DNA from: a virus
Strand: one strand, 5' to 3'
Length of the DNA stretch: 64,000 bases
IMG/VR virus record: IMGVR_UViG_3300001336_000002
Coordinates: 1-64,000 of that record
The notes beneath the pieces were generated by a model. That model had not been told where the DNA came from. It was given only the letters and a program-made list of their open reading frames with translations, and searched no databases. How positions within the stretch are numbered: the stretch's first letter is position 1; every line of letters begins with the position of its first letter. A program made the translations under genes and the position numbers. This document shows, one piece after another, positions 1-64,000 of this stretch.

Positions 1-150
1 CCACCAGTGACGCCACCTGCTCCTGCCCCTCCACCTCCAGCACCACCAGTGACGCCACCTGCTCCTGCCCCTCCACCTCCAGCACCTGCAGCACCACCAG
101 TGACGCCACCTGCTCCTCCACCTCCAGCACCACCAGCAATCCCCCCACTG
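1..150 (+). repeat. Imperfect tandem repeat (about 42-51 nt unit) encoding a Pro-rich linker
   Basis: ccaccagtgacgccacctgctcct occurs three times. Confidence 0.9.
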
Positions 151-561
151 CCTCAGCCAACCAGTTTTCCCGTAAAACAGGCAGACCCAGACATCATTGT
201 ATTTGATGAAACAATAGATCCAGACTTTATTGTTGAGTCATTTTTTGAAGAGTTTGGTGGAACAGAACTAATTAAAATATCTAGATCAGACCTTGTTTTT
301 TCATCAAAAACAGATTTAATAAATATTAAAAATATTGAAGACATACAGCAAAGATTTTCTTCTAAAAATTTAATCCCGATTAAATCTGTTCAGGAAAATT
401 TTGCAAGATATGGAATTGATTTATTTAAAAGAAATGTTTTTGAGCCATACTTTGATAACAGCGGAAGCCTGATCATTGAAATAGGCAATGTGAGATCAAA
501 TGAGGTTATTGACGTAGAAATACTCCGCAGTGGTACAATTGACGAGGTAGATGAATTATGA
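1..561 (+). CDS. Virion/tail-associated protein, C-terminal part (5'-truncated) with Pro/Ala-rich linker
   Basis: Frame open from base 1; PPVTPPAPAPPPPA repeats then a globular domain; upstream of tail-like genes. Confidence 0.6.
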   Translation, partial: PPVTPPAPAPPPPAPPVTPPAPAPPPPAPAAPPVTPPAPPPPAPPAIPPLPQPTSFPVKQADPDIIVFDETIDPDFIVESFFEEFGGTELIKISRSDLVFSSKTDLINIKNIEDIQQRFSSKNLIPIKSVQENFARYGIDLFKRNVFEPYFDNSGSLIIEIGNVRSNEVIDVEILRSGTIDEVDEL

Positions 562-1922
562 TTACTAATGGCGGAAAAGAAGTAATTTCAAAGTATCTCT
601 TGGGGCAAATCCCAGAATATGCCACTCATATTTCTATTGGGTCGGGGGCAATCCCGCTAGGAGTTTCAGACTCATATCCTTCAGCATCTATATTACAGGG
701 AAAGGAGACAATGGATTTTGAAATGGCAAGGGTGCCGATTGTATCCCGTGGATTTGTTAATGACGCGGGGGAAATTAAAATTGCTCTTACAGCCGAACTC
801 CCAGTAGAAAATAGATACGATGTAACAGAGGTGGGTCTTTGGTCTGCTGGGTCAAATGTTTTGGCTTCTGGCTTTGATAGCAAAATTGTTTTTACGTTCA
901 ATGAGTCCTGGGAAAAGCATGGGGCAACTATTGAACAAATTCCAATATTGAATACGATAGGTCAGTCAGGAGACATTACGGCTACAGAAAATATATTTTA
1001 TGTATCTTCTAGCGACAGCACCTTAAGGAATAATGTAAGGGCATTAAGAAAAGAAGGCCCAAGATTTTTAAATAACAAGGTTATGATTCGTGGAGATACG
1101 TCTAATATTTCTTCCAACCACGTTGAAATTACTGGTGCGACAATGTTTGGCTCAAGCACTGAATATATTGTCAACTCTTTGCCAGTTTTTTTGACAGGAG
1201 ATGCAATAACAATATCGGGATGCTCCAACAGTATTTTTAATTTTACAGGGGTTGAAGTGGTTGATATAACTTCAATTGGGGGAGGAGACTATTCGGTAAC
1301 AATTAATCAATCAAGATACAGAAATGTTTATCCCGACATTGGCCCAGGAACAATTACCTATTTTGGTTCTGGACAAATTTGGGAAACAGGATCTTGGACA
1401 ACATCTACGCAATCAATTCATATACATAACAATGCTGTTAATTTTGACATAAGCAAAAATTCTCCGAACGATAAATTAAAATTAGCAATATCATTAATAG
1501 ATAAAACGGCAACGGCAGATTTAGGTGATCCAGACAACGTAAAACTAACGTTCAATTTTTATAGAAATGAAATAACCACAACAAATGGTTTTGCCAAAAC
1601 AGAAATTTACATAGATGGTTCTGAGTTTTCCAATTCACGATATAAAGTTATTGAAATTCCTATCTCTGAATTAATTGCTTCTTCGGACTATACTTCTTAT
1701 GAGGCAAGAACCTGCACCATTTTTGCATCCGTAGAAAAAAGCGGGTCTCCCTCTTCGGATTATTATGTGCTTCTAGATGCATTTAGGCTAGACAATATTT
1801 CTACAAAAAACCCATTGTATAAAATGATTGGATATTCAGTTATAAAAGACAATGGCCAGCCCCTGATAAAATATCCTAACACCAACAACTATGTTGAGTT
1901 TAGATTTTCTTTAGGAATATAA
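558..1922 (+). CDS. Putative minor tail/baseplate protein
   Basis: MITNGGKEVISKYL N-terminus and TEVGLWSA motif typical of phage tail/baseplate proteins; 454 aa. Confidence 0.6.
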   Translation: MITNGGKEVISKYLLGQIPEYATHISIGSGAIPLGVSDSYPSASILQGKETMDFEMARVPIVSRGFVNDAGEIKIALTAELPVENRYDVTEVGLWSAGSNVLASGFDSKIVFTFNESWEKHGATIEQIPILNTIGQSGDITATENIFYVSSSDSTLRNNVRALRKEGPRFLNNKVMIRGDTSNISSNHVEITGATMFGSSTEYIVNSLPVFLTGDAITISGCSNSIFNFTGVEVVDITSIGGGDYSVTINQSRYRNVYPDIGPGTITYFGSGQIWETGSWTTSTQSIHIHNNAVNFDISKNSPNDKLKLAISLIDKTATADLGDPDNVKLTFNFYRNEITTTNGFAKTEIYIDGSEFSNSRYKVIEIPISELIASSDYTSYEARTCTIFASVEKSGSPSSDYYVLLDAFRLDNISTKNPLYKMIGYSVIKDNGQPLIKYPNTNNYVEFRFSLGI

Positions 1923-1923
1923 A

Positions 1924-3000
1924 ATGTCAAACAGCCTTTATTCAGTTGAACAAGAATTTACTTCAAAACTCTCTATTCCATTCAGTAATTTTCAAGAAGT
2001 TGATACATACAGAAACCTTGTAACGGTAAGGTTCAGGCTATCCACAGAAGACAGAAACCTGTCCTCCTACTGGTCTCCAAATTATTCAATAGATGGGGAC
2101 TTTTTATACGAAAAGGGGGCATCGCAAATAGCAGGGAAAATAAATATTGAAAAGTCTGGATCGGGTTCAGTAGACATAACGTGGGACGAAGTATTAGTTT
2201 ATAAAGCAAACCTAGAAAATTTTGTGGGAGCAATTGAGCAATATGATGTTTGGATAAGATGGGCGGGATCATCTTTTTCAAATCCAAGCGAATGGTTTTA
2301 TAAAGAAAGAATTAACACTACGTCAAATAATATTCTAATCCCAGAATATTATCCATATCCAGTTGTCTCTAATGCTACAGGAGGAAATGCTTTTACAATT
2401 AATACATCTTTAACAATTCCAATAAATCTACAAGGTCAAAAAATTATTATTGTGGGTGGCAAGGGTGCAGGATATGAATATGAAATTGATTCAAACACAA
2501 TAGGAGCAAATTCTGTAATTACAATTACAAGCGCCTTTCAGCATGAGGGGGTAACATCCTCTCCAGACAACACCACAGAATTTAAGATAAACAACTATCA
2601 ACAGCCAAAAGAATTCTTTATAGAAATTTATAGACCAGGAAACCCGATACTGAGATATGAAAACTCTTTTACAGTTGATCAAAAGGCTGGTGCAGAAACA
2701 ACAAAAGACTTTGCAAAAATTGATTTTGCAACAATTGTTTTTCTTAATTCTCACGGCTACATAACTGGAACACCAGTTGTTTATAACTCAGACGACCCCG
2801 TTTCATTATTGACAAATGGAGAAACATACTATGTAAGAGCAAATACATCAAAAGAAATATCTTTGTATCCAACAAAATCTGATGCTGAAAACAACACAAA
2901 TAGAATAGAATTTAGCAGCCATTTCGATCAAGACCCTTCTTTTGGGACCGTAACGGGGAAAAGATTGCTTGTTTACGAGGGTAGCCTTACAACGATCTAA
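1924..3000 (+). CDS. Putative tail-associated structural protein
   Basis: 358 aa, beta-rich; HGY.TG.PVVY...L.NGETYYV motif common in phage tail proteins. Confidence 0.5.
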   Translation: MSNSLYSVEQEFTSKLSIPFSNFQEVDTYRNLVTVRFRLSTEDRNLSSYWSPNYSIDGDFLYEKGASQIAGKINIEKSGSGSVDITWDEVLVYKANLENFVGAIEQYDVWIRWAGSSFSNPSEWFYKERINTTSNNILIPEYYPYPVVSNATGGNAFTINTSLTIPINLQGQKIIIVGGKGAGYEYEIDSNTIGANSVITITSAFQHEGVTSSPDNTTEFKINNYQQPKEFFIEIYRPGNPILRYENSFTVDQKAGAETTKDFAKIDFATIVFLNSHGYITGTPVVYNSDDPVSLLTNGETYYVRANTSKEISLYPTKSDAENNTNRIEFSSHFDQDPSFGTVTGKRLLVYEGSLTTI

Positions 3001-3017
3001 TGAGGTATAATTAAAAA

Positions 3018-3461
3018 ATGGCAAAAATACCATTACCAGATAGAGGGCAGCCTCTAGACGTAACATATCTATATCAAATTACATCAGCAGTAAACGATTT
3101 GGCAGATTCTATTTCTACTGCCACAGGTAAATATGCAACCATTGACAGCAGGGTGGCAGGCAAACAAAACTTTAAGATTCCAGACATTAGACTTTTTGCG
3201 GGGTATGTAGATGTTGCTAATGCCGTCAACGTTAGTCCTGAAACTACTATTGAAAAGTCAGTAGATTTTGGATCTGCCTTTAAGTATCCCCCGATAGTTA
3301 TTCCTGGTGTTGTAAATAATAATACTCAGTCTGCAGGCAATGATGCTGCCGTTGTTGTAAGTTCTGTGACCACAACATCAGCAAGTTTTAGAGTAAAGTT
3401 TAATCTCAGCGGGGAAGTAAGCGTTGGAGTTAATTACATTGCAGTAGGAGTTCCTGCATAG
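3018..3461 (+). CDS. Putative tail protein with H-type-lectin/gp53-like C-terminus
   Basis: VDFGSAFKYPPIVI...VNYIAVG C-terminal pattern; leaderless after TATAAT. Confidence 0.5.
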   Translation: MAKIPLPDRGQPLDVTYLYQITSAVNDLADSISTATGKYATIDSRVAGKQNFKIPDIRLFAGYVDVANAVNVSPETTIEKSVDFGSAFKYPPIVIPGVVNNNTQSAGNDAAVVVSSVTTTSASFRVKFNLSGEVSVGVNYIAVGVPA

Positions 3462-3486
3462 TTATCATGATATAATTTTCCTTATT

Positions 3487-3678
3487 ATGCTTACATGTAA
3501 AAAATGTACAGGGAAGATGTTTCTTGATAGAGCATTTTCAGAAGAAAATCATTTAGAGACTTTTTGCATACGCTGCGGAACAAGAAAGTTTTACAGAAAC
3601 TTTGACAAGAAAAATGGAGAAGCGGCATGGCTGTGGCAAATGGAAAGGGCGAGAATGTCTCGCTCGATCTCCCAGTGA
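3487..3678 (+). CDS. Small zinc-ribbon protein
   Basis: CKKC...CIRCG. Confidence 0.6.
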   Translation: MLTCKKCTGKMFLDRAFSEENHLETFCIRCGTRKFYRNFDKKNGEAAWLWQMERARMSRSISQ

Positions 3679-4169
3679 TACAAAGACCACGCAGAAAAAC
3701 ATGGTTCCTTGATGGAGATTTGGTAAGAATAACTCATATTAGCCGCGCCCAAGGAATAGTTACCCTTTGGAACTGTACAAAATCTGTACAAATGACAACA
3801 ACTATGGTAGAATTTAAAAAGAAGAGAAGGCGAGCCTTTACTGTAAAGGAGGCAGCCCAACTTCTAAACTACCATAGGAAGAGTATACCGAGATTAGTAA
3901 AGTCTGGTTTTCTCCCTCCACCCGTAGGAGAACTCCATGGTGGAGAAACCGCCTTTCATCACCTCAGTTATTACAGCGAGGATCACATATGGGAGGCAAG
4001 GAATCTTATGGCTCAAACTCATATGGGCCGCGCAAGAAAAGACGGCCTGGTAACAAATAATAAAACCCCAACAGAACAAGAACTTAGATATGCCATGGGT
4101 GATGGCTTAATTTATTATGTAAGAAATGAAGAAGGGAAATTTGTTCCTGTTTTTAGTGAGACAATGTAG
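3627..4169 (+). CDS. HTH DNA-binding protein (MerR/excisionase-like)
   Basis: FTVKEAAQLLNYHRKSIPRLVKSG helix-turn-helix; true start may be later. Confidence 0.6.
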   Translation: MAVANGKGENVSLDLPVIQRPRRKTWFLDGDLVRITHISRAQGIVTLWNCTKSVQMTTTMVEFKKKRRRAFTVKEAAQLLNYHRKSIPRLVKSGFLPPPVGELHGGETAFHHLSYYSEDHIWEARNLMAQTHMGRARKDGLVTNNKTPTEQELRYAMGDGLIYYVRNEEGKFVPVFSETM

Positions 4170-4225
4170 TTGACTTACCTCTAAATAACCAATACAATGG
4201 GTGGAACTAGTAGAAAGGAGTTGGC

Positions 4226-4423
4226 ATGGAGCCAACAAAAATTCAATGGTCTCTAGGATACACAAAGAACCTAGGAAATTTTGAGTCGCTTAGGCTAGAT
4301 TGTCAGGTAAGCGACTATATTCGTGATGAGGAAACCGCACGAACAGCATCAGATAGAATCTACCAACTGGTAGAAGATGAACTTATGCGTAAGTTAAAGG
4401 AAGTGCAAGAGGAACTGTCGTAA
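4226..4423 (+). CDS. Hypothetical phage protein
   Basis: Strong RBS (aaggag); TKNLGNFESLRLD motif. Confidence 0.7.
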   Translation: MEPTKIQWSLGYTKNLGNFESLRLDCQVSDYIRDEETARTASDRIYQLVEDELMRKLKEVQEELS

Positions 4424-4734
4424 TGGCAGATCGAAAGAATAGGTTTGCAATACTCAGTAAGTTTGAGCAGTATTGCAAGAAGAATAACATTGCTCAACCA
4501 CAAATGAACAAGTATAATGAGCAATGGGCTAGCGACGCACTCCTGGAGTCTTTTTCCTATGAGGAGATTTTAGATGCTATGGAATATTACTTTAAGATAA
4601 ATAGCAGGCCTACATGGAAGGGGTTTGCCAACAATGCCGACAGGCTGCTACAATCAATGAGGTTAAAGAAGGAAGACGAAGATTTTCGTGCTGAGATGCG
4701 TAAGAAAGCAAAGGAGTGGCTGAATGAATCTTGA
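4423..4734 (+). CDS. Hypothetical protein upstream of helicase
   Basis: Overlaps both neighbours. Confidence 0.65.
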   Translation: MADRKNRFAILSKFEQYCKKNNIAQPQMNKYNEQWASDALLESFSYEEILDAMEYYFKINSRPTWKGFANNADRLLQSMRLKKEDEDFRAEMRKKAKEWLNES

Positions 4735-5935
4735 AGCAAAAACAATATCTGCTGCACTAAATGATAAGCAAATGCATGTTCTTTTGCAGGGAAGTGTGGG
4801 GGATCTACTAAGAACACATGGGGATATCTGGGAATTTGTAAGGAACTATTATGAACAGAATCAGTCCGTTCCTCCTGTAAATATTGTTACACAAAAGTTT
4901 CCAGATTTTGAATTTGTTTCAGACACAGGCAGCACAAAGCATCATCTAGAAGAACTTAGATCAGAATATCTCAATGACAACATTAAGATTCTTTTGCGTT
5001 CCGCTGCGACCGATGTACAGGAGGGTCACGCATCTGAGGCATTGAACTCTCTCATCTCTGAGACTGCAAATTTGAAAAGAATAACTTCAACAGTAAGAGA
5101 TCTAGATGTATCAGACATTGATGATGCCGTTGCTTATTTTGAGCAGGTAAAGAAATTAAAAGAAAGCGGTATGCATGGAATATACACAGGGCTTGCTGGA
5201 TTTGACAACTACATGCCAGCGGGGATTACCCCAGGACAACTAGGAGTTCTTCTTGCATACCCTGCAATTGGAAAGTCTTGGATGGCCTTATACCTTGCAG
5301 TCCAAGCCTGGAAGAATGGCAAATCTCCACTCATTGTTTCGCTTGAAATGACAGAGGCAGAGGTTAGGAATAGGGTCTTTGCCATCATCGGGCAGGGAAT
5401 TTGGAGCCATAGAAAACTATCTTCTGGCGATGTAGAGATTGATATGTTTAAGAAGTGGATGGAGAAGACTTTTACAGGAAAGCCTAGCATCCACATTATT
5501 TCTAATGAAGGTATTGGAGAAGTTTCTCCTTCTATTCTTCGTGGCAAGATTGATCAGTATAGCCCCGATATCGTTTTCGTGGACTATTTGAATCTTATGA
5601 CAAGCAACAATAAGACAGAAAATGAAGTTGTCAAGATGAAGAATCTTAGTCGTGAACTAAAACTTCTTGCTATTAGCGAAGAAATTCCCATTGTTGCTAT
5701 TTCTTCCGCCACCCCAGATGATGTAACAGATATGAATAGCGTCCCCACTTTGGGTCAAACTTCCTGGTCAAGGCAGATTGCCTACGATGCCGACTGGCTT
5801 TTAGCACTTGGCAGGGCTGCAAACAGCGATGTTTTGGAAGCAGTCTTTCGCAAAAATAGGAATGGGTTTTTGGGTGAGTTTATGGTCCAGGTAGATTTTG
5901 ATAGCGGTAGATTTAAATATGTAGACTTTGAGTAA
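4724..5935 (+). CDS. dnaB: DnaB-like replicative helicase
   Basis: Walker A AYPAIGKS, SLEM, IVFVDYLNL, SRELKLLA, DAD, KNRNG. Confidence 0.93.
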   Translation: MNLEAKTISAALNDKQMHVLLQGSVGDLLRTHGDIWEFVRNYYEQNQSVPPVNIVTQKFPDFEFVSDTGSTKHHLEELRSEYLNDNIKILLRSAATDVQEGHASEALNSLISETANLKRITSTVRDLDVSDIDDAVAYFEQVKKLKESGMHGIYTGLAGFDNYMPAGITPGQLGVLLAYPAIGKSWMALYLAVQAWKNGKSPLIVSLEMTEAEVRNRVFAIIGQGIWSHRKLSSGDVEIDMFKKWMEKTFTGKPSIHIISNEGIGEVSPSILRGKIDQYSPDIVFVDYLNLMTSNNKTENEVVKMKNLSRELKLLAISEEIPIVAISSATPDDVTDMNSVPTLGQTSWSRQIAYDADWLLALGRAANSDVLEAVFRKNRNGFLGEFMVQVDFDSGRFKYVDFE

Positions 5936-5953
5936 TCCTGTATAATTTAGTAT

Positions 5954-6289
5954 ATGAATTTCCTTCATAAAAGAATAAAAAGATTTTCTTTGGATGGACA
6001 AATCCTAGATGATAGGTGCATCCCAAGAATGAAAGAGCAGTACATTAAATTGCTTTCTCAATCTATGAAGGAACAAGGCTATGTAATTAGGCTTGACATA
6101 GAGCCAGACTGGACATTATCATATACAGGAAATCATTATGAGTTTATTTTAAGCGTATACGGATCACATATAGGAAAGAAGAATGCCGCATGTATAGACG
6201 GACTAGACAAGAACAGACCAATATATACACCCCCGAACAAATTAGGCGGGTGCTCACAGGATCAGGGCTCAATATCCAATCAGAAGTAG
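5954..6289 (+). CDS. Hypothetical protein
   Basis: Leaderless ORF after TATAAT, between helicase and primase. Confidence 0.55.
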   Translation: MNFLHKRIKRFSLDGQILDDRCIPRMKEQYIKLLSQSMKEQGYVIRLDIEPDWTLSYTGNHYEFILSVYGSHIGKKNAACIDGLDKNRPIYTPPNKLGGCSQDQGSISNQK

Positions 6290-7134
6290 ACTCTGATTAT
6301 CTTATTTTTTGTCCTTATCATAACAACTTTAGAACTCCTGCGGGGGAGGTTTCTAAAACTAGAGGAACTTTCTTTTGCTTTTCTTGTCATGAGTCAAGAT
6401 CCCTGGTAGAACTGGTAATGCACCTAACCAAAAAAACATATTTTGAGTCCGTAAGATTTATAGAGTCCCATGAGCAGGAAAGCGACATACAATTTATTAT
6501 TGAGAAGTCTCTAGAGAAAGAACCAGAGTATAAGCCTTTTGATCAACTTCTTATCAAAAGATTAAATAATCAGGCACTGGACTCTCCAAGGGCTATGCGA
6601 TATTTTGAGGGGAGAAGGATTAGCAAGGACTCAATACTAACCTTTTCTCTTGGGTATAGTGAAAACCAGGATATGGTAACAATCCCTATGTCAACCCCAG
6701 ATGGAAAAGATTTTGTTGGCTTTGTTGCCAGGTCTGTGGAAGGTAAAGACTTTAAGAATACCCCAGGACTTCCCAAATCAAAAATACTTTTTAATTTACA
6801 TAGATCAAAATATAGCGACACCGTTTATATAGTAGAATCATCTTTCGATGCGATTAGGCTGCATCAATGTGGCATTCCTGCGGTGGCAACACTAGGTTCC
6901 AATGTTTCTAGAAAGCAACTAGAAATGTTGAAAAAGTACTTTAATTATGCTATTGTAATTCCAGACAATGACGACGCTGGTTTGGACATGGCAAACAAAA
7001 TTAAAGAAAGTATGGGCAAAAAGGCCGTATCTATCGGCTTGCCCACAAGATTCAAGGATATCGGAGATATGACAGATTCAGATATTCAGGAATTAATAAA
7101 AAGAACAAAAGATCCATTACTAGCGATATATTAA
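6190..7134 (+). CDS. dnaG: DNA primase (zinc finger + TOPRIM)
   Basis: CPYH...CFSC zinc finger; IVESSFDA and DNDDAG TOPRIM motifs. Confidence 0.9.
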   Translation: MYRRTRQEQTNIYTPEQIRRVLTGSGLNIQSEVDSDYLIFCPYHNNFRTPAGEVSKTRGTFFCFSCHESRSLVELVMHLTKKTYFESVRFIESHEQESDIQFIIEKSLEKEPEYKPFDQLLIKRLNNQALDSPRAMRYFEGRRISKDSILTFSLGYSENQDMVTIPMSTPDGKDFVGFVARSVEGKDFKNTPGLPKSKILFNLHRSKYSDTVYIVESSFDAIRLHQCGIPAVATLGSNVSRKQLEMLKKYFNYAIVIPDNDDAGLDMANKIKESMGKKAVSIGLPTRFKDIGDMTDSDIQELIKRTKDPLLAIY

Positions 7135-7147
7135 GGAGTGTATTTTT

Positions 7148-7804
7148 ATGGGAATTATGAAGGGTCTAAAGGAAATGGAAAAGGCAATGGAGCGTCCAGC
7201 ACCATCCTCAGAAGGAGGTCTGAAGGTTCGTTGGCTTAAGTTGGATGATCAGCAAAGCGTAAAGGTTCGTTTTATCAACGAACTAGACGAAGACTCTCCG
7301 CATTACGATGCTGCAAGAGACTTGGCTATTGTTGTTTCTGAGCATACCAATCCAAAGGATTACAAGCGCAAGGCTGTTTGTACAATGGATAGCGAGGGCC
7401 GCTGCTTTGGCTGCGAGATGGCACGCAAGGAACCAAAGAGTGGATGGCGAGCACGATTCAGGTTTTACACAAACCTACTAGTTGAGGATGGAATTGAAAA
7501 TCCATATGTTGCCGTATGGTCTCAGGGTGTAGGGAAGCAGTCTGCCTTTAACACTCTGCGAGAATATGCAATCGATACAGGCAGCATTACAAATAGAACC
7601 TGGAAGATGAAGAGGCAGGGTACAGGAACAGATACCACATACATCCTGGTTCCTGGAGATCCAGATACAGATAAGCACGATTGGTCTGGTGTAGATCCAT
7701 TTAATCTTGAAAAGGTTGTTCGTGAGGTTCCTTACCCAGAGCAGGAAGCATTCTTCCTAGGATTTGAGGCACCAGTATCCAATAACACAAACATCGATTG
7801 GTAA
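7148..7804 (+). CDS. Single-stranded DNA-binding protein (gp32-like)
   Basis: Position in replication cluster, H/C zinc ligands, KRQGTGTDTTY, acidic-aromatic C-terminus. Confidence 0.7.
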   Translation: MGIMKGLKEMEKAMERPAPSSEGGLKVRWLKLDDQQSVKVRFINELDEDSPHYDAARDLAIVVSEHTNPKDYKRKAVCTMDSEGRCFGCEMARKEPKSGWRARFRFYTNLLVEDGIENPYVAVWSQGVGKQSAFNTLREYAIDTGSITNRTWKMKRQGTGTDTTYILVPGDPDTDKHDWSGVDPFNLEKVVREVPYPEQEAFFLGFEAPVSNNTNIDW

Positions 7805-7820
7805 TTGACAATATGTTGTC

Positions 7821-7851
7821 GGGGGCGGTAGAATTATTAACTATCGCCCCC
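7821..7851 (+). terminator. Stem-loop after SSB gene
   Basis: gggggcggtag / ctatcgccccc inverted repeat. Confidence 0.6.
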
Positions 7852-7870
7852 TCAACAGTTAAGGAGAATA

Positions 7871-10800
7871 GTGTATAACTACGCACCACTTCATCTTCAC
7901 ACACACTTTAGTCAAATGGACGGAGTGGCAACCCCAGAAGAATATGTGGATAGAGCAATAGAAAATGGCATGGGGGCTATTTCAATTACAGACCACGGCA
8001 CCTTGTCTGGGCACAGAGCCATGTATCGGGCTGCAAAGAGTCGTGGAATTAAGCCAATTCTAGGGGTAGAGGGATACATTACATCCGATAGATTTGATAA
8101 AAGAGACAAGGCTGAAAGAACAACGCCCCTTGATCTTGTGTATAACCATATTATTATTCTTGCAAAGAATGACAAAGGTCTAGAAAATCTTGGAAGGCTA
8201 AATGAAATATCTTGGACTGAAGGCTTCTATCGCAAGCCTCGCATCGACTTTGAGGTTTTGGAGAATTTCCGCGAAGGCCTTATTGTTTCATCTGCCTGCA
8301 TGTCTGGCCTTGTCAATAAGGCGATTGAGGTGGGAGACTATGCTGTGGCTAAGGCACATCTTAAGTGGTTTGGGGATCGCTTTGGCGAGGACTTCTATGT
8401 TGAGGTTATGCCCCACAATCCGCCAGAAATTAATAAGGCGCTCATTGAATTGGCAGATGCCGCTGGTCACAAGATCATCGTAACCCCTGATTGCCATCAT
8501 GCCACGGTAGATCAAAAGGTAATTCAGGAAATCATGCTTATTAACAATACTCACGCAAAGATTCAAAAGGATGTTACATACGACAAGTCTCGTAAGATTG
8601 AAGACCCAATGAGCAGGCTTGACTACCTTTATGGTCAAGATAGAATGATGAGTTTTAATAAGTTTGATATTCATCTTCTCAATGGAGAAGAGATGCATGA
8701 GGCCATGGGCGAGTTCTCCCGTCAAGATATGTTTGACAACACTCTAGAGGTTGCTGAAAAAGTTGAAGAGTATACATTTAGTCGCAACCTCAATCTTCTG
8801 CCTGTCGAACACAAAGACCCAGACAAGCAGATTAAGAAGTATGTGGATGCATGGATCAAGGAAAATGGACTAGAAGACAATGAAGAATACGTCAACAGGA
8901 TCAATGAGGAACTTAGCATTATTAAGGAAAAGGAGTTTTCCTCATACTTTCTCGTCGTTCAGAACATGCTTAATTGGGCAAAGAAGGAAGGCATTATGGT
9001 CGGTCCTGGCAGAGGTTCCTCTGCTGGTTCGCTAGTATGCTACGCACTAGGAATTACAGATATTGACCCAATCAAGCATGGTCTTCTGTTTTTCCGATTT
9101 ATTGATATTGATCGTGATGATTTTCCTGACGTTGATTCTGACATCCAGGATTCCCGTCGTGAAGAAGTAAAAGAATATCTAGAAAGACAGTACAGATATG
9201 TTGCATCAATCGCTACATTCTTGCAATTCAAGGACAAGGGAGTGGTTCGTGACGTTGCGAGATGTTTTAATGTTCCTCTGGCAGATGTTAACCGTGCGCT
9301 AAAAACAGTAGATACATGGGAAGAATTTATTTCTTCTAAGAACACGCAATGGTTTAGGGATAAGTATCCAGAAATTGAAGTTTATGCCGATCAGTTGCGA
9401 GGAAGAATTCGTGGAACAGGAGTACACGCAGCAGGAGTTGTTACATCAAAAATTCCTATTAGTAAGATTGCTCCAATGGAAACAAGAAATGTTACAGGAA
9501 GCGATACCAGGCTCCCCGTGGTTGCTGTAGACATGGAGGAAGCCGCAGATATTGGCCTCATTAAGATTGATGCCCTCGGCCTAAAAACTCTTACAGTGAT
9601 CAATGACTGTTTAAATATTATTGAAGAAAGAACTGGCAAAAAGCCAGACCTTAAAGCATTGGATATGGAAGATAGAAATATTTACCACATGCTTTCTGAG
9701 GGGCATACAAAGGGCGTATTCCAATGTGAGGCTGCACCCTATACGAACCTTCTTGTTAAGATGGGGGTAAGTAAATTTAATGAACTTGTTGCATCGAATG
9801 CGCTAGTAAGGCCAGGTGCCATGAACACTATTGGTAAAGAATATATTCTTAGAAAGCAGGGTAAGCAGGGGATTGCTTATGCATCTCCAATAATGAAAGA
9901 GTTTACTGAAGACACATACGGTACAATTCTTTATCAGGAGCAAGTCATGCTTGCTTGCGTCCACCTTGGCGGAATGACCATGGGCCAAGCCAATAAGGTG
10001 AGAAAGATTATTGGAAAGAAAAAAGATGCAAGCGAATTCGATGAATTCAAAGAGTTGTTCGTTAGGAATGCTACTGGGCCACTTGGCGGTGCTGCTGCTG
10101 AAAAGATGTGGCATGACTTCGAGGCACATGCAGGATATTCGTTTAACAAGTCTCATGCTGTGGCTTACTCAACAGTCTCGTACTGGACTGCATGGCTAAA
10201 GTATTATTACCCACTTGAATTCATGTTCGCTCTTCTTAAGAATGAGAAGGATAAAGATGCCAGAACAGAATACCTCATCGAAGCAAAGCGAATGGGAATA
10301 CCTCTCAGACTCCCACATATCAATGATTCGGGAATCGATTTTAAAATCGAAGGGAAGGGGATACGGTTCGGAATGGCGTCAATTAAGTATATTTCTGATA
10401 AGATCGCTGAAAGATATATTTCTGCACGCCCCTTCACAAGCCTTGAAGAGGTTGAGAAGTTTACCTTTACAAAGGGAAGCGGAGTAAATTCAAGGGCGCT
10501 CGCTGCAATGAATGCAGTAGGGGCCTTAACCTTCCCAGATAATCCCAGAAATGAAGAAACGGTTAGATCAAATCTTTATGAATATCTAAATCTACCTGAG
10601 TTCAATATTCAAATTCCTCAACACTATCATGTATACATTACCACTACAGACGAATTTGATGAAAAGGGTGCCTTTATTTTGATGGGGGTTGTCAAGGCAA
10701 TTAAGCGAGGTAAGGGGTGGAGTAGAGTAGAAATTCTTGATCAAACTGGATCTATTGGAATATTTGATGACGAGGAGACAACGATTGAAGCGGGTAAAAC

Positions 10801-11140
10801 TTATATTATTCTTGCTGGATCTAACAGAATTGTTGAGGCAATTCCTGTGGACGAGATACGAGAAAGCAGTTCTGCGCTTATCAAATTCCTAAACTATAAG
10901 CAACTTCCTTATGGAAATGATGAGCACTATGTGCTATCGTTTAAAACAAGAGTAACTAAAACCAATAAAAGAATGGGCACGCTAGTCCTTGCAGATAGCG
11001 GAAGAGAATTGAGAAGCCTCGTTGTATTTCCTAGTGCTTTCCCCAAGGCTTACGTTGGGCTACAGGCTGGATCAGCCTACAAAATTGACTACACGATTAA
11101 CAAGGATGATGACCTTATTTTCCAAGATGTAGTGGTATAA
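7871..11140 (+). CDS. dnaE: DNA polymerase III alpha subunit
   Basis: PHP HLHTHFS/TDHG, GPGRGSSAGSL, FPDVDSD, KIDALGL, FNKSHA; no intein. Confidence 0.96.
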   Translation: MYNYAPLHLHTHFSQMDGVATPEEYVDRAIENGMGAISITDHGTLSGHRAMYRAAKSRGIKPILGVEGYITSDRFDKRDKAERTTPLDLVYNHIIILAKNDKGLENLGRLNEISWTEGFYRKPRIDFEVLENFREGLIVSSACMSGLVNKAIEVGDYAVAKAHLKWFGDRFGEDFYVEVMPHNPPEINKALIELADAAGHKIIVTPDCHHATVDQKVIQEIMLINNTHAKIQKDVTYDKSRKIEDPMSRLDYLYGQDRMMSFNKFDIHLLNGEEMHEAMGEFSRQDMFDNTLEVAEKVEEYTFSRNLNLLPVEHKDPDKQIKKYVDAWIKENGLEDNEEYVNRINEELSIIKEKEFSSYFLVVQNMLNWAKKEGIMVGPGRGSSAGSLVCYALGITDIDPIKHGLLFFRFIDIDRDDFPDVDSDIQDSRREEVKEYLERQYRYVASIATFLQFKDKGVVRDVARCFNVPLADVNRALKTVDTWEEFISSKNTQWFRDKYPEIEVYADQLRGRIRGTGVHAAGVVTSKIPISKIAPMETRNVTGSDTRLPVVAVDMEEAADIGLIKIDALGLKTLTVINDCLNIIEERTGKKPDLKALDMEDRNIYHMLSEGHTKGVFQCEAAPYTNLLVKMGVSKFNELVASNALVRPGAMNTIGKEYILRKQGKQGIAYASPIMKEFTEDTYGTILYQEQVMLACVHLGGMTMGQANKVRKIIGKKKDASEFDEFKELFVRNATGPLGGAAAEKMWHDFEAHAGYSFNKSHAVAYSTVSYWTAWLKYYYPLEFMFALLKNEKDKDARTEYLIEAKRMGIPLRLPHINDSGIDFKIEGKGIRFGMASIKYISDKIAERYISARPFTSLEEVEKFTFTKGSGVNSRALAAMNAVGALTFPDNPRNEETVRSNLYEYLNLPEFNIQIPQHYHVYITTTDEFDEKGAFILMGVVKAIKRGKGWSRVEILDQTGSIGIFDDEETTIEAGKTYIILAGSNRIVEAIPVDEIRESSSALIKFLNYKQLPYGNDEHYVLSFKTRVTKTNKRMGTLVLADSGRELRSLVVFPSAFPKAYVGLQAGSAYKIDYTINKDDDLIFQDVVV

Positions 11141-11147
11141 TTGTGGT

Positions 11148-11756
11148 ATGGATAAAAAGGGTAGGCCAACTGGAAGCAAGTATAAAATAGGCGATCTGAC
11201 TCCAACAGGAAATCTTATTATTGATATTAGTTCAAGACCGAAAAGATTTAATAAAAAAAGACAAAAGTTTGAGGGGGATGGAAATGACTTTAAGATAAGA
11301 TGTTCTGTATGCAACGATCCACAAAATGATAGATGGACAAATAAGGTTTCAGAGGTTTATAGGTGTAAGCCATGCTATACAAAAACTCAAAAAATAGAAA
11401 GAAATACAGACAGCACTTATAAAGTTTTATTTGCAACAGTAAAAAGTGGGGCAAGAAAACGAGGATATAAATTTAACATTACACTTGATGAATTCAAAGC
11501 AATTGTTATAAAAAAATGCTATTGGTGCGGAGAAGACGCGCCGCTAAAAAATCCACAAAGTTATAAAATGCCAACACTACCCGCCCCAGCACACGGTATA
11601 GATAGGCTTGATAATTCTGTCGGATACGTGTACGATAATTGTGTTGCAAGTTGTCGTGTTTGCAATGTTGCAAAAAATAATTCCTCTATTGAAGAATTTA
11701 GACTTTGGATAAAAAAAATTTATAAATATCAATTTCAGGAGGTAATAAGTGCTTAA
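11148..11756 (+). CDS. HNH-type homing endonuclease
   Basis: CYWCG...GIDRLDNSVGYVYDNCVASCRVCNVAK. Confidence 0.75.
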   Translation: MDKKGRPTGSKYKIGDLTPTGNLIIDISSRPKRFNKKRQKFEGDGNDFKIRCSVCNDPQNDRWTNKVSEVYRCKPCYTKTQKIERNTDSTYKVLFATVKSGARKRGYKFNITLDEFKAIVIKKCYWCGEDAPLKNPQSYKMPTLPAPAHGIDRLDNSVGYVYDNCVASCRVCNVAKNNSSIEEFRLWIKKIYKYQFQEVISA

Positions 11757-12093
11757 TGATTTAGACGACACAGCGTTCACGTTGAATGCTCATGCAAGAG
11801 AAAAGGGATTTTGGAGCCCACTAGAAAGAATGGAAAAGCAGGACCATATTATCTTTTACCTGAAACAACTTCAGATGATTAATACTGAGGTTAGTGAGGT
11901 AACAGAAGCAATGAGAAAAGAAAAGGGGGACGACCAAGTGGTTGAAGAATTAGCAGATATTTTGGTTCGGCTCCTAGACCTGTATGGTGGACTAGCGACA
12001 GAAGGATACACAAAAGAATCATTGCAAAAACATTTTAACGATAAGGTTGAAAAGAATCTTTCACGACCAAAGATGCATGGAGTTTTAGCGTGA
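11749..12093 (+). CDS. MazG-like NTP pyrophosphohydrolase
   Basis: EVSEVTEAMRK...EELADILVRLLD. Confidence 0.85.
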   Translation: MLNDLDDTAFTLNAHAREKGFWSPLERMEKQDHIIFYLKQLQMINTEVSEVTEAMRKEKGDDQVVEELADILVRLLDLYGGLATEGYTKESLQKHFNDKVEKNLSRPKMHGVLA

Positions 12094-13100
12094 CCAATGT
12101 AGAAGATGTTCTTGCTAATCTAAATCCTAAGTTAAGAAAAAAGGTTAGCATTGGATCAGAGATTGAAAACGTTCGATTTGCTGAAACACCGTCTTATGGA
12201 TTGAATTCTGCCCTAAATGGTGGACTCCCCTACGGCAGGCAGATTCTTATATGGGGAAATAAAAGTTCTGGTAAGTCATCGTTTTGTCTACAAATTCTTG
12301 CGGGGGAACAAAAGAAGGGAAAAGTATGTGCATGGATAGACGCAGAAATGACATTTTCTCCAGAGTGGGCTACCCGATTAGGCGTAGACACAGAGAATCT
12401 TATTGTGTCAACAGCAAGAACAGTCAACGATATGGTGGATGTTGCCACCGATCTAATGAAAGCGGGGGTAGACGTTATTGTGGTTGACTCTATCTCTGCT
12501 CTTCTTCCTGCTGTTTATTTTGAAAAAGATAGCACAGAACTTAAGCAACTAGAAAACACTAAACAGATGGGGGCGGAAGCAAGAGATATGGCCAATGCCG
12601 TCAAGATGCTTAACTATGCCAACAATCAGGATAAGCCAACCCTATTAATTCTTATTAGTCAATCAAGAAATAACCTCGGCTCCATGTATGTAAATCTTAT
12701 TCCTACTGGGGGCAAGGCTGTTCAGTTTTATTCTTCAACTATCATTAAACTGTTTTCCTCTGAGTCTGATAACCAGGCAATAAAGGGTAAACTGTATGTG
12801 GGAGACAGAATCATTGAAGAAAAAATTGGTAGAAAAGTAAGATGGGATGTTCAGTTTTCTAAAACGTCTCCTGCATTTCAAACTGGAGAATACGACTTTT
12901 ATTTTCGTGGAGATGATGTCGGCATTGATAGCATTGCTGACCTTGTTGATACTGCTGAGTCGATGGGGCTGGTAGAGCGAGCAGGGGCTTGGTATACAGT
13001 TGAAGGTGAAAGGTTCCAGGGTAGAGATAAACTCGTCTTAGGAGTTAAAGAGAACTTAGATATTCAGGAATTACTAATAAAGAAAGTGACTAATGCCTAG
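12090..13100 (+). CDS. recA: RecA/UvsX recombinase
   Basis: GNKSSGKS, WIDAE, IVVDSISAL, TGGKAVQFYSS, GAWY. Confidence 0.93.
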   Translation: MTNVEDVLANLNPKLRKKVSIGSEIENVRFAETPSYGLNSALNGGLPYGRQILIWGNKSSGKSSFCLQILAGEQKKGKVCAWIDAEMTFSPEWATRLGVDTENLIVSTARTVNDMVDVATDLMKAGVDVIVVDSISALLPAVYFEKDSTELKQLENTKQMGAEARDMANAVKMLNYANNQDKPTLLILISQSRNNLGSMYVNLIPTGGKAVQFYSSTIIKLFSSESDNQAIKGKLYVGDRIIEEKIGRKVRWDVQFSKTSPAFQTGEYDFYFRGDDVGIDSIADLVDTAESMGLVERAGAWYTVEGERFQGRDKLVLGVKENLDIQELLIKKVTNA

Positions 13101-13251
13101 TAAATATACTGTTTATGAGGGATTGTTTGTCTGTCAAAAATGCAACGAAGAAGTATCCTCTGCTAGATTCTGGAAAGATACATATGATTTTACCTGGATG
13201 TGTTCCTGTAAAAATGTTTCCAAAGTAAATCTCTATGGAAGGGGGTACTAA
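13093..13251 (+). CDS. Small Cys-rich protein (52 aa, not in ORF track)
   Basis: MPSKYTVYEGLFVCQKC...CSCK; overlaps recA stop and next start. Confidence 0.6.
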   Translation: MPSKYTVYEGLFVCQKCNEEVSSARFWKDTYDFTWMCSCKNVSKVNLYGRGY

Positions 13252-13547
13252 TGAGTGAAAAATCAGAGTTAAAAAAAATAGGTGCAAAGCCTCATAAAAA
13301 TAGCGGCAGAGGAAGATACCAAAAAGCCGATGGAAGCCTTGATGGATATGTTGTAGACGTTAAAGAGTATTCTAAATCTTTTTCTGTCAATAAAGATGTG
13401 TGGGCAAAAATTGTAATGGATACAATGCAGGTAGATAAAAATAAATCTCCAGCACTAATGATTGTCCTTGGAGAACAGCACAAGACCCGTCTTGCTATAA
13501 TTGAATGGTCTGAATTTGAAAGGCTAATAGACAATGACAACTCTTGA
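13251..13547 (+). CDS. Holliday-junction-resolvase-like PD-(D/E)XK nuclease
   Basis: NSGRG..KADG...VDVKE motif. Confidence 0.6.
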   Translation: MSEKSELKKIGAKPHKNSGRGRYQKADGSLDGYVVDVKEYSKSFSVNKDVWAKIVMDTMQVDKNKSPALMIVLGEQHKTRLAIIEWSEFERLIDNDNS

Positions 13548-13830
13548 ACAGGTAAACGATCTGTATGAGATTGCAGAATATATGGATGACCCTGAATTAA
13601 CTCAGGCGCTAGAATTTATTGCTAAAGTAATTTTTAAACCAGATGTTCCAATTCAAGTTGTAACAACTGAATTGGTAAGACTGCAAGCAATTGCTGCTAA
13701 GATGGCAATGAAGGCCACGTTTATGGCTAATGTAGATAAAAGTAATAGAGCAAAAAAGAATCTGTACTATACCGCTGCCGAACAAATAGATAAAGTTTGT
13801 GGTAGCCTAAAGTACCTAACAAAGGGATAA
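13534..13830 (+). CDS. Hypothetical helical protein
   Basis: Coupled ORF in recombination cluster. Confidence 0.6.
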   Translation: MTTLEQVNDLYEIAEYMDDPELTQALEFIAKVIFKPDVPIQVVTTELVRLQAIAAKMAMKATFMANVDKSNRAKKNLYYTAAEQIDKVCGSLKYLTKG

Positions 13831-13831
13831 T

Positions 13832-14599
13832 ATGGCTAAGAATTTTTTGAAACAAGTTTTAGACAAGCAACATGAAGGCCCAATAGATACCAAGGCGCTG
13901 ATTGAAAAAATTGAATCTGGATATGTAGCAAACAGGCAGCCAGAGTTCAAGACAAAGAAAACATTTAGCCCGTCATCATTAGTGTATGGCAATGGAGCGT
14001 GCCCAAGATATTGGTTCCTTGCATTTTCAGGTGCAGAGTTTGAGGATGATGTAGATGCATATGCGGTAGCCAACATGGGAAGCGGAACACACGCCCATGA
14101 AAGAATCCAGAAAGCAATAGAAGATGCTGGAATCATGGTAGAAAAAGAAAAAAGAATTATCGCTCAAGATCCACCCATCTTTGGATTTGCAGATGCAGTA
14201 ATCCAATGGGAAGAAGATCAGCCAGTTGTTGAAATTAAAACAATGAGAGAAGAGTCTTTCGCTTATAGGCGTCATGCTAAACCACCAAACTATCACTTGA
14301 TGCAATTGCTTATCTATATGAAGGTGCTTGGGAAAAAACTAGGGATTCTTCTTTATGAATCAAAGAATTCTCACGAACTACATGCTATTCCAGTAGAAGT
14401 AAATGAGAATTACAAGGGATGGATGGACTATGCCTTTGACTGGATGAGAAAGGTTCGGGCGCAATGGGAGTCTGGAGAAATTCCACAAAAGCCATATCGA
14501 TCAAACTCTAAGGTATGCAAGGGCTGCCCTCTGGCAAAAACTTGTGCGGTAGCAGATAAGGGAAGTATTAAAATAGAGCCCCTGGAGTATCTTGAATGA
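13832..14599 (+). CDS. Cas4-like PD-(D/E)XK exonuclease
   Basis: CPRYW, GTHAHE, GFADAVI...VEIKT, QLLIY, C-x2-CP-x4-C Fe-S ligands. Confidence 0.85.
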   Translation: MAKNFLKQVLDKQHEGPIDTKALIEKIESGYVANRQPEFKTKKTFSPSSLVYGNGACPRYWFLAFSGAEFEDDVDAYAVANMGSGTHAHERIQKAIEDAGIMVEKEKRIIAQDPPIFGFADAVIQWEEDQPVVEIKTMREESFAYRRHAKPPNYHLMQLLIYMKVLGKKLGILLYESKNSHELHAIPVEVNENYKGWMDYAFDWMRKVRAQWESGEIPQKPYRSNSKVCKGCPLAKTCAVADKGSIKIEPLEYLE

Positions 14600-14892
14600 A
14601 AAACTGCGACTGGTGTTCTAATGAATTCCAGCCCAATGTGAGTTACCAAATTTATTGCTCTGTTGAGTGTCGTCAACTAGCAACTAAAGAAAAAGTAAAT
14701 GAAAGATATAGAATTAAAAAAAGAACAAGGCACAGCAAAAAGGAAAAAAGATGTGCTGGAGGATGTGGAACCCTCTTAAGCATGTACAATGAATCTAAGT
14801 TTTGTTCCAGATGTATGACAAACAACAAAGACGTTCTGCGTGCGCTTAAAGAACTTAAAGGAATAATTGAATATGAAAAATTTGATAAATAG
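14596..14892 (+). CDS. Zinc-finger protein
   Basis: CDWC..YCSVEC..CAGGC..CSRC. Confidence 0.6.
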   Translation: MKNCDWCSNEFQPNVSYQIYCSVECRQLATKEKVNERYRIKKRTRHSKKEKRCAGGCGTLLSMYNESKFCSRCMTNNKDVLRALKELKGIIEYEKFDK

Positions 14893-15439
14893 ACCAGAAT
14901 CTTTTTGTGCAATTGATGCAAGCACAAACTCCCTTGCATTTGCATATTTTAAAAATGATAGTTTAGAACAATGGGGTAAAATAAAATATTTTGGTAACGA
15001 TATTTATGAAAAAATTGTAGACATATCACTAAAAACTAAATTATTTTTTGATAGATTTCCAGAATTAGACTATATTGTTATTGAGCAGGTAATATACCTA
15101 AACTCTCCAAAGACTGCTGCCAATCTTGCCATGAGCCACGGAGCCCTGGTAGGCGCTGCAGCGGCATCAGGAGTAAAGAATATTGCTAGTGTTAGTCCCA
15201 TGGTTTGGCAAAACTGGTCGGGAAATAAAAGGCTGACCCTTGATGAAAAGAACGCTATACGAGATGCCAATCCAGGCAAGACAAATTCTTGGTACAAATC
15301 CCAAGAAAGATTGTTTAGAAAGCAAAGAACAATAAGATTTGTTAATGATAGATTTGGCACCAAGATTGATGATGATGACATAGCAGATGCAGTTGCGATA
15401 GGCTCCTGGACTCTGGAAAATTGGAAGAAGGTGTTTTAA
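14873..15439 (+). CDS. RuvC-like resolvase
   Basis: AIDASTNSLAFA, IVIEQ, DDDIADAVAIG. Confidence 0.8.
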   Translation: MKNLINRPESFCAIDASTNSLAFAYFKNDSLEQWGKIKYFGNDIYEKIVDISLKTKLFFDRFPELDYIVIEQVIYLNSPKTAANLAMSHGALVGAAAASGVKNIASVSPMVWQNWSGNKRLTLDEKNAIRDANPGKTNSWYKSQERLFRKQRTIRFVNDRFGTKIDDDDIADAVAIGSWTLENWKKVF

Positions 15440-15589
15440 TTGCCAAGAGGCAGTTCTCTTCATCATTCAGAAGCATATTTGAAAAAACGTTTGCATTTAG
15501 ACAAAAAGACCCCGCAAGAAATTGCAAAAGAATGCAATGTTAGTATCCAAGTTATTTATCGTCAAATGAAAAAGTTTGGTCTTAAATGA
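15440..15589 (+). CDS. Small HTH protein (49 aa, TTG start, not in ORF track)
   Basis: KKTPQEIAKECNVSIQVIYRQMKKFGL. Confidence 0.6.
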   Translation: MPRGSSLHHSEAYLKKRLHLDKKTPQEIAKECNVSIQVIYRQMKKFGLK

Positions 15590-16089
15590 AAAAGTATTTG
15601 ATTATAGGTCTTGAGTCAACTTGTACGAGAATAGTTTCACGACTAATAGCATTGAATTTGGGGCTTATATCTGATATAAATGAGTGGAACGGGGAAGATG
15701 TAATTGAGTCTGATGAGTATTCGGTAACACACAGAAGCATTCCTCATGGATCAAGACTAGAAAAAAGAACGTTCCCATCATTAAAAGATGTGTTAGATTT
15801 TGATGTAGTTGTTGTTACTTCAAGAGATATTAATTGCTCCCTACAGTCCAAGACGATATCTCATCAGCCAGATATAGACATTGCAATAAGAGAAAACAGT
15901 ATTGGAATTCAAAACTTAAAAGAAATTATAAAAAATAAAAATGCAATTATTTTTTCTTATGAGTCTGCACAAGTTTTTCAAGATGCATATGTTAATCAAT
16001 TTTTAAAAAGTCTTGACATAAGTAATCCAATTGCGATACAATTTGAAAACATAAACAAGAAATACTTTATAAGGAAAAAAGATGAGTGA
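15586..16089 (+). CDS. Hypothetical protein, possibly sulfotransferase-like fold
   Basis: IIGLESTCTR resembles a degenerate PAPS-binding loop; later RD and YE motifs. Confidence 0.35.
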   Translation: MKKYLIIGLESTCTRIVSRLIALNLGLISDINEWNGEDVIESDEYSVTHRSIPHGSRLEKRTFPSLKDVLDFDVVVVTSRDINCSLQSKTISHQPDIDIAIRENSIGIQNLKEIIKNKNAIIFSYESAQVFQDAYVNQFLKSLDISNPIAIQFENINKKYFIRKKDE

Positions 16090-16318
16090 TCAAGTAAATC
16101 ATCCAGTTCACTATACGTCTCATCCCAGCGGTATTGAGACGATTCAAATAACAGAGCATATGAATTTTTGCTTGGGAAATGCCATCAAGTATATAATGAG
16201 GTCTGAATTAAAAGGAAAACAAATAGAGGATCTAAGAAAAGCAATTTGGTATATCAACAGAGAAATTGAAAGATTGGAGAAGCAAAATGGGTCGAAGGAA
16301 AAAGTACAAGAATCTTAA
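16082..16318 (+). CDS. DUF3310-family protein
   Basis: VNHPVHY...GNAIKYIMR...EDLRKAIWYI. Confidence 0.85.
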   Translation: MSDQVNHPVHYTSHPSGIETIQITEHMNFCLGNAIKYIMRSELKGKQIEDLRKAIWYINREIERLEKQNGSKEKVQES

Positions 16319-16574
16319 TCCAAACGCACATCTTTTTGTTACTGCCGACAATTATCAAATTCCAGATTCTAATAGGGTGATTGAAGAGGGAGAGATTATT
16401 AAAATTGTGGGGGAGCACGGTAAAAAGTTTCAGTTTAAGCAGCATGTTGTCAGAACAGATACAGGAGTAGAGTGGATTGATTGCTATCAATTAGAGAAGG
16501 GGCTGTTTGCTGGATGGAGATCCTTTAGGCCAAACAGGATTAAGCCTCTTCCCAAGAAAAGAAGGCGTACATAA
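16287..16574 (+). CDS. Hypothetical protein
   Basis: ORF with basic termini. Confidence 0.55.
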   Translation: MGRRKKYKNLNPNAHLFVTADNYQIPDSNRVIEEGEIIKIVGEHGKKFQFKQHVVRTDTGVEWIDCYQLEKGLFAGWRSFRPNRIKPLPKKRRRT

Positions 16575-16590
16575 TATATAATGGGGAATC

Positions 16591-17115
16591 ATGACTGAAA
16601 TACTTGATCACATTGAAGAAGTAAATAGAGTTGCTTCAGAGTATATAAAGGGTCTTAATGAGACAGAGATCTCTAAGGAACTTGATATTCCAAAGGCCAG
16701 GGTATCGTCTTTGCTTAGAGAGTGGAAGACAATGGCTAGCAATTCTGAGGCAGTAAGAGCAAGGGCAAGAGAAGCACTTGCTGGAGCAGATCAGCATTAT
16801 TCAAAATTAATTAAGCAAGCATATGAAGTTATTGATGAGGCAAACCAGAGTGCCGCCCTTGGTGCAAAAAATCAAGCAATCAAACTAATCCTTGATATTG
16901 AGTCAAGAAGGATTGAGATGTTGCAAAAGGCGGGGCTATTAGAAAATAAAGAACTTGCTGATCAATTGCTGGAAACAGAAAGAAAGCAAGAACTGCTGAT
17001 TGGTATTTTACAAGACGTTGCCTCTAAGTACCCAACAATTAAAACTGAAATTCTAACCAGGCTGGCCCAGGTTGCTGGTGAAAATGGAAAGCCAGTAGTC
17101 ATATATGATTCTTAA
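16591..17115 (+). CDS. Putative terminase small subunit
   Basis: N-terminal HTH (ETEISKELDIPKARVSSLL) and helical body upstream of TerL. Confidence 0.6.
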   Translation: MTEILDHIEEVNRVASEYIKGLNETEISKELDIPKARVSSLLREWKTMASNSEAVRARAREALAGADQHYSKLIKQAYEVIDEANQSAALGAKNQAIKLILDIESRRIEMLQKAGLLENKELADQLLETERKQELLIGILQDVASKYPTIKTEILTRLAQVAGENGKPVVIYDS

Positions 17116-17144
17116 AAACACATTACTTATGATATAATGTTTTT

Positions 17145-17588
17145 ATGAAATTGTGCACTGTGGATGGCTGTGAAAGAAAAATGTCTGCGAGGGGCCTGTG
17201 TCCAAAGCATTATTATAGAAATAAAACATATGGAGATCCTAACATAGTTAGATTTCCTTGGAGAGAGGACAGATCTTGCTCTATTCCAAATTGTCCAAAC
17301 GAACATGAGGCAAAAGGATATTGCAGGGTACATTATTTAGTAATGAGAAAATTTAAAATATCACATGAAGATTATGTAGCAAAACTATCAAAGTCTAATG
17401 GTAAGTGTGATATTTGTAAAAAAGAATGTGCTCATGGCAAGGCTCTATCTTTAGACCATGACCATGATACAAACAAAGTCAGGGGTATGCTATGCGCCCC
17501 CTGCAACTTAGCACTAGGTGGCTTTACTGATAGCGTTGAAGTTTTACAGTCTGCAATAAACTATCTTAATTATTGGGGAAAACAATGA
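17145..17588 (+). CDS. Endonuclease VII-type homing endonuclease
   Basis: CDIC...LDHDHDTNKVRGMLCAPCNLALG; two N-terminal C/H zinc repeats. Confidence 0.85.
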   Translation: MKLCTVDGCERKMSARGLCPKHYYRNKTYGDPNIVRFPWREDRSCSIPNCPNEHEAKGYCRVHYLVMRKFKISHEDYVAKLSKSNGKCDICKKECAHGKALSLDHDHDTNKVRGMLCAPCNLALGGFTDSVEVLQSAINYLNYWGKQ

Positions 17589-19372
17589 GTTTAGATTTCT
17601 CTGATTTTTTTTCTGCGCTAGATGACGACCCGTTTGAAGAAACCCCAGTAGACTTTGAAACATTTGTTTATGGAGAAGATTTTTTAAATCAGCCAGAATT
17701 ATCACAAATTCAAAAAGATCTTGTTGAAGCAATGAGTCAGATTTATAAAGAAGAAGACTTGATAAGAATTATGGGGGAACAAGAAGGAAGAAAACATTAT
17801 AAAAAATATACGAAATCTGAGGTAATTCTTCAGTTGGGCAAAGGAAGTGGAAAAGACCACACCTCCACTATTGGGTGTGCGTACTTGGTGTACAAACTTC
17901 TTTGCTTAAAAGATCCAGCAAAATATTTTGGCAAACCTCCAGGTGATGCTATCGACATTATCAATATTGCGCTCAATGCTGAACAAGCAAAGAATGTTTA
18001 TTACAAGGGATTTAAAAATAAAATTCAAAGATCACCCTGGTTTGCGGGTAAGTATGAAGCCAAAGTAAATGCTATCGAATTTGATAAAGCAATAACTGTA
18101 TATTCTGGACACTCAGAAAGAGAGAGCCATGAGGGACTTAACCTTATCCTCGCCATCCTTGACGAAATTTCTGGCTTTGCCCAGGAATCTAATAGTGGTA
18201 ATGAAAATGCCAAGACTGGTGATGCAATTTATAAAGCATTCCGCGCATCAGTAGATTCACGATTCCCTGACTATGGAAAGGTAATCCTTCTCTCCTTCCC
18301 TCGTTATCCAGGAGACTTTATTTCTAAGAGATATGACCATGTTGTTGCTGAAAAAGAAGTAGAGATTAAAAAGCATACATTTATTATTAATCCAGATCTT
18401 CCAGCAGACATGGCTGAAAATCAATTTGAAATTGAGTGGGAAGAAGATCATATTCTTTCTTATAAGTATCCTGGAATATATGCAATTAAAAGGCCGACAT
18501 GGGATGCAAATCCAACTAGAAATATTAATGACTTCAAGACAGCATTTCTTGACGACTTTCCTGATGCGATGCAAAGATTTGCATGTACACCGTCCTATGT
18601 ATCCGATGCATTTTTTAAGCAAGTAGACAAACTAGAAAGATCTATGAGTAAAAGAAATCCAGTAGACTCATTCAAAAGACTTGAAGCATCTTTCCAGCCA
18701 CAAGAAGACGTTAGGTATTTCCTTCATGCGGATCTTGCACAAAAACATGACAAGTGTGCTATTGCCATAGCGCATGTTGATAAATGGGTTCAGGTGAGAA
18801 CCTTTAATGACTATACCCAGATCCATCCTCTTGTCATTGTGGACGCAATTGTTTGGTGGGAGCCAAGAAAAGAAGGCCCAGTAGACTTATCAGAGGTTAA
18901 GAATTGGATAGTTAACTTTAGGAGAGATGGGTATCAAATAGGGCTTGTTACTTTTGACCGATGGCAGAGTTTTGATATTCAACAAGAATTAAAATCCGTT
19001 GGAATAAAGACAGATACTCTTTCTGTTGCTAAAAAACATTATGAGGATTTGGCAATGTTGGTTTATGAGGAAAGAGTTATTATGCCTCACATAGATATTC
19101 TTTTAGCAGAAATGAGCCAACTAAGAATTGTTTCTGACAAGAAGGTTGATCACCCTAGAAAGGGATCTAAGGACTTGTCTGACGCAGTTACGGGTGCAGT
19201 ATATAATGCAATTGCACACACGCCTAGAAACATGAATCAAGAAATTGAAATTCATGATTGGAAATCTGTATCAAGAAAAAATGAGCGGGAAATAGGAGAA
19301 AACGTTATTGCTGCTCCCCCGCCAATGACAAAAGATATAGAAGATTATTTAGATTCATTCGGAATGCTATAG
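17585..19372 (+). CDS. terL: Terminase large subunit
   Basis: GKGSGKD Walker A, AILDE Walker B, HADLA and KDLSDA nuclease residues. Confidence 0.9.
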   Translation: MSLDFSDFFSALDDDPFEETPVDFETFVYGEDFLNQPELSQIQKDLVEAMSQIYKEEDLIRIMGEQEGRKHYKKYTKSEVILQLGKGSGKDHTSTIGCAYLVYKLLCLKDPAKYFGKPPGDAIDIINIALNAEQAKNVYYKGFKNKIQRSPWFAGKYEAKVNAIEFDKAITVYSGHSERESHEGLNLILAILDEISGFAQESNSGNENAKTGDAIYKAFRASVDSRFPDYGKVILLSFPRYPGDFISKRYDHVVAEKEVEIKKHTFIINPDLPADMAENQFEIEWEEDHILSYKYPGIYAIKRPTWDANPTRNINDFKTAFLDDFPDAMQRFACTPSYVSDAFFKQVDKLERSMSKRNPVDSFKRLEASFQPQEDVRYFLHADLAQKHDKCAIAIAHVDKWVQVRTFNDYTQIHPLVIVDAIVWWEPRKEGPVDLSEVKNWIVNFRRDGYQIGLVTFDRWQSFDIQQELKSVGIKTDTLSVAKKHYEDLAMLVYEERVIMPHIDILLAEMSQLRIVSDKKVDHPRKGSKDLSDAVTGAVYNAIAHTPRNMNQEIEIHDWKSVSRKNEREIGENVIAAPPPMTKDIEDYLDSFGML

Positions 19373-19569
19373 GAGAAATTAAAATGATATTTGTAACTAT
19401 TTTCTTATTTATTACTTTGTTTTTGTTTATGTATAATGCTACATTCAGCATCGTTTCTTTGTCTAATAATCAGGGCAATGATACAAAAATTACTTCCATT
19501 GCACTAGTTTTAACCTTATTCTTGATTTCCTTGAACGTCGCCTCTATAATTATAGTATTGTAAAAATGA

Positions 19570-19645
19570 GCGGCGATGGCCAAGTCTGGTGAAGGCGTCT
19601 GTCTTATAAGCAGAAGATGCGTGGGTTCAAATCCCACTCGCCGCA
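19570..19645 (+). tRNA. tRNA-Ile (anticodon TAT)
   Basis: GCGGCGA/TCGCCGC acceptor, TCTGT-CTTATAA-GCAGA anticodon arm, GTGGG-TTCAAAT-CCCAC T arm. Confidence 0.88.
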
Positions 19646-19814
19646 CAGGTGCTATAATTAAATATATAAAATAAGGAGTGATGAATAGTGTCAGAACCAG
19701 TTGATGTATTAGAGGATATGGCGGATATTGATCTTACCGCCCCCATTCCTGGCGATTGGGAGCCAGTAGAAGATGACTCTATTTTTGAGACAAGAGACAA
19801 GGATGAGGATGCAA

Positions 19815-20699
19815 ATGACTAAAAATCCATCAGCAGCGGAAATTAGACAGGCGCTTATTGATCACGGAGTAGATGCAAAATTCTACGAGGGGTTTGATAC
19901 CAGGGGTAACCCATACACCAATGGGCTACAAGCAATTGTAATTCATCACACAGCAAACCCAAATGCTGGAAAACCAGGGAACTTTAATAATATCCTTTAT
20001 TGGTGTACAAATGCCTATAAGCCTTATGCAGTAGCAAATCAACTTGTGGGCAAGTACCCTGGAGAAAACTATTTCCTTGCAGCGCGTGGAACATACCACA
20101 GCGGTCTGGGTGGCCCATGGTCTGCTGTTGGTGTGGGAGTAGGAAATGTTCTTCATTGGCGTGCTTGGGGCATTGAGATTGATGATCCAGGAACCTCAAA
20201 AACAATTAACTCATATCAAATTGAACAAGTAGCAAGAACCATTGCTGCATTCTGGGATCTTTGTGAATGGCCCGATGATGGTTCTCGCATTATTACACAC
20301 GGAGACTGGACTGATTCAGGACCATATCTAAATGAGCCAAACTACGGCCCACACAGATATCGCAAGAATGATACTTTAAGAAAGTATTATGATCAAAACT
20401 TCTGGCGCAAAGAAGCAGCAAAGTATCGCATTGGCAAAGAAATGTGGGATGGCACCGTGCCACTCCTTGGAGCAGTGCAGAAGGCAGAAGAGCAGGATCT
20501 TGCAAACAAGGCCGCATGGAGAGTTGCTTGCAGGCTATATGATTTAGGATTTACAAAGAGAAGGCCAGCAAGACTTGGAAAGCAAAGATATCCTAGAAGA
20601 GCAGTAAGGCAATTCCAAAAGTCTCTGGGATGGAAAAACGCTCATGGAAACTTTAGCCCAGCGACACAAAAAAGAATGTTTGGAAAAGTAAAAAGATAA
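19815..20699 (+). CDS. N-acetylmuramoyl-L-alanine amidase endolysin with C-terminal peptidoglycan-binding domain
   Basis: IVIHHTA, YHSG, WGIEID, ITHGDW; C-terminal AVRQFQKSLG. Confidence 0.85.
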   Translation: MTKNPSAAEIRQALIDHGVDAKFYEGFDTRGNPYTNGLQAIVIHHTANPNAGKPGNFNNILYWCTNAYKPYAVANQLVGKYPGENYFLAARGTYHSGLGGPWSAVGVGVGNVLHWRAWGIEIDDPGTSKTINSYQIEQVARTIAAFWDLCEWPDDGSRIITHGDWTDSGPYLNEPNYGPHRYRKNDTLRKYYDQNFWRKEAAKYRIGKEMWDGTVPLLGAVQKAEEQDLANKAAWRVACRLYDLGFTKRRPARLGKQRYPRRAVRQFQKSLGWKNAHGNFSPATQKRMFGKVKR

Positions 20700-21124
20700 T
20701 GCCTTACGACATTAGACAAAATTATCGTGATTGTTCTGGGTATGCTGTAGTTGGGCCAGACGGAACTGTTCGTGGCTGCCATCCAACCAGGGAAAGAGCA
20801 GAGGCTCAGAGGGCTGCTCTTTATTCCGTAGAAGATGAGCAGGCTATGGGGAAATCTGTTCGTGTAGGAGGCATGGTTTCCTGGAATTCAAGTGGCGGTC
20901 GTGCAGAAGGAAAAGTAAAAAGAATTATTAGAAATGGTAGTTACAATGTACCAGATTCTGATTTTACAATTACAGGCACAGAAGACAACCCCGCAGTAGT
21001 CATTGAAGTATATCGTGATGGAAAGCCAACGGGAAGAATGGTCGGACATAGAATGAACTCTTTGAGAGCAAAGAAAAGTATTTGGGGAGGATCTTTTGAT
21101 CCTCTGGGGAGAAGAGATGTCTGA
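20699..21124 (+). CDS. Hva1/TUDOR-like (DUF2945) domain protein
   Basis: VGGMVSWNSSGGRAEGKV..GTEDNPA..VGHR; C-terminal KSIWGGSFDPL. Confidence 0.65.
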   Translation: MPYDIRQNYRDCSGYAVVGPDGTVRGCHPTRERAEAQRAALYSVEDEQAMGKSVRVGGMVSWNSSGGRAEGKVKRIIRNGSYNVPDSDFTITGTEDNPAVVIEVYRDGKPTGRMVGHRMNSLRAKKSIWGGSFDPLGRRDV

Positions 21125-21488
21125 CACATATAAACCAACAACTGGTATGCAGTCTGCTGCAAGGCGTGCCTTAAAGTGGCGAGAAGAAGGCAAGGCAAAG
21201 GGCGCAGGAACATCTGTTGGATGGACTAGGGCCAATCAGTTAGCAAACAGAGAGAATCTATCTTTAGACACTGTAAAAAGAATGTATTCTTATTTCTCTC
21301 GTCACGAAATTGATAAAAAGGGCAAAGGCTTTTATAATGGTCCAGATTTTCCCTCAAAGGGCCGCGTAATGTGGGAGGCATGGGGAGGAGACCCAGGCTT
21401 CTCCTGGTCAAAAAGAATTGTAGAAAGAGAAGAGTCTAAAAAGGTATGGAATGGCTCTGCGTTTGATCTAAAAAAATACAATAACTAG
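21117..21488 (+). CDS. Head-associated-type hypothetical protein
   Basis: ARRALKWREEG..GTSVGWTRANQL..RMYSYFSRH..WGGD domain, recalled as often fused to head morphogenesis proteins. Confidence 0.55.
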   Translation: MSDTYKPTTGMQSAARRALKWREEGKAKGAGTSVGWTRANQLANRENLSLDTVKRMYSYFSRHEIDKKGKGFYNGPDFPSKGRVMWEAWGGDPGFSWSKRIVEREESKKVWNGSAFDLKKYNN

Positions 21489-21496
21489 GGAGCCAT

Positions 21497-21829
21497 ATGT
21501 GGTTTTTATTAGCAACAATTCCCTGGATAGCAACCGTAGGGGCACTTTTATATGTCATTGTTCAATACAACAAAAGACTTTCAGAATACAACGATGAAGA
21601 TTTTTATGAAGAATCCTTTGATGAAGATGAAATAAAAGATACAATACATGTAGCAGTATATGAAGATAAGGCATACTGGGTTCATGAAAATATTTTTTAT
21701 GAAGCAGATTTAATTGCAGAACCAGATTTTGCAACAGCAAGACCAATAGATACAATGTCTTTAAGCACAAAACAAATAACAGAACTGATGGAAGTTCTTG
21801 ATGAATTAGAAAATCATGGAAAGGAATAA
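21497..21829 (+). CDS. Membrane-anchored acidic protein
   Basis: N-terminal hydrophobic helix. Confidence 0.6.
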   Translation: MWFLLATIPWIATVGALLYVIVQYNKRLSEYNDEDFYEESFDEDEIKDTIHVAVYEDKAYWVHENIFYEADLIAEPDFATARPIDTMSLSTKQITELMEVLDELENHGKE

Positions 21830-21830
21830 A

Positions 21831-22178
21831 ATGAACGTCGTAGTACAGGGCACCAGAGAGTTTGCCAGTTATGATGTGTTTATGCGTGCTATGGGAGTAG
21901 CGCTATCTTCAATTGAGGACACAGAGTTTAATGTCTATAGTGCTGGACCATCACAAGTAAATCAATATACTGCAGAATTCTGCAACCTTTCTGAAGATGG
22001 CTTAAAACGGCGTGGCATTAAGGTGAGATACTTTAAAGTTGCTCCCTCATTTATTGAAGAGAATATTTCTGACTTCGATTACTTCGCCTTCCTTTCTGCC
22101 CCGAATCAGGAGCGACCGTCCAGTTTGGCGGCATCTGCTGAATTGAGTGGTATGGAAGTTGGCGTTTTCCGATTCTAG
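21831..22178 (+). CDS. Hypothetical protein (possibly SLOG-like)
   Basis: VVVQGTREFASY N-terminus. Confidence 0.45.
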   Translation: MNVVVQGTREFASYDVFMRAMGVALSSIEDTEFNVYSAGPSQVNQYTAEFCNLSEDGLKRRGIKVRYFKVAPSFIEENISDFDYFAFLSAPNQERPSSLAASAELSGMEVGVFRF

Positions 22179-22187
22179 GAGAACGCT

Positions 22188-22571
22188 ATGCTATCAAACA
22201 GAGATCGATCTTATCTTAGTGTTGCCAGATACATGGCAAAAAAATCTGTTTCAAGAAATACCCACGGCGCTGTAGTTGTTAAGGGTGGAAGGGTTCTTGG
22301 CACAGGATATAACAAAAATAGGAATCATCCAGCAATAGTTTCCCCAGAACACATTAAAGAATATTGTTCTTTTCATGCAGAAGAAGTTGCTATTCGTGAA
22401 GCGGGGGAGGATAATGTAAGAAACGCAGTAATTTATGTGGCAAGAGTAAACAGACAAGGAAAGGATAGAGACAGCAAACCTTGTTCCCGCTGTAGTGACT
22501 TGATTAAGCGGGTGGGAATAAAGAGAGTTGTCTTTACCGCTGAAGCAGGAGAATACTATGTTAATCAGTAG
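22188..22571 (+). CDS. Cytidine/deoxycytidylate deaminase family protein
   Basis: HGAVVV, FHAEE, SKPCSRC. Confidence 0.85.
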   Translation: MLSNRDRSYLSVARYMAKKSVSRNTHGAVVVKGGRVLGTGYNKNRNHPAIVSPEHIKEYCSFHAEEVAIREAGEDNVRNAVIYVARVNRQGKDRDSKPCSRCSDLIKRVGIKRVVFTAEAGEYYVNQ

Positions 22572-22785
22572 TCTAGACAAGATGGAAAGCATTGTTGATT
22601 CCAGGGACGACCTAGAGTGGGTCGGATGGAATGTCGTACGATATTTTGGGCAGTCGTCCTTCCTTTCTAAGGATGTAGTTTTTAAAAATGGTAAGTGGAT
22701 TAAAACAAAGGTCTATCCTATTACAGAACTGGGATGGGATATCCCAGATAGCATAGGAGGAAGCCTTGCACAGTTGGAAGGATGA
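22558..22785 (+). CDS. Hypothetical protein
   Basis: Coupled ORF. Confidence 0.55.
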   Translation: MLISSLDKMESIVDSRDDLEWVGWNVVRYFGQSSFLSKDVVFKNGKWIKTKVYPITELGWDIPDSIGGSLAQLEG

Positions 22786-23047
22786 AGCAGATTGTTTAGA
22801 CATAGACACCAATCTATTTTTTGATAAATATGAAGATGATCAGCATCTTGCAAAGACTGTGGATGGTATTTGCCAAAGTTGCCCAGTAAATCAAAAGTGT
22901 TTCGCCTGGGGCGTATCCAACAAAGAGTGGGGCGTCTGGGGAGGAATCTATTTGAAAGATGGTAAAATTGATAAAGAGTTCAATGCACATAAGTCTAAGG
23001 AAGACTGGTTTGTTGCGTGGGAATCTTTAACAATGGAGAAAGAATGA
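22766..23047 (+). CDS. whiB: WhiB-family transcription regulator
   Basis: W..EADC, C-x2-C-x5-C, GVWGG. Confidence 0.9.
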   Translation: MHSWKDEADCLDIDTNLFFDKYEDDQHLAKTVDGICQSCPVNQKCFAWGVSNKEWGVWGGIYLKDGKIDKEFNAHKSKEDWFVAWESLTMEKE

Positions 23048-23295
23048 TTTATACCCCCGATGTTGCTGCTGCGATAAAGTCAATTCCCATGCCTGTAGAA
23101 ATGAGTGTTGACATAGTTGATTATGACCAGTACCTTGGAATAAGATTTTATGAAAGCGAATGGTCACATCTTTCTGAAAATGAAAGAATGAGAATGGCAA
23201 TGTATTTTCAAGCAGTAAGGAAGGTGCTTGAAAGAGGAGGGGTCAAATCAACACTAGACCCAGTATATGATAAGCCAGGTATACAGGAAGTGTAA
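23044..23295 (+). CDS. Hypothetical protein
   Basis: Coupled ORF. Confidence 0.55.
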   Translation: MIYTPDVAAAIKSIPMPVEMSVDIVDYDQYLGIRFYESEWSHLSENERMRMAMYFQAVRKVLERGGVKSTLDPVYDKPGIQEV

Positions 23296-24356
23296 TGAGC
23301 ATATTTATTTCCATTGCATCTTATAGAGATCCAGAATTAATTAAAACAATAAATAGTTTAGTCAATAATTCTGACAACCCCGATCAACTTTATTTTGGAA
23401 TTGTTTCTCAAGAGGCTCGTAACAAACACGAGAACTTTGATTGGCTGGGAGACAATGCCAGAGTAATAAAAATGCATTACAAGGATGCAAGAGGGGCAGG
23501 GTACGCAAGGAAACTTGCAATGGAATTGTATGATGGGCAAGACTACTTCCTTCAAATAGATTCCCATATGAGATTTGAACAATCTTGGGACACTAGAATC
23601 ATTAAAGTTCTCAGCCATGCACAATCAATTGCAAAAACAGACAAGGTTGTTCTAAGTCAATTTCCCGCTCCGTATATGGTCCTAACAGATGGGACCGATT
23701 ACTATCTTAAAGGGGATGAAAACTTTTGGGATTTTCCATCATGGACCTCAGTAGAGAATACTTGGGGAGGGTTCTGGTCGGGGAAGAGAGAAAGGATAAA
23801 AGATCTTTCAATACCGCACAAGACACATACAATCCTTGCAGGTTATGTCTTCGCCCCTGGAGAAATAGTAGAAGAAGTTCCCTATGACGAAAGAATATCG
23901 TTTATGGGAGAAGAACTTTGTTTTTCTATCCGTGCGTATACTAGGGGCTGGGAGTTGTATGCTCCAAATGAGATGCTGTGCTGGCACTTCTATAAGAGAG
24001 AAGAAAACCCAAAAATATGGAATGACAATCTCATAGGAAGAACCTGGAATGAACTTGAGATGGAGTCTCAAAGAATTCAAGAAAGAGTACTTCTTGGTGA
24101 AGAGCAGGGTATATTTGGTATTGATGGCATAGAAAGATATTTAGAATATCAGGAAATGATTGGGATTAACTTTCCCACTTTTTATAAAAAAGAATTGCCT
24201 AGAAGTGTGAATCTTGGTACACTTGCAAAAGAAATAGAGTTCGATGAAAACTTTAATCTTGTTGAAATAAGTAAGAGTGGATATTGTATCAACAATTTTC
24301 ATGGTGAATGTAAAAGAAATACTGTTTGTATGTGTGACTGTCATAAAGGAGATTAA
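23295..24356 (+). CDS. GlcNAc-transferase-family glycosyltransferase (Skp1 Gnt1-like)
   Basis: IFISIASYRDPEL, ARGAGYAR, LQIDSHMRF, FMGEE..RAYTRGW. Confidence 0.8.
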   Translation: MSIFISIASYRDPELIKTINSLVNNSDNPDQLYFGIVSQEARNKHENFDWLGDNARVIKMHYKDARGAGYARKLAMELYDGQDYFLQIDSHMRFEQSWDTRIIKVLSHAQSIAKTDKVVLSQFPAPYMVLTDGTDYYLKGDENFWDFPSWTSVENTWGGFWSGKRERIKDLSIPHKTHTILAGYVFAPGEIVEEVPYDERISFMGEELCFSIRAYTRGWELYAPNEMLCWHFYKREENPKIWNDNLIGRTWNELEMESQRIQERVLLGEEQGIFGIDGIERYLEYQEMIGINFPTFYKKELPRSVNLGTLAKEIEFDENFNLVEISKSGYCINNFHGECKRNTVCMCDCHKGD

Positions 24357-24528
24357 TGTGTCGCAGGATATTGATAGGCTATTAAGCAACATGAACTCAG
24401 CCTCTGCTGATCTAAAAAAGTCTGCGGGAGGAAAAGCGGGAGAAGGAATTGAAAAGAAGTACGGAGATGCATACCAGCAACTAGTTAAGGCTGGAGTAAG
24501 GCCACAACTACGAAGAAAGTATCGATAA

Positions 24529-24735
24529 ATGTATGTGGCTAAGATCATAAGAAGGAACATGCTAGTTGAGGCATACTTTTGGAGAAAGCAATGGCATCCA
24601 GAGATGTCTTCTAATCAACTAGAGTTTATTTCTAACAAAAACTTTTTCTTTAAATCAAGGGCCAAGAAATGGATAGGAAAGCAGTTGATTAGAGAAATGT
24701 CGATAAACAGAGACCTGGAGATTATTAATGGATGA
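24529..24735 (+). CDS. Hypothetical protein
   Basis: ORF in operon. Confidence 0.4.
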   Translation: MYVAKIIRRNMLVEAYFWRKQWHPEMSSNQLEFISNKNFFFKSRAKKWIGKQLIREMSINRDLEIING

Positions 24736-24890
24736 AGCAACAATTATTGGAAACATTTTAAATAATTCTATAACCAGATATGCAAAGTCTGTTCAATCCT
24801 ATGAGATTGAGGTGGCTAATTTGATGGCAGAGATTATTCGTTTACAAAATAAAATAGAGTCTTTTACCAACATTAAAGAGGAGAAAAAGG

Positions 24891-25550
24891 TTGACTAAGT
24901 TAGTTGCAGGAGCAGATATTATTAAGAACCAAATTACTTCTCGTTGGCCAAATGCCAATGTTTTGTCATCAGAATCTAACTATTCTGCAAGCAAGTCTTT
25001 AATTTATTCAATTTCTATTGACCTAAAATCAGAAGACGATTCAGAATCTGAGTGGTTTGCGGATCAGATCCTTGCGTTCTGCAAAAACAAGAATGCTGGA
25101 TATGTGAGAATCAAGTCTCTCCGATACAAGAATATGGTAGCAAGTGGAACGCACTCTATGTTTTTTTGGGTGTGGAGAACCTGCGACTATGACATTGGGA
25201 ACAAGATTGAAATAGATTTTACTACCTACGGAGAGACAGACAGCACGCCATTCTCAATACCAATTTTAAATGGCGATGATTGTGGCGATGTAGTGCAGTC
25301 GCCAGACATTGACTCCCTTCTAGACTCTATATATTCACAATCTGCTACAAAGAGTACTTTTTTGCTCGCTTGTAGAATGAAGGAACTAGGGTTTCTTGAT
25401 GAGAACATTGCTCCTATAGGCAAGCAAAAGTATCCCAAAAATGCAATTAGAAAGATGCAGGACTATATGGGGCTAGAAAGAACAGAATATAACCAAGACC
25501 TCCATTGGAAAATCTGGGGCGAAATGACAATATCTTCTTCAGAAGTATGA
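24891..25550 (+). CDS. Hypothetical protein with C-terminal domain paralogous to the endolysin cell-wall-binding domain
   Basis: ACRMKELGF..GKQKYPKNAIRKMQ vs endolysin ACRLYDLGF..GKQRYPRRAVRQFQ. Confidence 0.6.
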   Translation: MTKLVAGADIIKNQITSRWPNANVLSSESNYSASKSLIYSISIDLKSEDDSESEWFADQILAFCKNKNAGYVRIKSLRYKNMVASGTHSMFFWVWRTCDYDIGNKIEIDFTTYGETDSTPFSIPILNGDDCGDVVQSPDIDSLLDSIYSQSATKSTFLLACRMKELGFLDENIAPIGKQKYPKNAIRKMQDYMGLERTEYNQDLHWKIWGEMTISSSEV

Positions 25551-25629
25551 TGTAGTTCACATATCATTTATTTGATTTTGTGACACAATTGAGATATTAT
25601 TATTACATACCCCAAAAGGAGGAGATTTA

Positions 25630-25785
25630 ATGCGTTCTTTTTTTAGAATGTTGTCAGAGGTTATTTCTGGAAGCACAACTGAAAGAAATGACTTCTATTG
25701 GAAATGGGATTTTGAAAGAAATAGGGCCGCAAACTTTGGTCCATCTCATGTATCAGAAATTGACAGTATCTTTTCGCGTCAATAG
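25630..25785 (+). CDS. Small protein (51 aa, not in ORF track)
   Basis: aggaggag RBS; MRSFFRML...EIDSIFSRQ; followed by hairpin. Confidence 0.6.
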   Translation: MRSFFRMLSEVISGSTTERNDFYWKWDFERNRAANFGPSHVSEIDSIFSRQ

Positions 25786-25797
25786 TTGTCGTTGTTC

Positions 25798-25823
25798 GAT
25801 CCACGGTACTTTTACCGTGGATC
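25798..25823 (+). terminator. Perfect 11-bp hairpin
   Basis: gatccacggta-cttt-taccgtggatc. Confidence 0.65.
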
Positions 25824-25843
25824 AACTATTTTAAGGAGTAGTT

Positions 25844-26410
25844 ATGAATTTTTTTGTTTCTATCTTTAGTACAATCTTTTTACTATTTCCATCATCAGTT
25901 CAGTTTGATGTCCCCGATCACCTAACAAGCAGTCCTGTTATTATTGGAGACTATAAACCTGCAAAGGTATATAAGAATCAAAGGCTGCCCAGAGTAGAGA
26001 AGTTTAGGTGTAAGAATGAAGCAGCACAAATTCTTTACAAGGCGGGATTCAGAGGGTGGTCTCATAAAATGGCATGGGCTATTACATATAGAGAATCTAA
26101 ACACCAAAACTTGTCAGAAAGCAGTCCGTATTTTACAGGTGCGCTGGGAATGTGGCAAATTCAGACCTCTGCCTGGTCAGGGAAGTCATGGTGGTCTCGT
26201 AGTGCTATGCTAGACCCACTAGCACAAAGCAAGATTGCTTATAAGCATATGACCAATAAGGGAAGGTACTGGGTTCCCTGGGGATTAAATCCAGATGGCA
26301 GTCTTAATACAACACAATATGGAGGATGGTCTTCATGGAAGCATCAAAATTGGATTATGAAGCCGTTCCAAAAAGGTCTTGCACTTTATCCCTGCAAGAC
26401 GCTACCATAA
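25844..26410 (+). CDS. Exported lytic transglycosylase (SLT-like)
   Basis: Signal-like N-terminus; AITYRES catalytic Glu, GMWQI, LDP, WVPW. Confidence 0.8.
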   Translation: MNFFVSIFSTIFLLFPSSVQFDVPDHLTSSPVIIGDYKPAKVYKNQRLPRVEKFRCKNEAAQILYKAGFRGWSHKMAWAITYRESKHQNLSESSPYFTGALGMWQIQTSAWSGKSWWSRSAMLDPLAQSKIAYKHMTNKGRYWVPWGLNPDGSLNTTQYGGWSSWKHQNWIMKPFQKGLALYPCKTLP

Positions 26411-26418
26411 AGGGCTAT

Positions 26419-26441
26419 CCGTGGGGGTAATCCCCCCACGG
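26419..26441. terminator. Hairpin between convergent SLT and HNH genes
   Basis: ccgtggggg / cccccacgg. Confidence 0.65.
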
Positions 26442-26945
26442 TTACCCTGCTGACTTTCTCAAATAGTAGATTGGTCTACCATTTCCAATATTTCTTGCTC
26501 TATAACTAGACGTTAAGGCATGGCAATTTGGACAAAGAACCTCAAGGTTTTCTGGGGAATGGTTTAAGCCGTCACCATCAATATGATTAATTTCTAATAT
26601 TGTCTTGCCATCATCTGGATGGTTTTTATCAAAGCCACATTTAGAGCAAGAGTAGTTAGACTGTTCTAGTAAATATTTTCTAACGATTTGAGATAGACCA
26701 GAATCTGATCCACCACGCCACTCCCCAGAAAGCCACATTGGAATTTTTATAGTATGCATAGCGTTTCTAGAATAGCATTCATCACAGTATGTTCTTGATG
26801 AACTTATTTCTGTTTTGCAATTTTTGCAAGACCCTTCAGGCTTTCTGCGATTATATATTCCAAGGGTGTTATTATAGGTGGCAGCACAAGATTTAGAACA
26901 AAATTTTGGATTTTTAGTTTCGGACTTGCAATTTAAACATATCAT
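26442..26945 (-). CDS. HNH endonuclease
   Basis: CSKCG..LEINHIDGDGLNHSPENLEVLCPNCHA. Confidence 0.88.
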   Translation of the reverse strand: MICLNCKSETKNPKFCSKSCAATYNNTLGIYNRRKPEGSCKNCKTEISSSRTYCDECYSRNAMHTIKIPMWLSGEWRGGSDSGLSQIVRKYLLEQSNYSCSKCGFDKNHPDDGKTILEINHIDGDGLNHSPENLEVLCPNCHALTSSYRARNIGNGRPIYYLRKSAG

Positions 26946-26974
26946 GCTATAATTGTATCATGTTCGAATAACAC

Positions 26975-27050
26975 CCGTGCGTATGCCCTTCGGCTTCTAA
27001 CCGATAGAAAGGCTAACGGATACATGCTGGTTCGATCCCAGTCGCACGGA
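26975..27050 (+). tRNA. Atypical tRNA-like gene, anticodon TCT (Arg), no D-arm in the canonical position
   Basis: CCGTGCG/CGCACGG acceptor; TCGG-CTTCTAA-CCGA arm only 8 nt after acceptor; 21-nt segment; GCTGG-TTCGATC-CCAGT T arm. Confidence 0.7.
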
Positions 27051-27078
27051 CAAAATATATAAAAACATTGACTGCCAC

Positions 27079-27149
27079 GCGGCATTAGTGAAATAGAATC
27101 ACGGCAGTCTTCCAAACTGCAAGCGACGGAGCGTAACCCTCATGCCGCT
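27079..27149 (+). tRNA. tRNA-Gly (TCC) with non-canonical T loop
   Basis: GCGGCAT/ATGCCGC acceptor; GCAGT-CTTCCAA-ACTGC; T loop AGCGTAA. Confidence 0.72.
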
Positions 27150-27187
27150 CGCTTAAAAAGTTAACATAATCTAACAAAGGAAAATAT

Positions 27188-27583
27188 ATGACAAAGATTG
27201 TTGTGGCAATTGTTTCTTTTTTTGCTCTTCTTGCAGTTTCCGCATGTTCTGGTACGACCAGTTCTGAGGCTCCAACGGTAACAGTAACGGCGCAGCCTAC
27301 ACAAGAAGCGTCACCAGAAATTATTGAGAGCCCACAAGAAAAGTTTGTTTCTTATGTTCGTCAAGTTGGAGGTCGCTATGCCTCAATTGCTGGTGATTCT
27401 CAACTGATTAACCTTGGCAACATTGTATGTGATGGATATTCAAAGGGACTTTCTCAGGATGATGTTGTTGCAGCACTTTCTTACGCACTAGTAGAAAACA
27501 ATATGAACAATGAAGATGGTGCTCTTTTTGCTGCCGCACTAATTGTCGGGGCAGAAAGATATTTGTGCTCCCAATACGTCTAA
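27188..27583 (+). CDS. DUF732-like lipoprotein
   Basis: Lipobox VSAC; LGNIVCD...AERYLC. Confidence 0.75.
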   Translation: MTKIVVAIVSFFALLAVSACSGTTSSEAPTVTVTAQPTQEASPEIIESPQEKFVSYVRQVGGRYASIAGDSQLINLGNIVCDGYSKGLSQDDVVAALSYALVENNMNNEDGALFAAALIVGAERYLCSQYV

Positions 27584-27623
27584 TAAAAGGTATAATATAA
27601 CTAATCTAATAAAGGAAGGTGTC

Positions 27624-27857
27624 ATGCCTACAGCAATGGAAGAAGTAAAAGAAATTAAAAACACAGACACTCTTAATTCAACAGATAGGTGCGACAGATG
27701 TGGCGGTCAAGCCTACTTCTGGGTGAATGGAGTATCAGGAGATTTGTTTTTTTGCAGGCATCACTTTCTAAAGCATGAGGAATCAATTCGTGCCTATGCT
27801 TTTGAAATTATTGACGAATCACATAAACTTGATTACAAAGTAGAATCATCTGCTTAA
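27624..27857 (+). CDS. Small actinobacterial-type zinc-finger protein
   Basis: DRCDRCGGQAY...LFFCRHH; aaggaagg RBS. Confidence 0.7.
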   Translation: MPTAMEEVKEIKNTDTLNSTDRCDRCGGQAYFWVNGVSGDLFFCRHHFLKHEESIRAYAFEIIDESHKLDYKVESSA

Positions 27858-27874
27858 TATAGATAGGATAAATA

Positions 27875-28261
27875 ATGGCATTACATAATCAACTTTTGGT
27901 AAATGGCAAGGCGCGCAATCCAATGATTGGAGAGCAAGAAACAATTGACTGGATGAAGTCATTGGTAGAACAAATTGATATGAACATTATTCAAGGACCA
28001 TATGCCTCCTATGTTACCAAGGAGGGCAATAGGGGAGTTACATGCGTGGTAATGATTGAAACGTCTCACATTGCCCTCCATGTTTGGGATGAAGCAGAGC
28101 CAGCACTAATTCAATTTGATTTATATACTTGCTCCACCCTTCCTGTAGATGATGTATTGAGAAATCTAGAAGAAACTTTTGATCTAGAGGAATATCATTA
28201 TATGGTTATTGAGAGATCAGAACAATTTAATCTTCGTGCTAACGCGCACAAGTTTTTATAA
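27875..28261 (+). CDS. speD: S-adenosylmethionine decarboxylase-like proenzyme
   Basis: GVTCVVMIETSHIALHVW...DLYTC. Confidence 0.75.
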   Translation: MALHNQLLVNGKARNPMIGEQETIDWMKSLVEQIDMNIIQGPYASYVTKEGNRGVTCVVMIETSHIALHVWDEAEPALIQFDLYTCSTLPVDDVLRNLEETFDLEEYHYMVIERSEQFNLRANAHKFL

Positions 28262-28284
28262 AATTGGTTTGATACAATATAACT

Positions 28285-28644
28285 ATGAGCCTTTATGACC
28301 AATTAACACCAGAAGAAAAAGCATTTCACGATGCTCTTGTAAGAATCGCTGCAGAATATGGGCCATTTGACCAAGGCACCTCAAGCATTTGGGTTGGCTA
28401 TGAATCTGCAGAAGATAATGAAGACAAAGAGATTGGCGTTAAATGCTCAAACTGCTCTCTCTACGCAGGCAATGGGAACTGCATGATTCTTTCTTATAAG
28501 GTTGAAGAAGGGGCAAAATGCAGGCTTGCAGCAATTCCAGATGGTCTAGTCACCCCTGAGATGAATGATGACGAAGAAGAAATAGAGATGAGCAAGAGCG
28601 TTTGGTCAGGCAAGTTTGATCCACTATTTAAAAGAATGGCCTAA
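28285..28644 (+). CDS. Small 4-Cys (HiPIP-like) protein with C-terminal KSVWSGKFDPL
   Basis: CSNC..C..C spacing; leaderless after TACAAT. Confidence 0.5.
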   Translation: MSLYDQLTPEEKAFHDALVRIAAEYGPFDQGTSSIWVGYESAEDNEDKEIGVKCSNCSLYAGNGNCMILSYKVEEGAKCRLAAIPDGLVTPEMNDDEEEIEMSKSVWSGKFDPLFKRMA

Positions 28645-28646
28645 TA

Positions 28647-29588
28647 GTGTCAACAATAACTTTTCTTGGAAATTTTAGGGTAAGTTATACTAGCGAAACC
28701 CATCATGTTTCCAGTCTAAAGTCACTGAGGCATAAGGTAATAAAGTTGCAAGAGTCTGTTGCCACTAGTGAAGAAATATATAAGAGCGCTCGCTCATCAG
28801 ATATATTCGTTTGGGTGCATACACATGGATGGAATACGCCAGGGAAAATGACCATGGTAGAAGTATTGCAAAAACTTAAACAGGATGGCGTTATCACTCT
28901 AACATACCACCTTGACCTTTGGTTTGGATTGCAAAGACAAAAAGATTTAGACCAAGACCCAATATATAAAGAGATAGGCCACTTCTTTACTGTTGACAAA
29001 AAGATGTCAGATTGGTTTAATAAAAATACAAACGTAAAAGGACATTATCTACCAGCAGGAGTATTTGATCAAGAATGCTACTACAAGCCAAAGAGGGTTC
29101 GTAACGACGTTGTTTTCGTAGGCAGCAAAAAATATCATCCAGAATGGACATATCGGCCAAAACTTGTCAATTGGCTAGGGGACACTTATGGTAAAAACTT
29201 TAAGCATTATGGCGGGGATGGAATACAAGTAGTCCGTGGAAAAGAATTGAATAATCTTTATGCCACCACAAAGGTGGTTGTTGGAGATACTCTGTGCCCC
29301 AACTTTGACTATGAATACTATTGGTCAGACAGAGTATATGAAACAATGGGGAGGGGAGGCTTTATCATTCACCCCTATATCCCTGGACTTGAAGAAGAGT
29401 TTAACGACAGAGAACACCTTGTTTTTTATGAATATAAAAATCTCAAACAACTTAAAGAGTTAATAGATTATTATATTGTCAATGATACTGAGCGAGAAAA
29501 GATTCGTTTGGCAGGACACAATCTAGTAAAAGAAAAATACACCTATAAAAATAGGTGGGCACAGATAATGAAAGAAATAAATCAATGA
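28647..29588 (+). CDS. Glycosyltransferase (CgeB/YkvP-like GT-B)
   Basis: DVVFVGS, YWSDRVYETMGRGGF, YTYKNRW. Confidence 0.8.
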   Translation: MSTITFLGNFRVSYTSETHHVSSLKSLRHKVIKLQESVATSEEIYKSARSSDIFVWVHTHGWNTPGKMTMVEVLQKLKQDGVITLTYHLDLWFGLQRQKDLDQDPIYKEIGHFFTVDKKMSDWFNKNTNVKGHYLPAGVFDQECYYKPKRVRNDVVFVGSKKYHPEWTYRPKLVNWLGDTYGKNFKHYGGDGIQVVRGKELNNLYATTKVVVGDTLCPNFDYEYYWSDRVYETMGRGGFIIHPYIPGLEEEFNDREHLVFYEYKNLKQLKELIDYYIVNDTEREKIRLAGHNLVKEKYTYKNRWAQIMKEINQ

Positions 29589-30229
29589 TAGAAGAAGTTA
29601 AAGGAATAAAGTTTGATATAAGAAGAAACTATAAAACGGATAGAATCGTTATAGGGGAAATATTAGAGGAAAACGTCTATGAGGTTTCTTCAGGAAGATT
29701 CAATCTTGGCGGGGTTGTTGTTGATTTAGGAGCAAACATCGGTGCATTTTCTTTATACGCTGCCAAGCAAGGGGCTATTGTTTATTCGGTAGAACCAGAA
29801 CCAAACAACATAAAGGCATTAGAAAAAAATATTTCATTAAATAATTTTTCTGACAAAATATTTATTCTACCCTATGCAATTAGCAATAAAAAGGGTGTGG
29901 CAATAATCAATGACGACGGCGGTGGGTCAACTATTAAAGATGATAAAGCGGGTACAGAAGTAGAACTTATGCCATTAGACAATTTATTTTCTCTTTATCA
30001 TATTGATGAAGTTGATGTCATGAAAATAGATATAGAAGGAAGCGAAGTAGAAACAATTCTTGGGGCATCAAAAGAAACACTAGATAAATGTAAATATATA
30101 ACTATGGAATTTGATATAAGATCAGGAAAGATGCTGGGGGAAATGGTAAGAAAATTATCAGAGACTCATCATGTCAGGACTATGGGTAGTTGGGAGCGAG
30201 GCGGGATGATATGGGCATGGAGATATTAA
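29585..30229 (+). CDS. FkbM-family methyltransferase
   Basis: VVDLGANIG, VEPEP, MKIDIEGSE. Confidence 0.88.
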   Translation: MIEEVKGIKFDIRRNYKTDRIVIGEILEENVYEVSSGRFNLGGVVVDLGANIGAFSLYAAKQGAIVYSVEPEPNNIKALEKNISLNNFSDKIFILPYAISNKKGVAIINDDGGGSTIKDDKAGTEVELMPLDNLFSLYHIDEVDVMKIDIEGSEVETILGASKETLDKCKYITMEFDIRSGKMLGEMVRKLSETHHVRTMGSWERGGMIWAWRY

Positions 30230-31264
30230 ATGAAGATTGGTCTTATTGCTAGATGTGATGATACAGGATTGGGCAATCAGACTTTAGAGTTAGCAAAAAT
30301 AATCAATCCAGATCACATTTTGCTTATTGATTCGTCTCCATTTCATCCCCATAATGTGCAACATCCAGAATGGTATGAGCCATGGGACTATGAGAAAATA
30401 CAGGGAGTTCCAGAAAAACAAACAGTTTCACAGTTTATGAAAAGGGTTGATGTCATTATAACCTGTGAAACATTTTATAACAACAGGCTTGTTGATATGG
30501 CAAAGCAAAGAGGAAAGAAAACTATTCTTCAATACAACTTTGAATTCTTGGATTACTTACAAAATCCAAACATGACTTTGCCAGACATGCTAATTTCTCC
30601 TAGCCCTTGGAGAATTGATGAGGTAAAAGAAAAATTTGGAAAGCAAACCAATGTACAATTTTTACCACCACCTACCGACGCCTCGCTATTTGATCACAAT
30701 AGAATAAATAATCTTAAAGAAACAAAGAGGCTTTTGCACATTGGTGGCAAGGCAGCAATGCATGATCGCAACGGTACTCAAACAGTTGTAGAAATGCTCA
30801 AACATTCTAAAGAAGACTATGAATTAGTCATAAGAAGCCAAAGTGATTTAGATATAAAGTCCAGCGATGATAGGGTTCGGTTCGTAATAGGGAATGAAGC
30901 CAAAAGAGAAGATATGTATTCTGGCTATGATGCAATGATTCTTCCTAGAAGATATGCTGGTCTTTGCTTACCAATGAACGAGGCCCTTCTTAGTGGCCTC
31001 CCCGTTTTTATGACAGATGTTTCTCCAAATAATTATTTTTTGCCTGATAACTGGCTGGCAAAATCCAGGGTGGTCGGAGAGTTTATGACAAAAACAATGC
31101 TTGACATACATGAAGCAGATCCAGTATTATTAGCAGAGAAAGTTGACAACTACATAAGGCAGGACAAAAAAGAAGAAAAGGACAAAGCATATCAAATCGG
31201 ACACAGCAATTTTTCTTCTGAAGCACTAAGAGATAAATACTTAGAACTTATCAATGGCGTGTAG
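30230..31264 (+). CDS. Glycosyltransferase family 4 (GT-B)
   Basis: PRRYAGLCLPMNEALLSGLPVFMTD. Confidence 0.8.
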   Translation: MKIGLIARCDDTGLGNQTLELAKIINPDHILLIDSSPFHPHNVQHPEWYEPWDYEKIQGVPEKQTVSQFMKRVDVIITCETFYNNRLVDMAKQRGKKTILQYNFEFLDYLQNPNMTLPDMLISPSPWRIDEVKEKFGKQTNVQFLPPPTDASLFDHNRINNLKETKRLLHIGGKAAMHDRNGTQTVVEMLKHSKEDYELVIRSQSDLDIKSSDDRVRFVIGNEAKREDMYSGYDAMILPRRYAGLCLPMNEALLSGLPVFMTDVSPNNYFLPDNWLAKSRVVGEFMTKTMLDIHEADPVLLAEKVDNYIRQDKKEEKDKAYQIGHSNFSSEALRDKYLELINGV

Positions 31265-31285
31265 TTCAAAAAATAATAAAACAAA

Positions 31286-31359
31286 TCCCGCGTGATGTAA
31301 TGGCAACATGGCAAACTGTTAATTTGTTTATCTTGGTTCGACCCCAAGCGCGGGAGCCA
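31286..31359 (+). tRNA. tRNA-Asn (GTT), CCA encoded
   Basis: TCCCGCG/CGCGGGA; GCAAA-CTGTTAA-TTTGT; CTTGG-TTCGACC-CCAAG. Confidence 0.92.
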
Positions 31360-31376
31360 CATGATATACTGTTAAT

Positions 31377-31796
31377 ATGACTGTGAAAAAGTGTAGTAAG
31401 TGTGAAATAGAAAAGCCAATAAACGAGTTTAATAGTAAAGGTAGAAATAAGTTGCAGCCATATTGCCGCCCCTGCGACAACGAACATGCAAGACAATACT
31501 ATAAAAAAAATAGAGAGCGTGTAAAAAAACAAATAAATGATGCAAGAAAGATTAGGGTTGCAAATCTTTCCAATGAAATAAGAAAATTAAAAGAATCAGT
31601 TCCGTGTGCTGATTGTGGTAAAAAATATCCATACTATGTTATGGACTTTGATCATATAACTGGTAAAAAAATTGATAATATTTCTTCCATGATTAACTCT
31701 GGAGTTTCTAAAAAAATAAAAGAAGAAATAGAAAAGTGTGAAATAGTATGTGCAAATTGCCACAGAGAAAGAACCCATGGCTTACATAAGAAATAA
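31377..31796 (+). CDS. HNH endonuclease
   Basis: PCADCG..MDFDH..CEIVCANCHRERT. Confidence 0.8.
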   Translation: MTVKKCSKCEIEKPINEFNSKGRNKLQPYCRPCDNEHARQYYKKNRERVKKQINDARKIRVANLSNEIRKLKESVPCADCGKKYPYYVMDFDHITGKKIDNISSMINSGVSKKIKEEIEKCEIVCANCHRERTHGLHKK

Positions 31797-31826
31797 TATT
31801 ATAACTACTGCAGAAATGGTATTGTA

Positions 31827-32360
31827 ATGGACAACAGAAACGTAATTGATTTCTATAAGTACTGGGATCATGATGCTATTGTTGCTGATCTTGATTCCAA
31901 GAGAAATGATTTTGTTGTAGCAGTAGAAAGACTAAATGGAGATTTCAACTGGTCAACTGTGATTCGTAATAGCAATGCGTTTCTTGCTCGCAAGGTATAC
32001 CGCGCTGGAAAGCGCCAATACGATAAAAGGGGTGCAGTAGGAACCCACCATTATGAGCATGTCGGCTATGATGAAAGTATTATAAATCTAATTAATAAAT
32101 ATCGCAAGGAAGGATATAAAATTGTCGCCATTGACAATGTGGGTGAAGCGCAAGATATCAGATGTTATCGATGGGAACCAAAATCTTTCATGCTCTTTGG
32201 AGAAGAAGGAAGAGGTCTATCCCAGGAGGCCATTGAGTTGGCCGATGATATAGTTTATATTCCACAGTTTGGGTCTGTGAGGTCATTGAACCTGGGGACT
32301 GCTAGTGGAATAGCCATGTATGATTATGCCTGTAAAGTTTTGACACCCTGCCCCGCCTGA
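31827..32360 (+). CDS. SpoU/TrmH-family RNA methyltransferase
   Basis: FGEEGRGLS, IPQFGSVRSLNLGTASGIAMY. Confidence 0.88.
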   Translation: MDNRNVIDFYKYWDHDAIVADLDSKRNDFVVAVERLNGDFNWSTVIRNSNAFLARKVYRAGKRQYDKRGAVGTHHYEHVGYDESIINLINKYRKEGYKIVAIDNVGEAQDIRCYRWEPKSFMLFGEEGRGLSQEAIELADDIVYIPQFGSVRSLNLGTASGIAMYDYACKVLTPCPA

Positions 32361-32560
32361 TGTATAATTATTCATACGGAGGCCACCTTAGAGTTACGGG
32401 AAATAATGGCTAAAAAAAAAGAATCATATGCGCCAGAACCAAGTCCAGACAAAGTTTTGAAAGACAAGAGTGGCTGGTGTATGACACAGGATCATAAAGG
32501 ATGCAAGTATCAATTTACATTTGGAAAATGTCCTTGCGATTGTCATAAAAAGGAGAAGAA

Positions 32561-32875
32561 ATGAGTACAGAAAACAATTTGTTTTTAACTACAAGAGAAT
32601 TTTCAGACATTGTGGTGAATGCCATCATCGCAAACAACTACTACTCTGAGAGTGAAGCCGTTCATCCAGAAGATCTTGCTGAAATCTTTGCAACGACAGC
32701 AAGAACGATTGGGGTCTCTTTAAGCGATATTAGTAGAAGAAATCGCCCCCTTCCCAAGAAAGCAATGATGCAAACAACTAGCCTTAGGAAGAATATTGGC
32801 AAAGAATATTCCAATGACATGAATGAAGATGTTGAACTTGGATATAGTGAAGCGAAGTACAGCAGGGAAGTTTAA
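32561..32875 (+). CDS. Hypothetical protein
   Basis: aggag RBS. Confidence 0.55.
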   Translation: MSTENNLFLTTREFSDIVVNAIIANNYYSESEAVHPEDLAEIFATTARTIGVSLSDISRRNRPLPKKAMMQTTSLRKNIGKEYSNDMNEDVELGYSEAKYSREV

Positions 32876-33057
32876 TGCCAACATATACTTATGAGTGCGA
32901 CATTTGTGGGCAAATGGATGTTGTTCAATCAATTAGAGATGTGTCTATGTCTCAATGTCCTAAATGCATGAGTATTAATTTTAAAAAAGTTTTCGTTGCT
33001 GCCCCCGTACAGTTTAAGGGTAGTGGCTTTTACAGAACGGACAACTCAAAGCAATGA
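32875..33057 (+). CDS. FmdB-family zinc-ribbon protein
   Basis: MPTYTYECDIC..CPKC..FKGSGFYRTD. Confidence 0.88.
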   Translation: MPTYTYECDICGQMDVVQSIRDVSMSQCPKCMSINFKKVFVAAPVQFKGSGFYRTDNSKQ

Positions 33058-33174
33058 TTGGTCAAGAAGTTTTTTATAGAAAAAAGATTCTTGAAGAAGT
33101 AGAAGAATTAATTGAGTCTTGCCCAGAAACAAATGCATATGGGATTTATTTATTTATGAAGGAAAATATTAAAG

Positions 33175-34224
33175 ATGATTAGTTATAAAAATGAGGCGCT
33201 ATGTTTTGATGACGTTCTTTTAGTGCCCCAGCATAGCGATGTATCTTCTAGGCACTCAGTTAATACAAAGATGGTCATCGGATCAGGCAATCGTAAAATT
33301 GAATTAGGCCTGCCAGTGATCGCTGCCCCTATGGATACTGTTTGCGATGTAGAAATGTGTACATCTCTTTCTAACGCAGGCGGCATGGGAATCCTTCATA
33401 GATATATGTCTTATGATGATCAAGTTTTTAAAACAGAAATGCTTACAAAAAGCGATATTGTTTTTGGCGTAGCAATTGCATCTAACAATGGGTTTATTAC
33501 TCAGGCGCAAAGACTTCATGATGCTGGTGCCAGGGTGCTACTTGTAGACACGGCAAATGGTCACGGACAATATGCAATCGACGCAGTAAAAGAATTAAGG
33601 TTTAATTTTCCAGACGTACACATAATGGCTGGCAATGTTGCTACCATGGAAGGCTTTGCTGAACTTGCATCTGCAGGGGCAGACAGCATTCGTGTGGGAA
33701 TTGGCGGAGGTAGTGCGTGTACAACAAGACTGGTTAGCGGCCATGGAATTCCGACACTAGCATCTATTATCGAATGTGATAATTGGAGAGAGGAATATTC
33801 TGGAAACGGAATAAACAATTGTTCAATCATTGCTGATGGAGGAATTAGAAACAGCGGAGATATGGTTAAGGCATTTGCTGCTGGAGCAGATGCTGTTATG
33901 GTTGGCTCTATGTTTGCGGGAACTGATGAATCACCAGGGGAAATTCTCACGGACGGGCAGGGGAGGACTGTAAAGGCATTTAGGGGAATGGCCTCAGCAG
34001 AGGCACAAAAAGATGCTACAGGTAATGTGTCTGTGGCAGAGGGTGTTTCTACTACCGTTCCTTACAAGGGATCAATTAATCATATCCTTGACGACATTCG
34101 CGGGGGCCTAGGAAGTGGATGTTCCTATTCTGGAGTACATAATCTAAATCAACTTTCATCTTTTGCTAAATATGTCAAGGTTAGCCCACTTAGTATCAAT
34201 GAGTCAAAACCACATGCTCTATAA
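33175..34224 (+). CDS. guaB: IMP dehydrogenase / GMP reductase (no CBS domains)
   Basis: FDDVLLVP, APMDTV, GIGGGSACTT catalytic Cys, IADGG, FRGMAS. Confidence 0.85.
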   Translation: MISYKNEALCFDDVLLVPQHSDVSSRHSVNTKMVIGSGNRKIELGLPVIAAPMDTVCDVEMCTSLSNAGGMGILHRYMSYDDQVFKTEMLTKSDIVFGVAIASNNGFITQAQRLHDAGARVLLVDTANGHGQYAIDAVKELRFNFPDVHIMAGNVATMEGFAELASAGADSIRVGIGGGSACTTRLVSGHGIPTLASIIECDNWREEYSGNGINNCSIIADGGIRNSGDMVKAFAAGADAVMVGSMFAGTDESPGEILTDGQGRTVKAFRGMASAEAQKDATGNVSVAEGVSTTVPYKGSINHILDDIRGGLGSGCSYSGVHNLNQLSSFAKYVKVSPLSINESKPHAL

Positions 34225-34231
34225 TTAAATT

Positions 34232-35202
34232 ATGGAAGATATTGAAGACGGTATAGAAAAACATTATCGCCATTTAATAGCAGATGATATTGACAAATGT
34301 CTTCATAACACTACCTCTAAAGATCCAGACGAAATGAGGCAAGTATATTGGTTTAATCAGGGGATGATGTTTGCTAGCATGATCGCTAGATGGGGGCTTG
34401 GCGATGATCAAAGATAACTTTATAATTTTTAGGAACTATTCTATCAGGGGATACTGGGAATTATCTGGTGCTAGATACACCACCTATCTTTCCCATACAA
34501 TTATACTTGCTGACAATGGCAAAGACGCAGTTTACACTATGCTTAACATACATGGAATAAGAGAAGTAAAAGATATCTATGAGACTTTGGTAAAATATAG
34601 TCAAGACCCACAAGAAGATATGTTTATTGTGGAAATATAATTAAATAGGAGATACGATGAGCAGAGCAATTCATTGTGACGGACCTACCTGCGCTACCTG
34701 GATAAAAGAAGAAAATTCTTTTGATCGTTTGCCATTCATAGAAGTCTTTGAAAAAGAAGATGAGTTTTCTTTTTGTTCATGGGAGTGCGTTGGCAAGTTC
34801 ACCGCAGTAAAATTACAAATGAGTGAGATGCCATCAATATGAAAGATAAAATGAGGCTTCATGACAGACTCTGCCCGTATCCCTCGCATCCATATCCCTG
34901 GCAATGCTTTTATTGTGAATTAATTGTAAAAGCCAGGGAAGATGAAAAACTTAGAGCCAGAGCGATAAAGGAAAGAGTAAACCCCTATGGAGATCAGATT
35001 CATAAAGGCTAGATGCCCAGACCCTCAGAACGGTCCAGGGTATATGGTATGGACAAATGAATACACGGGCGAATTCCAATGCGTTGGTTTCACAAGTAAT
35101 AAAAATTTAATTGACATGAAGAAGTATTTTGCAGATGAAGGATATTGTATTTCTGTAATAGATGATCCAGACTTTCAGGCAGGTATGATTTTTAATGGAT
35201 AA
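34232..35202 (+). other. Run of small hypothetical ORFs (34232-34417, 34398-34640, 34657-34842, 34987-35202)
   Basis: Closely packed + strand ORFs. Confidence 0.45.
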
Positions 35203-35267
35203 AGAGTTTATAAAAAAGATATACGATGCGCTTGAAAACAATGCTACTGGAGTATATGATGGTAGTC

Positions 35268-35717
35268 ATGAAGAAGACTGCAATTATTTTCGATGTTGAT
35301 GGAACTCTCGCTGATGTTTCGTCTATTCGTCACTACCTAAAGCCTGACCTGCACCACGGTAAAGATTTTGACACATTCCATGCAGAGTCAGTAAATGTGC
35401 CTCCGCATTCCTATGTAGTGAATGCTGCCCAGGTAGCGCACATGCTTGGCCATGCGGTACTGGTAGTGACAGCACGCAAGCATATGTGGCGACACCATAC
35501 TGCGTGGTGGCTAGCAATGCATCGTGTACCCAGCGACATGCTCATGATGCGAGGGAACAAAGATCAGCGTAAAGACTATGAAGTAAAGAAAGACATGCTA
35601 CACACAATCTCACAGGCATACAATGTCATACATGCATGGGATGACAGTCCCCACATAATTAGATTGTGGAAAGAGAATGGCATTCCAACTACCGTCGTTC
35701 CTGGCTGGGAATTCTGA
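35268..35717 (+). CDS. HAD phosphatase (polynucleotide kinase/phosphatase C-terminal type)
   Basis: IFDVDGTLAD, VVTAR, WDD. Confidence 0.85.
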   Translation: MKKTAIIFDVDGTLADVSSIRHYLKPDLHHGKDFDTFHAESVNVPPHSYVVNAAQVAHMLGHAVLVVTARKHMWRHHTAWWLAMHRVPSDMLMMRGNKDQRKDYEVKKDMLHTISQAYNVIHAWDDSPHIIRLWKENGIPTTVVPGWEF

Positions 35718-35781
35718 TAAAATTTGCGGCAGCAAGAAAACCAATGGAAGAAGTAGAACTTTAAATAGTTAGGAAGGCAAC

Positions 35782-35973
35782 ATGCTTGATGCACGCGGTT
35801 TGCCAACTCCAGAGTGCCCAAACTGTGGTAGTTGGCTGCTAAAGGTTTGTGTAACCTTTGACGAAGAATATAACATTGCACAGTACTTGTTGGACGGGGA
35901 GTGTGCGGTGTGTGGCACCCTGATAACTGCCCCAACGCCAATTGATCATTCAGAATTTCAGGAGTTGTTATGA
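35782..35973 (+). CDS. Zinc-ribbon protein
   Basis: CPNCG..CAVCG. Confidence 0.7.
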   Translation: MLDARGLPTPECPNCGSWLLKVCVTFDEEYNIAQYLLDGECAVCGTLITAPTPIDHSEFQELL

Positions 35974-36022
35974 ACGACAGCATTGATGACTACTTTGAGC
36001 AGATGTTTGAAGGATTAACGAA

Positions 36023-36424
36023 ATGATGTGGGTTGATGAATTTTTTATCATTAAAAAGAACATAGTCCACAATATGAAAAAACCCAAGTACTGGCTTCAA
36101 AGGGCCAGACGAGGGTATAGTGACCAAGACGCCTGGAATGGCGACATGTATCTCGCTTCTCAAATTGCTGGCATCATTAAGTGGAAGATAGAAAAGGGAA
36201 TTGGTGTTTCCCCATGGTACGGAGGGGAAGAGGAAAGCATAGATACATTAGTCAAAAGACGAGACGCAGACTATGAAAAACACTTTGCTATTTTTCAAGA
36301 ATATGCAAATAAAGGACCCGCCTTTGATCAAGAATGGAAAGATGAATTTGGCGGGGTACTTGACGAAGAACTAAACGAGTCGCTACAATGGTTAGTAGAA
36401 CACTTTACCGAATTGTGGGATTAA
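36023..36424 (+). CDS. Hypothetical phage protein
   Basis: QRARRGYSD.D.W..D.YL...LWD pattern. Confidence 0.6.
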   Translation: MMWVDEFFIIKKNIVHNMKKPKYWLQRARRGYSDQDAWNGDMYLASQIAGIIKWKIEKGIGVSPWYGGEEESIDTLVKRRDADYEKHFAIFQEYANKGPAFDQEWKDEFGGVLDEELNESLQWLVEHFTELWD

Positions 36425-36425
36425 C

Positions 36426-36791
36426 ATGGCAAGAATTTTAGTAACTGGTTCTAGAAACTGGACTGATGAATATGCTGTCAAGCAGCAGTTAAAAAACATA
36501 TGGCTTTCTTTTAGAAATGCAGATGATGTTTTGGTGGTCGGAGACTGCCCAACTGGGGTAGATAAAATTGCTAGAGAGTGCTGGGAATTTCAAAAGTTGC
36601 CCGTAGAAGTTCACAAGGCAGACTGGAATAAGCATGGAAGGGCTGCTGGTCCAATTCGTAATCAGGAAATGGTTGACTCAGTAATAGATGTTGGTATAGC
36701 ATTTATTCTAGGAGAATCGCGGGGAACAAGAGATTGTCTACGCAGAGCAAAGAAAGCAGGAATACCAATGACAGTATTTGAGTTGCCATGA
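36426..36791 (+). CDS. YspA/SLOG (DUF2493-like) protein
   Basis: ILVTGSR, GDCPTGVD, ADW.KHGRAAGPIRNQEM, SRGT. Confidence 0.85.
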   Translation: MARILVTGSRNWTDEYAVKQQLKNIWLSFRNADDVLVVGDCPTGVDKIARECWEFQKLPVEVHKADWNKHGRAAGPIRNQEMVDSVIDVGIAFILGESRGTRDCLRRAKKAGIPMTVFELP

Positions 36792-37878
36792 GTTACTGTA
36801 GATTCCTAGAAGCAGATGCATATATCTATGATGATATAAGTTATGGAATAGTTTGCTGCATGTGCTGGATGATGCCCGATGCAAATAATTTTATTGCAGG
36901 ATATGACTATGATAAGATGCTTAATCATATTGCTGAACATAGGGCGTCGGGAGATTATATTCCTACCCGCGTAGATGAAGAATTAATTAAAGAAAGAGAT
37001 TGCGATCACTCATTTGTAGAACATGAGCGCTTAGGATCAACATGCTCTAAGTGTTGGAGGAGAGAAAGTATATGATTAAAAATATATCATGTGCTAATTT
37101 TCCCACATTTGGAGTATGTGGGGAATTTACCTCAATACTATCTGCAAGAATACTATCCTAAGCGTTAGTATTCTGGTGATAAGCAATCCCAGAAGGGAAA
37201 AGTAATGAACACACTATTTGAGGCAAGAAACGAAAAACTAACCAGTATTTGCTCCATGCATGAAAATCCTGCCAAGGCTATGAAGAATGCTGCAAAACAT
37301 TTACAATCGATAATCGAATCAGGTAGGATTATTCATCCAGTTGCTATTAACATTGAACTTGTTAATGATGTGCCCAATATTTGGAATGTTTCCTTGGTAA
37401 TCGGAGAGGTTGTTGACTAATGACCCACGACTCCTTTTGTCCACAGGCACAGATGTATCAAGACAATGCTGTTACTTGGTGGGGTAGTGAGTGTCAGGAA
37501 GATTTTGATTGTCGATGTGAATTAATCATGAAAGTCAGAGAAGATGAGAGCAATCAAAATACCGAATAGCAAGCCTTCAAAATATCGTGTGACTAACGTA
37601 ACTAATTCTGTAACTTTAGATAATAGACTGAGGAGAAAATAATGGACAAATTAATTTTTGAATATCATAATCGTCCACGTTACCCCCTGTTACAAGAAGA
37701 CTTTGGAATGACAGATGTGTACAATCTTTACTTCTACAAAGACGGGGCGGTGGAGCCAAAGAATCTTGGCTACATAGAAGAAAAACTTCTTGATACCGCC
37801 CTTTGGTTTTATATGTTAGAGAAAACCATTGACTTAGTAGTAGTCCGTGACGGTAAAATAGTAAAAACACTATCATAG
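36788..37878 (+). other. Small hypothetical ORFs (36788-37075, 37205-37420, 37642-37878)
   Basis: ORF track and RBS-like sequences. Confidence 0.45.
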
Positions 37879-37886
37879 GAGCAACA

Positions 37887-38375
37887 ATGCAGGTATTTTT
37901 GCCAGAGAAAGATTTTTATGCCGCCGCTGCGGTGCTGGACCAAAAAAGACTCGTGAAGCAACTATTAGAAGGACGCCAGATTATGACAATTCTAGTAGGA
38001 GAAAATAAAACTAAGGCTTGGACTAATCATCCTGCCGTTCGTATGTTTAAAGGCCATCACTCAGCACTCTATTCATATCTTTCATCCGTTCGTGACGAGA
38101 TGGAAGTTCGCGGGTACAAGTGGGAAAAAAACTGGGCAGAAATATCTAGAATGATGTCTAGCAATCCACAAAGTTTTTCCCTTCCGCGCTGGATGCAAGA
38201 TGAGTACACTCTCAATAGTGTTATCACAACTCATAGGGGCAGACTGTATGAAAAGGCTCCAGACTTATACCCACAGTATGAACCAGAATTTAATGTATAT
38301 AGACAATATGTATGTTGTGAGCGATGCACATACCATTGGCCAGTACACCGACTTATTTGGAACGAGGAACTATGA
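37887..38375 (+). CDS. Pyrimidine-dimer DNA glycosylase / endonuclease V family protein
   Basis: MQVFLP..LDQKRLVKQLLEGRQI..NHPAVRM..HRGRL..K.P..Y. Confidence 0.8.
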   Translation: MQVFLPEKDFYAAAAVLDQKRLVKQLLEGRQIMTILVGENKTKAWTNHPAVRMFKGHHSALYSYLSSVRDEMEVRGYKWEKNWAEISRMMSSNPQSFSLPRWMQDEYTLNSVITTHRGRLYEKAPDLYPQYEPEFNVYRQYVCCERCTYHWPVHRLIWNEEL

Positions 38376-39092
38376 ACACGGTAACTTACACATCTAACTC
38401 ACCCCATAATAATCCAATCGATTTGGATCATCAGAATATTCAATTAAATACATATAAGCCTACAAAAAAGGCGGGGTATGTAACGGATGAAGACTTCTTT
38501 GCAATCTTTAAGAACGCATACATATCTACCTTTGGTAGTAATCACAACAATCATCCAGAAGACATGTATGTAAACGCATCTGTCGTACTAGAGATCGTAT
38601 GCAATACTCTGAGTGGTCTGATAGACCTTGATCATAATAGAGAGGCTCATAATGTCAAAGAGATCTGAGGCTATTAAGCATTGTGCTTATGCACTCATGC
38701 GAGCATGGCATCCTAGCAAGACAGAAGACTGGTATGAATCAGAAGAAGGCAAGGACTGGATGGAGATTGCCATGCTAGATGCAGAGGTAGTCATTGATGC
38801 CTATGACAGGTACGAGGGTCGTTCATAATCGCGGGGGAAGTTAGTGAAAGACATCTCCATAACCTATATACCAAGACATATACCTAATAACAATATATCC
38901 TCCTATATATTCGATAAGAATACTATCTATCTTAGACAAGACTTCCTTGACTATGTAGAAGAAGAATTCTTACAGATAATATTGTCTGATGCTGTAGGTT
39001 CTTTGGTTCCTGATAGGGTGATAGATGTTGTTTTGGCCTATTCAGACCAAAGAGATATGGATAAAGATGTGACTGTGGTTTTTTCATACTAA
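38372..39092 (+). other. Last small + strand ORFs before the strand switch
   Basis: ORFs ending at 38668, 38828 and 39092. Confidence 0.45.
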
Positions 39093-39095
39093 TGT

Positions 39096-39291
39096 TTATA
39101 CACAGGTTATCCACAATAGGGTTATTGCATATATATATAAAGCCGACTTTTCCACATAAAATATAATAAATCCTACTAAAACATAGCAAAATAGGACAAA
39201 ATCGGACATTTTAGGACAATAATCCCCCGGAAATATAATAGTTATCCACAAGTTATCCACAGGATGGGTATATATAAAAAAGTTATCCACA
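39096..39291 (+). promoter_or_regulatory. Cluster of six co-oriented DnaA boxes in AT-rich intergenic DNA
   Basis: TTATCCACA at 39107, 39242, 39253, 39283; TTATACACA at 39096; TTTTCCACA at 39148. Confidence 0.8.
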
Positions 39292-39367
39292 AGGGAATAC
39301 CCAAGGGATATGTTAAAAACAAATAGTATGCTCTGTTAAATACTATAGATGTATATAGGTATATAGG

Positions 39368-39877
39368 TTATAGTTTGAGAATATCTACTGGTCCCTGGCA
39401 AGTTGGGGAGAAATAAATTGCTGACTGTACAGCCAATTCTATTCTATCTTCTGTTAATAATGTCTTAGATGTATATAGGGAACCTAAAGCAAAGGGTCCA
39501 CCACTACCTATAGCAGTTGCTTTTACTTGCGCTACGCTCCAGTCAGAAGTATTAAATTCAAACAACATTCCATTTGCCCCAATAAGAAAATCTGCAGCAT
39601 GTTCAGGATCAGCATTGCCATAATCTTCTATAGCAGATTTAAGACTAGATGCTATGTCTGTTCTTATTAACCTATATATATCATTATTAGGTATAGGGAG
39701 ATCGATCATTTCCATTAACTGCCCCGTTCCAAGGGAGGCAGCATAACCAAAGATCCATCCATCCTTTACATGGATTTTGGGGCGGGATAAAGAAATCATA
39801 CTATCTTCATCACTAGCACCTCTATCTGCTCCCATATATACATGCTTACCTGTAGATATACCCACAATAACTGTCAT
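39368..39877 (-). CDS. HslV/proteasome-beta-like Ntn peptidase
   Basis: N-terminal (M)TVIVG, GAD, AIGSG, AVQSAI. Confidence 0.75.
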   Translation of the reverse strand: MTVIVGISTGKHVYMGADRGASDEDSMISLSRPKIHVKDGWIFGYAASLGTGQLMEMIDLPIPNNDIYRLIRTDIASSLKSAIEDYGNADPEHAADFLIGANGMLFEFNTSDWSVAQVKATAIGSGGPFALGSLYTSKTLLTEDRIELAVQSAIYFSPTCQGPVDILKL

Positions 39878-39895
39878 GGAGTAATTATATCCTAA

Positions 39896-40110
39896 CTTCC
39901 AGCGATTTTTTAGGTTCCTTCGTAAAGGTTTTTAATAAATAATTAAATCTTAAAACCTCAAAAACTCCCAGCCCATTTTGGGCTCCTTCGTAATACTTTT
40001 TTCAAAAATTCTCAGCCCATTTTCCGGTCCTTCGTAAAGGAGTTTTAATAGAATAGTTTTAAATCCGGTCAAAACTCCCAGCCCATTTTTGAGAGGGATC
40101 GTAAAGGAGT
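39896..40110. repeat. Four imperfect direct repeats CAGCCCATTTT-Nx-(CCT)TCGTAA(AGG)
   Basis: Copies near 39899, 39969, 40013, 40079 separated by AT-rich DNA. Confidence 0.75.
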
Positions 40111-40382
40111 TTTTATTTAGTTTAAGTTGGACCGGCCCCGCCACCCAAACCCGTTGTGTCGCAATGACTTTGTGGGCTTAGTGGCGAAACCTGTTGTCCT
40201 GCAGCCTAATCAAACAGCATAGCCAAAAAGATTGCAGGGACAATCAGAAGGGACATAAGCCCAATCATCCCAATCATTACCTCTGACTTTCCTGTAGGAC
40301 GAATAGATGAATCTTGACTCATCCTCTGAACACGACGGGAATGATGATATCCTGTAGCCTTGCCAATACCCATAGTGACTCC

Positions 40383-40875
40383 TTAGTTTTTCTGTGAAAC
40401 AGCAATAGCAGACTGATCTAGCAAGTCATCTAGTGATGAGAAGTTGCGAGATGAAAGCCCCAGCATATCGCAAACATCGTTATAGCATGAATCTATAGAG
40501 GCTTCTCCTTCAGTAGAGGCAGACAGAACGTTGCCGTTGGCAACAGATACCGCAAGGGCAAAGGAATCAAAGTGACTGTCAAAAAATGAATACCAAGCCT
40601 CGTTGTCAATCATTGTGTTGTATAGATCAGCAAGAATCTCTACCTTGTCAATAAGTTCCATCGAATACTCCTAGATCTAGTGTCATCTGCCCTGGCACAT
40701 TGTCAAAGTGCCCTGAGTTACGATAATACTCTAATCCCTCCTGAAATGTCAAGATATTGTGAAGGATGCGAGGTCGAGCCTTGGAATGAACGTAGAATGA
40801 TACGATCTTCCATTCCTCATCGCTCAGTTCCGCATCGTTATAGACCTTGATGATTGCGTCTGCTTTCTTCTCCAT
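40383..40875 (-). other. Two small hypothetical ORFs (40648-40875, 40383-40661)
   Basis: Leaderless start after TAGGAT; overlapping pair. Confidence 0.55.
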
Positions 40876-41027
40876 ACCCGAATCCTATCATAGTTGGGGG
40901 ACAAATACAAGTGGGGGAGAGGCTGGTAGCGAATCAACCCCTCCCCCTTCCGATACCTGCACGAACCCTGCGTTAACGAGAGCCGTGTTCTTATCGGCGG
41001 TGTCACCATCCTAAGTGACTTGTGTCC

Positions 41028-41363
41028 TTATTTAGATGGTGACTCCTTTTGTTTGAGCCAACCGCATGACCATCTACCTCGCTCTACGGTGTCTCTATTG
41101 TTGTCTCCTTGTGTACCACCCAAAAGGTGGGCGGGATTGTTACAAGATGGATTGTCGCAAGTATGTCTTACGACTTCTGGTAGATATCCATTTGTCTTGT
41201 AGAACATGTATCTATGGCTACGCTGTATCTTTGGTCTTTCACACCAGAAGAAGCCATATCCATCTTTATCCACTTTCCCTTTCCAAGGCCAACATTCTGT
41301 TTCGCCATTCTGTTCTATCTGTGACCAGAACCGCTTTTCTCTTTTAGTTTCCCAGGTGCCCAT
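41028..41363 (-). CDS. HNH endonuclease
   Basis: CWPWKG..GYG..HR..VRHTCDNPSCNNPAHLLGGTQGDNNRD. Confidence 0.88.
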   Translation of the reverse strand: MGTWETKREKRFWSQIEQNGETECWPWKGKVDKDGYGFFWCERPKIQRSHRYMFYKTNGYLPEVVRHTCDNPSCNNPAHLLGGTQGDNNRDTVERGRWSCGWLKQKESPSK

Positions 41364-41403
41364 GTATTTATTATATCAGAGTCCTTAGGCATTTCCTTAG
41401 GGA

Positions 41404-41556
41404 CTACCGCGCAGCGACGGCGGGAGCCTTGCGGAGACCTGTAAGATTGACAGAATCAATAAACTTGCCATCCTGATCACGGATAACCACACGCTCCTGA
41501 GTGCCATAGCGAGTGTTCCAGGTCTCAAGGTAAGTGTACTTACGAACCTTAGCCAT
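41404..41556 (-). CDS. Small basic protein (50 aa, not in ORF track)
   Basis: aaggag RBS; MAKVRKYTYLETWNTRYG. Confidence 0.6.
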   Translation of the reverse strand: MAKVRKYTYLETWNTRYGTQERVVIRDQDGKFIDSVNLTGLRKAPAVAAR

Positions 41557-41612
41557 ATTGCTCTCCTTTACTAGTAAGGGTTTTATCTATCTGAATATTC
41601 ATTCAGAAATCT

Positions 41613-42065
41613 TTAGTTTTCAGACCAGTCAACCTCTACACGATCTTCTGAGAATTCTGCATCAACATCATTTTCATAGTATGAAACGCTGAGGCTTGGT
41701 TCCAATATGTCTTCCAAGGTATCCATATCAAAGTTCAGGGGAGCCTTGACAGTACCCGTGAATGTCACGGTAACCTGTACGTCATATTCCTTGCTGATAT
41801 CAAGATCAAAAATCTCAACCAGGCGTTGGGAAACTTCTTCGTCCATGTAATCGAAGTTATCCCTGATGTATTCTTCTAACTCATCTACCTTCTCCTGAAG
41901 TTTGGTGTACATGTTGGCATAGTTAGAACGACGGGATTCTGCAATCTCTAGATCGTTCTTTAGTTGAGCAATCTGTCGCTCCAACTCTTCCGCTGAAGCA
42001 ATTACGTTGTAAGGATTAGTAGCAACCTCTGCATCTGTGATATCTACAAAAGTAGGATCAATCAT
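41613..42065 (-). CDS. Acidic coiled-coil hypothetical protein
   Basis: ORF; heptad region. Confidence 0.6.
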   Translation of the reverse strand: MIDPTFVDITDAEVATNPYNVIASAEELERQIAQLKNDLEIAESRRSNYANMYTKLQEKVDELEEYIRDNFDYMDEEVSQRLVEIFDLDISKEYDVQVTVTFTGTVKAPLNFDMDTLEDILEPSLSVSYYENDVDAEFSEDRVEVDWSEN

Positions 42066-42066
42066 T

Positions 42067-42456
42067 TCAGACTCCAATCTTAGGCTTGGCGTACTTGTTG
42101 ATGAATTCCTCGCGGGTGAACGAGACAATGCTATCAGTTAGAACCCCCGCTTTCCAGTCAAAATCATACAGAGTTACCTCGCGGGTAGCAAAGTCATAGA
42201 CGGGAACCTTGTGCTCATTGTCTGCAAGGTAGTTGACCGTGATACCCCATCCAAGATCGCCGTTCCAATCCTCGCCAACCAACTGCGAGATGACAATACG
42301 AGTCCCATAGGCGGGATCATCAAGGCGTCCAACATTTCGAGCATATTCAAGAGCCTTAGCGAACTGGGCAAGCATTCCATATCCTGCCCAATGTCCGTAC
42401 ACGAAGATGGTATTGCCGTCAGTCTGACGCAATCCGAAGTTAGCGCGATCTCCCAT
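42067..42456 (-). CDS. Conserved phage hypothetical protein (MGDRANF..VY.HWAG)
   Basis: ggagg RBS; upstream TTGACC-N18-TAGACT promoter. Confidence 0.7.
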   Translation of the reverse strand: MGDRANFGLRQTDGNTIFVYGHWAGYGMLAQFAKALEYARNVGRLDDPAYGTRIVISQLVGEDWNGDLGWGITVNYLADNEHKVPVYDFATREVTLYDFDWKAGVLTDSIVSFTREEFINKYAKPKIGV

Positions 42457-42566
42457 TTTATTCCTCCAACGCTAGATAATAGTCTGAATACTCTTTGTCA
42501 TGTACCGCAAAGTCTATACCTAGTTCCTTGCACAGGTCAAGACTTTCTTGAAAGTTTTCCTGGCCC

Positions 42567-44656
42567 TTATACAGGTGAACCATTATAGGCCACCCATTTA
42601 TGTTCTGAATAATCAAATAAGGAAAGTTGTTCTGGGTCTTCTTTTAGTCCTTCCTGCCACCGCAGATATCCTGCATAGGATTCGTCTGGCTCTGAGCAGT
42701 CCCACCAGACAGCATCCCACAGGCGCAGTTCATCTAGCATATCCTGAGCCGTGATGATGCGACCATTAGGAAGTTTGTGCTGCAGGGTGAGTGCATCTTC
42801 ATTGCTGATCTCATATTGCCAGTCCTCGGGAATGTCTGCCCAACCTAGGATATATGGATCAGCCTCATCTACAAACTCATCAAAGAATTCCTGCACGGAC
42901 AACTGAATGTCGGCGGGAATGGGTGGATAAAAGTTATTAGTAAGGTGCATGGTGATATCGGTCATGAGGTCTCCTCAATCTCTACTGAATCTTGTAAGAA
43001 GCCGCCTTCGGTAAGCACGGCATCCTCATGATTATACTCGCCACTATAGAATTTTTCCCTAGCCTCATCCATATCAGTAGCCTCTACTTCTAGCGTCCAC
43101 CAATCTTCTGTTGTGTAACTAATCTGAAACTTAGGCATTAGTCGAACAACTCCTTTGGTAGAGTATCGTTGGCGGTATCAAAGATGATGCTATAATCCTT
43201 AGCAATTTCATCTTCGATATCCCTGCAATACTGAAGTGCTAACATTGGGTTATCGGCCTCTACAACAATGGCTGCTCTGGTAGCGACAAGATACTTAGTC
43301 ATTACGATACCTCCTGCGAAACGGTGCAGTATAGTGGTGCGTAATGGTGCATTACGAGACCTCCTGCGGAATGGGAATAACATCAACTAGCGAGTATAGT
43401 GTATTGAGAAGGGTCTGGTCAAGTGCCTCCAGACCTGGCGTATCATCGCAAGGGGCAAACCAGCCGTAGCCAGTTTCGGGGGAAGAAGAATCATACTCAT
43501 AGACATTTCCATCAGGGAAGTAGCCAAAAGTATCAAGTTCTACAAACCACTTCTGCATATCAGTATCGAATCCAATAACATAGTGAAACTGCATGGACAC
43601 TCCTTATCCTGTGTAGGGCTGGGTCCAGTCCCAGGCATAGTTCTGAAGAATATCTTCTACCCGATCAAGAGCCTCAGACTCATCCTCGGCGTCAATAATA
43701 AAACTAACATTCTGAACCTCTACGGTGATATCCATCATTCCTCCTCATCCAGAGACTCTTCTGTGGTCTCATGAATAATCTGAATCTCTCCAGACCTCAT
43801 CATGTCATTGAGAATATCCATCTCGTTAGGCTCTGAATCAAAGTAGACTTCGTAGTCATATGCCGCTTCTTCGCGGGTAGACTCTAGCATGATCGTTCCT
43901 GATACACGATAAGTAGGCATCATTCCTCCACAAAGTTGTAGTAAAGACGGGTGTACCCATTCTCAGTCTCATGGTTGCTATATTGCAACGTACCCTTCAC
44001 GCCGTCAGACCTGCGCTGAACAATGCAAAGATCATAGAAGAATCCTAGAACCTCATATTCCTCTAGCATCTGATCCTTGGTAAGCATATTACTGGCTAGC
44101 ATGTCATTCCTCCGTCCAATCCAATGCGTGATCGCTAAAAAATGCTACTCCGCAATTATATCCATGTCTCCACATAGGAGCAAGGGGTGTCGAAATAAAT
44201 TCTGGGCAGTTGCTCCACTCCACCTGATCTGGGAATACTTCCTGCAACTCATCTGGAATATCTCCCAGGTAGCCAATCATGAAGGCCAAAGCAAAGGTCT
44301 CGTGCTCATCGCTGGGAATTCTAGGATTGGTGTTCATCTTCAGCCTCCGTTAGATATAGGCTCTGGTCTTCCACTTCCCAATACAAATTATCGGGGGCGG
44401 TACTGTTGAGATAGTCTATTGCATCATAGTAAGTGCCGTCAAGAGAATCAAGAATGTCAAACATGATATCTTCATCATCTCCTGATGATCTAAACCATTC
44501 GATATCTTTGACAAACTGTTCATACATAAGGTCGAAACCTTTATCATGAGCAAACTCAATAACGGCTACGGAAAAGTCAAATGCGGACCAATGCGATCCG
44601 TCAATGTAGCAACCAGTTTCCACATCAGTTCCAATCTTCGGGGCGGAATCCGCCAT
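42567..44656 (-). other. Run of small acidic hypothetical ORFs (42567-42965, 43138-43386, 43352-43600, 43735-43923, 43920-44102, 44104-44337, 44321-44656)
   Basis: Coupled ORFs with ggag RBS; typical early host-takeover genes. Confidence 0.6.
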
Positions 44657-44804
44657 TGGTTAGCCATTCGTCTAATGCTACAAAGTTCTCAGCGAGTTCT
44701 CCAATGAACTCATCAACTTCGGCGGCAGACATAAGGTTGATCCCCACATCCTCCCATGAATAAATCAGTTCTCTGATATTTTTGAGTGCTTCATTAGGGT
44801 CCAT
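44625..44804 (-). CDS. Small actinophage-type protein (MDPNEAL...LDEWLTNGGFRPEDW; 59 aa, not in ORF track)
   Basis: Leaderless ATG 6 nt after TAGGAT. Confidence 0.7.
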   Translation of the reverse strand: MDPNEALKNIRELIYSWEDVGINLMSAAEVDEFIGELAENFVALDEWLTNGGFRPEDWN

Positions 44805-44961
44805 AACTGCATCCTATATCATGGGTCTGACATTGACAAGAAAAAATATCCACGGGTTTTTCAAGGCGTTCGTAAGGGTCTTCGTAAAAGAGATTATTTT
44901 GTTTTATATGAAAATGCGACCGGCCCCGAAAGTCGTTGCAGCACAAGCACTTTCATCAGTA

Positions 44962-45036
44962 GGCGCACCTGATGGGATTTGAACCCACGACCTCTACCGT
45001 GACAGGGTAGCGAGCACTCCGCTGCTCCACAAGTGC
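44962..45036 (-). tRNA. tRNA-Asp (GTC)
   Basis: GCACTTG/CAGGTGC; CTACC-CTGTCAC-GGTAG; GTGGG-TTCAAAT-CCCAT. Confidence 0.92.
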
Positions 45037-45040
45037 GTGC

Positions 45041-45070
45041 AGGCAGTTTATCCATACATGCCCAGGTATG
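45041..45070 (-). ncRNA. Small H-type pseudoknot motif, copy 1
   Basis: CATAC-CTGGGCAT-GTATG-GATAAAC-TGCCT. Confidence 0.6.
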
Positions 45071-45122
45071 TGAGGTCAGGTCCGAAGTACGATCACCCAA
45101 TCCCCCAGCGCTAGGGGATGAT

Positions 45123-45150
45123 GGGCAGTTTTACATCATGCCCAGGATGT
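45123..45150 (-). ncRNA. Small H-type pseudoknot motif, copy 2
   Basis: ACATC-CTGGGCAT-GATGT-AAAAC-TGCCC. Confidence 0.6.
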
Positions 45151-45176
45151 TAGGGTACTATGACATGTCATCCATG

Positions 45177-46157
45177 TCAGGCAAAGGCGACAGCCTTGAC
45201 AGCCTTTAGCAGACGATTCTTCTCTGCATTGGTAGCAGCATCGAAACCGCTAGCAGCAGCGAGGACACCTTCTGCATTACCCCCGCGAGGGTTGCGGAAC
45301 CAGTCCAGGCGCTCCGTCAGAGTGTTGTACGCACCCCACGCAGTACCCTTGATGTTGCCAACGGTGTCACCCTGGTAGATGTCAAACAGGGTATCGACCT
45401 TGTTTGTCCACTTGGTGACACTACCCTTGACATCCTTGTCAGGCTCAGGGTAGACAGCCTTGATGATATCGAAGAAGGTATCAGTCGTGATCTCCTTTTC
45501 GATCAAGGTCTGCGCCTCCTTCTCAAACTCATCCAGGTAAGCATTGGCAAGGCCAAGAGCCTCACGCGCAGCCTGCACCTTGCCAGTAACCGTGGAGGTG
45601 TGACGAATCTTGTAGGACTGCTTCACACCATGCAGCGCATAGTTCAGAGTGTTCTGGCACACAACGCGCACAGGGGTAACGGATGCCTGCACAGCAAGCG
45701 AACCATCATGCGAGGTGTGAACCAGCAGATAGGTGTTCACCTTATCGGTAGCACCGCTGGGGTCAAGGACTACCTCGCGGTCAAGGGCAAGGGAGCCAAA
45801 GACAACCGTGCCATTCTTGATGCTGCCAGCGGTCTCCCAACGGCCACCGTCAAGCATATTGTCAGCAAACGAGAACAGATCCTCGTTCTGCAGAACCTTG
45901 TAACGCTCACCCACAACGCCAAGGACATCGCGGTCACCGTCAAACGGATTCTTGCGAGTGACAGCAAAATAGTTCTTGTGTGACCGACCAGGCAGATCAA
46001 CGTCATCAAGACGAACATTCCAGCCAGCCAGATGAGCGACCTGAAGCATTTCCGATGTGCTAACCTCGTGGTCAAGGATGGTGCCAAGACCATGCCAAGC
46101 GGGTTCGCGCAGGGAAGCGAAGGAAGCCATATCTCCGTACTGCTCTAGCATGTGCAT
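45177..46157 (-). CDS. DUF932-family phage/plasmid protein
   Basis: PAWHGLG, YKVLQN, ETAGS, SHDGS, TPVRVVCQNTL, RHT, GTAWGAYN. Confidence 0.9.
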   Translation of the reverse strand: MHMLEQYGDMASFASLREPAWHGLGTILDHEVSTSEMLQVAHLAGWNVRLDDVDLPGRSHKNYFAVTRKNPFDGDRDVLGVVGERYKVLQNEDLFSFADNMLDGGRWETAGSIKNGTVVFGSLALDREVVLDPSGATDKVNTYLLVHTSHDGSLAVQASVTPVRVVCQNTLNYALHGVKQSYKIRHTSTVTGKVQAAREALGLANAYLDEFEKEAQTLIEKEITTDTFFDIIKAVYPEPDKDVKGSVTKWTNKVDTLFDIYQGDTVGNIKGTAWGAYNTLTERLDWFRNPRGGNAEGVLAAASGFDAATNAEKNRLLKAVKAVAFA

Positions 46158-46329
46158 ATCATTTCCAATCTGTAGTAACTGATGATGTCATCATCCTATC
46201 AAGATGGTCTGACATTGGCAAGAAGAAAACGCAGATTTTCAAAATATTTTTTGCAGGGGGTTTGTAACGGGTTCGTAACGATGATCGTAAAAGACTTGAC
46301 AAAATTAGAATTTCGGGCCGGTCGCAAAA

Positions 46330-46950
46330 AGGTGTCCCCCAGGGGAGCGGCGGTGGGTGGGGGAGCGCTCAACCCTGAGGGACGTTTAGGGGAGCAGTTT
46401 GTCATCATGCTCAGGATGCCATATATGGTTATCAAACCTAGTGATTCAGATATTTATTCTATAGAGGGTCAGGGGCTACCTGATTTCAACTATAGACGAC
46501 TCAACCTGAATGCTATTGTTTGACAGTTTGGGAAGAATAGACGGACTCCTTTGCGGTTTACCCGCCGCTGATCAGACTTTGGGTAGCGCCCAAGGCGTGT
46601 TCTATTCTTCCTAGCCACCTTTAGGGAATCGAACCCTATATTACCCAACCAGGGAAGGCAGAGTGCATTACTTTCTAGAATGTTCATGCACCAAGTTTAG
46701 GAAGGAGCATTATCTGCATTGCTTTTGCTCCTAAATTCCCAGGCGACTCCTGATATAGTTGTATAACGTATTAGCAGACCTGGGTGGGGAAGTGAGTCGA
46801 TGTGGGGGTAGTTATCACAACTACCTGCCTCTTTCCATCTAGTCTAAAGAAGCGGATCTATTTTATGGGTGCCTGGGCTAATCCGACCCCTACATCCCTC
46901 CGCGACTAGATGAGTCCTATTCGGCCCCACGGGTCACATATCCCCAAGCC
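46330..46950 (-). ncRNA. Putative large structured ncRNA or ncRNA cluster
   Basis: No credible ORF; several 6-11 bp stems, tRNA-like module, pseudoknot copy 3 (46392-46418), GC hairpin + U-tract at 3' end. Confidence 0.6.
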
Positions 46951-46981
46951 ACTATTTATTTATGTGATTATTGTAACATAT

Positions 46982-48297
46982 TTACTGAGAGGTTGTCCAA
47001 CGATCTCCACTAGGAGTTGTAAGACGGATTCGATATGTACCCTGCGGATTGGGCACGATCTCCTGGATGGTGCCTGTCACACCTGACTTTGCAGTAGTGA
47101 AGGTCTCTCCGATAGCCAACATATTACTTACCCACAATCTGAATAGGAATGGACTTGGTTTGGTTGGTCGCTCCATTAAAGTGACCCTTTTCGTTGCGAA
47201 CAACGGCCTTTACAGCGTCGCCCCACTTCTCAGTACGAACAATGATCTTTGACATTACCCACTCTTTCTGTCGTTGTTGTTGATATTAGTTTACAGTTCT
47301 GGCCAGGGATTGTCAAGGGTTTCTCTAAAATCTTCTGCAGTTGCGTCTATGACACCCTCTTCTATCCACATCCCTACCCCCACCATACCTTGAATAGCGG
47401 AGGCACCTATAGAATAGGATATATCATCCAATGTACCAATGTCAACCATTTCTTTTAAGTCTTGGACTGCTACTGCCACGGCAAGTTTGATATGAGAAAC
47501 AATATCTTCCCCATTGACATAGCAAATATTGTCAATCATTTTGTATTCTACATCTGTTTTATCAAACGTATTCATTGACTATAATCCTTAGTTCTGATCT
47601 TCCAGAGGCTTTCAGCACCTTGCCGTTGCCCTCCTCATCGACCAGGGTAAGGATATGCAAGTCATCACCCTCATCTGCATAGTCTGTGCCTACAACATGA
47701 TAGATGTCGTCTTTGATTAGAATCATGTCCCCTGGCTCAATTGAATAGACTTGCATTAATTCAGTAGTCATTGTCTTCTCCATTATATTAGAGTTTATAA
47801 CCAGCCAAAGAGCACAACACCCAAGGCCATGATGAGCGGTAGAATGATAATGGCAGTAAATAAAATCCCAATAATAGTCTCAATAGAATTGGGACGAGGT
47901 GGCTCATCCATTTAGTGCTCCTTGGGCATCATCGACTACCTTGGCATGAACAGACATCTCATTATGGATAATCATCAGGGTAGATGCAAGGATTTCATCA
48001 TCTGTAATGTTGTAAGCATTCTCTATATAATACAGAGCCATCGCCAGATGGCTGTATGATGCTTTTAGGTTTAGTTGGACAGAGACATCTCTTTCACTCA
48101 TTTAGATACTCCATCCACGATTGCAGGGCGGTAGTGAAATCAAGTTGACTAGGATTATTCTTCTCCCACCCAAAAGTAAATACATCTACCTCGCCACCTT
48201 CTCCAAACACGTTGGCAGTATGGCTACCCTTTGTCCATCGAACGACGACGGTAGGCAGATAAGCAACCATTTCATTTTCTCTAGAAAGAATCATCAT
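46982..48297 (-). other. Small hypothetical ORFs (46982-47203, 47291-47575, 47562-47783, 47904-48101, 48094-48297)
   Basis: Minus-strand ORFs downstream of promoter at 48305. Confidence 0.55.
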
Positions 48298-48445
48298 GTG
48301 TTACACACTAGCATATGGGACTGACATTGACAACTTTTTTACGAATTTTTTCACGACTTCGTAAGGGCTGTTCGTAAGAGCGTTATGTCTGATTGTTTGA
48401 TGGCCCGGCCCGAAAAACCGTTGCAGGACAACGGCTTTCGAGGTT

Positions 48446-48670
48446 CTATGCAATAGCCCCCAAAGTCATTGCAAATGAACGCCTTTCAGCACCTGTCATG
48501 CCACCATAGACATGCGGCTCAAAGTCCTCATTTTCGATAGCGAACATGAGGCAGTCGTCAATCACGGGACACGATTCACAAATCTCTTTAGCCTGCATGA
48601 CGCGAGATGTCACTCCCGTCAGGAACAATGCGCTGTCTGCATCCTTGCACGCTGCCCTATCCTGCCACAT
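48446..48670 (-). CDS. whiB: WhiB-family regulator (second copy, HVYGG turn)
   Basis: WQDRAAC..LF..AKEICESCPVIDDC..YGGMT..ERR. Confidence 0.85.
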   Translation of the reverse strand: MWQDRAACKDADSALFLTGVTSRVMQAKEICESCPVIDDCLMFAIENEDFEPHVYGGMTGAERRSFAMTLGAIA

Positions 48671-49200
48671 TTGCAATCTCCTTTTTCCACTCGCGCTTCT
48701 CGCGCTTCTTGATGATCTTTCGTTCCATCCTAGCATCGGGGTATGACATGCAGCACCCCCAGTAGCAACGCATTCCGTGCTTGCCGATATTGCGGCGGGT
48801 ACGAATCATTCAGCCTCCGTCCATCGAACACCGTCAACGATAATATCTTCATCTAGATACATGACGCGAGAATAGTCGAACGCGTTATCTGGCATCATGT
48901 GGTAAATGTCGATCCATGCTTTTTCTAGTTCGATGCTTAGATCCATTCGACTAGATCTCCATCCATGATCTCGTTTACGTCAAGGCCATTGGCCTCTGCA
49001 ATGGCTTCCCACAGTTCTTCTTCCGTGAACCGTCCGTCCTCTGGCAGGTAGTCGATGTATGACATGTCAGTGCTCCTGTTCATCTACTTGATCGGTTATG
49101 TCGTTATAGAGGGATGTGATGATGTATCCCTGATTCATTAGTTCGCGCAGGCATTCCAATACCTGATCCCAGTCTGCGCGTGGCATCTCTACGGTTACCA

Positions 49201-49401
49201 TCACACACCTCCAAAAAATAGGTTGGTCATATTGTAGTTGTCGATTCTGATCCCCTTGTGGAACGTGATATCGACGCTCGCACCATTGAGCATATCTTCA
49301 TATTCATCGGGGTCGATCTCATCGACATTGCACAGATATACCTTGTCGCTGAGAGGGATCACGGTGCCCGTTCCCTCGTGGTAGATAAATAGATTCTTCA
49401 T
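49201..49401 (-). CDS. Hypothetical protein
   Basis: Leaderless after promoter at 49408. Confidence 0.6.
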   Translation of the reverse strand: MKNLFIYHEGTGTVIPLSDKVYLCNVDEIDPDEYEDMLNGASVDITFHKGIRIDNYNMTNLFFGGV

Positions 49402-49606
49402 GGTTTCACCTTACACTAGGGGTCTGACACTCAGGCCCAGGGGTCATCATCGGGGGTCGGGAATCGACGGGAGGACAAGGCTTGAGCCATGACAGAATAT
49501 TCCTCAAGTCCAGAACGCATGATCTCATCACAGGATGAGCAGATTAGGTGGAACCGCTCGCACGGTCCCTGGCATAGGAGGCAGTTTGTCTTCATGATAT
49601 TTCCTT

Positions 49607-49825
49607 TCAGCAGAATGGGCAGGGAGTCTTGATGGAATCGACAATCTGGACACTACCAGCCTCGTTCACCCAACGAGGGCCAACGCGACCAAACTCATCC
49701 TTCAGATAGATCGAATAGCGGAACATGGCGAAGGAAGGCTTATGGATACGCACAACCTCACCCTTCGTTCCATCGGACATGCGGACCAGATCGCCCACCT
49801 TGATATCTTTCACAGAGACCTTCAT
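49607..49825 (-). CDS. Small SH3/KOW-like protein
   Basis: DIKVGDLVRM..GEVVRI; aaaggag RBS. Confidence 0.6.
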   Translation of the reverse strand: MKVSVKDIKVGDLVRMSDGTKGEVVRIHKPSFAMFRYSIYLKDEFGRVGPRWVNEAGSVQIVDSIKTPCPFC

Positions 49826-50402
49826 GATCTCTCCTTTCTGCTATGTCTCTATTCTTGCATAGGGGTCTGACATTCACAAATCGAGAATGTGTATAAAACG
49901 GACATTTTAGATCACAGAATGATAACAGAATAGAGAGACATTTTTCGAATGCGTGTTCGATTCTAAAAAGTTGTTGGTAGACAAGGGGTTTTCAGCGTGT
50001 TCTTAAAGTGATCGTAAAAGTTGTTGTGGCACAACAGGTTTGCGGCCCGGCCCGCCCCGCTCAAAACCGTTGCAGCACAACGGCTTTCATCGATTCATTA
50101 TCACAAGGGCAGACCACAAAACAATCATGACGACAAAATATCCAGCAATAGCAACGGGTTTCGGTCGGTATGGTGAAACTAATAGCATGGCAAATATCAC
50201 CATTTGAAAAAATATAGCAATGGCAATCACCTAGTCTCCCAATCGAAATCGACGTTGAAGTCCTTTAGCATACCACTAGCGTCGCCTAGATATCCAGAAA
50301 GATATGCTAGTGCTTGATCGGAATTGGGGAATGTCTTTTGGAATGATCTTTCACCATAGCCAACGTCGATGGTGAAAGTGACTGTGGGAGTAGGGTGTTT
50401 CA

Positions 50403-50960
50403 TCATGCCGCCGACCCCCTAACGATGATCCAGATGAGCGCCTGAGCGGTGCGAGGGGTGATGCCAAACTGTGAAGCAACGGAGGTGATAGCCTCAGACA
50501 ACAGACGATATTGTGTCTTGTTAGGCGAGTCGGTGTCCATGCCAGCAGCACGCATCATCCAAACGTCGATGACGACAGCATCGGTGTCACCAGCGATAGC
50601 GCGAGCGAAGGCGTTGGTCTTGAGACCCTTCAGGGCTGAAAACCCTTGCGAGACAGCGGCTTCCGCCATGCGAAGATTATTAGACAGGCCGCTAACTGGC
50701 TTGCCATTGGCGAACGCATATGCCTTAGCGACATTGGATGCCCAACGCTCACGAGGGGAGAAGGCAGACACGATGGACGCGCCATGCTCTAGGCTCACAC
50801 CTAGAATCTCAGCAACGTCTTCCGCAACCTCTTGCGCTTCCAGATACCAAGTCGAAGCGGCTTCCATCTGGGCGAGGGTAGCGGTCATGATAAGGCTCTC
50901 AAAACGAGCGGCGGCTGATGCGAACACGGAGGTGCCCTCTGGGGCGGTAACTGTAATCAT
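50403..50960 (-). CDS. Conserved phage protein (SAFSP..W..N / K..AF / VVIDVW family; possibly HhH-glycosylase-related)
   Basis: WY, SAFSPRERWASN, GLKTNAF, VIDVW, QALIW; leaderless. Confidence 0.6.
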   Translation of the reverse strand: MITVTAPEGTSVFASAAARFESLIMTATLAQMEAASTWYLEAQEVAEDVAEILGVSLEHGASIVSAFSPRERWASNVAKAYAFANGKPVSGLSNNLRMAEAAVSQGFSALKGLKTNAFARAIAGDTDAVVIDVWMMRAAGMDTDSPNKTQYRLLSEAITSVASQFGITPRTAQALIWIIVRGSAA

Positions 50961-51283
50961 GGAATGATCCTATCAAAGGGGTCTGACATTCTGAGGGTAT
51001 ATGGAGGATTATTCGGTAACGAAACGGTCACGATGCTTGGACTTACGGTTATACCTGGCCTTATTCCTATGGGGCTGGGCAGCATTAGAACGACGACGGT
51101 CCATGATGGCTCGCTGATGACTATTAGACCTGCGTGACTTATTCATGGCATGATCCTATCATATTTAGATAATCATGTCAAATGAAAAAAGTTGTTGTGT
51201 CTCAAGGGTTTCTAGCGATTCAGGGAAATATCGTAACCTCGTAAACCGTTGCAGCACAAGGGAAATCGCGCCCGGCCCTCTTT

Positions 51284-52448
51284 TCAGGATTTGTCAAGTA
51301 TCTCCTGTATGTCGTTACGAACCTGCAACAACTGTTCGATCATGCGTTCGACACGCTTGTATTCATCAGGGTTGTCTGTCGCATAGTACGCACGATCCAG
51401 GGGGTCTAGAGTGAGATAGATATCATTGCTAGCCTTCTTTAGGTTAGACAAGAATGCGTCATGACGCGAGATGGTCTTCATTAGTCCTCCTGATATTCAT
51501 CGAAGTCTAGGGGCTCATAGTCAGCACACCAACCGCAGATAGTATCGGTGCTATCTGCCCAATCCCAGAACACCTCATCACATGAGGCGCAAACAACTGC
51601 TTCCAGGTTGATCTCATATGTATCGTTCATGGATTCACCTTATCATGATAGTCTGACATTCATCAATGAAAAATAAAAATGCTTTTTATTACATGATCGT
51701 AACGAGTGTTCGTAAGGGCTTGACAAGTGCAAAGATTTGGGCCGGGCCTGAAAACCGTTGCAGCGCAACGACTTTCGGCTACATGGTTTCGATGTGTCCC
51801 ACCAAGCCCATGAGCATGGCGAAGGCGAAAACACCTAGTGTCACAAGGACTTTCTCCATCACAATGCCTCCACAAAGTCGTTGCCGTGCAACACCTTTTT
51901 GATGACGGGAAGGTGGTCATCACACACGAGGGTAGACACATGCTTTCCATTGTACTCAGACACCTGAGTCACCTTGTGGGTAGCACGAGCACGGCTCACG
52001 CGGTTATCGCAGAATACATGCTGGCAGACGGGCGAACCGTCGCGGGTATAGTTAGGCCAACCCATGATGATCACTCACTCTCATTACTGTAGAACACTTG
52101 CTGTTGGACACGGATATAGTTGTTGATTGCTTGCTGGATCTTGTTCATGGTATCACCTTATCATGGGGGTCTGACATTGTGGCCTAGGGCTCATCCCCTT
52201 GCGGGGCTTATTTGCCTAGGAAGATTTAGTTATTAGGCGAACACCCTAGCCCTATGGCAGTCAGCGCAGATGATGGTGTCATTCACGATGGACAGGTCAG
52301 CGGTGTTATTCGTTCCGCAGGTCCAGCAAGCCCACGGCTCGCGGCGGATCTGTCGGTCATAGTATTCTGTGATGCCCCAGAACACAACGGTGAACACAGC
52401 GGGGATTCCGATGAAGATAGCGATTGCCATCAGGATACCTTCGAACAT
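51284..52448 (-). other. Small hypothetical ORFs (51284-51481, 51859-52074, 52233-52448 and shorter ones)
   Basis: Each lies downstream of a TGTCAG promoter. Confidence 0.5.
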
Positions 52449-52552
52449 TTGTCTAGCCTTTCTTCTTGTGTTGCTTCGATACTATCACAGGGGTCTGACA
52501 TTGGACGAGAGGTTAGACCAACTCCTCGTCCACGAACCGAATAATCTCAGTG

Positions 52553-52568
52553 TCGAACGGCTGTTCGA
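52553..52568. promoter_or_regulatory. Perfect actinobacterial LexA box TCGAAC-N4-GTTCGA
   Basis: TCGAAC GGCT GTTCGA; one-mismatch copies at 49945-49960, 51336-51351, 52925-52940. Confidence 0.55.
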
Positions 52569-53093
52569 TTGCAAATGCTTCGGCGGCTTCACGAGTATCG
52601 AACCGTGCAACGGTACGCCCCATGACACGAGCCACGCTATAGCCTGTACGGGTAATCCACATATCTGTCACCTCCTTTGCTTTCATACCTGAAGACTATC
52701 AGATTGGTCTGACATTGACAAATTTGAAAAGGTGCAAATCGGACATTTTAGATAACAGAAATGTAACGAAATTTTTCGCTCAGGTGTTCGATTATTTTGA
52801 TCAAAAATTCTACGCTGAGGTTCGATCAAAACCGTTGCGCTGCAACGACTTTTGTCGTATAGCAAGGCTGAAAAGTTGTTGTGCTGCAACGATTTTTGCT
52901 GTGGCTGAGTGCGCTCTATCTTATTCGAATTTTTGTTCGATTTTGCGTACCGTACACACTTACAAAATATTAAACTTTAGTTCAAATCCAATTCTGATAA
53001 AATTTTAAGAATTAAAAATATGGGCACACAAAAAATTTTTAAACTTTCTATAAATCGAATATATCAACTCATCATGCGTAGTATCATATATAC

Positions 53094-53288
53094 ATGAAAC
53101 CTGTAAAACCGTGGGACCTATTAAATAAAGACAATTGGACAGTAGAAGAACTACGAAAAAAAAGACTAGAAATATGTCGGGAATGTCCAGAATATAACAA
53201 TTTCACAAAACAGTGTTCACAATGCAAGTGTTTTATGCCTGCTAAGACATGGCTAGAAAATGCTTTTTGTCCATTACGCAAATGGTAA
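53094..53288 (+). CDS. Small Cys-rich protein
   Basis: RLEICRECP..CSQCKCFM..K..CPLRKW. Confidence 0.7.
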   Translation: MKPVKPWDLLNKDNWTVEELRKKRLEICRECPEYNNFTKQCSQCKCFMPAKTWLENAFCPLRKW

Positions 53289-53308
53289 TAGATGATAAAA
53301 TAGATTAT

Positions 53309-53587
53309 ATGAAAAAGCCTTCATGGAAACTAAGAAGACGAGCCGTATTTGGCTCACTTATTTTTGCGGGGGCAATCATTGTGTATGTTCTTTTTCGTTG
53401 GGATGATACCGCACTAGCACAAACAACAATGTTGAGTTCGTTTGGTCTTATTGGTGCAATCGTTGCATCCTATATTGGCGGGGCAGTCTATGAAGACACA
53501 AGACTTCCACAACCTATAACACCAACAAAGAATCAAGACTATGCACCTAACTACGATATCGAATATTCAGAAGAAGGAATGGAGTAA
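53309..53587 (+). CDS. Two-TM membrane protein (lysis region)
   Basis: W..RRR then two hydrophobic helices. Confidence 0.65.
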   Translation: MKKPSWKLRRRAVFGSLIFAGAIIVYVLFRWDDTALAQTTMLSSFGLIGAIVASYIGGAVYEDTRLPQPITPTKNQDYAPNYDIEYSEEGME

Positions 53588-53589
53588 AC

Positions 53590-53814
53590 ATGTTTACAGT
53601 AGTTTTTTGGAAAAAAGCAACCGAAAGAGCCCTAAAGACACTAGCCCAAGTTGTGCTATCTCTACAGGGTGCATCAGCACTCAATGTTCTAGAAGTTGAT
53701 TGGCCACAGACTCTTGGAGTTGCTGGAGGCGCTGTATTGCTTTCTTACGCAACAAGTATTATGTCTGCAGGGGTAAAGAAAGACGATTCTCCTGATCTGC
53801 TTGCAGATAAATAA
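53590..53814 (+). CDS. Holin (r1t-like)
   Basis: FWKKATERALKTLAQ..VDW..LSYATSI. Confidence 0.85.
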   Translation: MFTVVFWKKATERALKTLAQVVLSLQGASALNVLEVDWPQTLGVAGGAVLLSYATSIMSAGVKKDDSPDLLADK

Positions 53815-53855
53815 TGTTATAATTAATTAAAATAACATTGGGAGAAAAATAACAA

Positions 53856-54314
53856 ATGAATAAAATCAAAGGGGTTCTGCGTTCAACAATAATGCAGCGC
53901 CCTTTTGATTTTTATGTGGCAACATTATTATTTCTTGCAGGTTTTTATAGCATAGTTAGCGACACATGGCCAGAACGAGTAGGCAATGGACTAACACACA
54001 CCTTTATTACAATAGTTTCTGTTTATTTGATGATTGCTTCGGGGGTAGTTATGGCTGCTTTTTCTTGCAAAAGAGCCAAAAAACCAATATTTACACTTAT
54101 GGGGGAAATGTATGGATGGTTATTCATATCTGCGGGATCACTCGCAACTACTTTAATGTACATAGGATCAGTAATAAGCAATGAGCCTTCTTCTTGGGGC
54201 TTATGGGCAATATTACTCTTTGTTTGGTCAGGTATGGCTATAGCAAGCGGGGTCCGATTCTTGGATCTACTTTATGTATACAGGAGCATTAAAAATCAAT
54301 GGAACCAGGAATAA
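53856..54314 (+). CDS. Four-TM membrane protein
   Basis: Four hydrophobic segments. Confidence 0.65.
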   Translation: MNKIKGVLRSTIMQRPFDFYVATLLFLAGFYSIVSDTWPERVGNGLTHTFITIVSVYLMIASGVVMAAFSCKRAKKPIFTLMGEMYGWLFISAGSLATTLMYIGSVISNEPSSWGLWAILLFVWSGMAIASGVRFLDLLYVYRSIKNQWNQE

Positions 54315-54616
54315 TTATTGCAATAATCGGAGTACTAGCAGCCCCCTTTGCTGCACTTATTACTTGGCTATTAAATAGAAAAAAGAATGTTGCAGAAATT
54401 TATAATGCTCTCAGCGAGTCTTCTCAAACGGCGGTAGAGACTATGCAGTTGACCATGAACGAACTGCGTATAGAACTAGAAGAAGCCCGTCGTAAAATTG
54501 ATGCACTCATAGTAGAAAATGAATTGCTAAGACAAGATCTACACGATCTTAAAGATCAAAATGTAAAACTTATGACACAGATTACCGAATTGCGTTCTTT
54601 CTACGGGCAGTCATAA
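54299..54616 (+). CDS. Membrane-anchored coiled-coil protein
   Basis: N-terminal TM then heptads. Confidence 0.65.
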   Translation: MEPGIIIAIIGVLAAPFAALITWLLNRKKNVAEIYNALSESSQTAVETMQLTMNELRIELEEARRKIDALIVENELLRQDLHDLKDQNVKLMTQITELRSFYGQS

Positions 54617-54887
54617 CAGCATGACAATTAGCACATCTCACTTCACATTTGTCTATCTCTTCTAATATTGTGCTCCATGCATAATCACTACGAATTAAAT
54701 TAGACACACTACCCTTTTTGTTATCGCTTATGTGATCAAACTGCAGCGCTACAGCATGTGCATTATATCCACAATCAATGCATCCCCGCTGTTTTTTGAT
54801 CATGCCTGCGAGACGCCATTTGGCTCCTCTTTTTCGCGCTCGCGACGAAGGAAAATCGTTTATTAGAGTTTTAGATTCTAAATTCAT
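54582..54887 (-). CDS. HNH endonuclease (paralog of 31377-31796)
   Basis: GCIDCG..LQFDH..EEIDKCEVRCANCH. Confidence 0.75.
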   Translation of the reverse strand: MNLESKTLINDFPSSRARKRGAKWRLAGMIKKQRGCIDCGYNAHAVALQFDHISDNKKGSVSNLIRSDYAWSTILEEIDKCEVRCANCHAVMTARRKNAIR

Positions 54888-55566
54888 TCCAGGCTTTTGC
54901 GGTGATGGGGTAATGTTGCGTAACAATATCGTTTACCGCCTTTGCGTATAGTTGTATTTCATATTGTGCATGAGAATCAAGTCTCAATGATATAAAGTGT
55001 AGCAGAGCGTTTAGGCTTGCTGTCCACCGCCAGCGAACATACATAGAATAGGCTGGTAGGAGCAGCCGTGCTTGCTCTGGGGCTATGCCATCACGCAGGG
55101 CGTCTTGATACATTTGCTCTTGCTGTTCTGTTAATCTAATCATTGCCATAGTGTATTTGGCACCAATGTCTTCTTTTACTGGCTCTCCACTACCCTGCTT
55201 TTTGTTATCAGGAACAGAACGCCAGTCGCAGACGCGAGGGATATAGAATTCTTCATTTTCTGTAATATACCGCCGTGATGATTCATTCCAGCCATTTTGA
55301 TCATCTACAAAAGATGATGATATTGCATGTTTGTACCATTGACGAGCCACCATTAAAGGTGCATATACCTCAAACGTCATGGCACAATGTCTAAGACATG
55401 AGTCATGCCTATGTTTTATCAAGTAGGAAATTAGTTTTTCATCTTTTTCTTCAAGAGAAGTTACTTCTTTATCAAAACTAACTCTTGCTGCATTAACAAC
55501 ATCAATATCAGAACCAAGGTTAGAAATTAATCTAACATACCCCTTGTCTAGTACATCTATATTCAA
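54871..55566 (-). CDS. thyX: Flavin-dependent thymidylate synthase
   Basis: VVNAARVSF, VARQWYKH, NESSRRY, PEQARLLLP, LRLDSHAQYEI. Confidence 0.92.
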   Translation of the reverse strand: MNIDVLDKGYVRLISNLGSDIDVVNAARVSFDKEVTSLEEKDEKLISYLIKHRHDSCLRHCAMTFEVYAPLMVARQWYKHAISSSFVDDQNGWNESSRRYITENEEFYIPRVCDWRSVPDNKKQGSGEPVKEDIGAKYTMAMIRLTEQQEQMYQDALRDGIAPEQARLLLPAYSMYVRWRWTASLNALLHFISLRLDSHAQYEIQLYAKAVNDIVTQHYPITAKAWNEFRI

Positions 55567-55749
55567 AATAAACCTTTCTTCTCTAGACCCTTCGGGTCTC
55601 TGTTTTATTACCAAGGAAGATCGTAATTCTTTGTTTTTATATATTATATATAGTGTATATACCCTGCTTTTTACTGTCAAGAATTACCTACCTTAAAATT
55701 TCCTAAATATCAAAATCTGATATAATTAAATTAAAATTCATAGGAGTAT

Positions 55750-56100
55750 GTGCGTATGACCCCAGGCAGATATAACATGGTTTGTCCACAAGGCGCAACT
55801 TTCAACCAAATACTTTCTTATTCATCTGGTGGATTTCCAGTCGATCTTACTGATCGTATTGCCAGAATGCAGGTAAGGGTAAAACATTCTAGCACATCCT
55901 CTATTCTTTCTCTTACTACAGAAAACCAAGGAATAACTTTGGGAGGGCCTGCAGGTACAATTATTATAACTATTGAAGCATCAGCCACCGCAAGTCTTTC
56001 TCCTAAAGAGTACGTTTATGATTTAGAAATAGTTAATAATGATGAAGTAACAAGATTAATAGAAGGAAAATTCATTGTAACCCCCGAGGTAACAAAATAA
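55750..56100 (+). CDS. Tail/baseplate-associated protein
   Basis: QGATF..DLT..ARMQVR..YVYDLEI..RLIEG.F.V.PEVT. Confidence 0.7.
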   Translation: MRMTPGRYNMVCPQGATFNQILSYSSGGFPVDLTDRIARMQVRVKHSSTSSILSLTTENQGITLGGPAGTIIITIEASATASLSPKEYVYDLEIVNNDEVTRLIEGKFIVTPEVTK

Positions 56101-56540
56101 TGGAAATTAAATCCGTTGGACAGGACGTTACGGTAACAGTAGTAGATCAAAGAGTTTGTGTCGATGTTACTAATGCTGGACCGCAAGGTGTTAGGGGTTC
56201 TCAAGTTTTGTCGGGAGACACAGATCCATCACCGACAATAGGGCTAATAGGAGATCAGTATATAAATACATCTACTGGTGTCTTGTTTGGTCCAAAAACT
56301 ACTAGTGGATGGGGGACTGGGGTTTCACTTACCACTGGGTCAGAAAACCTTGGCCAAGTGTATAGTCAAACCACTCCCTCTGCTATATGGAATATTGCTC
56401 ATACACTGAGTTTTATTCCAAACATCATAATAGTCGATTCAGAACAAAACGTAGTGGAGGGCGAGTACGAATATGTAGATCAAAATTTAATTATTGCTAC
56501 ATTTAGTGCCCCCATTGCAGGATCGGCTTACTTATCTTAG
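56100..56540 (+). CDS. Tail-associated structural protein
   Basis: GPQGVRG, GDQYINT, WNIAHTL, GSAYLS. Confidence 0.65.
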   Translation: MEIKSVGQDVTVTVVDQRVCVDVTNAGPQGVRGSQVLSGDTDPSPTIGLIGDQYINTSTGVLFGPKTTSGWGTGVSLTTGSENLGQVYSQTTPSAIWNIAHTLSFIPNIIIVDSEQNVVEGEYEYVDQNLIIATFSAPIAGSAYLS

Positions 56541-56558
56541 AAAGGAGATGAGTTTTTA

Positions 56559-57920
56559 ATGGCTAAAAGATTCCTTACCCATATTGATTTAACGGGTAAT
56601 CAAATTTTGAATGGCTCTTTTGAAAAACTTGCATCAGACCCCGCCACTGGTAATTTCGAGGGCCGCGTTTACTACAATACTGCTGACGATCTTCTAAAAG
56701 TGTATGACGGCGCGGTATGGAAGTCTGTAGGAAGTATTCTAGACATTCAAGGAACCGCAGACGAGGTTACTGTATCCATTTCTAATGGAGTTGCAACAAT
56801 CAGCCTTCCATCAACTATCAATGCTGATACTACTGGGAATGCTGCAACAGCAACAAAACTTGCTACCTCTCGCACTATCGAACTCACAGGAGATGTAACA
56901 GGCAGTGCAACATTTGATGGCTCTGCAAACGCCTCAATTACAGCAACAATTGCTGCAGATAGCGTTGCTCTAGGAACAGACACAACAGGAGACTATGTTG
57001 CTACCGTTGCTGGAACAGCAAATCAAGTTATTGTTTCTGGAACGGGAACAGAGTCAAGAGATGTAACTCTTTCTACCCCACAGGACATTCACACTGGAGC
57101 AGAACCAACATTTGCTGGCGCGACTCTAGGAGAGGTTCAGGTAGGTGTTACTGGCAATAATGAAATTGACACCGCTACAGGCAACCTAACCATTGACTCT
57201 GCTGGTGGAACAGTAACAATTGATGATAACTTGATTGTTTCTGGAAATCTAACGGTTTCTGGAACTACCACCACAGTCAACACAGAAGAAGTTCTTATTG
57301 CCGATAATATCATTACCCTTAACTCTAATGCTACAGGAACTGCTACAGAGAATGCAGGAATTGAAGTAGAGCGTGGAGACGATCCTAATGTTGCCCTTAG
57401 ATGGAACGAAACAGATGACACCTGGGAAGCAACAAGAGATGGTTCAACATACGCAGCACTACTTCTTGACGGAGATGAACTTAGCGCCAATGAAATTGTT
57501 GGTTTCCAAGAGGATGTAGAAGATGTTGTTGGAGGTCTAGTTTCTGGCAGCAACTCTATTTCTGTAACATACACAGACAATGGGACTGATCCAGGAGATC
57601 TAGCCATTGATACAACTCTTGCTACAACAAGTTACCTGTCAAAGACTAGCGGTCTTGCTGTAGACATTGCTACACTAGAAGCAAAACTTGTAACAGATTC
57701 TTTCACCAAGAAGGCTACTGCAAGTGTTGGTAATGGAACAAATACCTCATTTGCCGTAACTCATAATCTTGGCACAAGAGATGTGCAGGTTCAAATTTAT
57801 GACAATGCTTCATATGATACTGTTGAGGCAGATGTAGTAAGAACAGATGCAAACACTGTGACTGTTTCCTTTACTGTTGCCCCCGCAAATGATGCATATC
57901 GTGTAGTTGTAATAGGCTAG
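56559..57920 (+). CDS. Tail fibre protein
   Basis: GNAATATKLATSRTI, GDVTGSATFDGS, VTHNLGTRDV..YRVVVIG. Confidence 0.75.
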   Translation: MAKRFLTHIDLTGNQILNGSFEKLASDPATGNFEGRVYYNTADDLLKVYDGAVWKSVGSILDIQGTADEVTVSISNGVATISLPSTINADTTGNAATATKLATSRTIELTGDVTGSATFDGSANASITATIAADSVALGTDTTGDYVATVAGTANQVIVSGTGTESRDVTLSTPQDIHTGAEPTFAGATLGEVQVGVTGNNEIDTATGNLTIDSAGGTVTIDDNLIVSGNLTVSGTTTTVNTEEVLIADNIITLNSNATGTATENAGIEVERGDDPNVALRWNETDDTWEATRDGSTYAALLLDGDELSANEIVGFQEDVEDVVGGLVSGSNSISVTYTDNGTDPGDLAIDTTLATTSYLSKTSGLAVDIATLEAKLVTDSFTKKATASVGNGTNTSFAVTHNLGTRDVQVQIYDNASYDTVEADVVRTDANTVTVSFTVAPANDAYRVVVIG

Positions 57921-57927
57921 TTAGTAG

Positions 57928-57956
57928 GGAGGGGGTAGTTTTGGGCTGCCCCCTCC
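57928..57956 (+). terminator. GC-rich hairpin after tail fibre gene
   Basis: ggagggggtagt / gctgccccctcc. Confidence 0.6.
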
Positions 57957-57982
57957 TAAACTAGAAAGGATATAATGCTTAT

Positions 57983-58900
57983 ATGACAAAAAGATTCCTA
58001 GTCCCTATTAGTACAGACCACGTTGACTTCAACACAGATAATTCTTTTGAAAATACAACGGGGAGATTAAGATGGAACTCATCTGAGGGAACTCTAGATT
58101 TAGGGTTGTCTCCCACAAAAGAGATACATATTGGGCAAGATGCGGTATATAGGGTAAGAAACTCTACAGGTTCAATAATCTTAAAAGGAACTGCGCTATA
58201 CGCTTCTGGAGTTGAGCCCTCTGGAAGGATAGATGTTTCTCCATATGTTGCTGACGGATTGATTAGAGAAGTTAGATTTATGGGTCTTGCAACAGAAAAC
58301 ATAAGCAATGGTGTTAACGGATTTGTTCAGCATTTTGGATATCTTAAGGGCTTGGACACAAGAGGTACTGAAGAGACTGCAATATCTGTGGGTGATGAAA
58401 CATGGGCTGCTGGAGATATTCTTTATGTACATCCAACTGTTCCGGGAAAACTTACAAATGTCAGGCCACAGCATGAAATCATTGTTGCACTTTTAATTAA
58501 TAGACATCAATCAAGCGGGATACTTTTTGTAAGACCATCTACTCACGGCCATATTGATGACATTCACGATATTGAATTAACAAATCTACAAGACAAAGAC
58601 ATACTTTCCTATAATTCTACGTCTGGGTTATGGGAAAATGGTCAGCCAGATACCATCGTTCCATCTGGATCATCATATCCAGTATCTGATCTAGTTAATG
58701 GACAACTCTTTTATAATGTTACAAACGGAAGAACAGCAATACATTTTGATAATATATGGAAAGAATTTGCCTACGTTGGAGATACGGCGGTACTTGATAA
58801 TGGAAATTCTGGAACTACGGTATTCTCAGAAACAATAGATGGTGGCAACTCTTCAACAACAGTTTTCGTTGGACAATATGATGGAGGTACAAGCATTTAG
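57983..58900 (+). CDS. Tail fibre/structural protein
   Basis: VRNSTGSIILKGT..DDIHDIELTN..LSYNSTSGLWEN; DGG repeats at C-terminus. Confidence 0.65.
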   Translation: MTKRFLVPISTDHVDFNTDNSFENTTGRLRWNSSEGTLDLGLSPTKEIHIGQDAVYRVRNSTGSIILKGTALYASGVEPSGRIDVSPYVADGLIREVRFMGLATENISNGVNGFVQHFGYLKGLDTRGTEETAISVGDETWAAGDILYVHPTVPGKLTNVRPQHEIIVALLINRHQSSGILFVRPSTHGHIDDIHDIELTNLQDKDILSYNSTSGLWENGQPDTIVPSGSSYPVSDLVNGQLFYNVTNGRTAIHFDNIWKEFAYVGDTAVLDNGNSGTTVFSETIDGGNSSTTVFVGQYDGGTSI

Positions 58901-58934
58901 AACAATAAATGTTATAATATAATGGAGGATTACA

Positions 58935-61547
58935 ATGGCTACGCTTATACAAATTAGAAGAGATACCCAGACAAATTGGACAACAAATGATCCAATATTA
59001 GCATCTGGTGAAATTGCCTTTTCTACCGATCAATATAAAATTAAAATAGGTGATGGAACTTCTAATTGGTCTGCCCTCGCTTATATGACTGCAACACCCA
59101 CAGAAATTACAAATCAAATTAATGCAGCAGTAGCAGGAATTATTGACGCAGCCCCCGCAGCCCTAGACACTTTAAATGAACTAGCAGCCGCGCTTAACGA
59201 TGATCCAAATTTCTTTACTACAGTTGCCAACAATCTCTCTAATCACGAATTGGATTCCACCAATGTTCACGGCATTGAAAATACGGCAGATCTAGCAACA
59301 AAGAACTACGCCGACACTGCTGTGTCAACGCATAATAGCGACACTACAAGCGTTCACGGAATATCAAATACCGCCAATCTTGTTTATACAGATGATTCAA
59401 GGCTCTCTGACGCAAGAACTCCAACATCTCATAACCACACAACATCTGAAATTACTAATTTTACAGAAGACGTAGAAGATGTTGTAGGTGGTATGGTATC
59501 AAACAATACGGAGTCTGGGATTTCCGTTACATATGACGATGAAGCAGGAAAACTAAACTTTAATGTAAACGATCCAACCATTACTCTTTCTGGGGATGTT
59601 TCTGGCTCTGCTACGATGACTGATTTAGGAAACGTAACCATTACTGCCACCGTCGCAGATGATAGTCATAATCACATTATTGAAAATGTAGATGGGCTAC
59701 AAAACGCGCTTGATACCAAGTTAGACTCAGCATCCTACACCGCTTCAGACGTTTTAACAAAAATTAAAACTGTAGATGGATCTACTAGTGGACTAGACTC
59801 CGACTTGCTTGACGGACAGGAAGGATCTCACTACCTAGACTGGACAAACACCACAAACAAACCAGACCCTGTAATAACTCTGGCAGGAGATTTAAGTGGA
59901 TCAGTAACACTTACAGACTTAGAAAGTGGAACTCTTACAGCCACTATAGTTGCAGATTCGGTTGCTCTAGGAACAGATACCACGGGTAATTATGTGGCAA
60001 CCGTAGCAGGAACAGATGGAGTTTCTGTATCTGGATCAGGGTCTGAAACCGCTGACGTTACAATAGCAAACACCGATAAAGGATCTTCACAAAATATATT
60101 TAAAAATGTTGCAGTATCTGGTCAATCTGATATAGTTGCAGACTCCAACAATGATACTCTTACTGTTTCGGGTGGAACAGGCATATCTTTAACAACAAAT
60201 GCAACAACCGATACCCTTACCGTTACAAACTCTGGAGTAACCTCTCTAACAGGAACGTCCAACCAGATATCAGTTTCTGATTCTACTGGATCAGTAACCC
60301 TTTCTACTCCACAGAACATTGATTCTTCTGCAAGTCCAACATTTGCTGGTGCCACTCTTGACTCAATAAAGGTCGGTATGACAAATGCTAACGAAATTGA
60401 TACAACATCAGGAAATCTTATTTTGGATTCCGCTGGAGGAACTGTAGAAATAGATGACAACCTGATTGTTTCAGGAGATTTTACAGTTAATGGATCTACC
60501 ACCACGATCAATGCAACCACCATTACAGTAGATGATAAAAATATTGAACTTGGATCTGTAGATAACCCAACTGACACTGCCGCAAATGGCGGAGGAATTA
60601 CTCTTAAAGGAACAACAGACAAAACATTTAATTGGTCTGATGCTACAGATTCCTGGACTTCATCAGAGCATATTGACCTAGTTAGTGGAAAAGTATTAAA
60701 AATTAATGGATCTCAGGTTCTTTCTGCAACAGAATTTGTTGGAAATTCGGCAACCGTTACTGATGGCGTTGTTACTACTGGTTCATATTCTGATCCCTCC
60801 TGGATTACAGGTCTGTCATGGAGTAAAATTTCTTCTACTCCAACAACTCTTTCTGGGTATGGCATTAGTGATGCACAGCCCCTGGACACCGAACTAACGG
60901 CTCTTTCTGGACTAACGTCTGAAGCAGACGCGCTACCTTATTTCACGGGAGCGGGAACAGCAGCAATAACAATGTTCACCTCCTTCGGCAGATCATTAGT
61001 AGACGATGTAGATGCTGCTACTGCAAGATCAACAATGGGTATTGGAAATGTAGAGAATGTCGCACTGTCAACATGGGCGGGAAGTACAAGCGTCACTACT
61101 CTAGGGACAATAGTTACTGGAACATGGAACGGATCAGTTATTGGAGATTCATACATAGATTCTGGAATTGCAAGACTTGCTTCACCATCATTTACTGGAT
61201 CTATTACATTAGATTCAAAGGCAAATGTAGATACAACAAGTACAACTATTTCTGCAACTACCGCCACAACTATCGATACTCTAAGTGCTTCTTCATACAG
61301 AAGCGCAGAGTATTTGGTACAAGTAACACAAGATACAAAGCAAACAGTATCAAAAATTATCATGATTCATGATGGAACTACCGCCAATATTTCAGAATAC
61401 GGTGTCATTGAATTAGGAGGAACGAGAATTCCTCTTACACTCTCTGCCACCATTTCTGGAACAGACGTACTTCTGCAAGCAACTATTACAGATGCCGATA
61501 CTACAAATGCGACGGTAGAAGTAGTTAGAACAGCAATTGTGCTATAA
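58935..61547 (+). CDS. Long tail fibre protein with Mtd N-terminal-like domain
   Basis: IQIRRDT..W...PILASGE..KIKIGDG..W..LAY; APAALDTLNELAAAL. Confidence 0.8.
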   Translation: MATLIQIRRDTQTNWTTNDPILASGEIAFSTDQYKIKIGDGTSNWSALAYMTATPTEITNQINAAVAGIIDAAPAALDTLNELAAALNDDPNFFTTVANNLSNHELDSTNVHGIENTADLATKNYADTAVSTHNSDTTSVHGISNTANLVYTDDSRLSDARTPTSHNHTTSEITNFTEDVEDVVGGMVSNNTESGISVTYDDEAGKLNFNVNDPTITLSGDVSGSATMTDLGNVTITATVADDSHNHIIENVDGLQNALDTKLDSASYTASDVLTKIKTVDGSTSGLDSDLLDGQEGSHYLDWTNTTNKPDPVITLAGDLSGSVTLTDLESGTLTATIVADSVALGTDTTGNYVATVAGTDGVSVSGSGSETADVTIANTDKGSSQNIFKNVAVSGQSDIVADSNNDTLTVSGGTGISLTTNATTDTLTVTNSGVTSLTGTSNQISVSDSTGSVTLSTPQNIDSSASPTFAGATLDSIKVGMTNANEIDTTSGNLILDSAGGTVEIDDNLIVSGDFTVNGSTTTINATTITVDDKNIELGSVDNPTDTAANGGGITLKGTTDKTFNWSDATDSWTSSEHIDLVSGKVLKINGSQVLSATEFVGNSATVTDGVVTTGSYSDPSWITGLSWSKISSTPTTLSGYGISDAQPLDTELTALSGLTSEADALPYFTGAGTAAITMFTSFGRSLVDDVDAATARSTMGIGNVENVALSTWAGSTSVTTLGTIVTGTWNGSVIGDSYIDSGIARLASPSFTGSITLDSKANVDTTSTTISATTATTIDTLSASSYRSAEYLVQVTQDTKQTVSKIIMIHDGTTANISEYGVIELGGTRIPLTLSATISGTDVLLQATITDADTTNATVEVVRTAIVL

Positions 61548-61581
61548 TAAAAATAAATAAACAAAGGGGATAGTGAACCTT

Positions 61582-62139
61582 ATGGCAGATAAGAACTTCA
61601 AAGTAAAGAATGGTCTAGAAGTGGGAGACCATGATATTGTTACTCCTGATGGAACAATAACTCTTCCTAATGGAACCCATACTCTTGTACCTTCCGACTC
61701 TCCTACTCTTACGGGAACTGTAGGCCTTCCTTCAACAACCTCTATCGGAAATGTTTCAGACACCGAAATTGGATATTTAGATGGCGTTACGTCTGCTATT
61801 CAAACACAGTTAGACTCTAAAGCAGGTTCTTTAGTATCCATAAATACTCAAACTGGAACGTCTTATACATTAGCACTATCAGATTCTAATAAATTAGTAG
61901 AAATGAATAATGCTGCTGCGAATACTTTAATTATTCCACTCAATTCTAGTGTTGCTTTTCCCATTGGAACTAAGATTGATTTTATTCAAACTGGAGCAGG
62001 AGAAACATCTGCATCTCCAACATCTGGTGTTACCTTGAATTCAGATACTGATAAACGTACAATTAATGCACAATGGGCAGCGGCATCATTGATCAAGCGT
62101 GGAACAGATACCTGGGCACTTATTGGAGCATTAAAGTAA
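61582..62139 (+). CDS. Tail fibre-associated protein
   Basis: DKNFKVKNGL; TEIGYLDGVTSAIQTQLDSK; QTGTSYTL..LIKRGTDTW.LIG. Confidence 0.7.
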   Translation: MADKNFKVKNGLEVGDHDIVTPDGTITLPNGTHTLVPSDSPTLTGTVGLPSTTSIGNVSDTEIGYLDGVTSAIQTQLDSKAGSLVSINTQTGTSYTLALSDSNKLVEMNNAAANTLIIPLNSSVAFPIGTKIDFIQTGAGETSASPTSGVTLNSDTDKRTINAQWAAASLIKRGTDTWALIGALK

Positions 62140-63158
62140 TGAGTTTGTGGTTGGGTATATTGTCCGGTCAAATTTCTTCTACTGCTTTGCAAGAAAATAT
62201 TGCGGTATCGCACCAACTCAGTCCCTTCATCACCGTCTATCCTTGGAGTTCAGGCTTTGGCACCAAGTATGCCGATCCTGCTATATTGCCTTCCTCCGCT
62301 GGTTTCTCCACAGCATTTTCACCATCAGGCAATGATCTTGCGGTAGCGCACGACCTCGGTCCCTACATCACCGTCTATCCTTGGAGTTCAGGCTTTGGCA
62401 CCAAGTATGCCGATCCTGCTATATTGCCTGGTTATTACGGTTTCTCCACAGCATTTTCACCATCAGGCAATGATCTTGCGGTAGCGCACGACTTCTCTCC
62501 CCGCATCTCCGTCTATCCTTGGAGTTCAGGCTTTGGCACCAAGTATGCCGATCCTGCTATATTGCCTTCCTACACTGGTCTCTCCACAGCATTTTCACCA
62601 TCAGGCAATGATCTTGCGGTAGGGCACCGATTCAGTCCCTACATCTCCGTCTATGCTTGGAGTTCAGGCTTTGGCACCAAGTATGCCAATCCTGCTATAT
62701 TGCCTTCCTACACTGGTCTCTCCACAGCATTTTCACCATCAGGCAATGATCTTGCGGTAGCGCACGGATTCAGTCCCTACATCACCGTCTATCCTTGGAA
62801 TGCAGGCTTTGGCACCAAGTATGCCGATCCTGCTATATTGCCTTTCTACACTGGTCTCTCCACAGCATTTTCACCATCAGGCAATGATCTTGCGGTAGCG
62901 CACGAATACGCTCCCAACATCACCGTCTATCCTTGGAATGCAGGCTTTGGCACCAAGTATGCCAATCCTGCTATATTGCCGACGGGTTACGGTTTCTCCA
63001 CAGCATTTTCACCATCAGGCAATGATCTTGCGGTAGCGCACCGACTCTCTCCCCACATCACCGTCTATCCTTGGAGTTCAGGCTTTGGCACCAAGTATGC
63101 CAATCCTGCTATATTGCCTGCTTCTTACGGTTTCTCCACAGCATTTTCACCTAACTAG
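62139..63158 (+). CDS. Seven-bladed WD40-like beta-propeller, probable receptor-binding protein
   Basis: Seven 46-aa repeats (AFSPSGNDLAVAH..SP.I.VYPW) after short N-terminal adaptor. Confidence 0.8.
   Translation: MSLWLGILSGQISSTALQENIAVSHQLSPFITVYPWSSGFGTKYADPAILPSSAGFSTAFSPSGNDLAVAHDLGPYITVYPWSSGFGTKYADPAILPGYYGFSTAFSPSGNDLAVAHDFSPRISVYPWSSGFGTKYADPAILPSYTGLSTAFSPSGNDLAVGHRFSPYISVYAWSSGFGTKYANPAILPSYTGLSTAFSPSGNDLAVAHGFSPYITVYPWNAGFGTKYADPAILPFYTGLSTAFSPSGNDLAVAHEYAPNITVYPWNAGFGTKYANPAILPTGYGFSTAFSPSGNDLAVAHRLSPHITVYPWSSGFGTKYANPAILPASYGFSTAFSPN
62201..63155 (+). repeat. Tandem 138-bp repeat, 7 copies (last truncated)
   Basis: Units start at 62201, 62339 and every 138 nt thereafter; framework nearly identical at nucleotide level. 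Confidence 0.95.
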
Positions 63159-63172
63159 AAGAAAGATCAATA

Positions 63173-64000
63173 ATGAAAAAAATCTATTATATGTCAGGGC
63201 TTCCAAGATCTGGAAGCACATTAATTTCATCTATATTAAATCAAAATACAAATATTTATGCATCAAGCAATTCTTCTATTGTTCCATTAGCCGCGATAGT
63301 TGAGGCTAGCATTCTTGCATCAGAGTCATACAATGCTCACCCCCGACCAAAAGTTATCAAAAAAACGGTGTCTGGAGTAATAGAAAACTTCTACTCAGAT
63401 AGAAAAGAAGAATACATCATAGACAAATCACGATTAGTCACTATTCCCGAGCATTTTAGATGTATCCAGCGGAACTTTGACTATAAACCAAAGGTTATTA
63501 TCCCTGTACGGAATGTGACAGATGTACTAGCGTCATTCTTAAAATTAGTGTATAAGACTCCATCAGATCAAGATAACTTTATTGATAAAGATATAGCAAC
63601 ATTAAACGACATTAATCTATATCTGTCAAAAGATGATACTCGTGTAGAGCATCTTATGAAACCAAAAGGAATGATAGATAATCAACTATATGGCATAGCA
63701 TTTATGCTCCAGCCAGAATTTAGAAAGTATGCACATTTTATTGAATATGATAGTTTAATGTCAGATACGCGGGGGGAGATAGAAAAACTCTACTCCTTCC
63801 TTGAAATAGAACCATTTGAGCATAACTATGACAACATTAAGAATGTTACTCCAGAAAATGATAAGGTATACGGTGTAGTCAATATGCATACAGTAAGAAA
63901 AACTATTTCACCCAGCACCACCAACGCCAAAGCAATTTTGTCTGAATATGCCTATAATAAATACAGTAATTTAGAATTTTGGCGGCAAGCATTAGGATAC
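63173..64000 (+). CDS. Sulfotransferase-family protein (3'-truncated, not in ORF track)
   Basis: MKKIYYMSGLPRSGSTLISSILNQN PAPS-binding motif. Confidence 0.8.
   Translation, partial: MKKIYYMSGLPRSGSTLISSILNQNTNIYASSNSSIVPLAAIVEASILASESYNAHPRPKVIKKTVSGVIENFYSDRKEEYIIDKSRLVTIPEHFRCIQRNFDYKPKVIIPVRNVTDVLASFLKLVYKTPSDQDNFIDKDIATLNDINLYLSKDDTRVEHLMKPKGMIDNQLYGIAFMLQPEFRKYAHFIEYDSLMSDTRGEIEKLYSFLEIEPFEHNYDNIKNVTPENDKVYGVVNMHTVRKTISPSTTNAKAILSEYAYNKYSNLEFWRQALGY

What the first reader, a model, noticed from the sequence alone, without database searches (positions are those of the whole stretch)
26975..27050. tRNA-Arg(UCU)-like RNA with the D-loop apparently moved 3' of the anticodon arm
Seen: 76 nt with a perfect 7-bp acceptor and canonical T arm, but only 8 nt (TATGCCCT) precede the anticodon arm and 21 nt (TAGAAAGGCTAACGGATACAT) follow it. 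That segment contains CTAACGGATA, resembling a tRNA-Arg D-loop (GG plus the A20 identity base). ATG/CAT and CCT/AGG could pair across the anticodon arm. Inference: a topologically rearranged tRNA that still forms the elbow, acting as a functional nuclease-evading tRNA or a decoy. Standard tRNA finders may miss it.
Basis: partly seen in the sequence, partly recalled or inferred. Interest (0 to 1): 0.75.

Follow-up and report, generated by a model that had tools for sequence, protein, structure and literature searches.

The report
Phage arginine tRNA with permuted core
This 76-base phage gene is very probably a working arginine tRNA (anticodon UCU) with all the standard tRNA parts joined in a different order; well over a hundred phage contigs share this layout, gene finders miss it, and I found it in no paper.

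Summary
Window 26975-27050 (+) has a perfect 7-bp acceptor stem, a standard T arm and a standard UCU anticodon hairpin, but no D-arm in the usual place. ARAGORN and Rfam's tRNA model miss it.

It is not a one-off. One degenerate pattern hit at least 119 viral contigs, and every match has the same layout. A 3-bp stem (here GCC/GGC) encloses the anticodon hairpin and covaries strongly. A D-loop-like segment (UAAYNGG...) follows that stem.

The best reading is that canonical segment 10-21 (D-stem 5' strand plus D-loop) has moved into the variable-loop position. Family anticodons are Arg, Ile and one Val only.

- The base after GG is A in 31 of 31 Arg members (the ArgRS A20 determinant) and U in 70 of 71 Ile members.
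- CCA is encoded after 23 of 103 genes.
- In this phage the gene has its own promoter and sits 28 nt upstream of tRNA-Gly.
- It is the only Arg tRNA found, and AGA makes up 54% of Arg codons.

Cultured Streptomyces, Vibrio, Microbacterium, Rhizobium and crAss-like phages carry members, either unannotated or mislabelled.

Function, fold and any nuclease evasion remain untested. This scan has reported the same family before on other DNA.

The parts
26926..26953 (+). Sigma-70-type promoter: TTGCAA, 16-nt spacer, TG-extended TATAAT. It would give a leader of roughly 15 nt.
   Evidence: 10 of 12 consensus matches plus TG. This is a consensus match only; no transcript data.
26975..27050 (+). Whole permuted-core tRNA-Arg(UCU) gene, 76 nt. 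No CCA is encoded.
26975..26981 (+). Acceptor stem 5' strand, CCGTGCG.
   Evidence: Pairs with 27043-27049. All 7 pairs covary in the family.
26982..26984 (+). UAU connector (U8 and A9, then a U opposite U at 27014).
   Evidence: T8 and A9 are invariant and T10 is present in at least 90% of 103 sequences.
26985..26987 (+). D-like stem, 5' strand GCC. Inferred to be the equivalent of canonical 23-25.
   Evidence: Pairs with 27011-27013. Paired in 99.7% of cells, with CG/AU/GC/UA types at two free columns.
26989..27005 (+). Anticodon arm: a U.U pair, 4 Watson-Crick pairs (TCGG/CCGA) and the loop CTTCTAA. The anticodon UCU lies at 26996-26998.
   Evidence: The loop has U33 and A37. The 27:43-like pair is non-Watson-Crick in 100 of 103 members.
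27006..27010 (+). A-rich linker AGAAA, in the place of variable-loop positions 44-45 plus a spacer.
   Evidence: In relatives the linker is 3-11 nt long and A-rich.
27011..27013 (+). D-like stem, 3' strand GGC. Inferred to be the equivalent of canonical 10-12.
27014..27022 (+). D-loop-like segment TAACGGATA. A14 and A15 lie at 27015-27016, G18 and G19 at 27018-27019, and the A20-like base at 27020.
   Evidence: The base after GG is A in 31 of 31 Arg members and U in 70 of 71 Ile members.
27023..27025 (+). CAU connector to the T arm (46-48-like). The final U could form a Levitt-type pair with A15.
   Evidence: Conserved in all members, including those not selected by the pattern. The pairing is inferred.
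27026..27042 (+). T arm: GCTGG, TTCGATC, CCAGT.
27043..27050 (+). Acceptor stem 3' strand CGCACGG plus discriminator A.
   Evidence: The discriminator is A or G in 29 of 31 Arg members.
27079..27150 (+). Canonical tRNA-Gly(UCC), 28 nt downstream. It is probably in the same transcript.
   Evidence: 44.7 bits. No terminator-like site lies between the two genes.
26442..26945 (-). Divergent HNH endonuclease gene (167 aa), a neighbour and not a part of the RNA.
   Evidence: (phrog_1271, E 2e-19).

Best explanation
The element is a functional elongator tRNA-Arg(UCU). It belongs to a large, phage-borne class of tRNAs whose core is wired in a different order from the cloverleaf.

A canonical tRNA runs acceptor, 8-9, D-stem 5' strand plus D-loop (10-21), D-stem 3' strand (22-25), anticodon arm, variable loop, T arm. 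This RNA runs acceptor, U8-A9, the 22-25-like strand, the anticodon arm, an A-rich linker, the 10-13-like strand plus D-loop, a CAU connector, and the T arm. The D-stem therefore encloses the anticodon hairpin, and the D-loop becomes a single-stranded segment next to the T arm.

Inferred: each of the three new joints (9 to 22, 45 to 10, 21 to 46) links nucleotides that are neighbours in the canonical L-shaped fold. The RNA can then still stack the D-stem on the anticodon stem and dock G18-G19 on the T-loop.

Inferred life cycle:
- It is transcribed from its own promoter together with tRNA-Gly.
- Host RNase P and 3' nucleases trim it, and the host enzyme adds CCA.
- Host ArgRS charges it through A20, C35 and U36.
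- It reads AGA, the phage's commonest Arg codon.

Shown here: the layout, its covariation, isotype-specific identity bases and genomic context. Not shown: the transcript, the fold, charging and decoding.
For: 1. Family size. The pattern scan gave at least 119 viral stretches, and all 127 matches have the full layout with a 7-bp acceptor at a fixed distance. A looser descriptor found 137 unique members.
2. Structure. RNAalifold predicts the four helices unaided. The D-like stem is paired in 99.7% of cells, with compensatory changes at both free columns. The covariation score is 0.831, against 0.21 for shuffles and at most 0.14 when the partners are slid.
3. Identity elements.
   - The A20-like base is A in 31 of 31 Arg members and U in 70 of 71 Ile members.
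   - The discriminator is A in 71 of 71 Ile members and A or G in 29 of 31 Arg members.
   - This matches the published Arg and Ile/Val identity rules (PMC9976931).
4. Body sequences. With the anticodon and A20 columns removed, the sequences still sort by isotype: 4 changes on the tree against 27 in shuffles.
5. CCA is encoded directly after 23 of 103 genes, where about 1.6 would be expected by chance.
6. Context across the family.
   - 83 of 119 genes lie within 300 nt of a canonical tRNA gene.
   - Only 4 of 119 loci also hold a canonical tRNA with the same anticodon.
   - In Streptomyces phage Mildred21, three permuted Arg tRNAs (UCU, UCG, ACG) plus one canonical (CCU) make up a full Arg set.
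7. This genome.
   - There is one copy and no canonical tRNA-Arg.
   - AGA accounts for 593 of 1090 Arg codons.
   - A near-consensus promoter lies upstream and tRNA-Gly lies 28 nt downstream.
Against:
- For this sequence alone, the family structure (-22.3 kcal/mol) is 2.6 kcal/mol above the nearest-neighbour MFE (-24.9). The energy z-score is only -1.9.
- The 27:43-like pair is U.U, so the anticodon stem has only four Watson-Crick pairs.
- The three-dimensional argument rests on recalled tRNA crystal-structure contacts, not on a model.
- Many conserved columns were fixed by the search pattern, so their conservation is partly by construction.
- A few genomes carry both a permuted and a canonical tRNA with the same anticodon, for example Ile-GAU in Mildred21. 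This leaves room for a second role.
Confidence: 0.8

Rival explanations
1. It is a tRNA look-alike that is not used in translation. It would act as a decoy or sponge, soaking up a host tRNA-directed nuclease or another tRNA-binding factor, or as a regulator.
For: - The unusual core must have some reason to persist next to ordinary phage tRNAs.
- Some genomes hold both a canonical and a permuted tRNA with the same anticodon.
- Phage tRNAs are known to counter tRNA-cleaving defences (PMC10264068 and PMC11464382).
Against: - A decoy would not need isotype-specific synthetase determinants (A20 in all Arg members, A73 in all Ile members), an encoded CCA, or anticodons that fill gaps in the phage's tRNA set.
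- In this genome it is the only Arg tRNA, and AGA is the main Arg codon.
Confidence: 0.12
2. Only the gene is permuted. RNA processing (cutting and rejoining) restores a canonical cloverleaf tRNA, as happens with the circularly permuted tRNA genes of red algae.
For: Permuted tRNA genes repaired at the RNA level do exist (PMC3978253).
Against: - The 5' and 3' ends here are already the normal acceptor ends.
- Restoring the canonical order would mean excising an internal segment and re-inserting it elsewhere. No known pathway does this.
- There is no bulge-helix-bulge motif.
- The permuted arrangement itself forms a covarying stem, which shows selection on the RNA as encoded.
Confidence: 0.03
3. 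It is a decayed tRNA pseudogene or a chance resemblance.
For: - tRNA finders and Rfam do not call it.
- The folding z-score is modest.
Against: More than 130 distinct homologs, from very different phages, show compensatory changes in all four helices. The gene also has a near-consensus promoter.
Confidence: 0.01

Closest known systems
Canonical bacterial and phage tRNA-Arg(UCU), such as E. coli argU (Rfam RF00005)
   Same: - 7-bp acceptor stem and discriminator A/G73.
- T arm with a GTTCRANYC loop.
- Anticodon loop CUUCUAA.
- D-loop bases A14, R15, G18, G19, A20 and A21.
- About the same length, and located in tRNA gene clusters.
   Different: - The order of the segments differs: the D-stem encloses the anticodon arm, and the D-loop lies between that stem and the T arm.
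- An A-rich linker replaces the ordinary variable loop.
- It scores below the RF00005 cut-off.
D-arm-lacking mitochondrial tRNAs, such as mt tRNA-Ser(AGY/UCU) (review PMC7609411), and the engineered mini HisT (PMC11551756)
   Same: Both depart from the cloverleaf between the acceptor and anticodon arms. In both, a short connector leads from the acceptor stem straight to a helix that carries the anticodon.
   Different: Those RNAs have lost the D-stem and D-loop and fold into a relaxed shape without the D/T elbow. Here every D-arm element is kept, including GG and A20, and has been relocated. These are also phage RNAs that use bacterial cytosolic translation.
Circularly permuted and split tRNA genes of Cyanidioschyzon merolae and archaea (PMC3978253, PMC3218864)
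   Same: The tRNA segments appear in a non-standard order in the gene.
   Different: In those genes the 3' half precedes the 5' half, and processing through a circular intermediate yields a normal cloverleaf. Here the acceptor ends are in the normal place, and the permutation is internal and apparently permanent.
Phage tRNAs that escape tRNA-cleaving defences: mycobacteriophage anticodon-loop variants (PMC10264068) and the T5 tRNA that neutralises PARIS (PMC11464382)
   Same: They are phage-encoded tRNAs that differ from the host's in ways that may protect them.
   Different: Those are normal cloverleaf tRNAs with base changes in the anticodon loop or stem. Here the backbone topology of the core is changed, and no link to any defence system was tested.
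YrlA-type Y RNAs, which are tRNA mimics bound by Ro60 (PMC4201824)
   Same: They are tRNA-shaped modules with non-standard connectivity, and some are found in phages.
   Different: - YrlA has no anticodon loop and no free acceptor end, and it works with Ro60.
- This RNA has both an anticodon loop and free acceptor ends.
- This genome has no TROVE/Ro60 gene.

Membership tests
Canonical tRNA (Rfam RF00005 cloverleaf) | 7-bp acceptor stem plus discriminator, and a 5-bp T stem with a 7-nt T-loop | tested here: met
   Acceptor pairs are paired in 97.4% of cells and T-stem pairs in 98.3% across 103 homologs.
Canonical tRNA (Rfam RF00005 cloverleaf) | 7-nt anticodon loop with U33 and a purine at 37 | tested here: met
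   The loop is CTTCTAA. Family loops match the canonical Arg and Ile loops.
Canonical tRNA (Rfam RF00005 cloverleaf) | [quoted passage not shown] | tested here: not met
   Only 8 nt precede the anticodon hairpin. The covarying stem encloses the anticodon hairpin instead.
Canonical tRNA (Rfam RF00005 cloverleaf) | A score at or above the Rfam gathering cut-off (29 bits), or a call by a tRNA finder | tested here: not met
   No RF00005 hit. The best match in the clan is tRNA-Sec at 20.8 bits, E 0.26. ARAGORN finds nothing.
   GCC/GGC, then TAACGGATACAT. R1 scores it at 84.2 bits, against at most about 34 for ordinary tRNAs. The window sequence is one of the 103 training rows.
Phage permuted-core tRNA class, Arg subgroup | A at the A20-like position, C35, and discriminator A or G | tested here: met
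   A at 27020, anticodon UCU, discriminator A. A20 is present in 31 of 31 Arg members.
Functional aminoacylated tRNA | A stable processed transcript with CCA, charged with Arg and used on ribosomes | not testable with these tools
No biochemical data are available.
D-arm-lacking mitochondrial-type tRNA | The D-stem and the D-loop GG/elbow contacts are absent | tested here: not met
   The D-like stem and the GG-containing loop are conserved.
Circularly permuted tRNA gene (algal or archaeal type) | The 3' half lies upstream of the 5' half, with a bulge-helix-bulge processing motif | tested here: not met
   The acceptor 5' and 3' strands lie at the two ends of the gene in normal order.
tRNA-Sec (RF01852) | An extended acceptor/T helix, a 6-bp D-stem, a long variable arm and a UCA anticodon | tested here: not met
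   20.8 bits against a cut-off of 47. The anticodon is UCU and the acceptor stem has 7 bp.
YrlA/Y RNA tRNA mimic | A Ro60 (TROVE) partner, and a tRNA-like module without an anticodon loop | tested here: not met
   No TROVE match in the 101.7-kb genome. An intact anticodon loop is present.

The most novel reading that the evidence does not exclude
The re-threaded core is an adaptation, not a tolerated accident. It keeps every surface that the synthetase, EF-Tu and the ribosome read, but it changes the backbone path through the D-arm/variable-loop region. The phage's Arg, Ile and Val tRNAs would then escape a host tRNA-directed defence nuclease or modification enzyme, or the phage's own weapon against host tRNAs. 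That would make it a structural route of immune evasion, distinct from the known anticodon-loop point changes. Its limitation to subclass Ia synthetase clients would follow because these enzymes leave the variable-loop face unread.
Probability: 0.3. Interest if true: 0.95.

Novelty: new variant of a known kind. Interest (0 to 1): 0.85.

Why it matters
Reviews and recent papers state that cytosolic and bacterial tRNAs all share the cloverleaf, and that arm size is the full extent of their diversity (PMC11551756 and PMC7609411). A widespread natural class that builds a tRNA from the same parts in a different strand order would contradict that.

It would matter in several ways:
- It shows that the L-shape can be reached by more than one topology.
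- It offers a natural test of which contacts synthetases, RNase P, EF-Tu and the ribosome really need.
- It exposes a systematic gap in phage annotation. Arg and Ile tRNAs are missing or mislabelled in GenBank records, which distorts studies of codon usage against tRNA content.
- It could provide scaffolds for orthogonal tRNAs.

Because cultured Streptomyces, Vibrio, Microbacterium, Rhizobium and Bacteroides phages carry members, the question can be tested directly.

Tried and rejected
No covariation was found, so they were rejected in favour of GCC/GGC.
- **A special link between the HNH neighbour and this RNA.**
  - Close homologs of the window's HNH sit beside permuted tRNAs in eight other contigs.
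  - Only 4 of 119 pattern-derived loci have such a neighbour.
  - The HNH gene beside a permuted tRNA in Mildred21 is unrelated.
  - I read this as ordinary homing-endonuclease traffic in tRNA clusters.
- **The anticodon readings GAA and UAA used in two GenBank records.** These triplets lie in the invariant linker and D-loop and do not track isotype, so they were rejected.
- **A second Arg tRNA with an intron at 46614-46854, and other relaxed-mode ARAGORN calls.** Rfam gives them no support.
- **Cellular origin.**
  - In 596 Gb of species genomes, the pattern found 24 true members, all on metagenome-assembled contigs.
  - All hits in isolate genomes fail the layout.
  - There was no match in 5,426 E. 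coli genomes.
- **Near-identical relatives in GenBank phages.** None were found.
- **Literature.** Eight searches and two targeted readings found no description of this layout.

Full report
**1. The observation**

- The acceptor stem is a perfect 7 bp (CCGTGCG/CGCACGG), followed by discriminator A.
- The T arm is GCTGG-TTCGATC-CCAGT.
- The anticodon hairpin is TCGG-CTTCTAA-CCGA, and its loop has U33, UCU and A37.
- Only 8 nt precede the hairpin and 21 nt follow it.

ARAGORN finds four ordinary tRNAs in the window (Ile-UAU, Gly-UCC, Asn-GUU, Asp-GUC) but not this one. Rfam gives no RF00005 match. The best hit in the clan is tRNA-Sec at 20.8 bits against a cut-off of 47.

The window is the first 64 kb of a complete 101,743-bp IMG/VR phage genome with direct terminal repeats. 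That genome holds one copy of the element.

**2. It is a family, not a one-off**

- **First homologs.** nhmmer with this sequence alone found same-layout genes in contigs fetched through the neighbouring HNH gene. ARAGORN missed all of them.
- **Pattern scan of IMG/VR.** I used a degenerate pattern taken from the odd segment (GAAAG NN TAAY N0-1 GG NNNN ATG NNN GTTC).
The gene's 5' end lies exactly 32 nt upstream, and 107 have 7 of 7 acceptor pairs.
  - There are 103 distinct sequences. Their anticodons are UAU 56, ACG 16, GAU 15, UCU 13, CCU 2 and CAU 1.
- **Scans that do not fix the linker.** A second pattern and a structural descriptor raised the count to 137 distinct members.
  - They added the anticodons UCG, GCG and a single UAC (Val).
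  - They added linkers such as AGUA and UUUA, and longer A-rich ones.
  - They showed twelve fully Watson-Crick sequence versions of the D-like stem.

**3. Structure**

RNAalifold, given no constraint, predicts four helices: acceptor, a 3-bp stem at columns 11-13/37-39 that encloses the anticodon hairpin, a 4-bp anticodon stem, and the T stem.

| Measure | Value |
|---|---|
| D-like stem, cells paired | 99.7% |
| Pair types at column pair 11:39 | CG 70, AU 27, GC 4, UA 2 |
| Pair types at column pair 12:38 | CG 64, UA 33, AU 2, GC 2, UG 2 |
| Covariation score, whole structure | 0.831 |
| Same score, shuffled partners | 0.21 |
| Same score, partners slid by 1-3 columns | at most 0.14 |

In the window the D-like stem is GCC (26985-26987) with GGC (27011-27013).

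For the window sequence alone, the family structure costs -22.3 kcal/mol against an MFE of -24.9. Nearest-neighbour energies ignore tertiary contacts, so comparative evidence carries the case, not thermodynamics.

**4. Mapping onto the canonical tRNA (inference)**

After the 3' strand of the D-like stem comes U-A-A-Y-(N)-G-G-N-N-A. This is the D-loop consensus A14, R15, Y16, (Y17), G18, G19, N20, (20a), A21.
- The strand before this segment therefore corresponds to canonical 10-13.
- The strand just after U8-A9 corresponds to 22-25.
- The CAU before the T stem corresponds to 46-48, and its U could form a Levitt-type pair with A15.

In effect, block 10-21 has been moved from between 9 and 22 to between about 45 and 46, with an A-rich spacer.

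From my knowledge of the yeast tRNA-Phe structure:
- A9 contacts the 12-23 pair.
- Position 45 contacts the 10-25 pair.
- A21 lies in the layer next to position 46.

If so, all three new joints connect nucleotides that are spatial neighbours. I could not model this.

**5. Evidence that these are working tRNAs**

- **Synthetase determinants.**
  - The base after GG was unconstrained in the search. It is A in 31 of 31 Arg members and U in 70 of 71 Ile members.
  - The discriminator is A in 71 of 71 Ile members and A or G in 29 of 31 Arg members.
  - These are the published determinants: A20, C35 and A/G73 for Arg, and A73 for Ile and Val (PMC9976931).
- **Isotype-specific bodies.** With the anticodon and A20 columns removed, the sequences still sort by isotype: 4 changes on the tree against 27 in shuffles.
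- **Encoded CCA.** CCA follows the discriminator in 23 of 103 genes (15 of 31 Arg), where about 1.6 would be expected by chance.
- **Location.**
  - 83 of 119 genes lie within 300 nt of a canonical tRNA gene.
  - ARAGORN overlaps only 2 of the 119.
  - Only 4 loci also hold a canonical tRNA with the same anticodon.
- **Complementary sets.** Streptomyces phage Mildred21 has four members (Ile-GAU, Arg-UCU, Arg-UCG, Arg-ACG). Its only canonical Arg tRNA is CCU, so the permuted genes complete the Arg set.

**6. This genome**

- A near-consensus promoter (TTGCAA, 16 nt, TG-n-TATAAT) ends 21 nt before the gene.
- No terminator-like site separates the gene from tRNA-Gly, which begins 28 nt after it.
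- No canonical tRNA-Arg exists. The relaxed-mode ARAGORN calls have no Rfam support.
- AGA is the main Arg codon (593 of 1090). AUA and GGA, served by the phage's canonical tRNAs, are also common.
- No CCA-adding enzyme gene (PF01743) was found, so the host enzyme would add CCA.
- The DnaE-type polymerase is 53% identical to those of Streptomyces phages whose closest listed matches are BillNye, Wakanda and relatives. The related BE-cluster phages carry permuted tRNAs.

**7. Distribution**

- **Cultured phages with members.**
  - Hosts include Streptomyces (dozens of GenBank phage records), Vibrio crassostreae, Microbacterium foliorum, Rhizobium and Mesorhizobium.
  - The crAss-like Kehishuvirus 'tikkala' of Bacteroides cellulosilyticus also carries one.
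- **Annotation.**
  - Almost all of these members are unannotated.
  - The exceptions are mislabelled: tRNA-Leu(UUA) in EGole, and tRNA-Phe(gaa) and tRNA-OTHER in Mildred21.
  - The mistaken anticodons were read from the invariant D-loop or linker.
- **Cellular genomes.**
  - In 185,579 species genomes the pattern found 24 true members, all on metagenome-assembled contigs.
  - About 35 further hits were chance matches, and these include every hit in an isolate genome.
  - No match was found in 5,426 complete E. coli genomes.

**8. What is known**

Eight literature searches found no description of this layout.
- The 2020 review of non-canonical tRNAs mentions neither phages nor permuted cores.

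Earlier notes of this scan report the same family on other genomes and likewise found no paper. I re-derived the family independently here. Those notes are not independent evidence.

**9. Why the layout exists**

This is open.
- All isotypes found (Arg, Ile and one Val) are clients of subclass Ia synthetases.
- From general knowledge, class I enzymes approach the tRNA with the variable-loop face turned to solvent. That is where this layout differs most from the cloverleaf. This fits tolerance by those enzymes but does not explain any advantage.
- Escape from a factor that reads the D-arm/variable-loop backbone is attractive but untested. A decoy role is less likely, given the identity elements and the complementary sets.

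**10. Verdict**

This is a real gene and very probably a functional tRNA-Arg(UCU). It has a permuted, non-cloverleaf core and belongs to a large class confined to phages, as far as sampled. I could not find that class described. No RNA-level, structural or charging data were available.

Noticed in passing
window 26442-26945 (-); L002, L003, L006, L007, L016, L039, L066, L077: An HNH endonuclease gene starts 30 nt from the 5' end of the permuted tRNA, on the other strand. Its closest homologs (about 43-72% identity) also lie within about 120 nt of a permuted tRNA in eight other contigs, and the orientation varies. Across the family this is rare (4 of 119 loci), and the HNH next to a permuted tRNA in Mildred21 is unrelated. 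It is probably ordinary homing-endonuclease traffic in tRNA clusters.
   Followed up: partly
L340 (Streptomyces phage Mildred21, MF155946.1): 1704-1780, 14380-14454, 19368-19443, 22858-22934: This cultured phage has four permuted tRNAs: Ile-GAU, Arg-UCU, Arg-UCG and Arg-ACG. GenBank labels two of them tRNA-OTHER and tRNA-Phe(gaa) and leaves two unannotated. In the sister phage EGole (L203:2969-3045), the Ile-GAU copy is labelled tRNA-Leu (UUA).
   Followed up: yes
L340:1168-1689 and L203:2434-2955: In Mildred21 and EGole, a phage-encoded tRNA nucleotidyltransferase (CCA-adding type, as annotated in the records) ends 13-15 nt before the permuted Ile-GAU gene. Mildred21 also encodes a Ro-like RNA-binding protein and a tmRNA. 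The window's genome has neither PF01743 nor TROVE.
   Followed up: partly
L007:3553-3629: This is the only member with a non-Arg, non-Ile anticodon: loop TTTACAT, which reads as UAC (Val). It has an Ile-like D-loop and discriminator A.
   Followed up: no
L201:2996-3073 (Rhizobium phage RHph_I1_18, MN988519.1): A divergent permuted Arg-ACG gene (49 bits) lies unannotated between tRNA-Ile and tRNA-Phe. The record's locus tags skip number 035 exactly there, as if a call had been removed.
   Followed up: no
alignment A2, columns 15 and 31 (window 26989 and 27005): The top pair of the anticodon stem (27:43-like) is non-Watson-Crick in 100 of 103 members, mostly U.U. The anticodon stem therefore has four standard pairs. 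Subgroups with a Watson-Crick pair there have G or A, not C, at the preceding 26-like position.
   Followed up: partly
window 7871-11140 (+) and the whole genome: The phage has a DnaE-type polymerase 53% identical to those of Streptomyces phages of about 121-131 kb. Its own genome is only 101.7 kb at about 40% GC, so its host is probably not Streptomyces. The host was not identified.
   Followed up: partly
window 27188-27583 (+): The ORF just downstream of tRNA-Gly begins with a lipoprotein-like signal (hydrophobic stretch, then Cys). It matches only a PHROG of unknown function (phrog_542).
   Followed up: no
L235:2617-2693 and 3550-3626; L246; L250; L225: Members also occur on very long contigs (200-400 kb) binned as bacterial MAGs (Erysipelotrichaceae, Paceibacterota, Firmicutes, Saprospiraceae). 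I did not check whether these are mis-binned huge phages, prophages or true cellular copies.
   Followed up: no

Follow-up and report, generated by a model that had tools for sequence, protein, structure and literature searches.

A 14-kb gene block of an uncultured phage combining PafBC-type promoters with LexA-type and DnaA boxes

Phage genes under the control of host LexA are known from CTXphi (rstA), coliphage 186 (tum) and GIL01, temperate phages or plasmid-like elements whose induction runs through LexA. Large lytic phages may carry early genes in terminal repeats, as in the host-takeover module of SPO1 and the pre-early region of T5. Extended -10 promoters can function without a -35 element. 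The PafBC class of promoters follows the consensus tGTCgg(N10)tA(N3)T, the GTC being read by PafB (PMC8635444), and PafBC itself is activated by single-stranded DNA (PMC11804915). The locus compared here, the island at positions 39096-52940 (~14 kb), lies in IMG/VR record IMGVR_UViG_3300001336_000002, the 101,743-bp (101.7 kb) record of an uncultured ~100-kb phage, whose first 64,000 nucleotides form the window; counts were made on the whole record and both strands. The phage is large and apparently lytic. A literature search found no paper on such a phage layout of promoters, LexA and DnaA sites, which agrees with the initial annotation, whose author knew of no description of this combination.

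The ~40 small genes of the island share the minus strand and fall into six or more cassettes, whose borders consist of a short hairpin terminator, the word GGCCGGKC, a TTACGA repeat pair and a promoter. Most of its proteins have no family match. Assigned genes, again on the minus strand, are a DUF7178 gene (50403-50960; homologues in Mycobacterium, Gordonia and Rhodococcus phages), a WhiB-family transcription factor gene (48446-48736; PF02467, E 1e-16), a DUF932 gene (45177-46157; PF06067, E 1e-52) with tRNA-Asp(GTC) directly downstream (44962-45036), an HNH endonuclease gene (41028-41363; PF13392) and, as the last gene of the block, an HslV/proteasome-like peptidase gene (39368-39877), leaderless from a TATAAT at 39884-39889. 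The 250-bp bin spanning this tRNA and the DUF932 end drew BLAST matches from 46 related loci. The phage encodes DnaB, DnaG, DnaE and RecA; Pfam scans of its proteins found no WYL, LexA-DNA-binding or DnaA-C domain, and a single match to sigma region 4, below cut-off and outside the island.

The motif TGTCAG-N10-TAnnnT occurs nine times in the island, always on the minus strand, versus once in the rest of the record, and the 10 matches in the window compare with 0.71 expected from shuffles. The count of about 11 promoters given in the initial annotation is borne out by these nine, one with a -10 of AAGAAT and one of ordinary type (TTGACA-N17-TAGGAT); 10 of the 11 are sigma-A type extended -10 promoters (TGnTAnnnT) with TGTCAG exactly 10 nt upstream. 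From the 5' end of the block, all on the minus strand, they are P1 (52693-52714; TGTCAGACC-N-TAGTCT preceded by a -35-like TTGTCA; leaderless, ORF 52513-52686 with its ATG 6 nt past the -10), P2 (52479-52500; TGTCAGACCCC-N-TAGTAT, no -35; leadered with a Shine-Dalgarno, ORF 52233-52448), P3 (52155-52176; TGTCAGACCCCC-N-TAAGGT, no -35; ATG at 52148, 6 nt past the -10, of a 25-aa ORF), P4 (51637-51658; TGTCAGACTA-N-TAAGGT; leaderless, ATG 51630, ORF 51481-51630) and the ordinary P5 (51153-51181; TTGACA-N17-(TG)TAGGAT without TGTCAG; leaderless, ATG 51146, a basic 45-aa ORF). They continue with P6 (50967-50988; TGTCAGACCCC-N-TAGGAT, no -35; leaderless, ATG 50960 of the DUF7178 gene), P7 (49851-49872; TGTCAGACCCC-N-AAGAAT, the deviant -10; leadered, ORF 49607-49825), P8 (49408-49429; TGTCAGACCCC-N-TAAGGT, no -35; leaderless, ATG 49401), P9 (48305-48326; TTGTCA and TGTCAGTCCC-N-TAGTGT; ATG 48297, 7 nt past the -10), P10 (46193-46214; TTGCCA and TGTCAGACC-N-TAGGAT; leadered, the promoter of the DUF932 gene) and P11 (44811-44832; TTGTCA and TGTCAGACCC-N-TAGGAT; leaderless, ATG 44804), downstream of which ~20 tightly packed genes reach to ~40.2 kb. 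A -35 is absent at six promoters, and TTGNCA stands at -35 in four (P1, P9, P10, P11). At 8 of the 11 an ATG lies exactly 6-7 nt past the -10, which argues that these are real promoters of leaderless mRNAs; such mRNAs point to an actinobacterial host. The geometry is that of the -26 element of actinobacterial PafBC-dependent promoters (consensus in PMC8635444), so that the sites, as the annotation had it, may be read as PafBC-type.

GTTG-N5-CAA, of which the initial annotation counted at least 12 palindromes, gives 20 strand matches in the island and 9 outside, and GTTG-N5-CAAC hairpins number 7 and 1, respectively. Terminator-like hairpins on the minus strand lie at 52834-52846 (AAAG-TCGTTGC-AGC-GCAACGG-TTTT, -10.6 kcal/mol), at 51757-51769 (-12.9 kcal/mol, then GGCCCGGCC; cassette boundary ahead of P4), at 50069-50081 (-13.4 kcal/mol, then GGGCCGGGCC; boundary ahead of P7) and 3' of the WhiB gene at 48420-48432 (-15.2 kcal/mol, then GGGCCGGGCC; boundary ahead of P9). 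Together with an ORF-free stretch of ~690 nt (46300-46990, minus strand; T-arm-like GGTTCGATTCC, fold z = -2.4), which matched no Rfam family, these predicted terminators of -11 to -15 kcal/mol account for the structured RNAs that had been noted. Three tandem hairpin units (AAAACTCC...GGGAGTTTT, each with TTTACGA) precede the HslV-like gene at 39960-40110 (minus strand). The GTNAC-like direct repeats, on the other hand, have to be redefined: GTNAC itself is barely enriched (6.5 vs 4.3 per kb, island vs outside), and the true unit is (C/T/G)TTACGA, two copies of which stand 8-13 bp apart ahead of five promoters, as in the (C/T)TTACGA direct-repeat pair at 44870-44888 (minus strand; 12 bp apart, ending ~40 bp short of the P11 element on its upstream side) and similar pairs at 46262-46291, 48359-48378, 51231-51245 and 51697-51716. 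Words found in the island and not outside are GGCCGGKC (7 vs 0), AAATGTCCG (3 vs 0) and CAACAACTTTT (4 vs 0).

Four LexA-type boxes had been claimed; boxes are indeed present in the island, but as three sites of TCGAAC-N4-RTTCGA (none elsewhere in the record; window expectation 0.02). TCGAACAAAAATTCGA (52925-52940, minus strand), with one mismatch to TCGAAC-N4-GTTCGA, marks the divergent island edge; TCGAACAGCCGTTCGA (52553-52568), the perfect palindrome, lies within the first ORF, 52 bp upstream of P2; and TCGAACACGCATTCGA (49945-49960, minus strand) lies 72 bp upstream of P7. A mismatch is present in two of the three, and all lie clear of the mapped promoters. The six DnaA boxes were all recovered, four perfect and two near-consensus, co-oriented on the plus strand within 200 bp (39096-39291) and with none in the remainder of the record. 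The perfect box TTATCCACA occurs at 39107, 39242, 39253 and 39283 (4 in the island vs 0 outside in the whole record; window expectation 0.84), TTATACACA at 39096 and TTTTCCACA at 39148; two pairs are 11 bp apart. The cluster, in an AT-rich gene-free gap where plus- and minus-strand blocks converge, could serve as a replication origin or as an array that binds DnaA.

Nanopelagicales genomes, picked by habitat, GC content and box sequence, were used as stand-ins for the inferred host. A WYL-domain match is present in 40 of 41 of them, mostly, among the matches listed, as pairs ~1 kb apart; the pair of one genome matches PafB and PafC of PDB 7p5x and 6sj9 and retains PafB residues R46 and R50. 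Upstream of recA in this lineage, a LexA box is followed 50-90 bp further on by a PafBC-type promoter, the same arrangement as in the phage, and the spacing from box 49945-49960 to P7 resembles it. The phage LexA and DnaA words match the recA operator and the oriC boxes of Nanopelagicales, the latter being TTATCCACA, with some pairs 10-12 bp apart. At the -26 element this phage has TGTCAGACC(CC), against TGTCGGTGG, TGTCAGTAG or TGTCGTAGG at host-lineage recA, and the extended -10 TG of the phage promoters is absent from the host-lineage matches. A PafBC regulon in these genomes is shown for recA only.

The promoter grammar is clade-wide. More than 100 related phage contigs share the promoter layout, many of them with DnaA sites; 80 related IMG/VR loci contain 912 PafBC-type promoters on the gene strand versus 10 on the other (16 for a reversed control pattern) and 323 perfect DnaA boxes, frequently paired ~90 bp upstream of a promoter. 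Across 739 unique sites start codons peak at +6/+7 (84 sites vs 1-5 elsewhere) and a TSS-like A is present. Here the PafBC-type motif and the perfect DnaA and LexA-type words are concentrated in the island relative to the remainder of the record, and four of five whole relatives have the promoter motif in a single block of 9-13 kb and nowhere else, the fifth, G048, having just three sites; the initial observation is confirmed.

These data favour, with a probability of roughly 0.55, the reading of the island as an early block for host takeover, with transcription by host RNA polymerase and PafBC. Its early expression is suggested by analogy and by homology with a terminal repeat in BE-cluster phages of Streptomyces. 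The promoters would be used by the sigma-A form of host RNA polymerase, the four with TTGNCA firing unaided to start the programme and the six without a -35 requiring host PafBC, turned on by single-stranded DNA that could come from injected genome ends, phage replication or UV damage. Host LexA would bind the three operator-like boxes, laid out as at host recA, and the DnaA cluster at the 3' edge may be a phage origin at which host DnaA opens the DNA for phage DnaB, DnaG and DnaE, or else a DnaA-binding array. The initial proposal of a region that uses host stress regulators and/or acts as a sponge is in part supported, the use of host regulators by the match of promoter, LexA and DnaA words to host-lineage types.

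Alternatively, a phage-encoded activator, made from P1 with its own -35 or brought in with the virion, could read TGTCAG(A/T)(C/G)(C/G) and redirect host RNA polymerase like T4 MotA/AsiA, the PafBC likeness being convergence or competition. The -35-like hexamers at P1, P9, P10 and P11 could bootstrap such a system, most island proteins have no family match, and sites are few in the host-lineage genomes; conservation of the element extends past its GTC core in two subclasses, GTGG and GACCCC, found together within single genomes, and at positions 6-9 and the flanking AA it exceeds what PafBC is known to need. Yet the spacing is exactly N10, the word TGTCGGTGG, common in relatives, is identical to that of the Nanopelagicales recA promoters, the Pfam scans offer neither a WYL domain nor a convincing sigma region, and an extra unseen factor is needed, which makes this explanation unlikely. 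More doubtful still is that there is no activator and that TGTCAG is a spacer feature boosting extended -10 promoters of the sigma-A holoenzyme in an ordinary, strong constitutive early array: most relatives' sites have the extended -10 TGn, and in two close relatives the promoter at the homologous place ahead of DUF932 is a plain TTGACA-N17 one, so both kinds are interchangeable, but an invariant TGTC-R-G at fixed distance over 739 sites goes far beyond spacer preference and coincides with the site of a known factor (PMC8635444). That multiplying phage DNA soaks up PafBC, LexA and DnaA as decoys, blocking replication initiation and distorting the damage response, is numerically plausible only (10 PafBC-type sites per phage genome vs 2-5 matches, about control level, to the narrower TGTCRGTR form per candidate host genome; 4-6 DnaA boxes, and up to 8 perfect ones per 20-kb locus in relatives, vs 13-23 per candidate host chromosome; relatives' box pairs at many cassette boundaries and not at one origin) and is very improbable, since the promoter sites occupy just the positions that promoters must have, ahead of leaderless starts, and transcription explains them without a decoy role.

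Compared with mycobacterial PafBC-dependent (RecA-NDp) promoters, the phage family likewise has TGTC-R-G 10 nt upstream of TAnnnT and no -35 consensus overall, and the exact word TGTCGGTG(G) is present in relatives; in contrast, the phage sites form one-strand arrays of 10-26, show the extended -10 TG, flanking AA and GACCCC subclass, and at four promoters here a -35-like hexamer, their PafBC dependence being putative. As in T4 middle promoters (MotA box plus -10, with AsiA/MotA sigma appropriation), an activator box replaces the -35 and defines a gene class, but this box matches a host factor site, and the Pfam scans saw no phage activator. Host SOS operators in phage regulatory DNA recall rstA, tum and GIL01, whereas here the phage is large and apparently lytic and the LexA-type boxes adjoin PafBC-type promoters. 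With oriC, datA and plasmid/P1 origins the DnaA cluster shares the consensus TTATCCACA, co-orientation, 11-bp distances and AT-rich DNA; unlike in these, box pairs of the relatives stand at many cassette boundaries ~90 bp upstream of promoters, which is not an origin layout. A further parallel is with the early regions that large lytic phages have in their terminal repeats: ~11-14 kb of small one-strand genes of unknown function, arranged in cassettes with numerous promoters and terminators. Jay2Jay (Streptomyces BE-cluster) has in its 11.4-kb terminal repeat a DUF932 homologue (57% identity) within a comparable set of small genes on the minus strand, although that repeat has no PafBC-type motif match and no perfect DnaA box and its promoters, by eye, are of the ordinary TTG...-N-TAGACT type. 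By this homology the island is the counterpart of the BE-cluster 11.4-kb terminal repeat, and it could likewise be a terminal repeat whose two copies were collapsed during assembly.

Counted on both strands of the whole 101,743-bp IMG/VR record, whose first 64 kb form the window, the motifs listed in the initial annotation are all present and essentially restricted to the island (39096-52940). TGTCAG-N10-TAnnnT occurs nine times within the island, always on the minus strand, and once outside; GTTG-N5-CAAC forms seven hairpins inside and one outside, and the DnaA box TTATCCACA (four), TCGAAC-N4-RTTCGA (three sites), GGCCGGKC (seven), AAATGTCCG (three) and CAACAACTTTT (four) are confined to the island. 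Strand hits exceed the expectation from window shuffles for the PafBC-type motif (10 vs. 0.71), the DnaA box (4 vs. 0.84) and the LexA-type box (4 vs. 0.02). Some details had to be revised: the LexA-type boxes occupy three sites rather than four, the repeat described as GTNAC has (C/T/G)TTACGA as its real unit, and ten of the roughly eleven proposed PafBC-type promoters (P1-P11, numbered from 52.7 kb downward) carry TGTCAG, the remaining one, P5 (51153-51181), being a plain TTGACA-N17-TAGGAT promoter. Generic sigma-70 and terminator scans of the island showed no clear surplus of either kind of site relative to shuffles, with 74 promoter-like sites vs. 54.9 ± 7.3 in the flank control; such scans overlook real promoters without a -35 element as well as short-tailed hairpins. 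The frequent 9-mer TTGCAAAAA outside the island, suspected of being a second promoter, proved to be coding sequence, and the commonest 9-mers of the record belong to seven near-identical 138-bp repeats within one plus-strand gene (62250-63150).

About 40 small ORFs make up the block, which on the minus strand runs between about 52.95 and 39.37 kb. Its upper 8 kb (52.7-44.8 kb) is divided into cassettes, with boundaries that run in the order hairpin, GGCCGGKC, TTACGA pair, A-tract and promoter. The hairpins have the form AAAG-CCGTTG-loop-CAACGG-TTTT (-11 to -15 kcal/mol), and the (C/T/G)TTACGA pairs, 8-13 bp apart, lie ~40-55 bp upstream of five promoters. Ten promoters share (A)ATGTCAG(A/T)CC..-TGnTAnnnT, four of them with TTGTCA or TTGCCA at the exact -35 position. 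At 8 of the 11 promoters an ORF begins with ATG 6 nt (once 7 nt) past the -10, for which chance would account at about 1/64 per site; this spacing argues for genuine promoters with transcripts beginning at the start codon, and such leaderless transcripts are typical of actinobacteria. The first plus-strand gene past the island (53082-53096) likewise has a leaderless start, with its ATG (53094) 6 nt past TATCAT, and lacks a TGTCAG element. Over the lower 5.4 kb of the island, a single tight gene run starts from P11; at the end of this run stand three hairpin units in tandem and an HslV-like gene with a leaderless start. Between two cassettes, ~690 nt of the minus strand (46300-46990) lack an ORF and contain a T-arm-like GGTTCGATTCC, with a fold z-score of -2.4; this stretch has zero Rfam matches and is common to just three related loci by BLAST.

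Among 80 IMG/VR loci retrieved with the DUF932 protein (1.36 Mb in total, many on contigs of 100-117 kb), TGTC[AG]G-N10-TAnnnT has 912 gene-strand matches vs. 10 on the opposite strand, with 16 hits for the reversed-pattern control, and 63 of the 80 loci have at least five PafBC-type sites. In whole records of relatives the sites fill one block of 9-13 kb on one strand in four cases of five, the fifth having three sites. The matrix built from 739 unique sites reads wAA-TGTC(A/G)G-(T/A)(G/C)(G/C)-N4-TGn-TAnAAT, start codons concentrate at +6 and +7, and several relatives carry TGTCGGTGG, which is the mycobacterial consensus word. A scan of IMG/VR with AATGTCGGTGG-N7-TAnnnT found, among the 80 matches listed, at least 31 loci with at least five co-oriented and at most one opposite-strand site; the exact pattern AATGTCAGACCCCNNNTGATA has zero IMG/VR matches other than the window's own record. 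At the homologous position, a plain TTGACA-N17 promoter is found in both of the closest DUF932 relatives, which indicates that promoters of the -35 and -26 types interchange in evolution; one related phage locus (L016, 518-4430) has TTGACAA-type promoters alone and zero of the PafBC type. The GC content is 45-49% at 40-52 kb vs. 36-42% over most of the record. A foreign GC-rich insertion is ruled out, since the block is present in all relatives and is richer in GC than its flanks in each of the 37 loci compared.

The PafBC motif has been defined as tGTCgg(N10)tA(N3)T, a -26 element combined with a normal -10 and no -35, in which the GTC triplet is read by R46 and R50 of PafB (PMC8635444), and PafBC is activated by single-stranded DNA (PMC11804915). 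The GTC-containing element, located in this class at about -28 to -23, is TGTCAG in 10 of the 11 island promoters, and its distance to the -10 is N10 in all ten, one of which (P7) has AAGAAT as its -10. No -35 consensus emerges over the 739 sites, yet 4 of the 10 island sites, and ~20% overall, match TTGACA at four or more of six positions at the right distance. The island element falls into the GACCCC subclass rather than GTGG.

The phage encodes DnaB, DnaG, a DnaE-type polymerase with 53% identity to polymerases of Stanwilliamsviridae (Streptomyces phages), RecA, a large terminase subunit, tail proteins and several tRNAs. Within the island, WhiB, DUF932, DUF7178, an HNH endonuclease and an HslV-like peptidase could be assigned, with homologues in phages of Mycobacterium, Gordonia, Streptomyces and other actinobacteria; ten small island proteins have zero Pfam families, Rfam finds the tRNA alone at both gathering and E-value thresholds, and megablast of the island and of a flank against 50,697 phage records gave zero matches. 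WhiB, the leaderless starts and the hosts of the relatives suggest that the host is an actinobacterium. The phage GMP reductase was uninformative in this respect, its best matches being Pelagibacteraceae, Acidocella and others at 35-46% identity. Genomes of Nanopelagicales, available by chance from the GMP reductase search, served as stand-ins for the host on grounds of freshwater habitat and a GC content of ~48-50%.

A WYL-domain match is present in 40 of 41 sampled Nanopelagicales genomes, among the matches listed mostly as pairs ~1 kb apart; the pair of one candidate-host genome (G001) matches PafB (7p5x, E 1e-24) and PafC (E 9e-18), and its PafB retains R46 and R50 within the stretch FERMFERDK. 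Upstream of recA, each of five small Nanopelagicales genomes has a perfect TCGAAC-N4-GTTCGA box, followed by a PafBC-type promoter 50-90 bp downstream in three genomes and ~155-175 bp downstream in the other two. These promoters read TGTCGGTGG-N-TAACTT, TGTCAGTAG-N-TAAGTT or TGTCGTAGG-N-TAACGT. The same layout occurs twice in the phage, with a LexA-type box 52 bp before P2 and 72 bp before P7. No surplus of the PafBC-type motif with TG was found in five candidate host genomes, nor a genome-wide surplus of TGTCRGTR in candidate host genomes.

The putative LexA operators of the island, one perfect TCGAAC-N4-GTTCGA box and two with a single mismatch, have the same form as the recA boxes of the stand-ins, and the next PafBC-type promoter follows 52-215 bp downstream of them. 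Perfect boxes are rare in relatives (six in five loci), and in one related locus (L030) they stand directly beside DnaA pairs. The phage RecA gene (12090-13100, plus strand; PF00154, E 6e-41) encodes a protein that could stimulate cleavage of LexA, which would act back on these boxes. The six DnaA boxes of the initial annotation were located, all co-oriented, at the 3' edge of the island, where plus- and minus-strand gene blocks meet at a 280-bp AT-rich gap; they span 196 bp among TATATA tracts in this gene-free gap, a candidate origin by sequence. The GC-skew turn at ~38-39 kb coincides with the coding-strand switch and hence speaks neither for nor against an origin. In the related loci perfect DnaA boxes number 323 vs. 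4 in the reversed control, and 85 same-orientation pairs, spaced 11-12 or 21 bp, occur in 56 loci, with a median distance of 88 bp to the next promoter downstream. Some relatives have a pair at every cassette boundary, as in L030 (1673-4330), where they are ~850-950 bp apart, and in L016 (518-4430). At the 3' end of the island of another relative (L010, 15388-15560), three DnaA boxes flank four AAACCTAACAA repeats in an iteron-like layout compatible with a replication origin. The oriC regions of the stand-ins contain 3-7 perfect copies of TTATCCACA, some of them paired at 10-12 bp, in place of the DnaA box TTGTCCACA used by high-GC actinobacteria. One candidate-host genome has a further cluster of six perfect copies of TTATCCACA at a site distant from dnaA (G016:C18:8732-8823), perhaps a locus of the datA kind or a mobile element.

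At the level of sequence, these data establish a conserved one-strand array of real promoters with PafBC geometry, predicted leaderless starts, terminators at cassette boundaries and boxes of LexA and DnaA consensus, in a phage devoid of homologues of PafBC, LexA and DnaA. Early transcription of the block would be carried out by host RNAP-sigma-A; promoters with a -35 element would fire unaided, those without it would depend on ssDNA-activated PafBC, and LexA and DnaA may act as added inputs, or DnaA may open an origin at 39.1-39.3 kb. In its widest form the reading is that a large freshwater actinophage clade built its first-expressed genome end from host damage and replication control words: PafBC '-26' promoters fired on host ssDNA sensing (perhaps of ssDNA from resected injected ends), LexA operators and DnaA pairs per cassette, and an amplified array stripping a streamlined host of PafBC, LexA and DnaA. 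To this we assign a tentative probability of about one in five.

Extended -10 promoters working without an activator constitute a rival less likely than dependence on host PafBC; the TGn of the matrix would suit them, and the TGTC(A/G)G element conserved over 739 sites points to PafBC. The sites might also, with lower probability, be decoys, for which the ten PafBC-type sites in one phage genome speak, while the ATG spacing argues for working promoters. An activator made by the phage is a further rival, also less likely than dependence on host PafBC. The domain search of the phage found no WYL, LexA-DNA-binding or DnaA-C domain, and its one sigma region 4 match is sub-threshold and outside the island.

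An architectural parallel to the PafBC-type block comes from the BE-cluster phages of Streptomyces (Stanwilliamsviridae), whose records each contain two copies of a DUF932 homologue (57% identity). In Jay2Jay (L083) it lies inside the 11.4-kb direct terminal repeat, mapped at both ends, which holds ~23 small minus-strand genes with spacers composed of a hairpin and a promoter; the island resembles this repeat in having its DUF932 gene within a one-strand block of small genes. The Jay2Jay promoters, by eye ordinary TTG...-N-TAGACT, are unlike those of the island, and the repeat has zero PafBC-motif matches and zero perfect DnaA boxes. Its boundaries (L083, 1-11,400) read hairpin, CCGGACA(T/A)TT word, then TTG..-N-TAGACT, and the word CGGACATTT is the reverse complement of the island-only AAATGTCCG (39203, 49899, 52740). 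Several large related contigs terminate within or beside the island, which is compatible with an assembly break at a repeat, though no proof of one. The 'terminal repeat' of the record itself is a 72-bp overlap in repetitive coding sequence, so that the contig is an assembly circle that does not give the physical ends; the overlap (1-72 and the record end) falls in Pro/Gly-rich coding sequence and is an assembly artefact.

No PafBC-type phage promoters are described in the literature searched on PafBC/RecA-NDp and phages and on actinophage early promoters, nor in that on DnaA boxes in phage early regions. The recurrent DnaA-box pairs at early promoters represent a second regulatory theme. To our knowledge, PafBC 'sigma adaptation' is known solely as part of how cells respond to DNA damage, with mycobacteria as the organisms studied. 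Should phages whose freshwater hosts are very abundant express their early genes via PafBC, infection would be tied to DNA damage and ssDNA sensing, for example after sunlight, and the 739 natural promoter variants would provide a ready map of PafBC tolerance. The system would then be the host-factor counterpart of MotA and AsiA of phage T4.

Follow-up and report, generated by a model that had tools for sequence, protein, structure and literature searches.

Twelve sites in the genome of an uncultured, lytic-type aquatic actinophage are well supported as promoters of one architecture, in which a TGTC-containing hexamer at -28 to -23 is followed, after exactly 10 nt, by a -10 box, and they would drive transcription of a single minus-strand block of small genes. 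We consider it moderately probable that they depend on PafBC as "sigma adaptation" promoters of the host type; the phage probably borrows the single-stranded-DNA (ssDNA) alarm switch of its host, whose own PafBC is presumed.

Results

In the window, that is, the whole 64-kb stretch of DNA analysed, TGTCAG-N10-TANNNT occurs 10 times versus 0.71 expected, and no shuffled sequence held more than 3 exact matches. Nine of the ten lie on the minus strand at gene starts within one 12-kb block, exactly where the first-pass annotation had placed them, and the tenth, at 23355 on the minus strand, is antisense within a plus-strand glycosyltransferase gene and probably a chance match. No further exact copy was found across the whole 101.7-kb genome. 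Two one-mismatch copies (TGTCAT at 48727 and AAGAAT at 49851) and a degenerate one (TGTCCC at 40882), also annotated earlier, are indeed present, and all 12 sites are intergenic, on the minus strand between 40882 and 52714, and just upstream of gene starts (Table 1).

The gap between hexamer and -10 box is 10 nt at every site, with TGTC in 12 of 12 and TGTCAG in 10 of 12. The earlier observation that many sites stand 6 nt before a leaderless ATG was borne out at six (52693, 51637, 50967, 49408, 44811 and 40882), the distance being 7 nt at 48305; because the leaderless ATG stands 6 nt past the -10 box, TGTCAG falls at -28 to -23 when the transcription start is counted at that ATG. Four other sites have leaders of 25-56 nt, of which three contain a Shine-Dalgarno sequence. 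TTGTCA or TTGCCA was found 17 nt upstream of the -10 box at the four sites for which it had been annotated (44811, 46193, 48305 and 52693), and a -35-like hexamer is absent at the remaining 8 of 12, so that the sites fall outside the canonical housekeeping-sigma -35/-10 class. TG at -15/-14, an extended -10 element, is present in 10 of 12. The motif as first annotated is real but shorter than the local consensus, which is TGTCAGACCCC-N5-TAGGAT or, in a longer form that includes the extended -10 TG, aaTGTCAGACCCCtaTGaTAGGAT. The -10 boxes in the block are weak (TAGGAT, TAAGGT, TAGTGT). A generic scan of the block for TTGACA-like/TATAAT-like pairs at 16-18 nt gave 35, not above the shuffled sequences (26.2 +/- 5.8), and the sole fully canonical promoter of the block lacks TGTCAG.

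Table 1 Candidate promoters and other features of the minus-strand block (positions in the window)
Feature	Position	Strand	Description
P1	52693..52714	-	TGTCAG-N10-TAGTCT, TTGTCA at -35; ATG 6 nt on (52686, 57 aa)
P1 alternative start	52662	-	in-frame ATG preceded by Shine-Dalgarno sequence
P2	52479..52500	-	TGTCAGACCCC...TGATAGTAT; leader 30 nt; ATG 52448 (71 aa)
P3	52155..52176	-	TGTCAGACCCC...TGATAAGGT; ATG 6 nt on opens only a 25-aa ORF (52148-52071); next ORF from 52074
P4	51637..51658	-	leaderless ATG 51630 (49 aa)
Canonical promoter without -26 element	51153..51181	-	TTGACA, 17 nt, TGaTAGGAT; leaderless ATG 51146 (45 aa)
P5	50967..50988	-	TGTCAGACCCCTTTGATAGGAT; leaderless ATG 50960 (DUF7178 protein, 185 aa)
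P6	49851..49872	-	-10 box with one mismatch (AAGAAT); Shine-Dalgarno sequence, ATG 49825 (72 aa)
P7	49408..49429	-	leaderless ATG 49401 (66 aa)
P8	48727..48748	-	TGTCAT variant; 56-nt leader with Shine-Dalgarno sequence, then WhiB gene
WhiB-family gene	48449..48670	-	74 aa, four Cys; within block
P9	48305..48326	-	TTGTCA at -35; ATG 7 nt on (48297, 67 aa)
P10	46193..46214	-	TTGCCA at -35; 35-nt leader, then DUF932 gene
DUF932 protein gene	45177..46157	-	326 aa
tRNA-Asp(GTC)	44962..45036	-	within block
P11	44811..44832	-	TTGTCA at -35; leaderless ATG 44804 (59 aa)
Class-B extended -10 promoter	41370..41378	-	TGATATAAT; leaderless ATG 41363 (HNH endonuclease, 111 aa); without -26 element
P12, degenerate	40882..40903	-	TGTCCC...TGATAGGAT; leaderless ATG 40875 (75 aa)
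Whole block	39368..52714	-	~45 ORFs, mostly small

The phage genome is complete (101.7 kb, 40% G+C), and its G+C content is 45-49% in the block versus 36-42% elsewhere. Within the block, P11 heads ~11 contiguous small ORFs ending at ~41404, and Pfam and PHROG scans of 38 block proteins recognised only the DUF932, DUF7178, WhiB, HNH and HslV-like peptidase families. These family scans revealed no DNA-binding regulator in the block besides WhiB, with neither a WYL nor a helix-turn-helix family; the search for a WYL protein of the phage's own, a check that the first-pass annotation had proposed, covered all six frames of the genome and likewise found none, and hence no phage WYL reader. The remaining genome uses a second promoter class, near-perfect TGnTATAAT, leaderless and without the -26 element, which looks factor-independent and could be read by host RNA polymerase at once. 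Because the genome carries two WhiB genes and its nearest, though distant, cultured kin are Streptomyces phages (Stanwilliamsviridae), we assign the host to the actinobacteria at the phylum level; searches for a link to a particular actinobacterial host yielded none, and among the RNA sequencing runs listed none contains the phage DNA.

With the DUF932 protein gene as the marker of the phage family, 80 uncultured loci were collected whose DUF932 protein is 52-80% identical. On the gene strand of these loci, TGTCRG-Nk-TANNNT occurs 912 times at k=10 and 3-180 times at other k (k=4-19), and ~10 times on the opposite strand. An unbiased tabulation anchored on TANNNT alone returned, at -28 to -23, TGTCAG 537 times, TGTCGG 157 times and TGTCTG 48 times (742 for TGTC[A/G/T]G), with every other hexamer at 46 or fewer; position -24 alone varies freely, and the GTC triplet is invariant. 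Within the phage family, ACCCC is the most frequent 5-mer at -22 to -18. The promoter orthologous to P10 is present in 65 of the 80 relatives, and a -35 hexamer within one mismatch of TTGACA at 16-18 nt accompanies 153 of 776 sites (~20%; control position, 11), leaving 623 without. Flank, -10 box and leaders drift among the relatives, while only one of the six hexamer positions varies and the spacing stays fixed, which argues for selection on the element at a set distance from the -10 box. In the closest relative (L003), the DUF932 leader is kept and the -26 element is exchanged for a consensus -35 TTGACA. Because of this exchange, and because the element-bearing -10 boxes are weak compared with those of the element-free TGnTATAAT class, the -26 element appears to behave as a promoter part. 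Chance clustering of a short degenerate motif might be suspected from the pattern with one mismatch allowed, which is not enriched in the whole window (31 matches versus 26.8 expected). We nevertheless rejected it, as having a negligible probability, on the excess of exact matches, nine of them on one strand at the gene starts of a 12-kb block, on the hexamer tabulation, and on the ~900 further sites in relatives at a single spacing.

PafBC-dependent promoters (RecA-NDp, recA P1-type) occur in Mycobacterium and other Actinobacteria and are read by "sigma adaptation" (PMC8635444, PMC11804915, PMC8223512); as published, the class lacks a -35 box. Its consensus is tGTCgg(N10)tA(N3)T, the -26 element spans -23 to -28, and R46 and R50 of PafB read the GTC triplet (PMC8635444). 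The attribution of the phage sites to this type in the first-pass annotation holds for element and spacing, which fit both the published consensus (PMC8635444) and recA promoters, although the genome is not that of a mycobacteriophage. We extracted the promoters upstream of recA from actinobacterial genomes; their PafBC dependence is presumed from the literature. Five genomes (G001-G005) all have adjacent WYL gene pairs (PafB/PafC) and, upstream of recA, all have TGTC[A/G]GACC(C)-N6/7-TA(G/C)(G/C)GT (group form TGTCRGACCC...TAGGGT), one promoter reading TGTCAGACCTCGTCGGTAGGGT; the phage consensus set beside such promoters is TGTCAGACCCCTATGATAGGAT. In a second, large actinobacterial order, a motif of the PafBC form stands at 27 of 32 recA loci, mostly as TGTCACACCCCC-N4-TAGGKT, with C at -23 (TGTCAC), where the phage family never has C. 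The phage sites and the host-type recA promoters have the ACC(CC) flank and the TAGG -10 box in common. PafB/PafC orthologues (7p5x PafB, E 2.8e-13; PafC, E 2.4e-20) occur in small low-G+C actinobacterial genomes as well, and of five such genomes two carry TGTCGG or TGTCGC-N10-TAtaAT upstream of recA; one low-G+C PafB was inspected, and its counterpart of R46 is an arginine shifted by one residue. Among the actinobacterial genomes examined, 9 showed adjacent PafB/PafC-like pairs. A WYL protein is present in 344 of 401 sampled Actinomycetota, and the 57 without one (~14%) are mostly small genomes, several of low G+C (G018, G033, G047, G048, G078).

Discussion

In the predicted mechanism, ssDNA from infection, replication or nuclease attack would activate host PafBC, which would then bind the GTC-containing -26 element through the PafB helix-turn-helix and bridge to region 4 of the housekeeping sigma factor, and host RNA polymerase would start 6-7 nt past the -10 box, often at the very ATG of a leaderless mRNA. 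The phage sites resemble PafBC-dependent promoters in the GTC hexamer at -28 to -23, the exact 10-nt gap and the tA(N3)T -10 box, and they share the flank and -10 flavour of recA promoters in PafBC-bearing genomes; the lack of a -35 box extends to most copies only. They differ in that the dozen copies drive small genes without known function instead of repair genes, and in having a -35-like hexamer in a third, an extended -10 TG in most and many leaderless mRNAs. Sites with a -35-like hexamer, which number four among the 12 here and 153 among 776 in relatives, may not require the activator strictly and could fire alone.

The same features bear on the view that these are ordinary extended -10 promoters of the housekeeping sigma factor needing no activator, with TGTCAG(ACCCC) a passenger or an operator, which we consider unlikely. 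An extended -10 element can make a -35 box dispensable; TG stands at -15/-14 in 10 of 12 sites, four have a -35-like hexamer, and the element is missing from both the 51153-51181 promoter and L003. TGTCAG(ACCCC) could have spread through the block as part of a single duplicated promoter cassette, perhaps taken from the recA promoter of a host, or a repressor bound to it could shut the block off. However, down to 52% protein identity the hexamer varies at one position in six and the spacing not at all, a repressor site would not need phasing to the single nucleotide, and the -10 boxes at the sites are weak, unlike those of the element-free TGnTATAAT class.

It seems more doubtful still that a phage-encoded or virion-delivered factor reads the element in the style of T4 MotA/AsiA, which would make the block middle and host PafBC unnecessary. 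Region 4 of the housekeeping sigma factor is an established binding site of WhiB-family proteins, and in one version of this explanation a WhiB-like protein might dock there together with an unrecognised DNA-binding partner; the phage has two WhiB genes, one within the block, its strong TGnTATAAT promoters elsewhere could supply the factor first, and most block proteins belong to no known family, leaving room for a novel DNA binder. Nevertheless, such a factor would have had to converge on the hexamer, its -28 to -23 position, the 10-nt gap, the ACCCC flank and the TAGG -10 box of recA promoters; the block yielded neither a WYL nor a helix-turn-helix family, and its WhiB gene itself lies behind one such promoter (P8).

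From the gene content only, we infer that the PafBC-type block is early; the timing rests on this inference because the TGnTATAAT promoters elsewhere would also be readable by host RNA polymerase at once. We speculate that infection itself triggers the promoters. Going further, we propose tentatively, as a possibility short of a probability, that an abundant aquatic actinophage family has copied the host recA P1 and wired small genes, probably for host takeover or counter-defence, to PafBC, so that ssDNA made by infection (on DNA entry, in phage replication and recombination, or by host nuclease attack) would switch the block on. If true, this would be a virulent phage hijacking a bacterial DNA-damage sensor by positive, activator-mediated control.

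It is worth comparing these promoters with other phage systems; a literature search found no published description of phage promoters of this kind. T4 middle promoters combine a MotA box at -30 with a -10 box and are served by MotA/AsiA "sigma appropriation". As proposed here, the -35 box gives way to an element lying between -35 and -10, from which an adaptor bridges to sigma region 4, but the T4 adaptors are phage-encoded and remodel sigma, whereas in the present phage the WYL search and the family scans of the block proteins revealed no adaptor and the element is that of a host activator. In temperate phages, SOS-coupled switches rely on LexA-like repressors and their RecA-stimulated cleavage. 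They likewise tie phage expression to a host ssDNA or DNA-damage sensor, through repressor cleavage in prophages, in contrast to the positive control of many promoters by a host activator proposed here, for a phage in which no lysogeny genes came to notice. As for laboratory systems, TGTCRG-N10-TANNNT is not enriched in the Stanwilliamsviridae phages BillNye, Sham and Warpy (0-2 matches per 130 kb, equal to the control), so that this family offers no ready model. These Streptomyces phages (BE/BK clusters: BillNye, Sham, Warpy, Yaboi) are otherwise the nearest cultured kin, with DnaE ~53% and the DUF932 protein ~56% identical, and they too have genomes of >100 kb and a DUF932 gene in a small-gene region, which lies inside the terminal repeat.

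Results

Promoter sites of the small-gene block

The first-pass annotation had described, in the minus-strand run of about 45 mostly small ORFs (the block), a cluster of TGTCAG-N10-TANNNT sites with mismatched and degenerate copies, and this description is borne out by the sequence. The exact pattern was found 10 times against 0.71 expected, nine times on the minus strand within the block; two one-mismatch sites and one degenerate site were also confirmed, and each of the 12 sites is intergenic and immediately upstream of an ORF start. The tenth exact match, located antisense within a gene, is probably due to chance, and the remainder of the 102-kb genome contains no further exact copies. The consensus of the phage sites, TGTCAGACCCCTATGATAGGAT, comprises the hexamer, an ACCCC flank, the TG of an extended -10, and a weak -10 box. 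The proposed distance of 6 nt from the -10 box to a leaderless ATG holds exactly at six sites and is replaced by 7 nt at one; assuming that transcription starts at the ATG, the hexamer occupies -28 to -23. The additional TTGTCA or TTGCCA hexamer at -35 was recovered, as described, at four sites. A generic scan of the block for sigma-70 promoters and terminators gave nothing above shuffles, and the motif is absent upstream of the phage's own recA gene.

Positions of features in the window, except where genome positions are indicated
Feature	Positions	Strand
Exact TGTCAG-N10-TANNNT sites (nine)	44811-52714	-
Tenth exact match	23355	
TGnTATAAT starts	11148, 17145, 28285, 31377, 53309	+
TGnTATAAT starts	41363, 26945	-
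TGnTATAAT starts (genome)	64829, 68989, 71643, 75531	+
174-aa ORF	16591-17115	
Sigma70_r4 match	16642-16719	
GMP-reductase/IMPDH-family gene	33175-34224	
DnaA-box cluster	39096-39291	
169-aa ORF at block end	39368-39877	
Region of raised G+C	40000-52000	
Region upstream of DUF932 promoter	46215-47290	
870-aa protein	58935-61547	

Conservation in uncultured relatives

A total of 178 relatives of the block's DUF932 protein are present in IMG/VR, and 80 of their loci were fetched (contigs up to 116 kb, 35–47% G+C). The motif reaches a density of 26 per 21 kb in these loci, nearly always on the gene strand, and the spacing is sharply defined, with 912 sites at N10 compared with 3–180 for any other gap length; the opposite strand has about 10. 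When sites were anchored on TANNNT alone, the hexamer at -28 to -23 was TGTCAG in 537 cases, TGTCGG in 157, and TGTCTG in 48, with every other hexamer at 46 or fewer, and single substitutions in the hexamer stayed at background level everywhere but -24. The orthologous promoter of the DUF932 gene is kept in 65 of the 80 loci. An additional -35-like hexamer accompanies about 20% of the family sites and is missing from 80%; the commonest 5-mer at -22 to -18 is ACCCC, the other common flavour beginning with TGG. Judged from sequence, the sites are real promoters with the architecture of the PafBC-dependent (RecA-NDp) class, and they are conserved throughout a large aquatic actinophage family.

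The relative with the most similar DUF932 protein (80% identity), L003 (IMGVR_UViG_3300010354_000067), retains the DUF932 leader and carries TTGACA-17-TATGCT in place of the TGTCAG element about 100 nt upstream of its position 2891, and its other promoters repeatedly show a CCTTGACAG -35-type motif; such a swap is expected of a promoter part that stands in for a -35 box. Some other relatives (L016-L019 and L033) carry TGTCTG or TGTCGT in the hexamer position, the variation at -24 (in L033 also at -23) being lineage-dependent and TGTC constant. In the Streptomyces phages BillNye, Sham, and Warpy, the motif is not enriched.

Comparison with actinobacterial promoters

The in vivo consensus of promoters activated by PafBC, the ssDNA-sensing WYL-domain activator composed of PafB and PafC, is tGTCgg(N10)tA(N3)T, with the -26 element at -23 to -28 and the GTC triplet read by R46 and R50 of PafB (PMC8635444); this promoter type is also found outside mycobacteria (PMC8223512). 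The phage element agrees with PafBC-dependent promoters in sequence, position, and spacing, as the first-pass annotation had proposed. Its mycobacterial setting could not be retained. The virus record, of which the window is the first 64 kb, was obtained from an aquatic metagenome and is complete (101,743 bp, direct terminal repeats, 40.3% G+C). It contains two WhiB-family genes, which are characteristic of actinobacteria and of the phages that infect them, and among cultured phages it is closest to the Stanwilliamsviridae of Streptomyces (identity about 53% for DnaE and 56% for the DUF932 protein). The phage is thus an actinophage and not a mycobacteriophage, so that the frame must widen to Actinomycetota.

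Within this frame, five actinobacterial MAGs (G001-G005) each possess an adjacent WYL gene pair and, in 5/5, TGTC[A/G]GACC(C)...TA(G/C)(G/C)GT upstream of recA. A rhodopsin search for planktonic actinobacteria gave no host but brought a second, large order into the recA comparison. This order includes rhodopsin-bearing and therefore probably planktonic members, and a motif of this form occurs at 27 of its 32 recA loci, mostly as TGTCACACCCCC-N4-TAGGKT; these promoters have C at -23, whereas the phage family never has C there. Small low-G+C actinobacterial genomes (36–45% G+C) contain PafB and PafC orthologues, and TGTCGG or TGTCGC-N10-TAtaAT precedes recA in two of five. By virtue of the shared ACCCC flank and TAGG -10 box, the phage promoters match the recA promoters of the sampled actinobacteria beyond the minimal consensus, at least at the level of sequence. 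Unpublished genomes contributed 13 members to the 401-genome WYL tally described below, one to the rhodopsin search, and one to the recA-locus set; none of the individual claims or sequences presented here depends on these genomes. Seven genomes of the large order (G543, G544, G546, G560, G563, G576, and G585) have recA open frames of 717–780 aa with the RecA domain match ending at 198, which suggests recA inteins.

WYL proteins are lacking altogether in 57 of the 401 sampled Actinomycetota, mostly small genomes and low-G+C ones included, and WYL matches are few in the small orders around the low-G+C genomes G180 and G352. A search of genome contigs with the putatively early WhiB protein returned homologues only in high-G+C MAGs (34–39% identity). 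With the DUF932 protein as query, 5, 151, and 331 genomes from three actinobacterial orders were negative at E<=1e-40, a result uninformative either way on the host. Endolysin look-alikes in the Atlas led no further than 'Actinomycetota', and our literature search did not find PafBC in Nanopelagicales.

Discussion

The dependence of the block promoters on host PafBC is, in our estimation, the best explanation and a reasonably probable one; we infer PafBC binding, dependence on ssDNA, the start sites, and the timing. Early expression of the block and its triggering by infection, both suggested in the first-pass annotation, would be possible. It is also conceivable that the promoters are activator-independent, with the element being a passenger or an operator, but we consider this unlikely. 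The phage has a second promoter class, consisting of a near-perfect TGnTATAAT (extended -10) placed 6–7 nt before leaderless ATGs, without the -26 element, on both strands and across the replication and structural modules; the starts in the table are examples. These promoters look factor-independent, whereas the -10 boxes of the block are weak, which supports activator dependence of the block. The TGnTATAAT class could be read by the host polymerase at once, making the assignment of the block as the earliest class less secure.

A novel factor encoded by the phage might instead read the element, a possibility we regard as quite improbable. The check for a WYL protein of the phage's own, suggested in the first-pass annotation, gave none in a six-frame search of the whole phage genome, and the one Sigma70_r4 match is weak and below cut-off (E 2e-3). 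Among 38 block proteins, those recognisable are only DUF932, DUF7178, WhiB, HNH, and an HslV-like peptidase.

To our knowledge, promoters of the PafBC type have been described only on the chromosomes of actinobacteria, in which about 150 DNA-damage genes are under their control; PafBC has reportedly been linked, in one study, to mycobacteriophage resistance. Our literature searches yielded no published description of such promoters in phages. If host PafBC does serve the block promoters, a large and widespread group of lake phages would be the first phages seen to recruit a host 'sigma adaptation' activator, and hundreds of natural variant promoters would define the tolerance of PafBC (no constraint at -24, a flank of ACCCC or TGG, a -35 box present or absent). 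A further implication would be that phages can profit from the sensing of ssDNA by WYL regulators, a function hitherto tied to host defence, and the idea could aid host assignment for these uncultured phages.

Other features of the phage genome

The gene content includes DnaB, a DnaE-type polymerase, RecA, a Cas4-like nuclease, glycosyltransferases, a GMP-reductase-like enzyme, and four tRNAs. The last enzyme is encoded by a GMP-reductase/IMPDH-family gene (Pfam E 2.4e-97); since its GuaC-like product has no homologue at E<=1e-90 among the 401 sampled Actinomycetota, the gene is probably no recent acquisition from an actinobacterial host. The 174-aa ORF combines a below-cut-off match to PF03497 (Anthrax_toxA, E 5.8e-5) with the sub-threshold Sigma70_r4 match.

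A megablast search of GenBank phages with the block as query gave zero matches. The G+C content is 45–49% in the block and 36–42% elsewhere in the genome. Only weak and short ORF calls were obtained upstream of the DUF932 promoter, where Rfam detected no known RNA family; across the block, Rfam detected tRNA only. The leaderless 169-aa ORF at the block end, preceded by TATAAT, is probably the block member matching HslV/proteasome-like peptidase families. Where the two transcription blocks converge, a stretch of 200 bp contains six DnaA-box matches (TTWTNCACA) in the same orientation, four of which read TTATCCACA; with 11 matches in the whole window against 8.4 expected, the clustering is the notable part. 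Finally, an Mtd_N (major tropism determinant) domain was recognised at the N terminus of the 870-aa protein.
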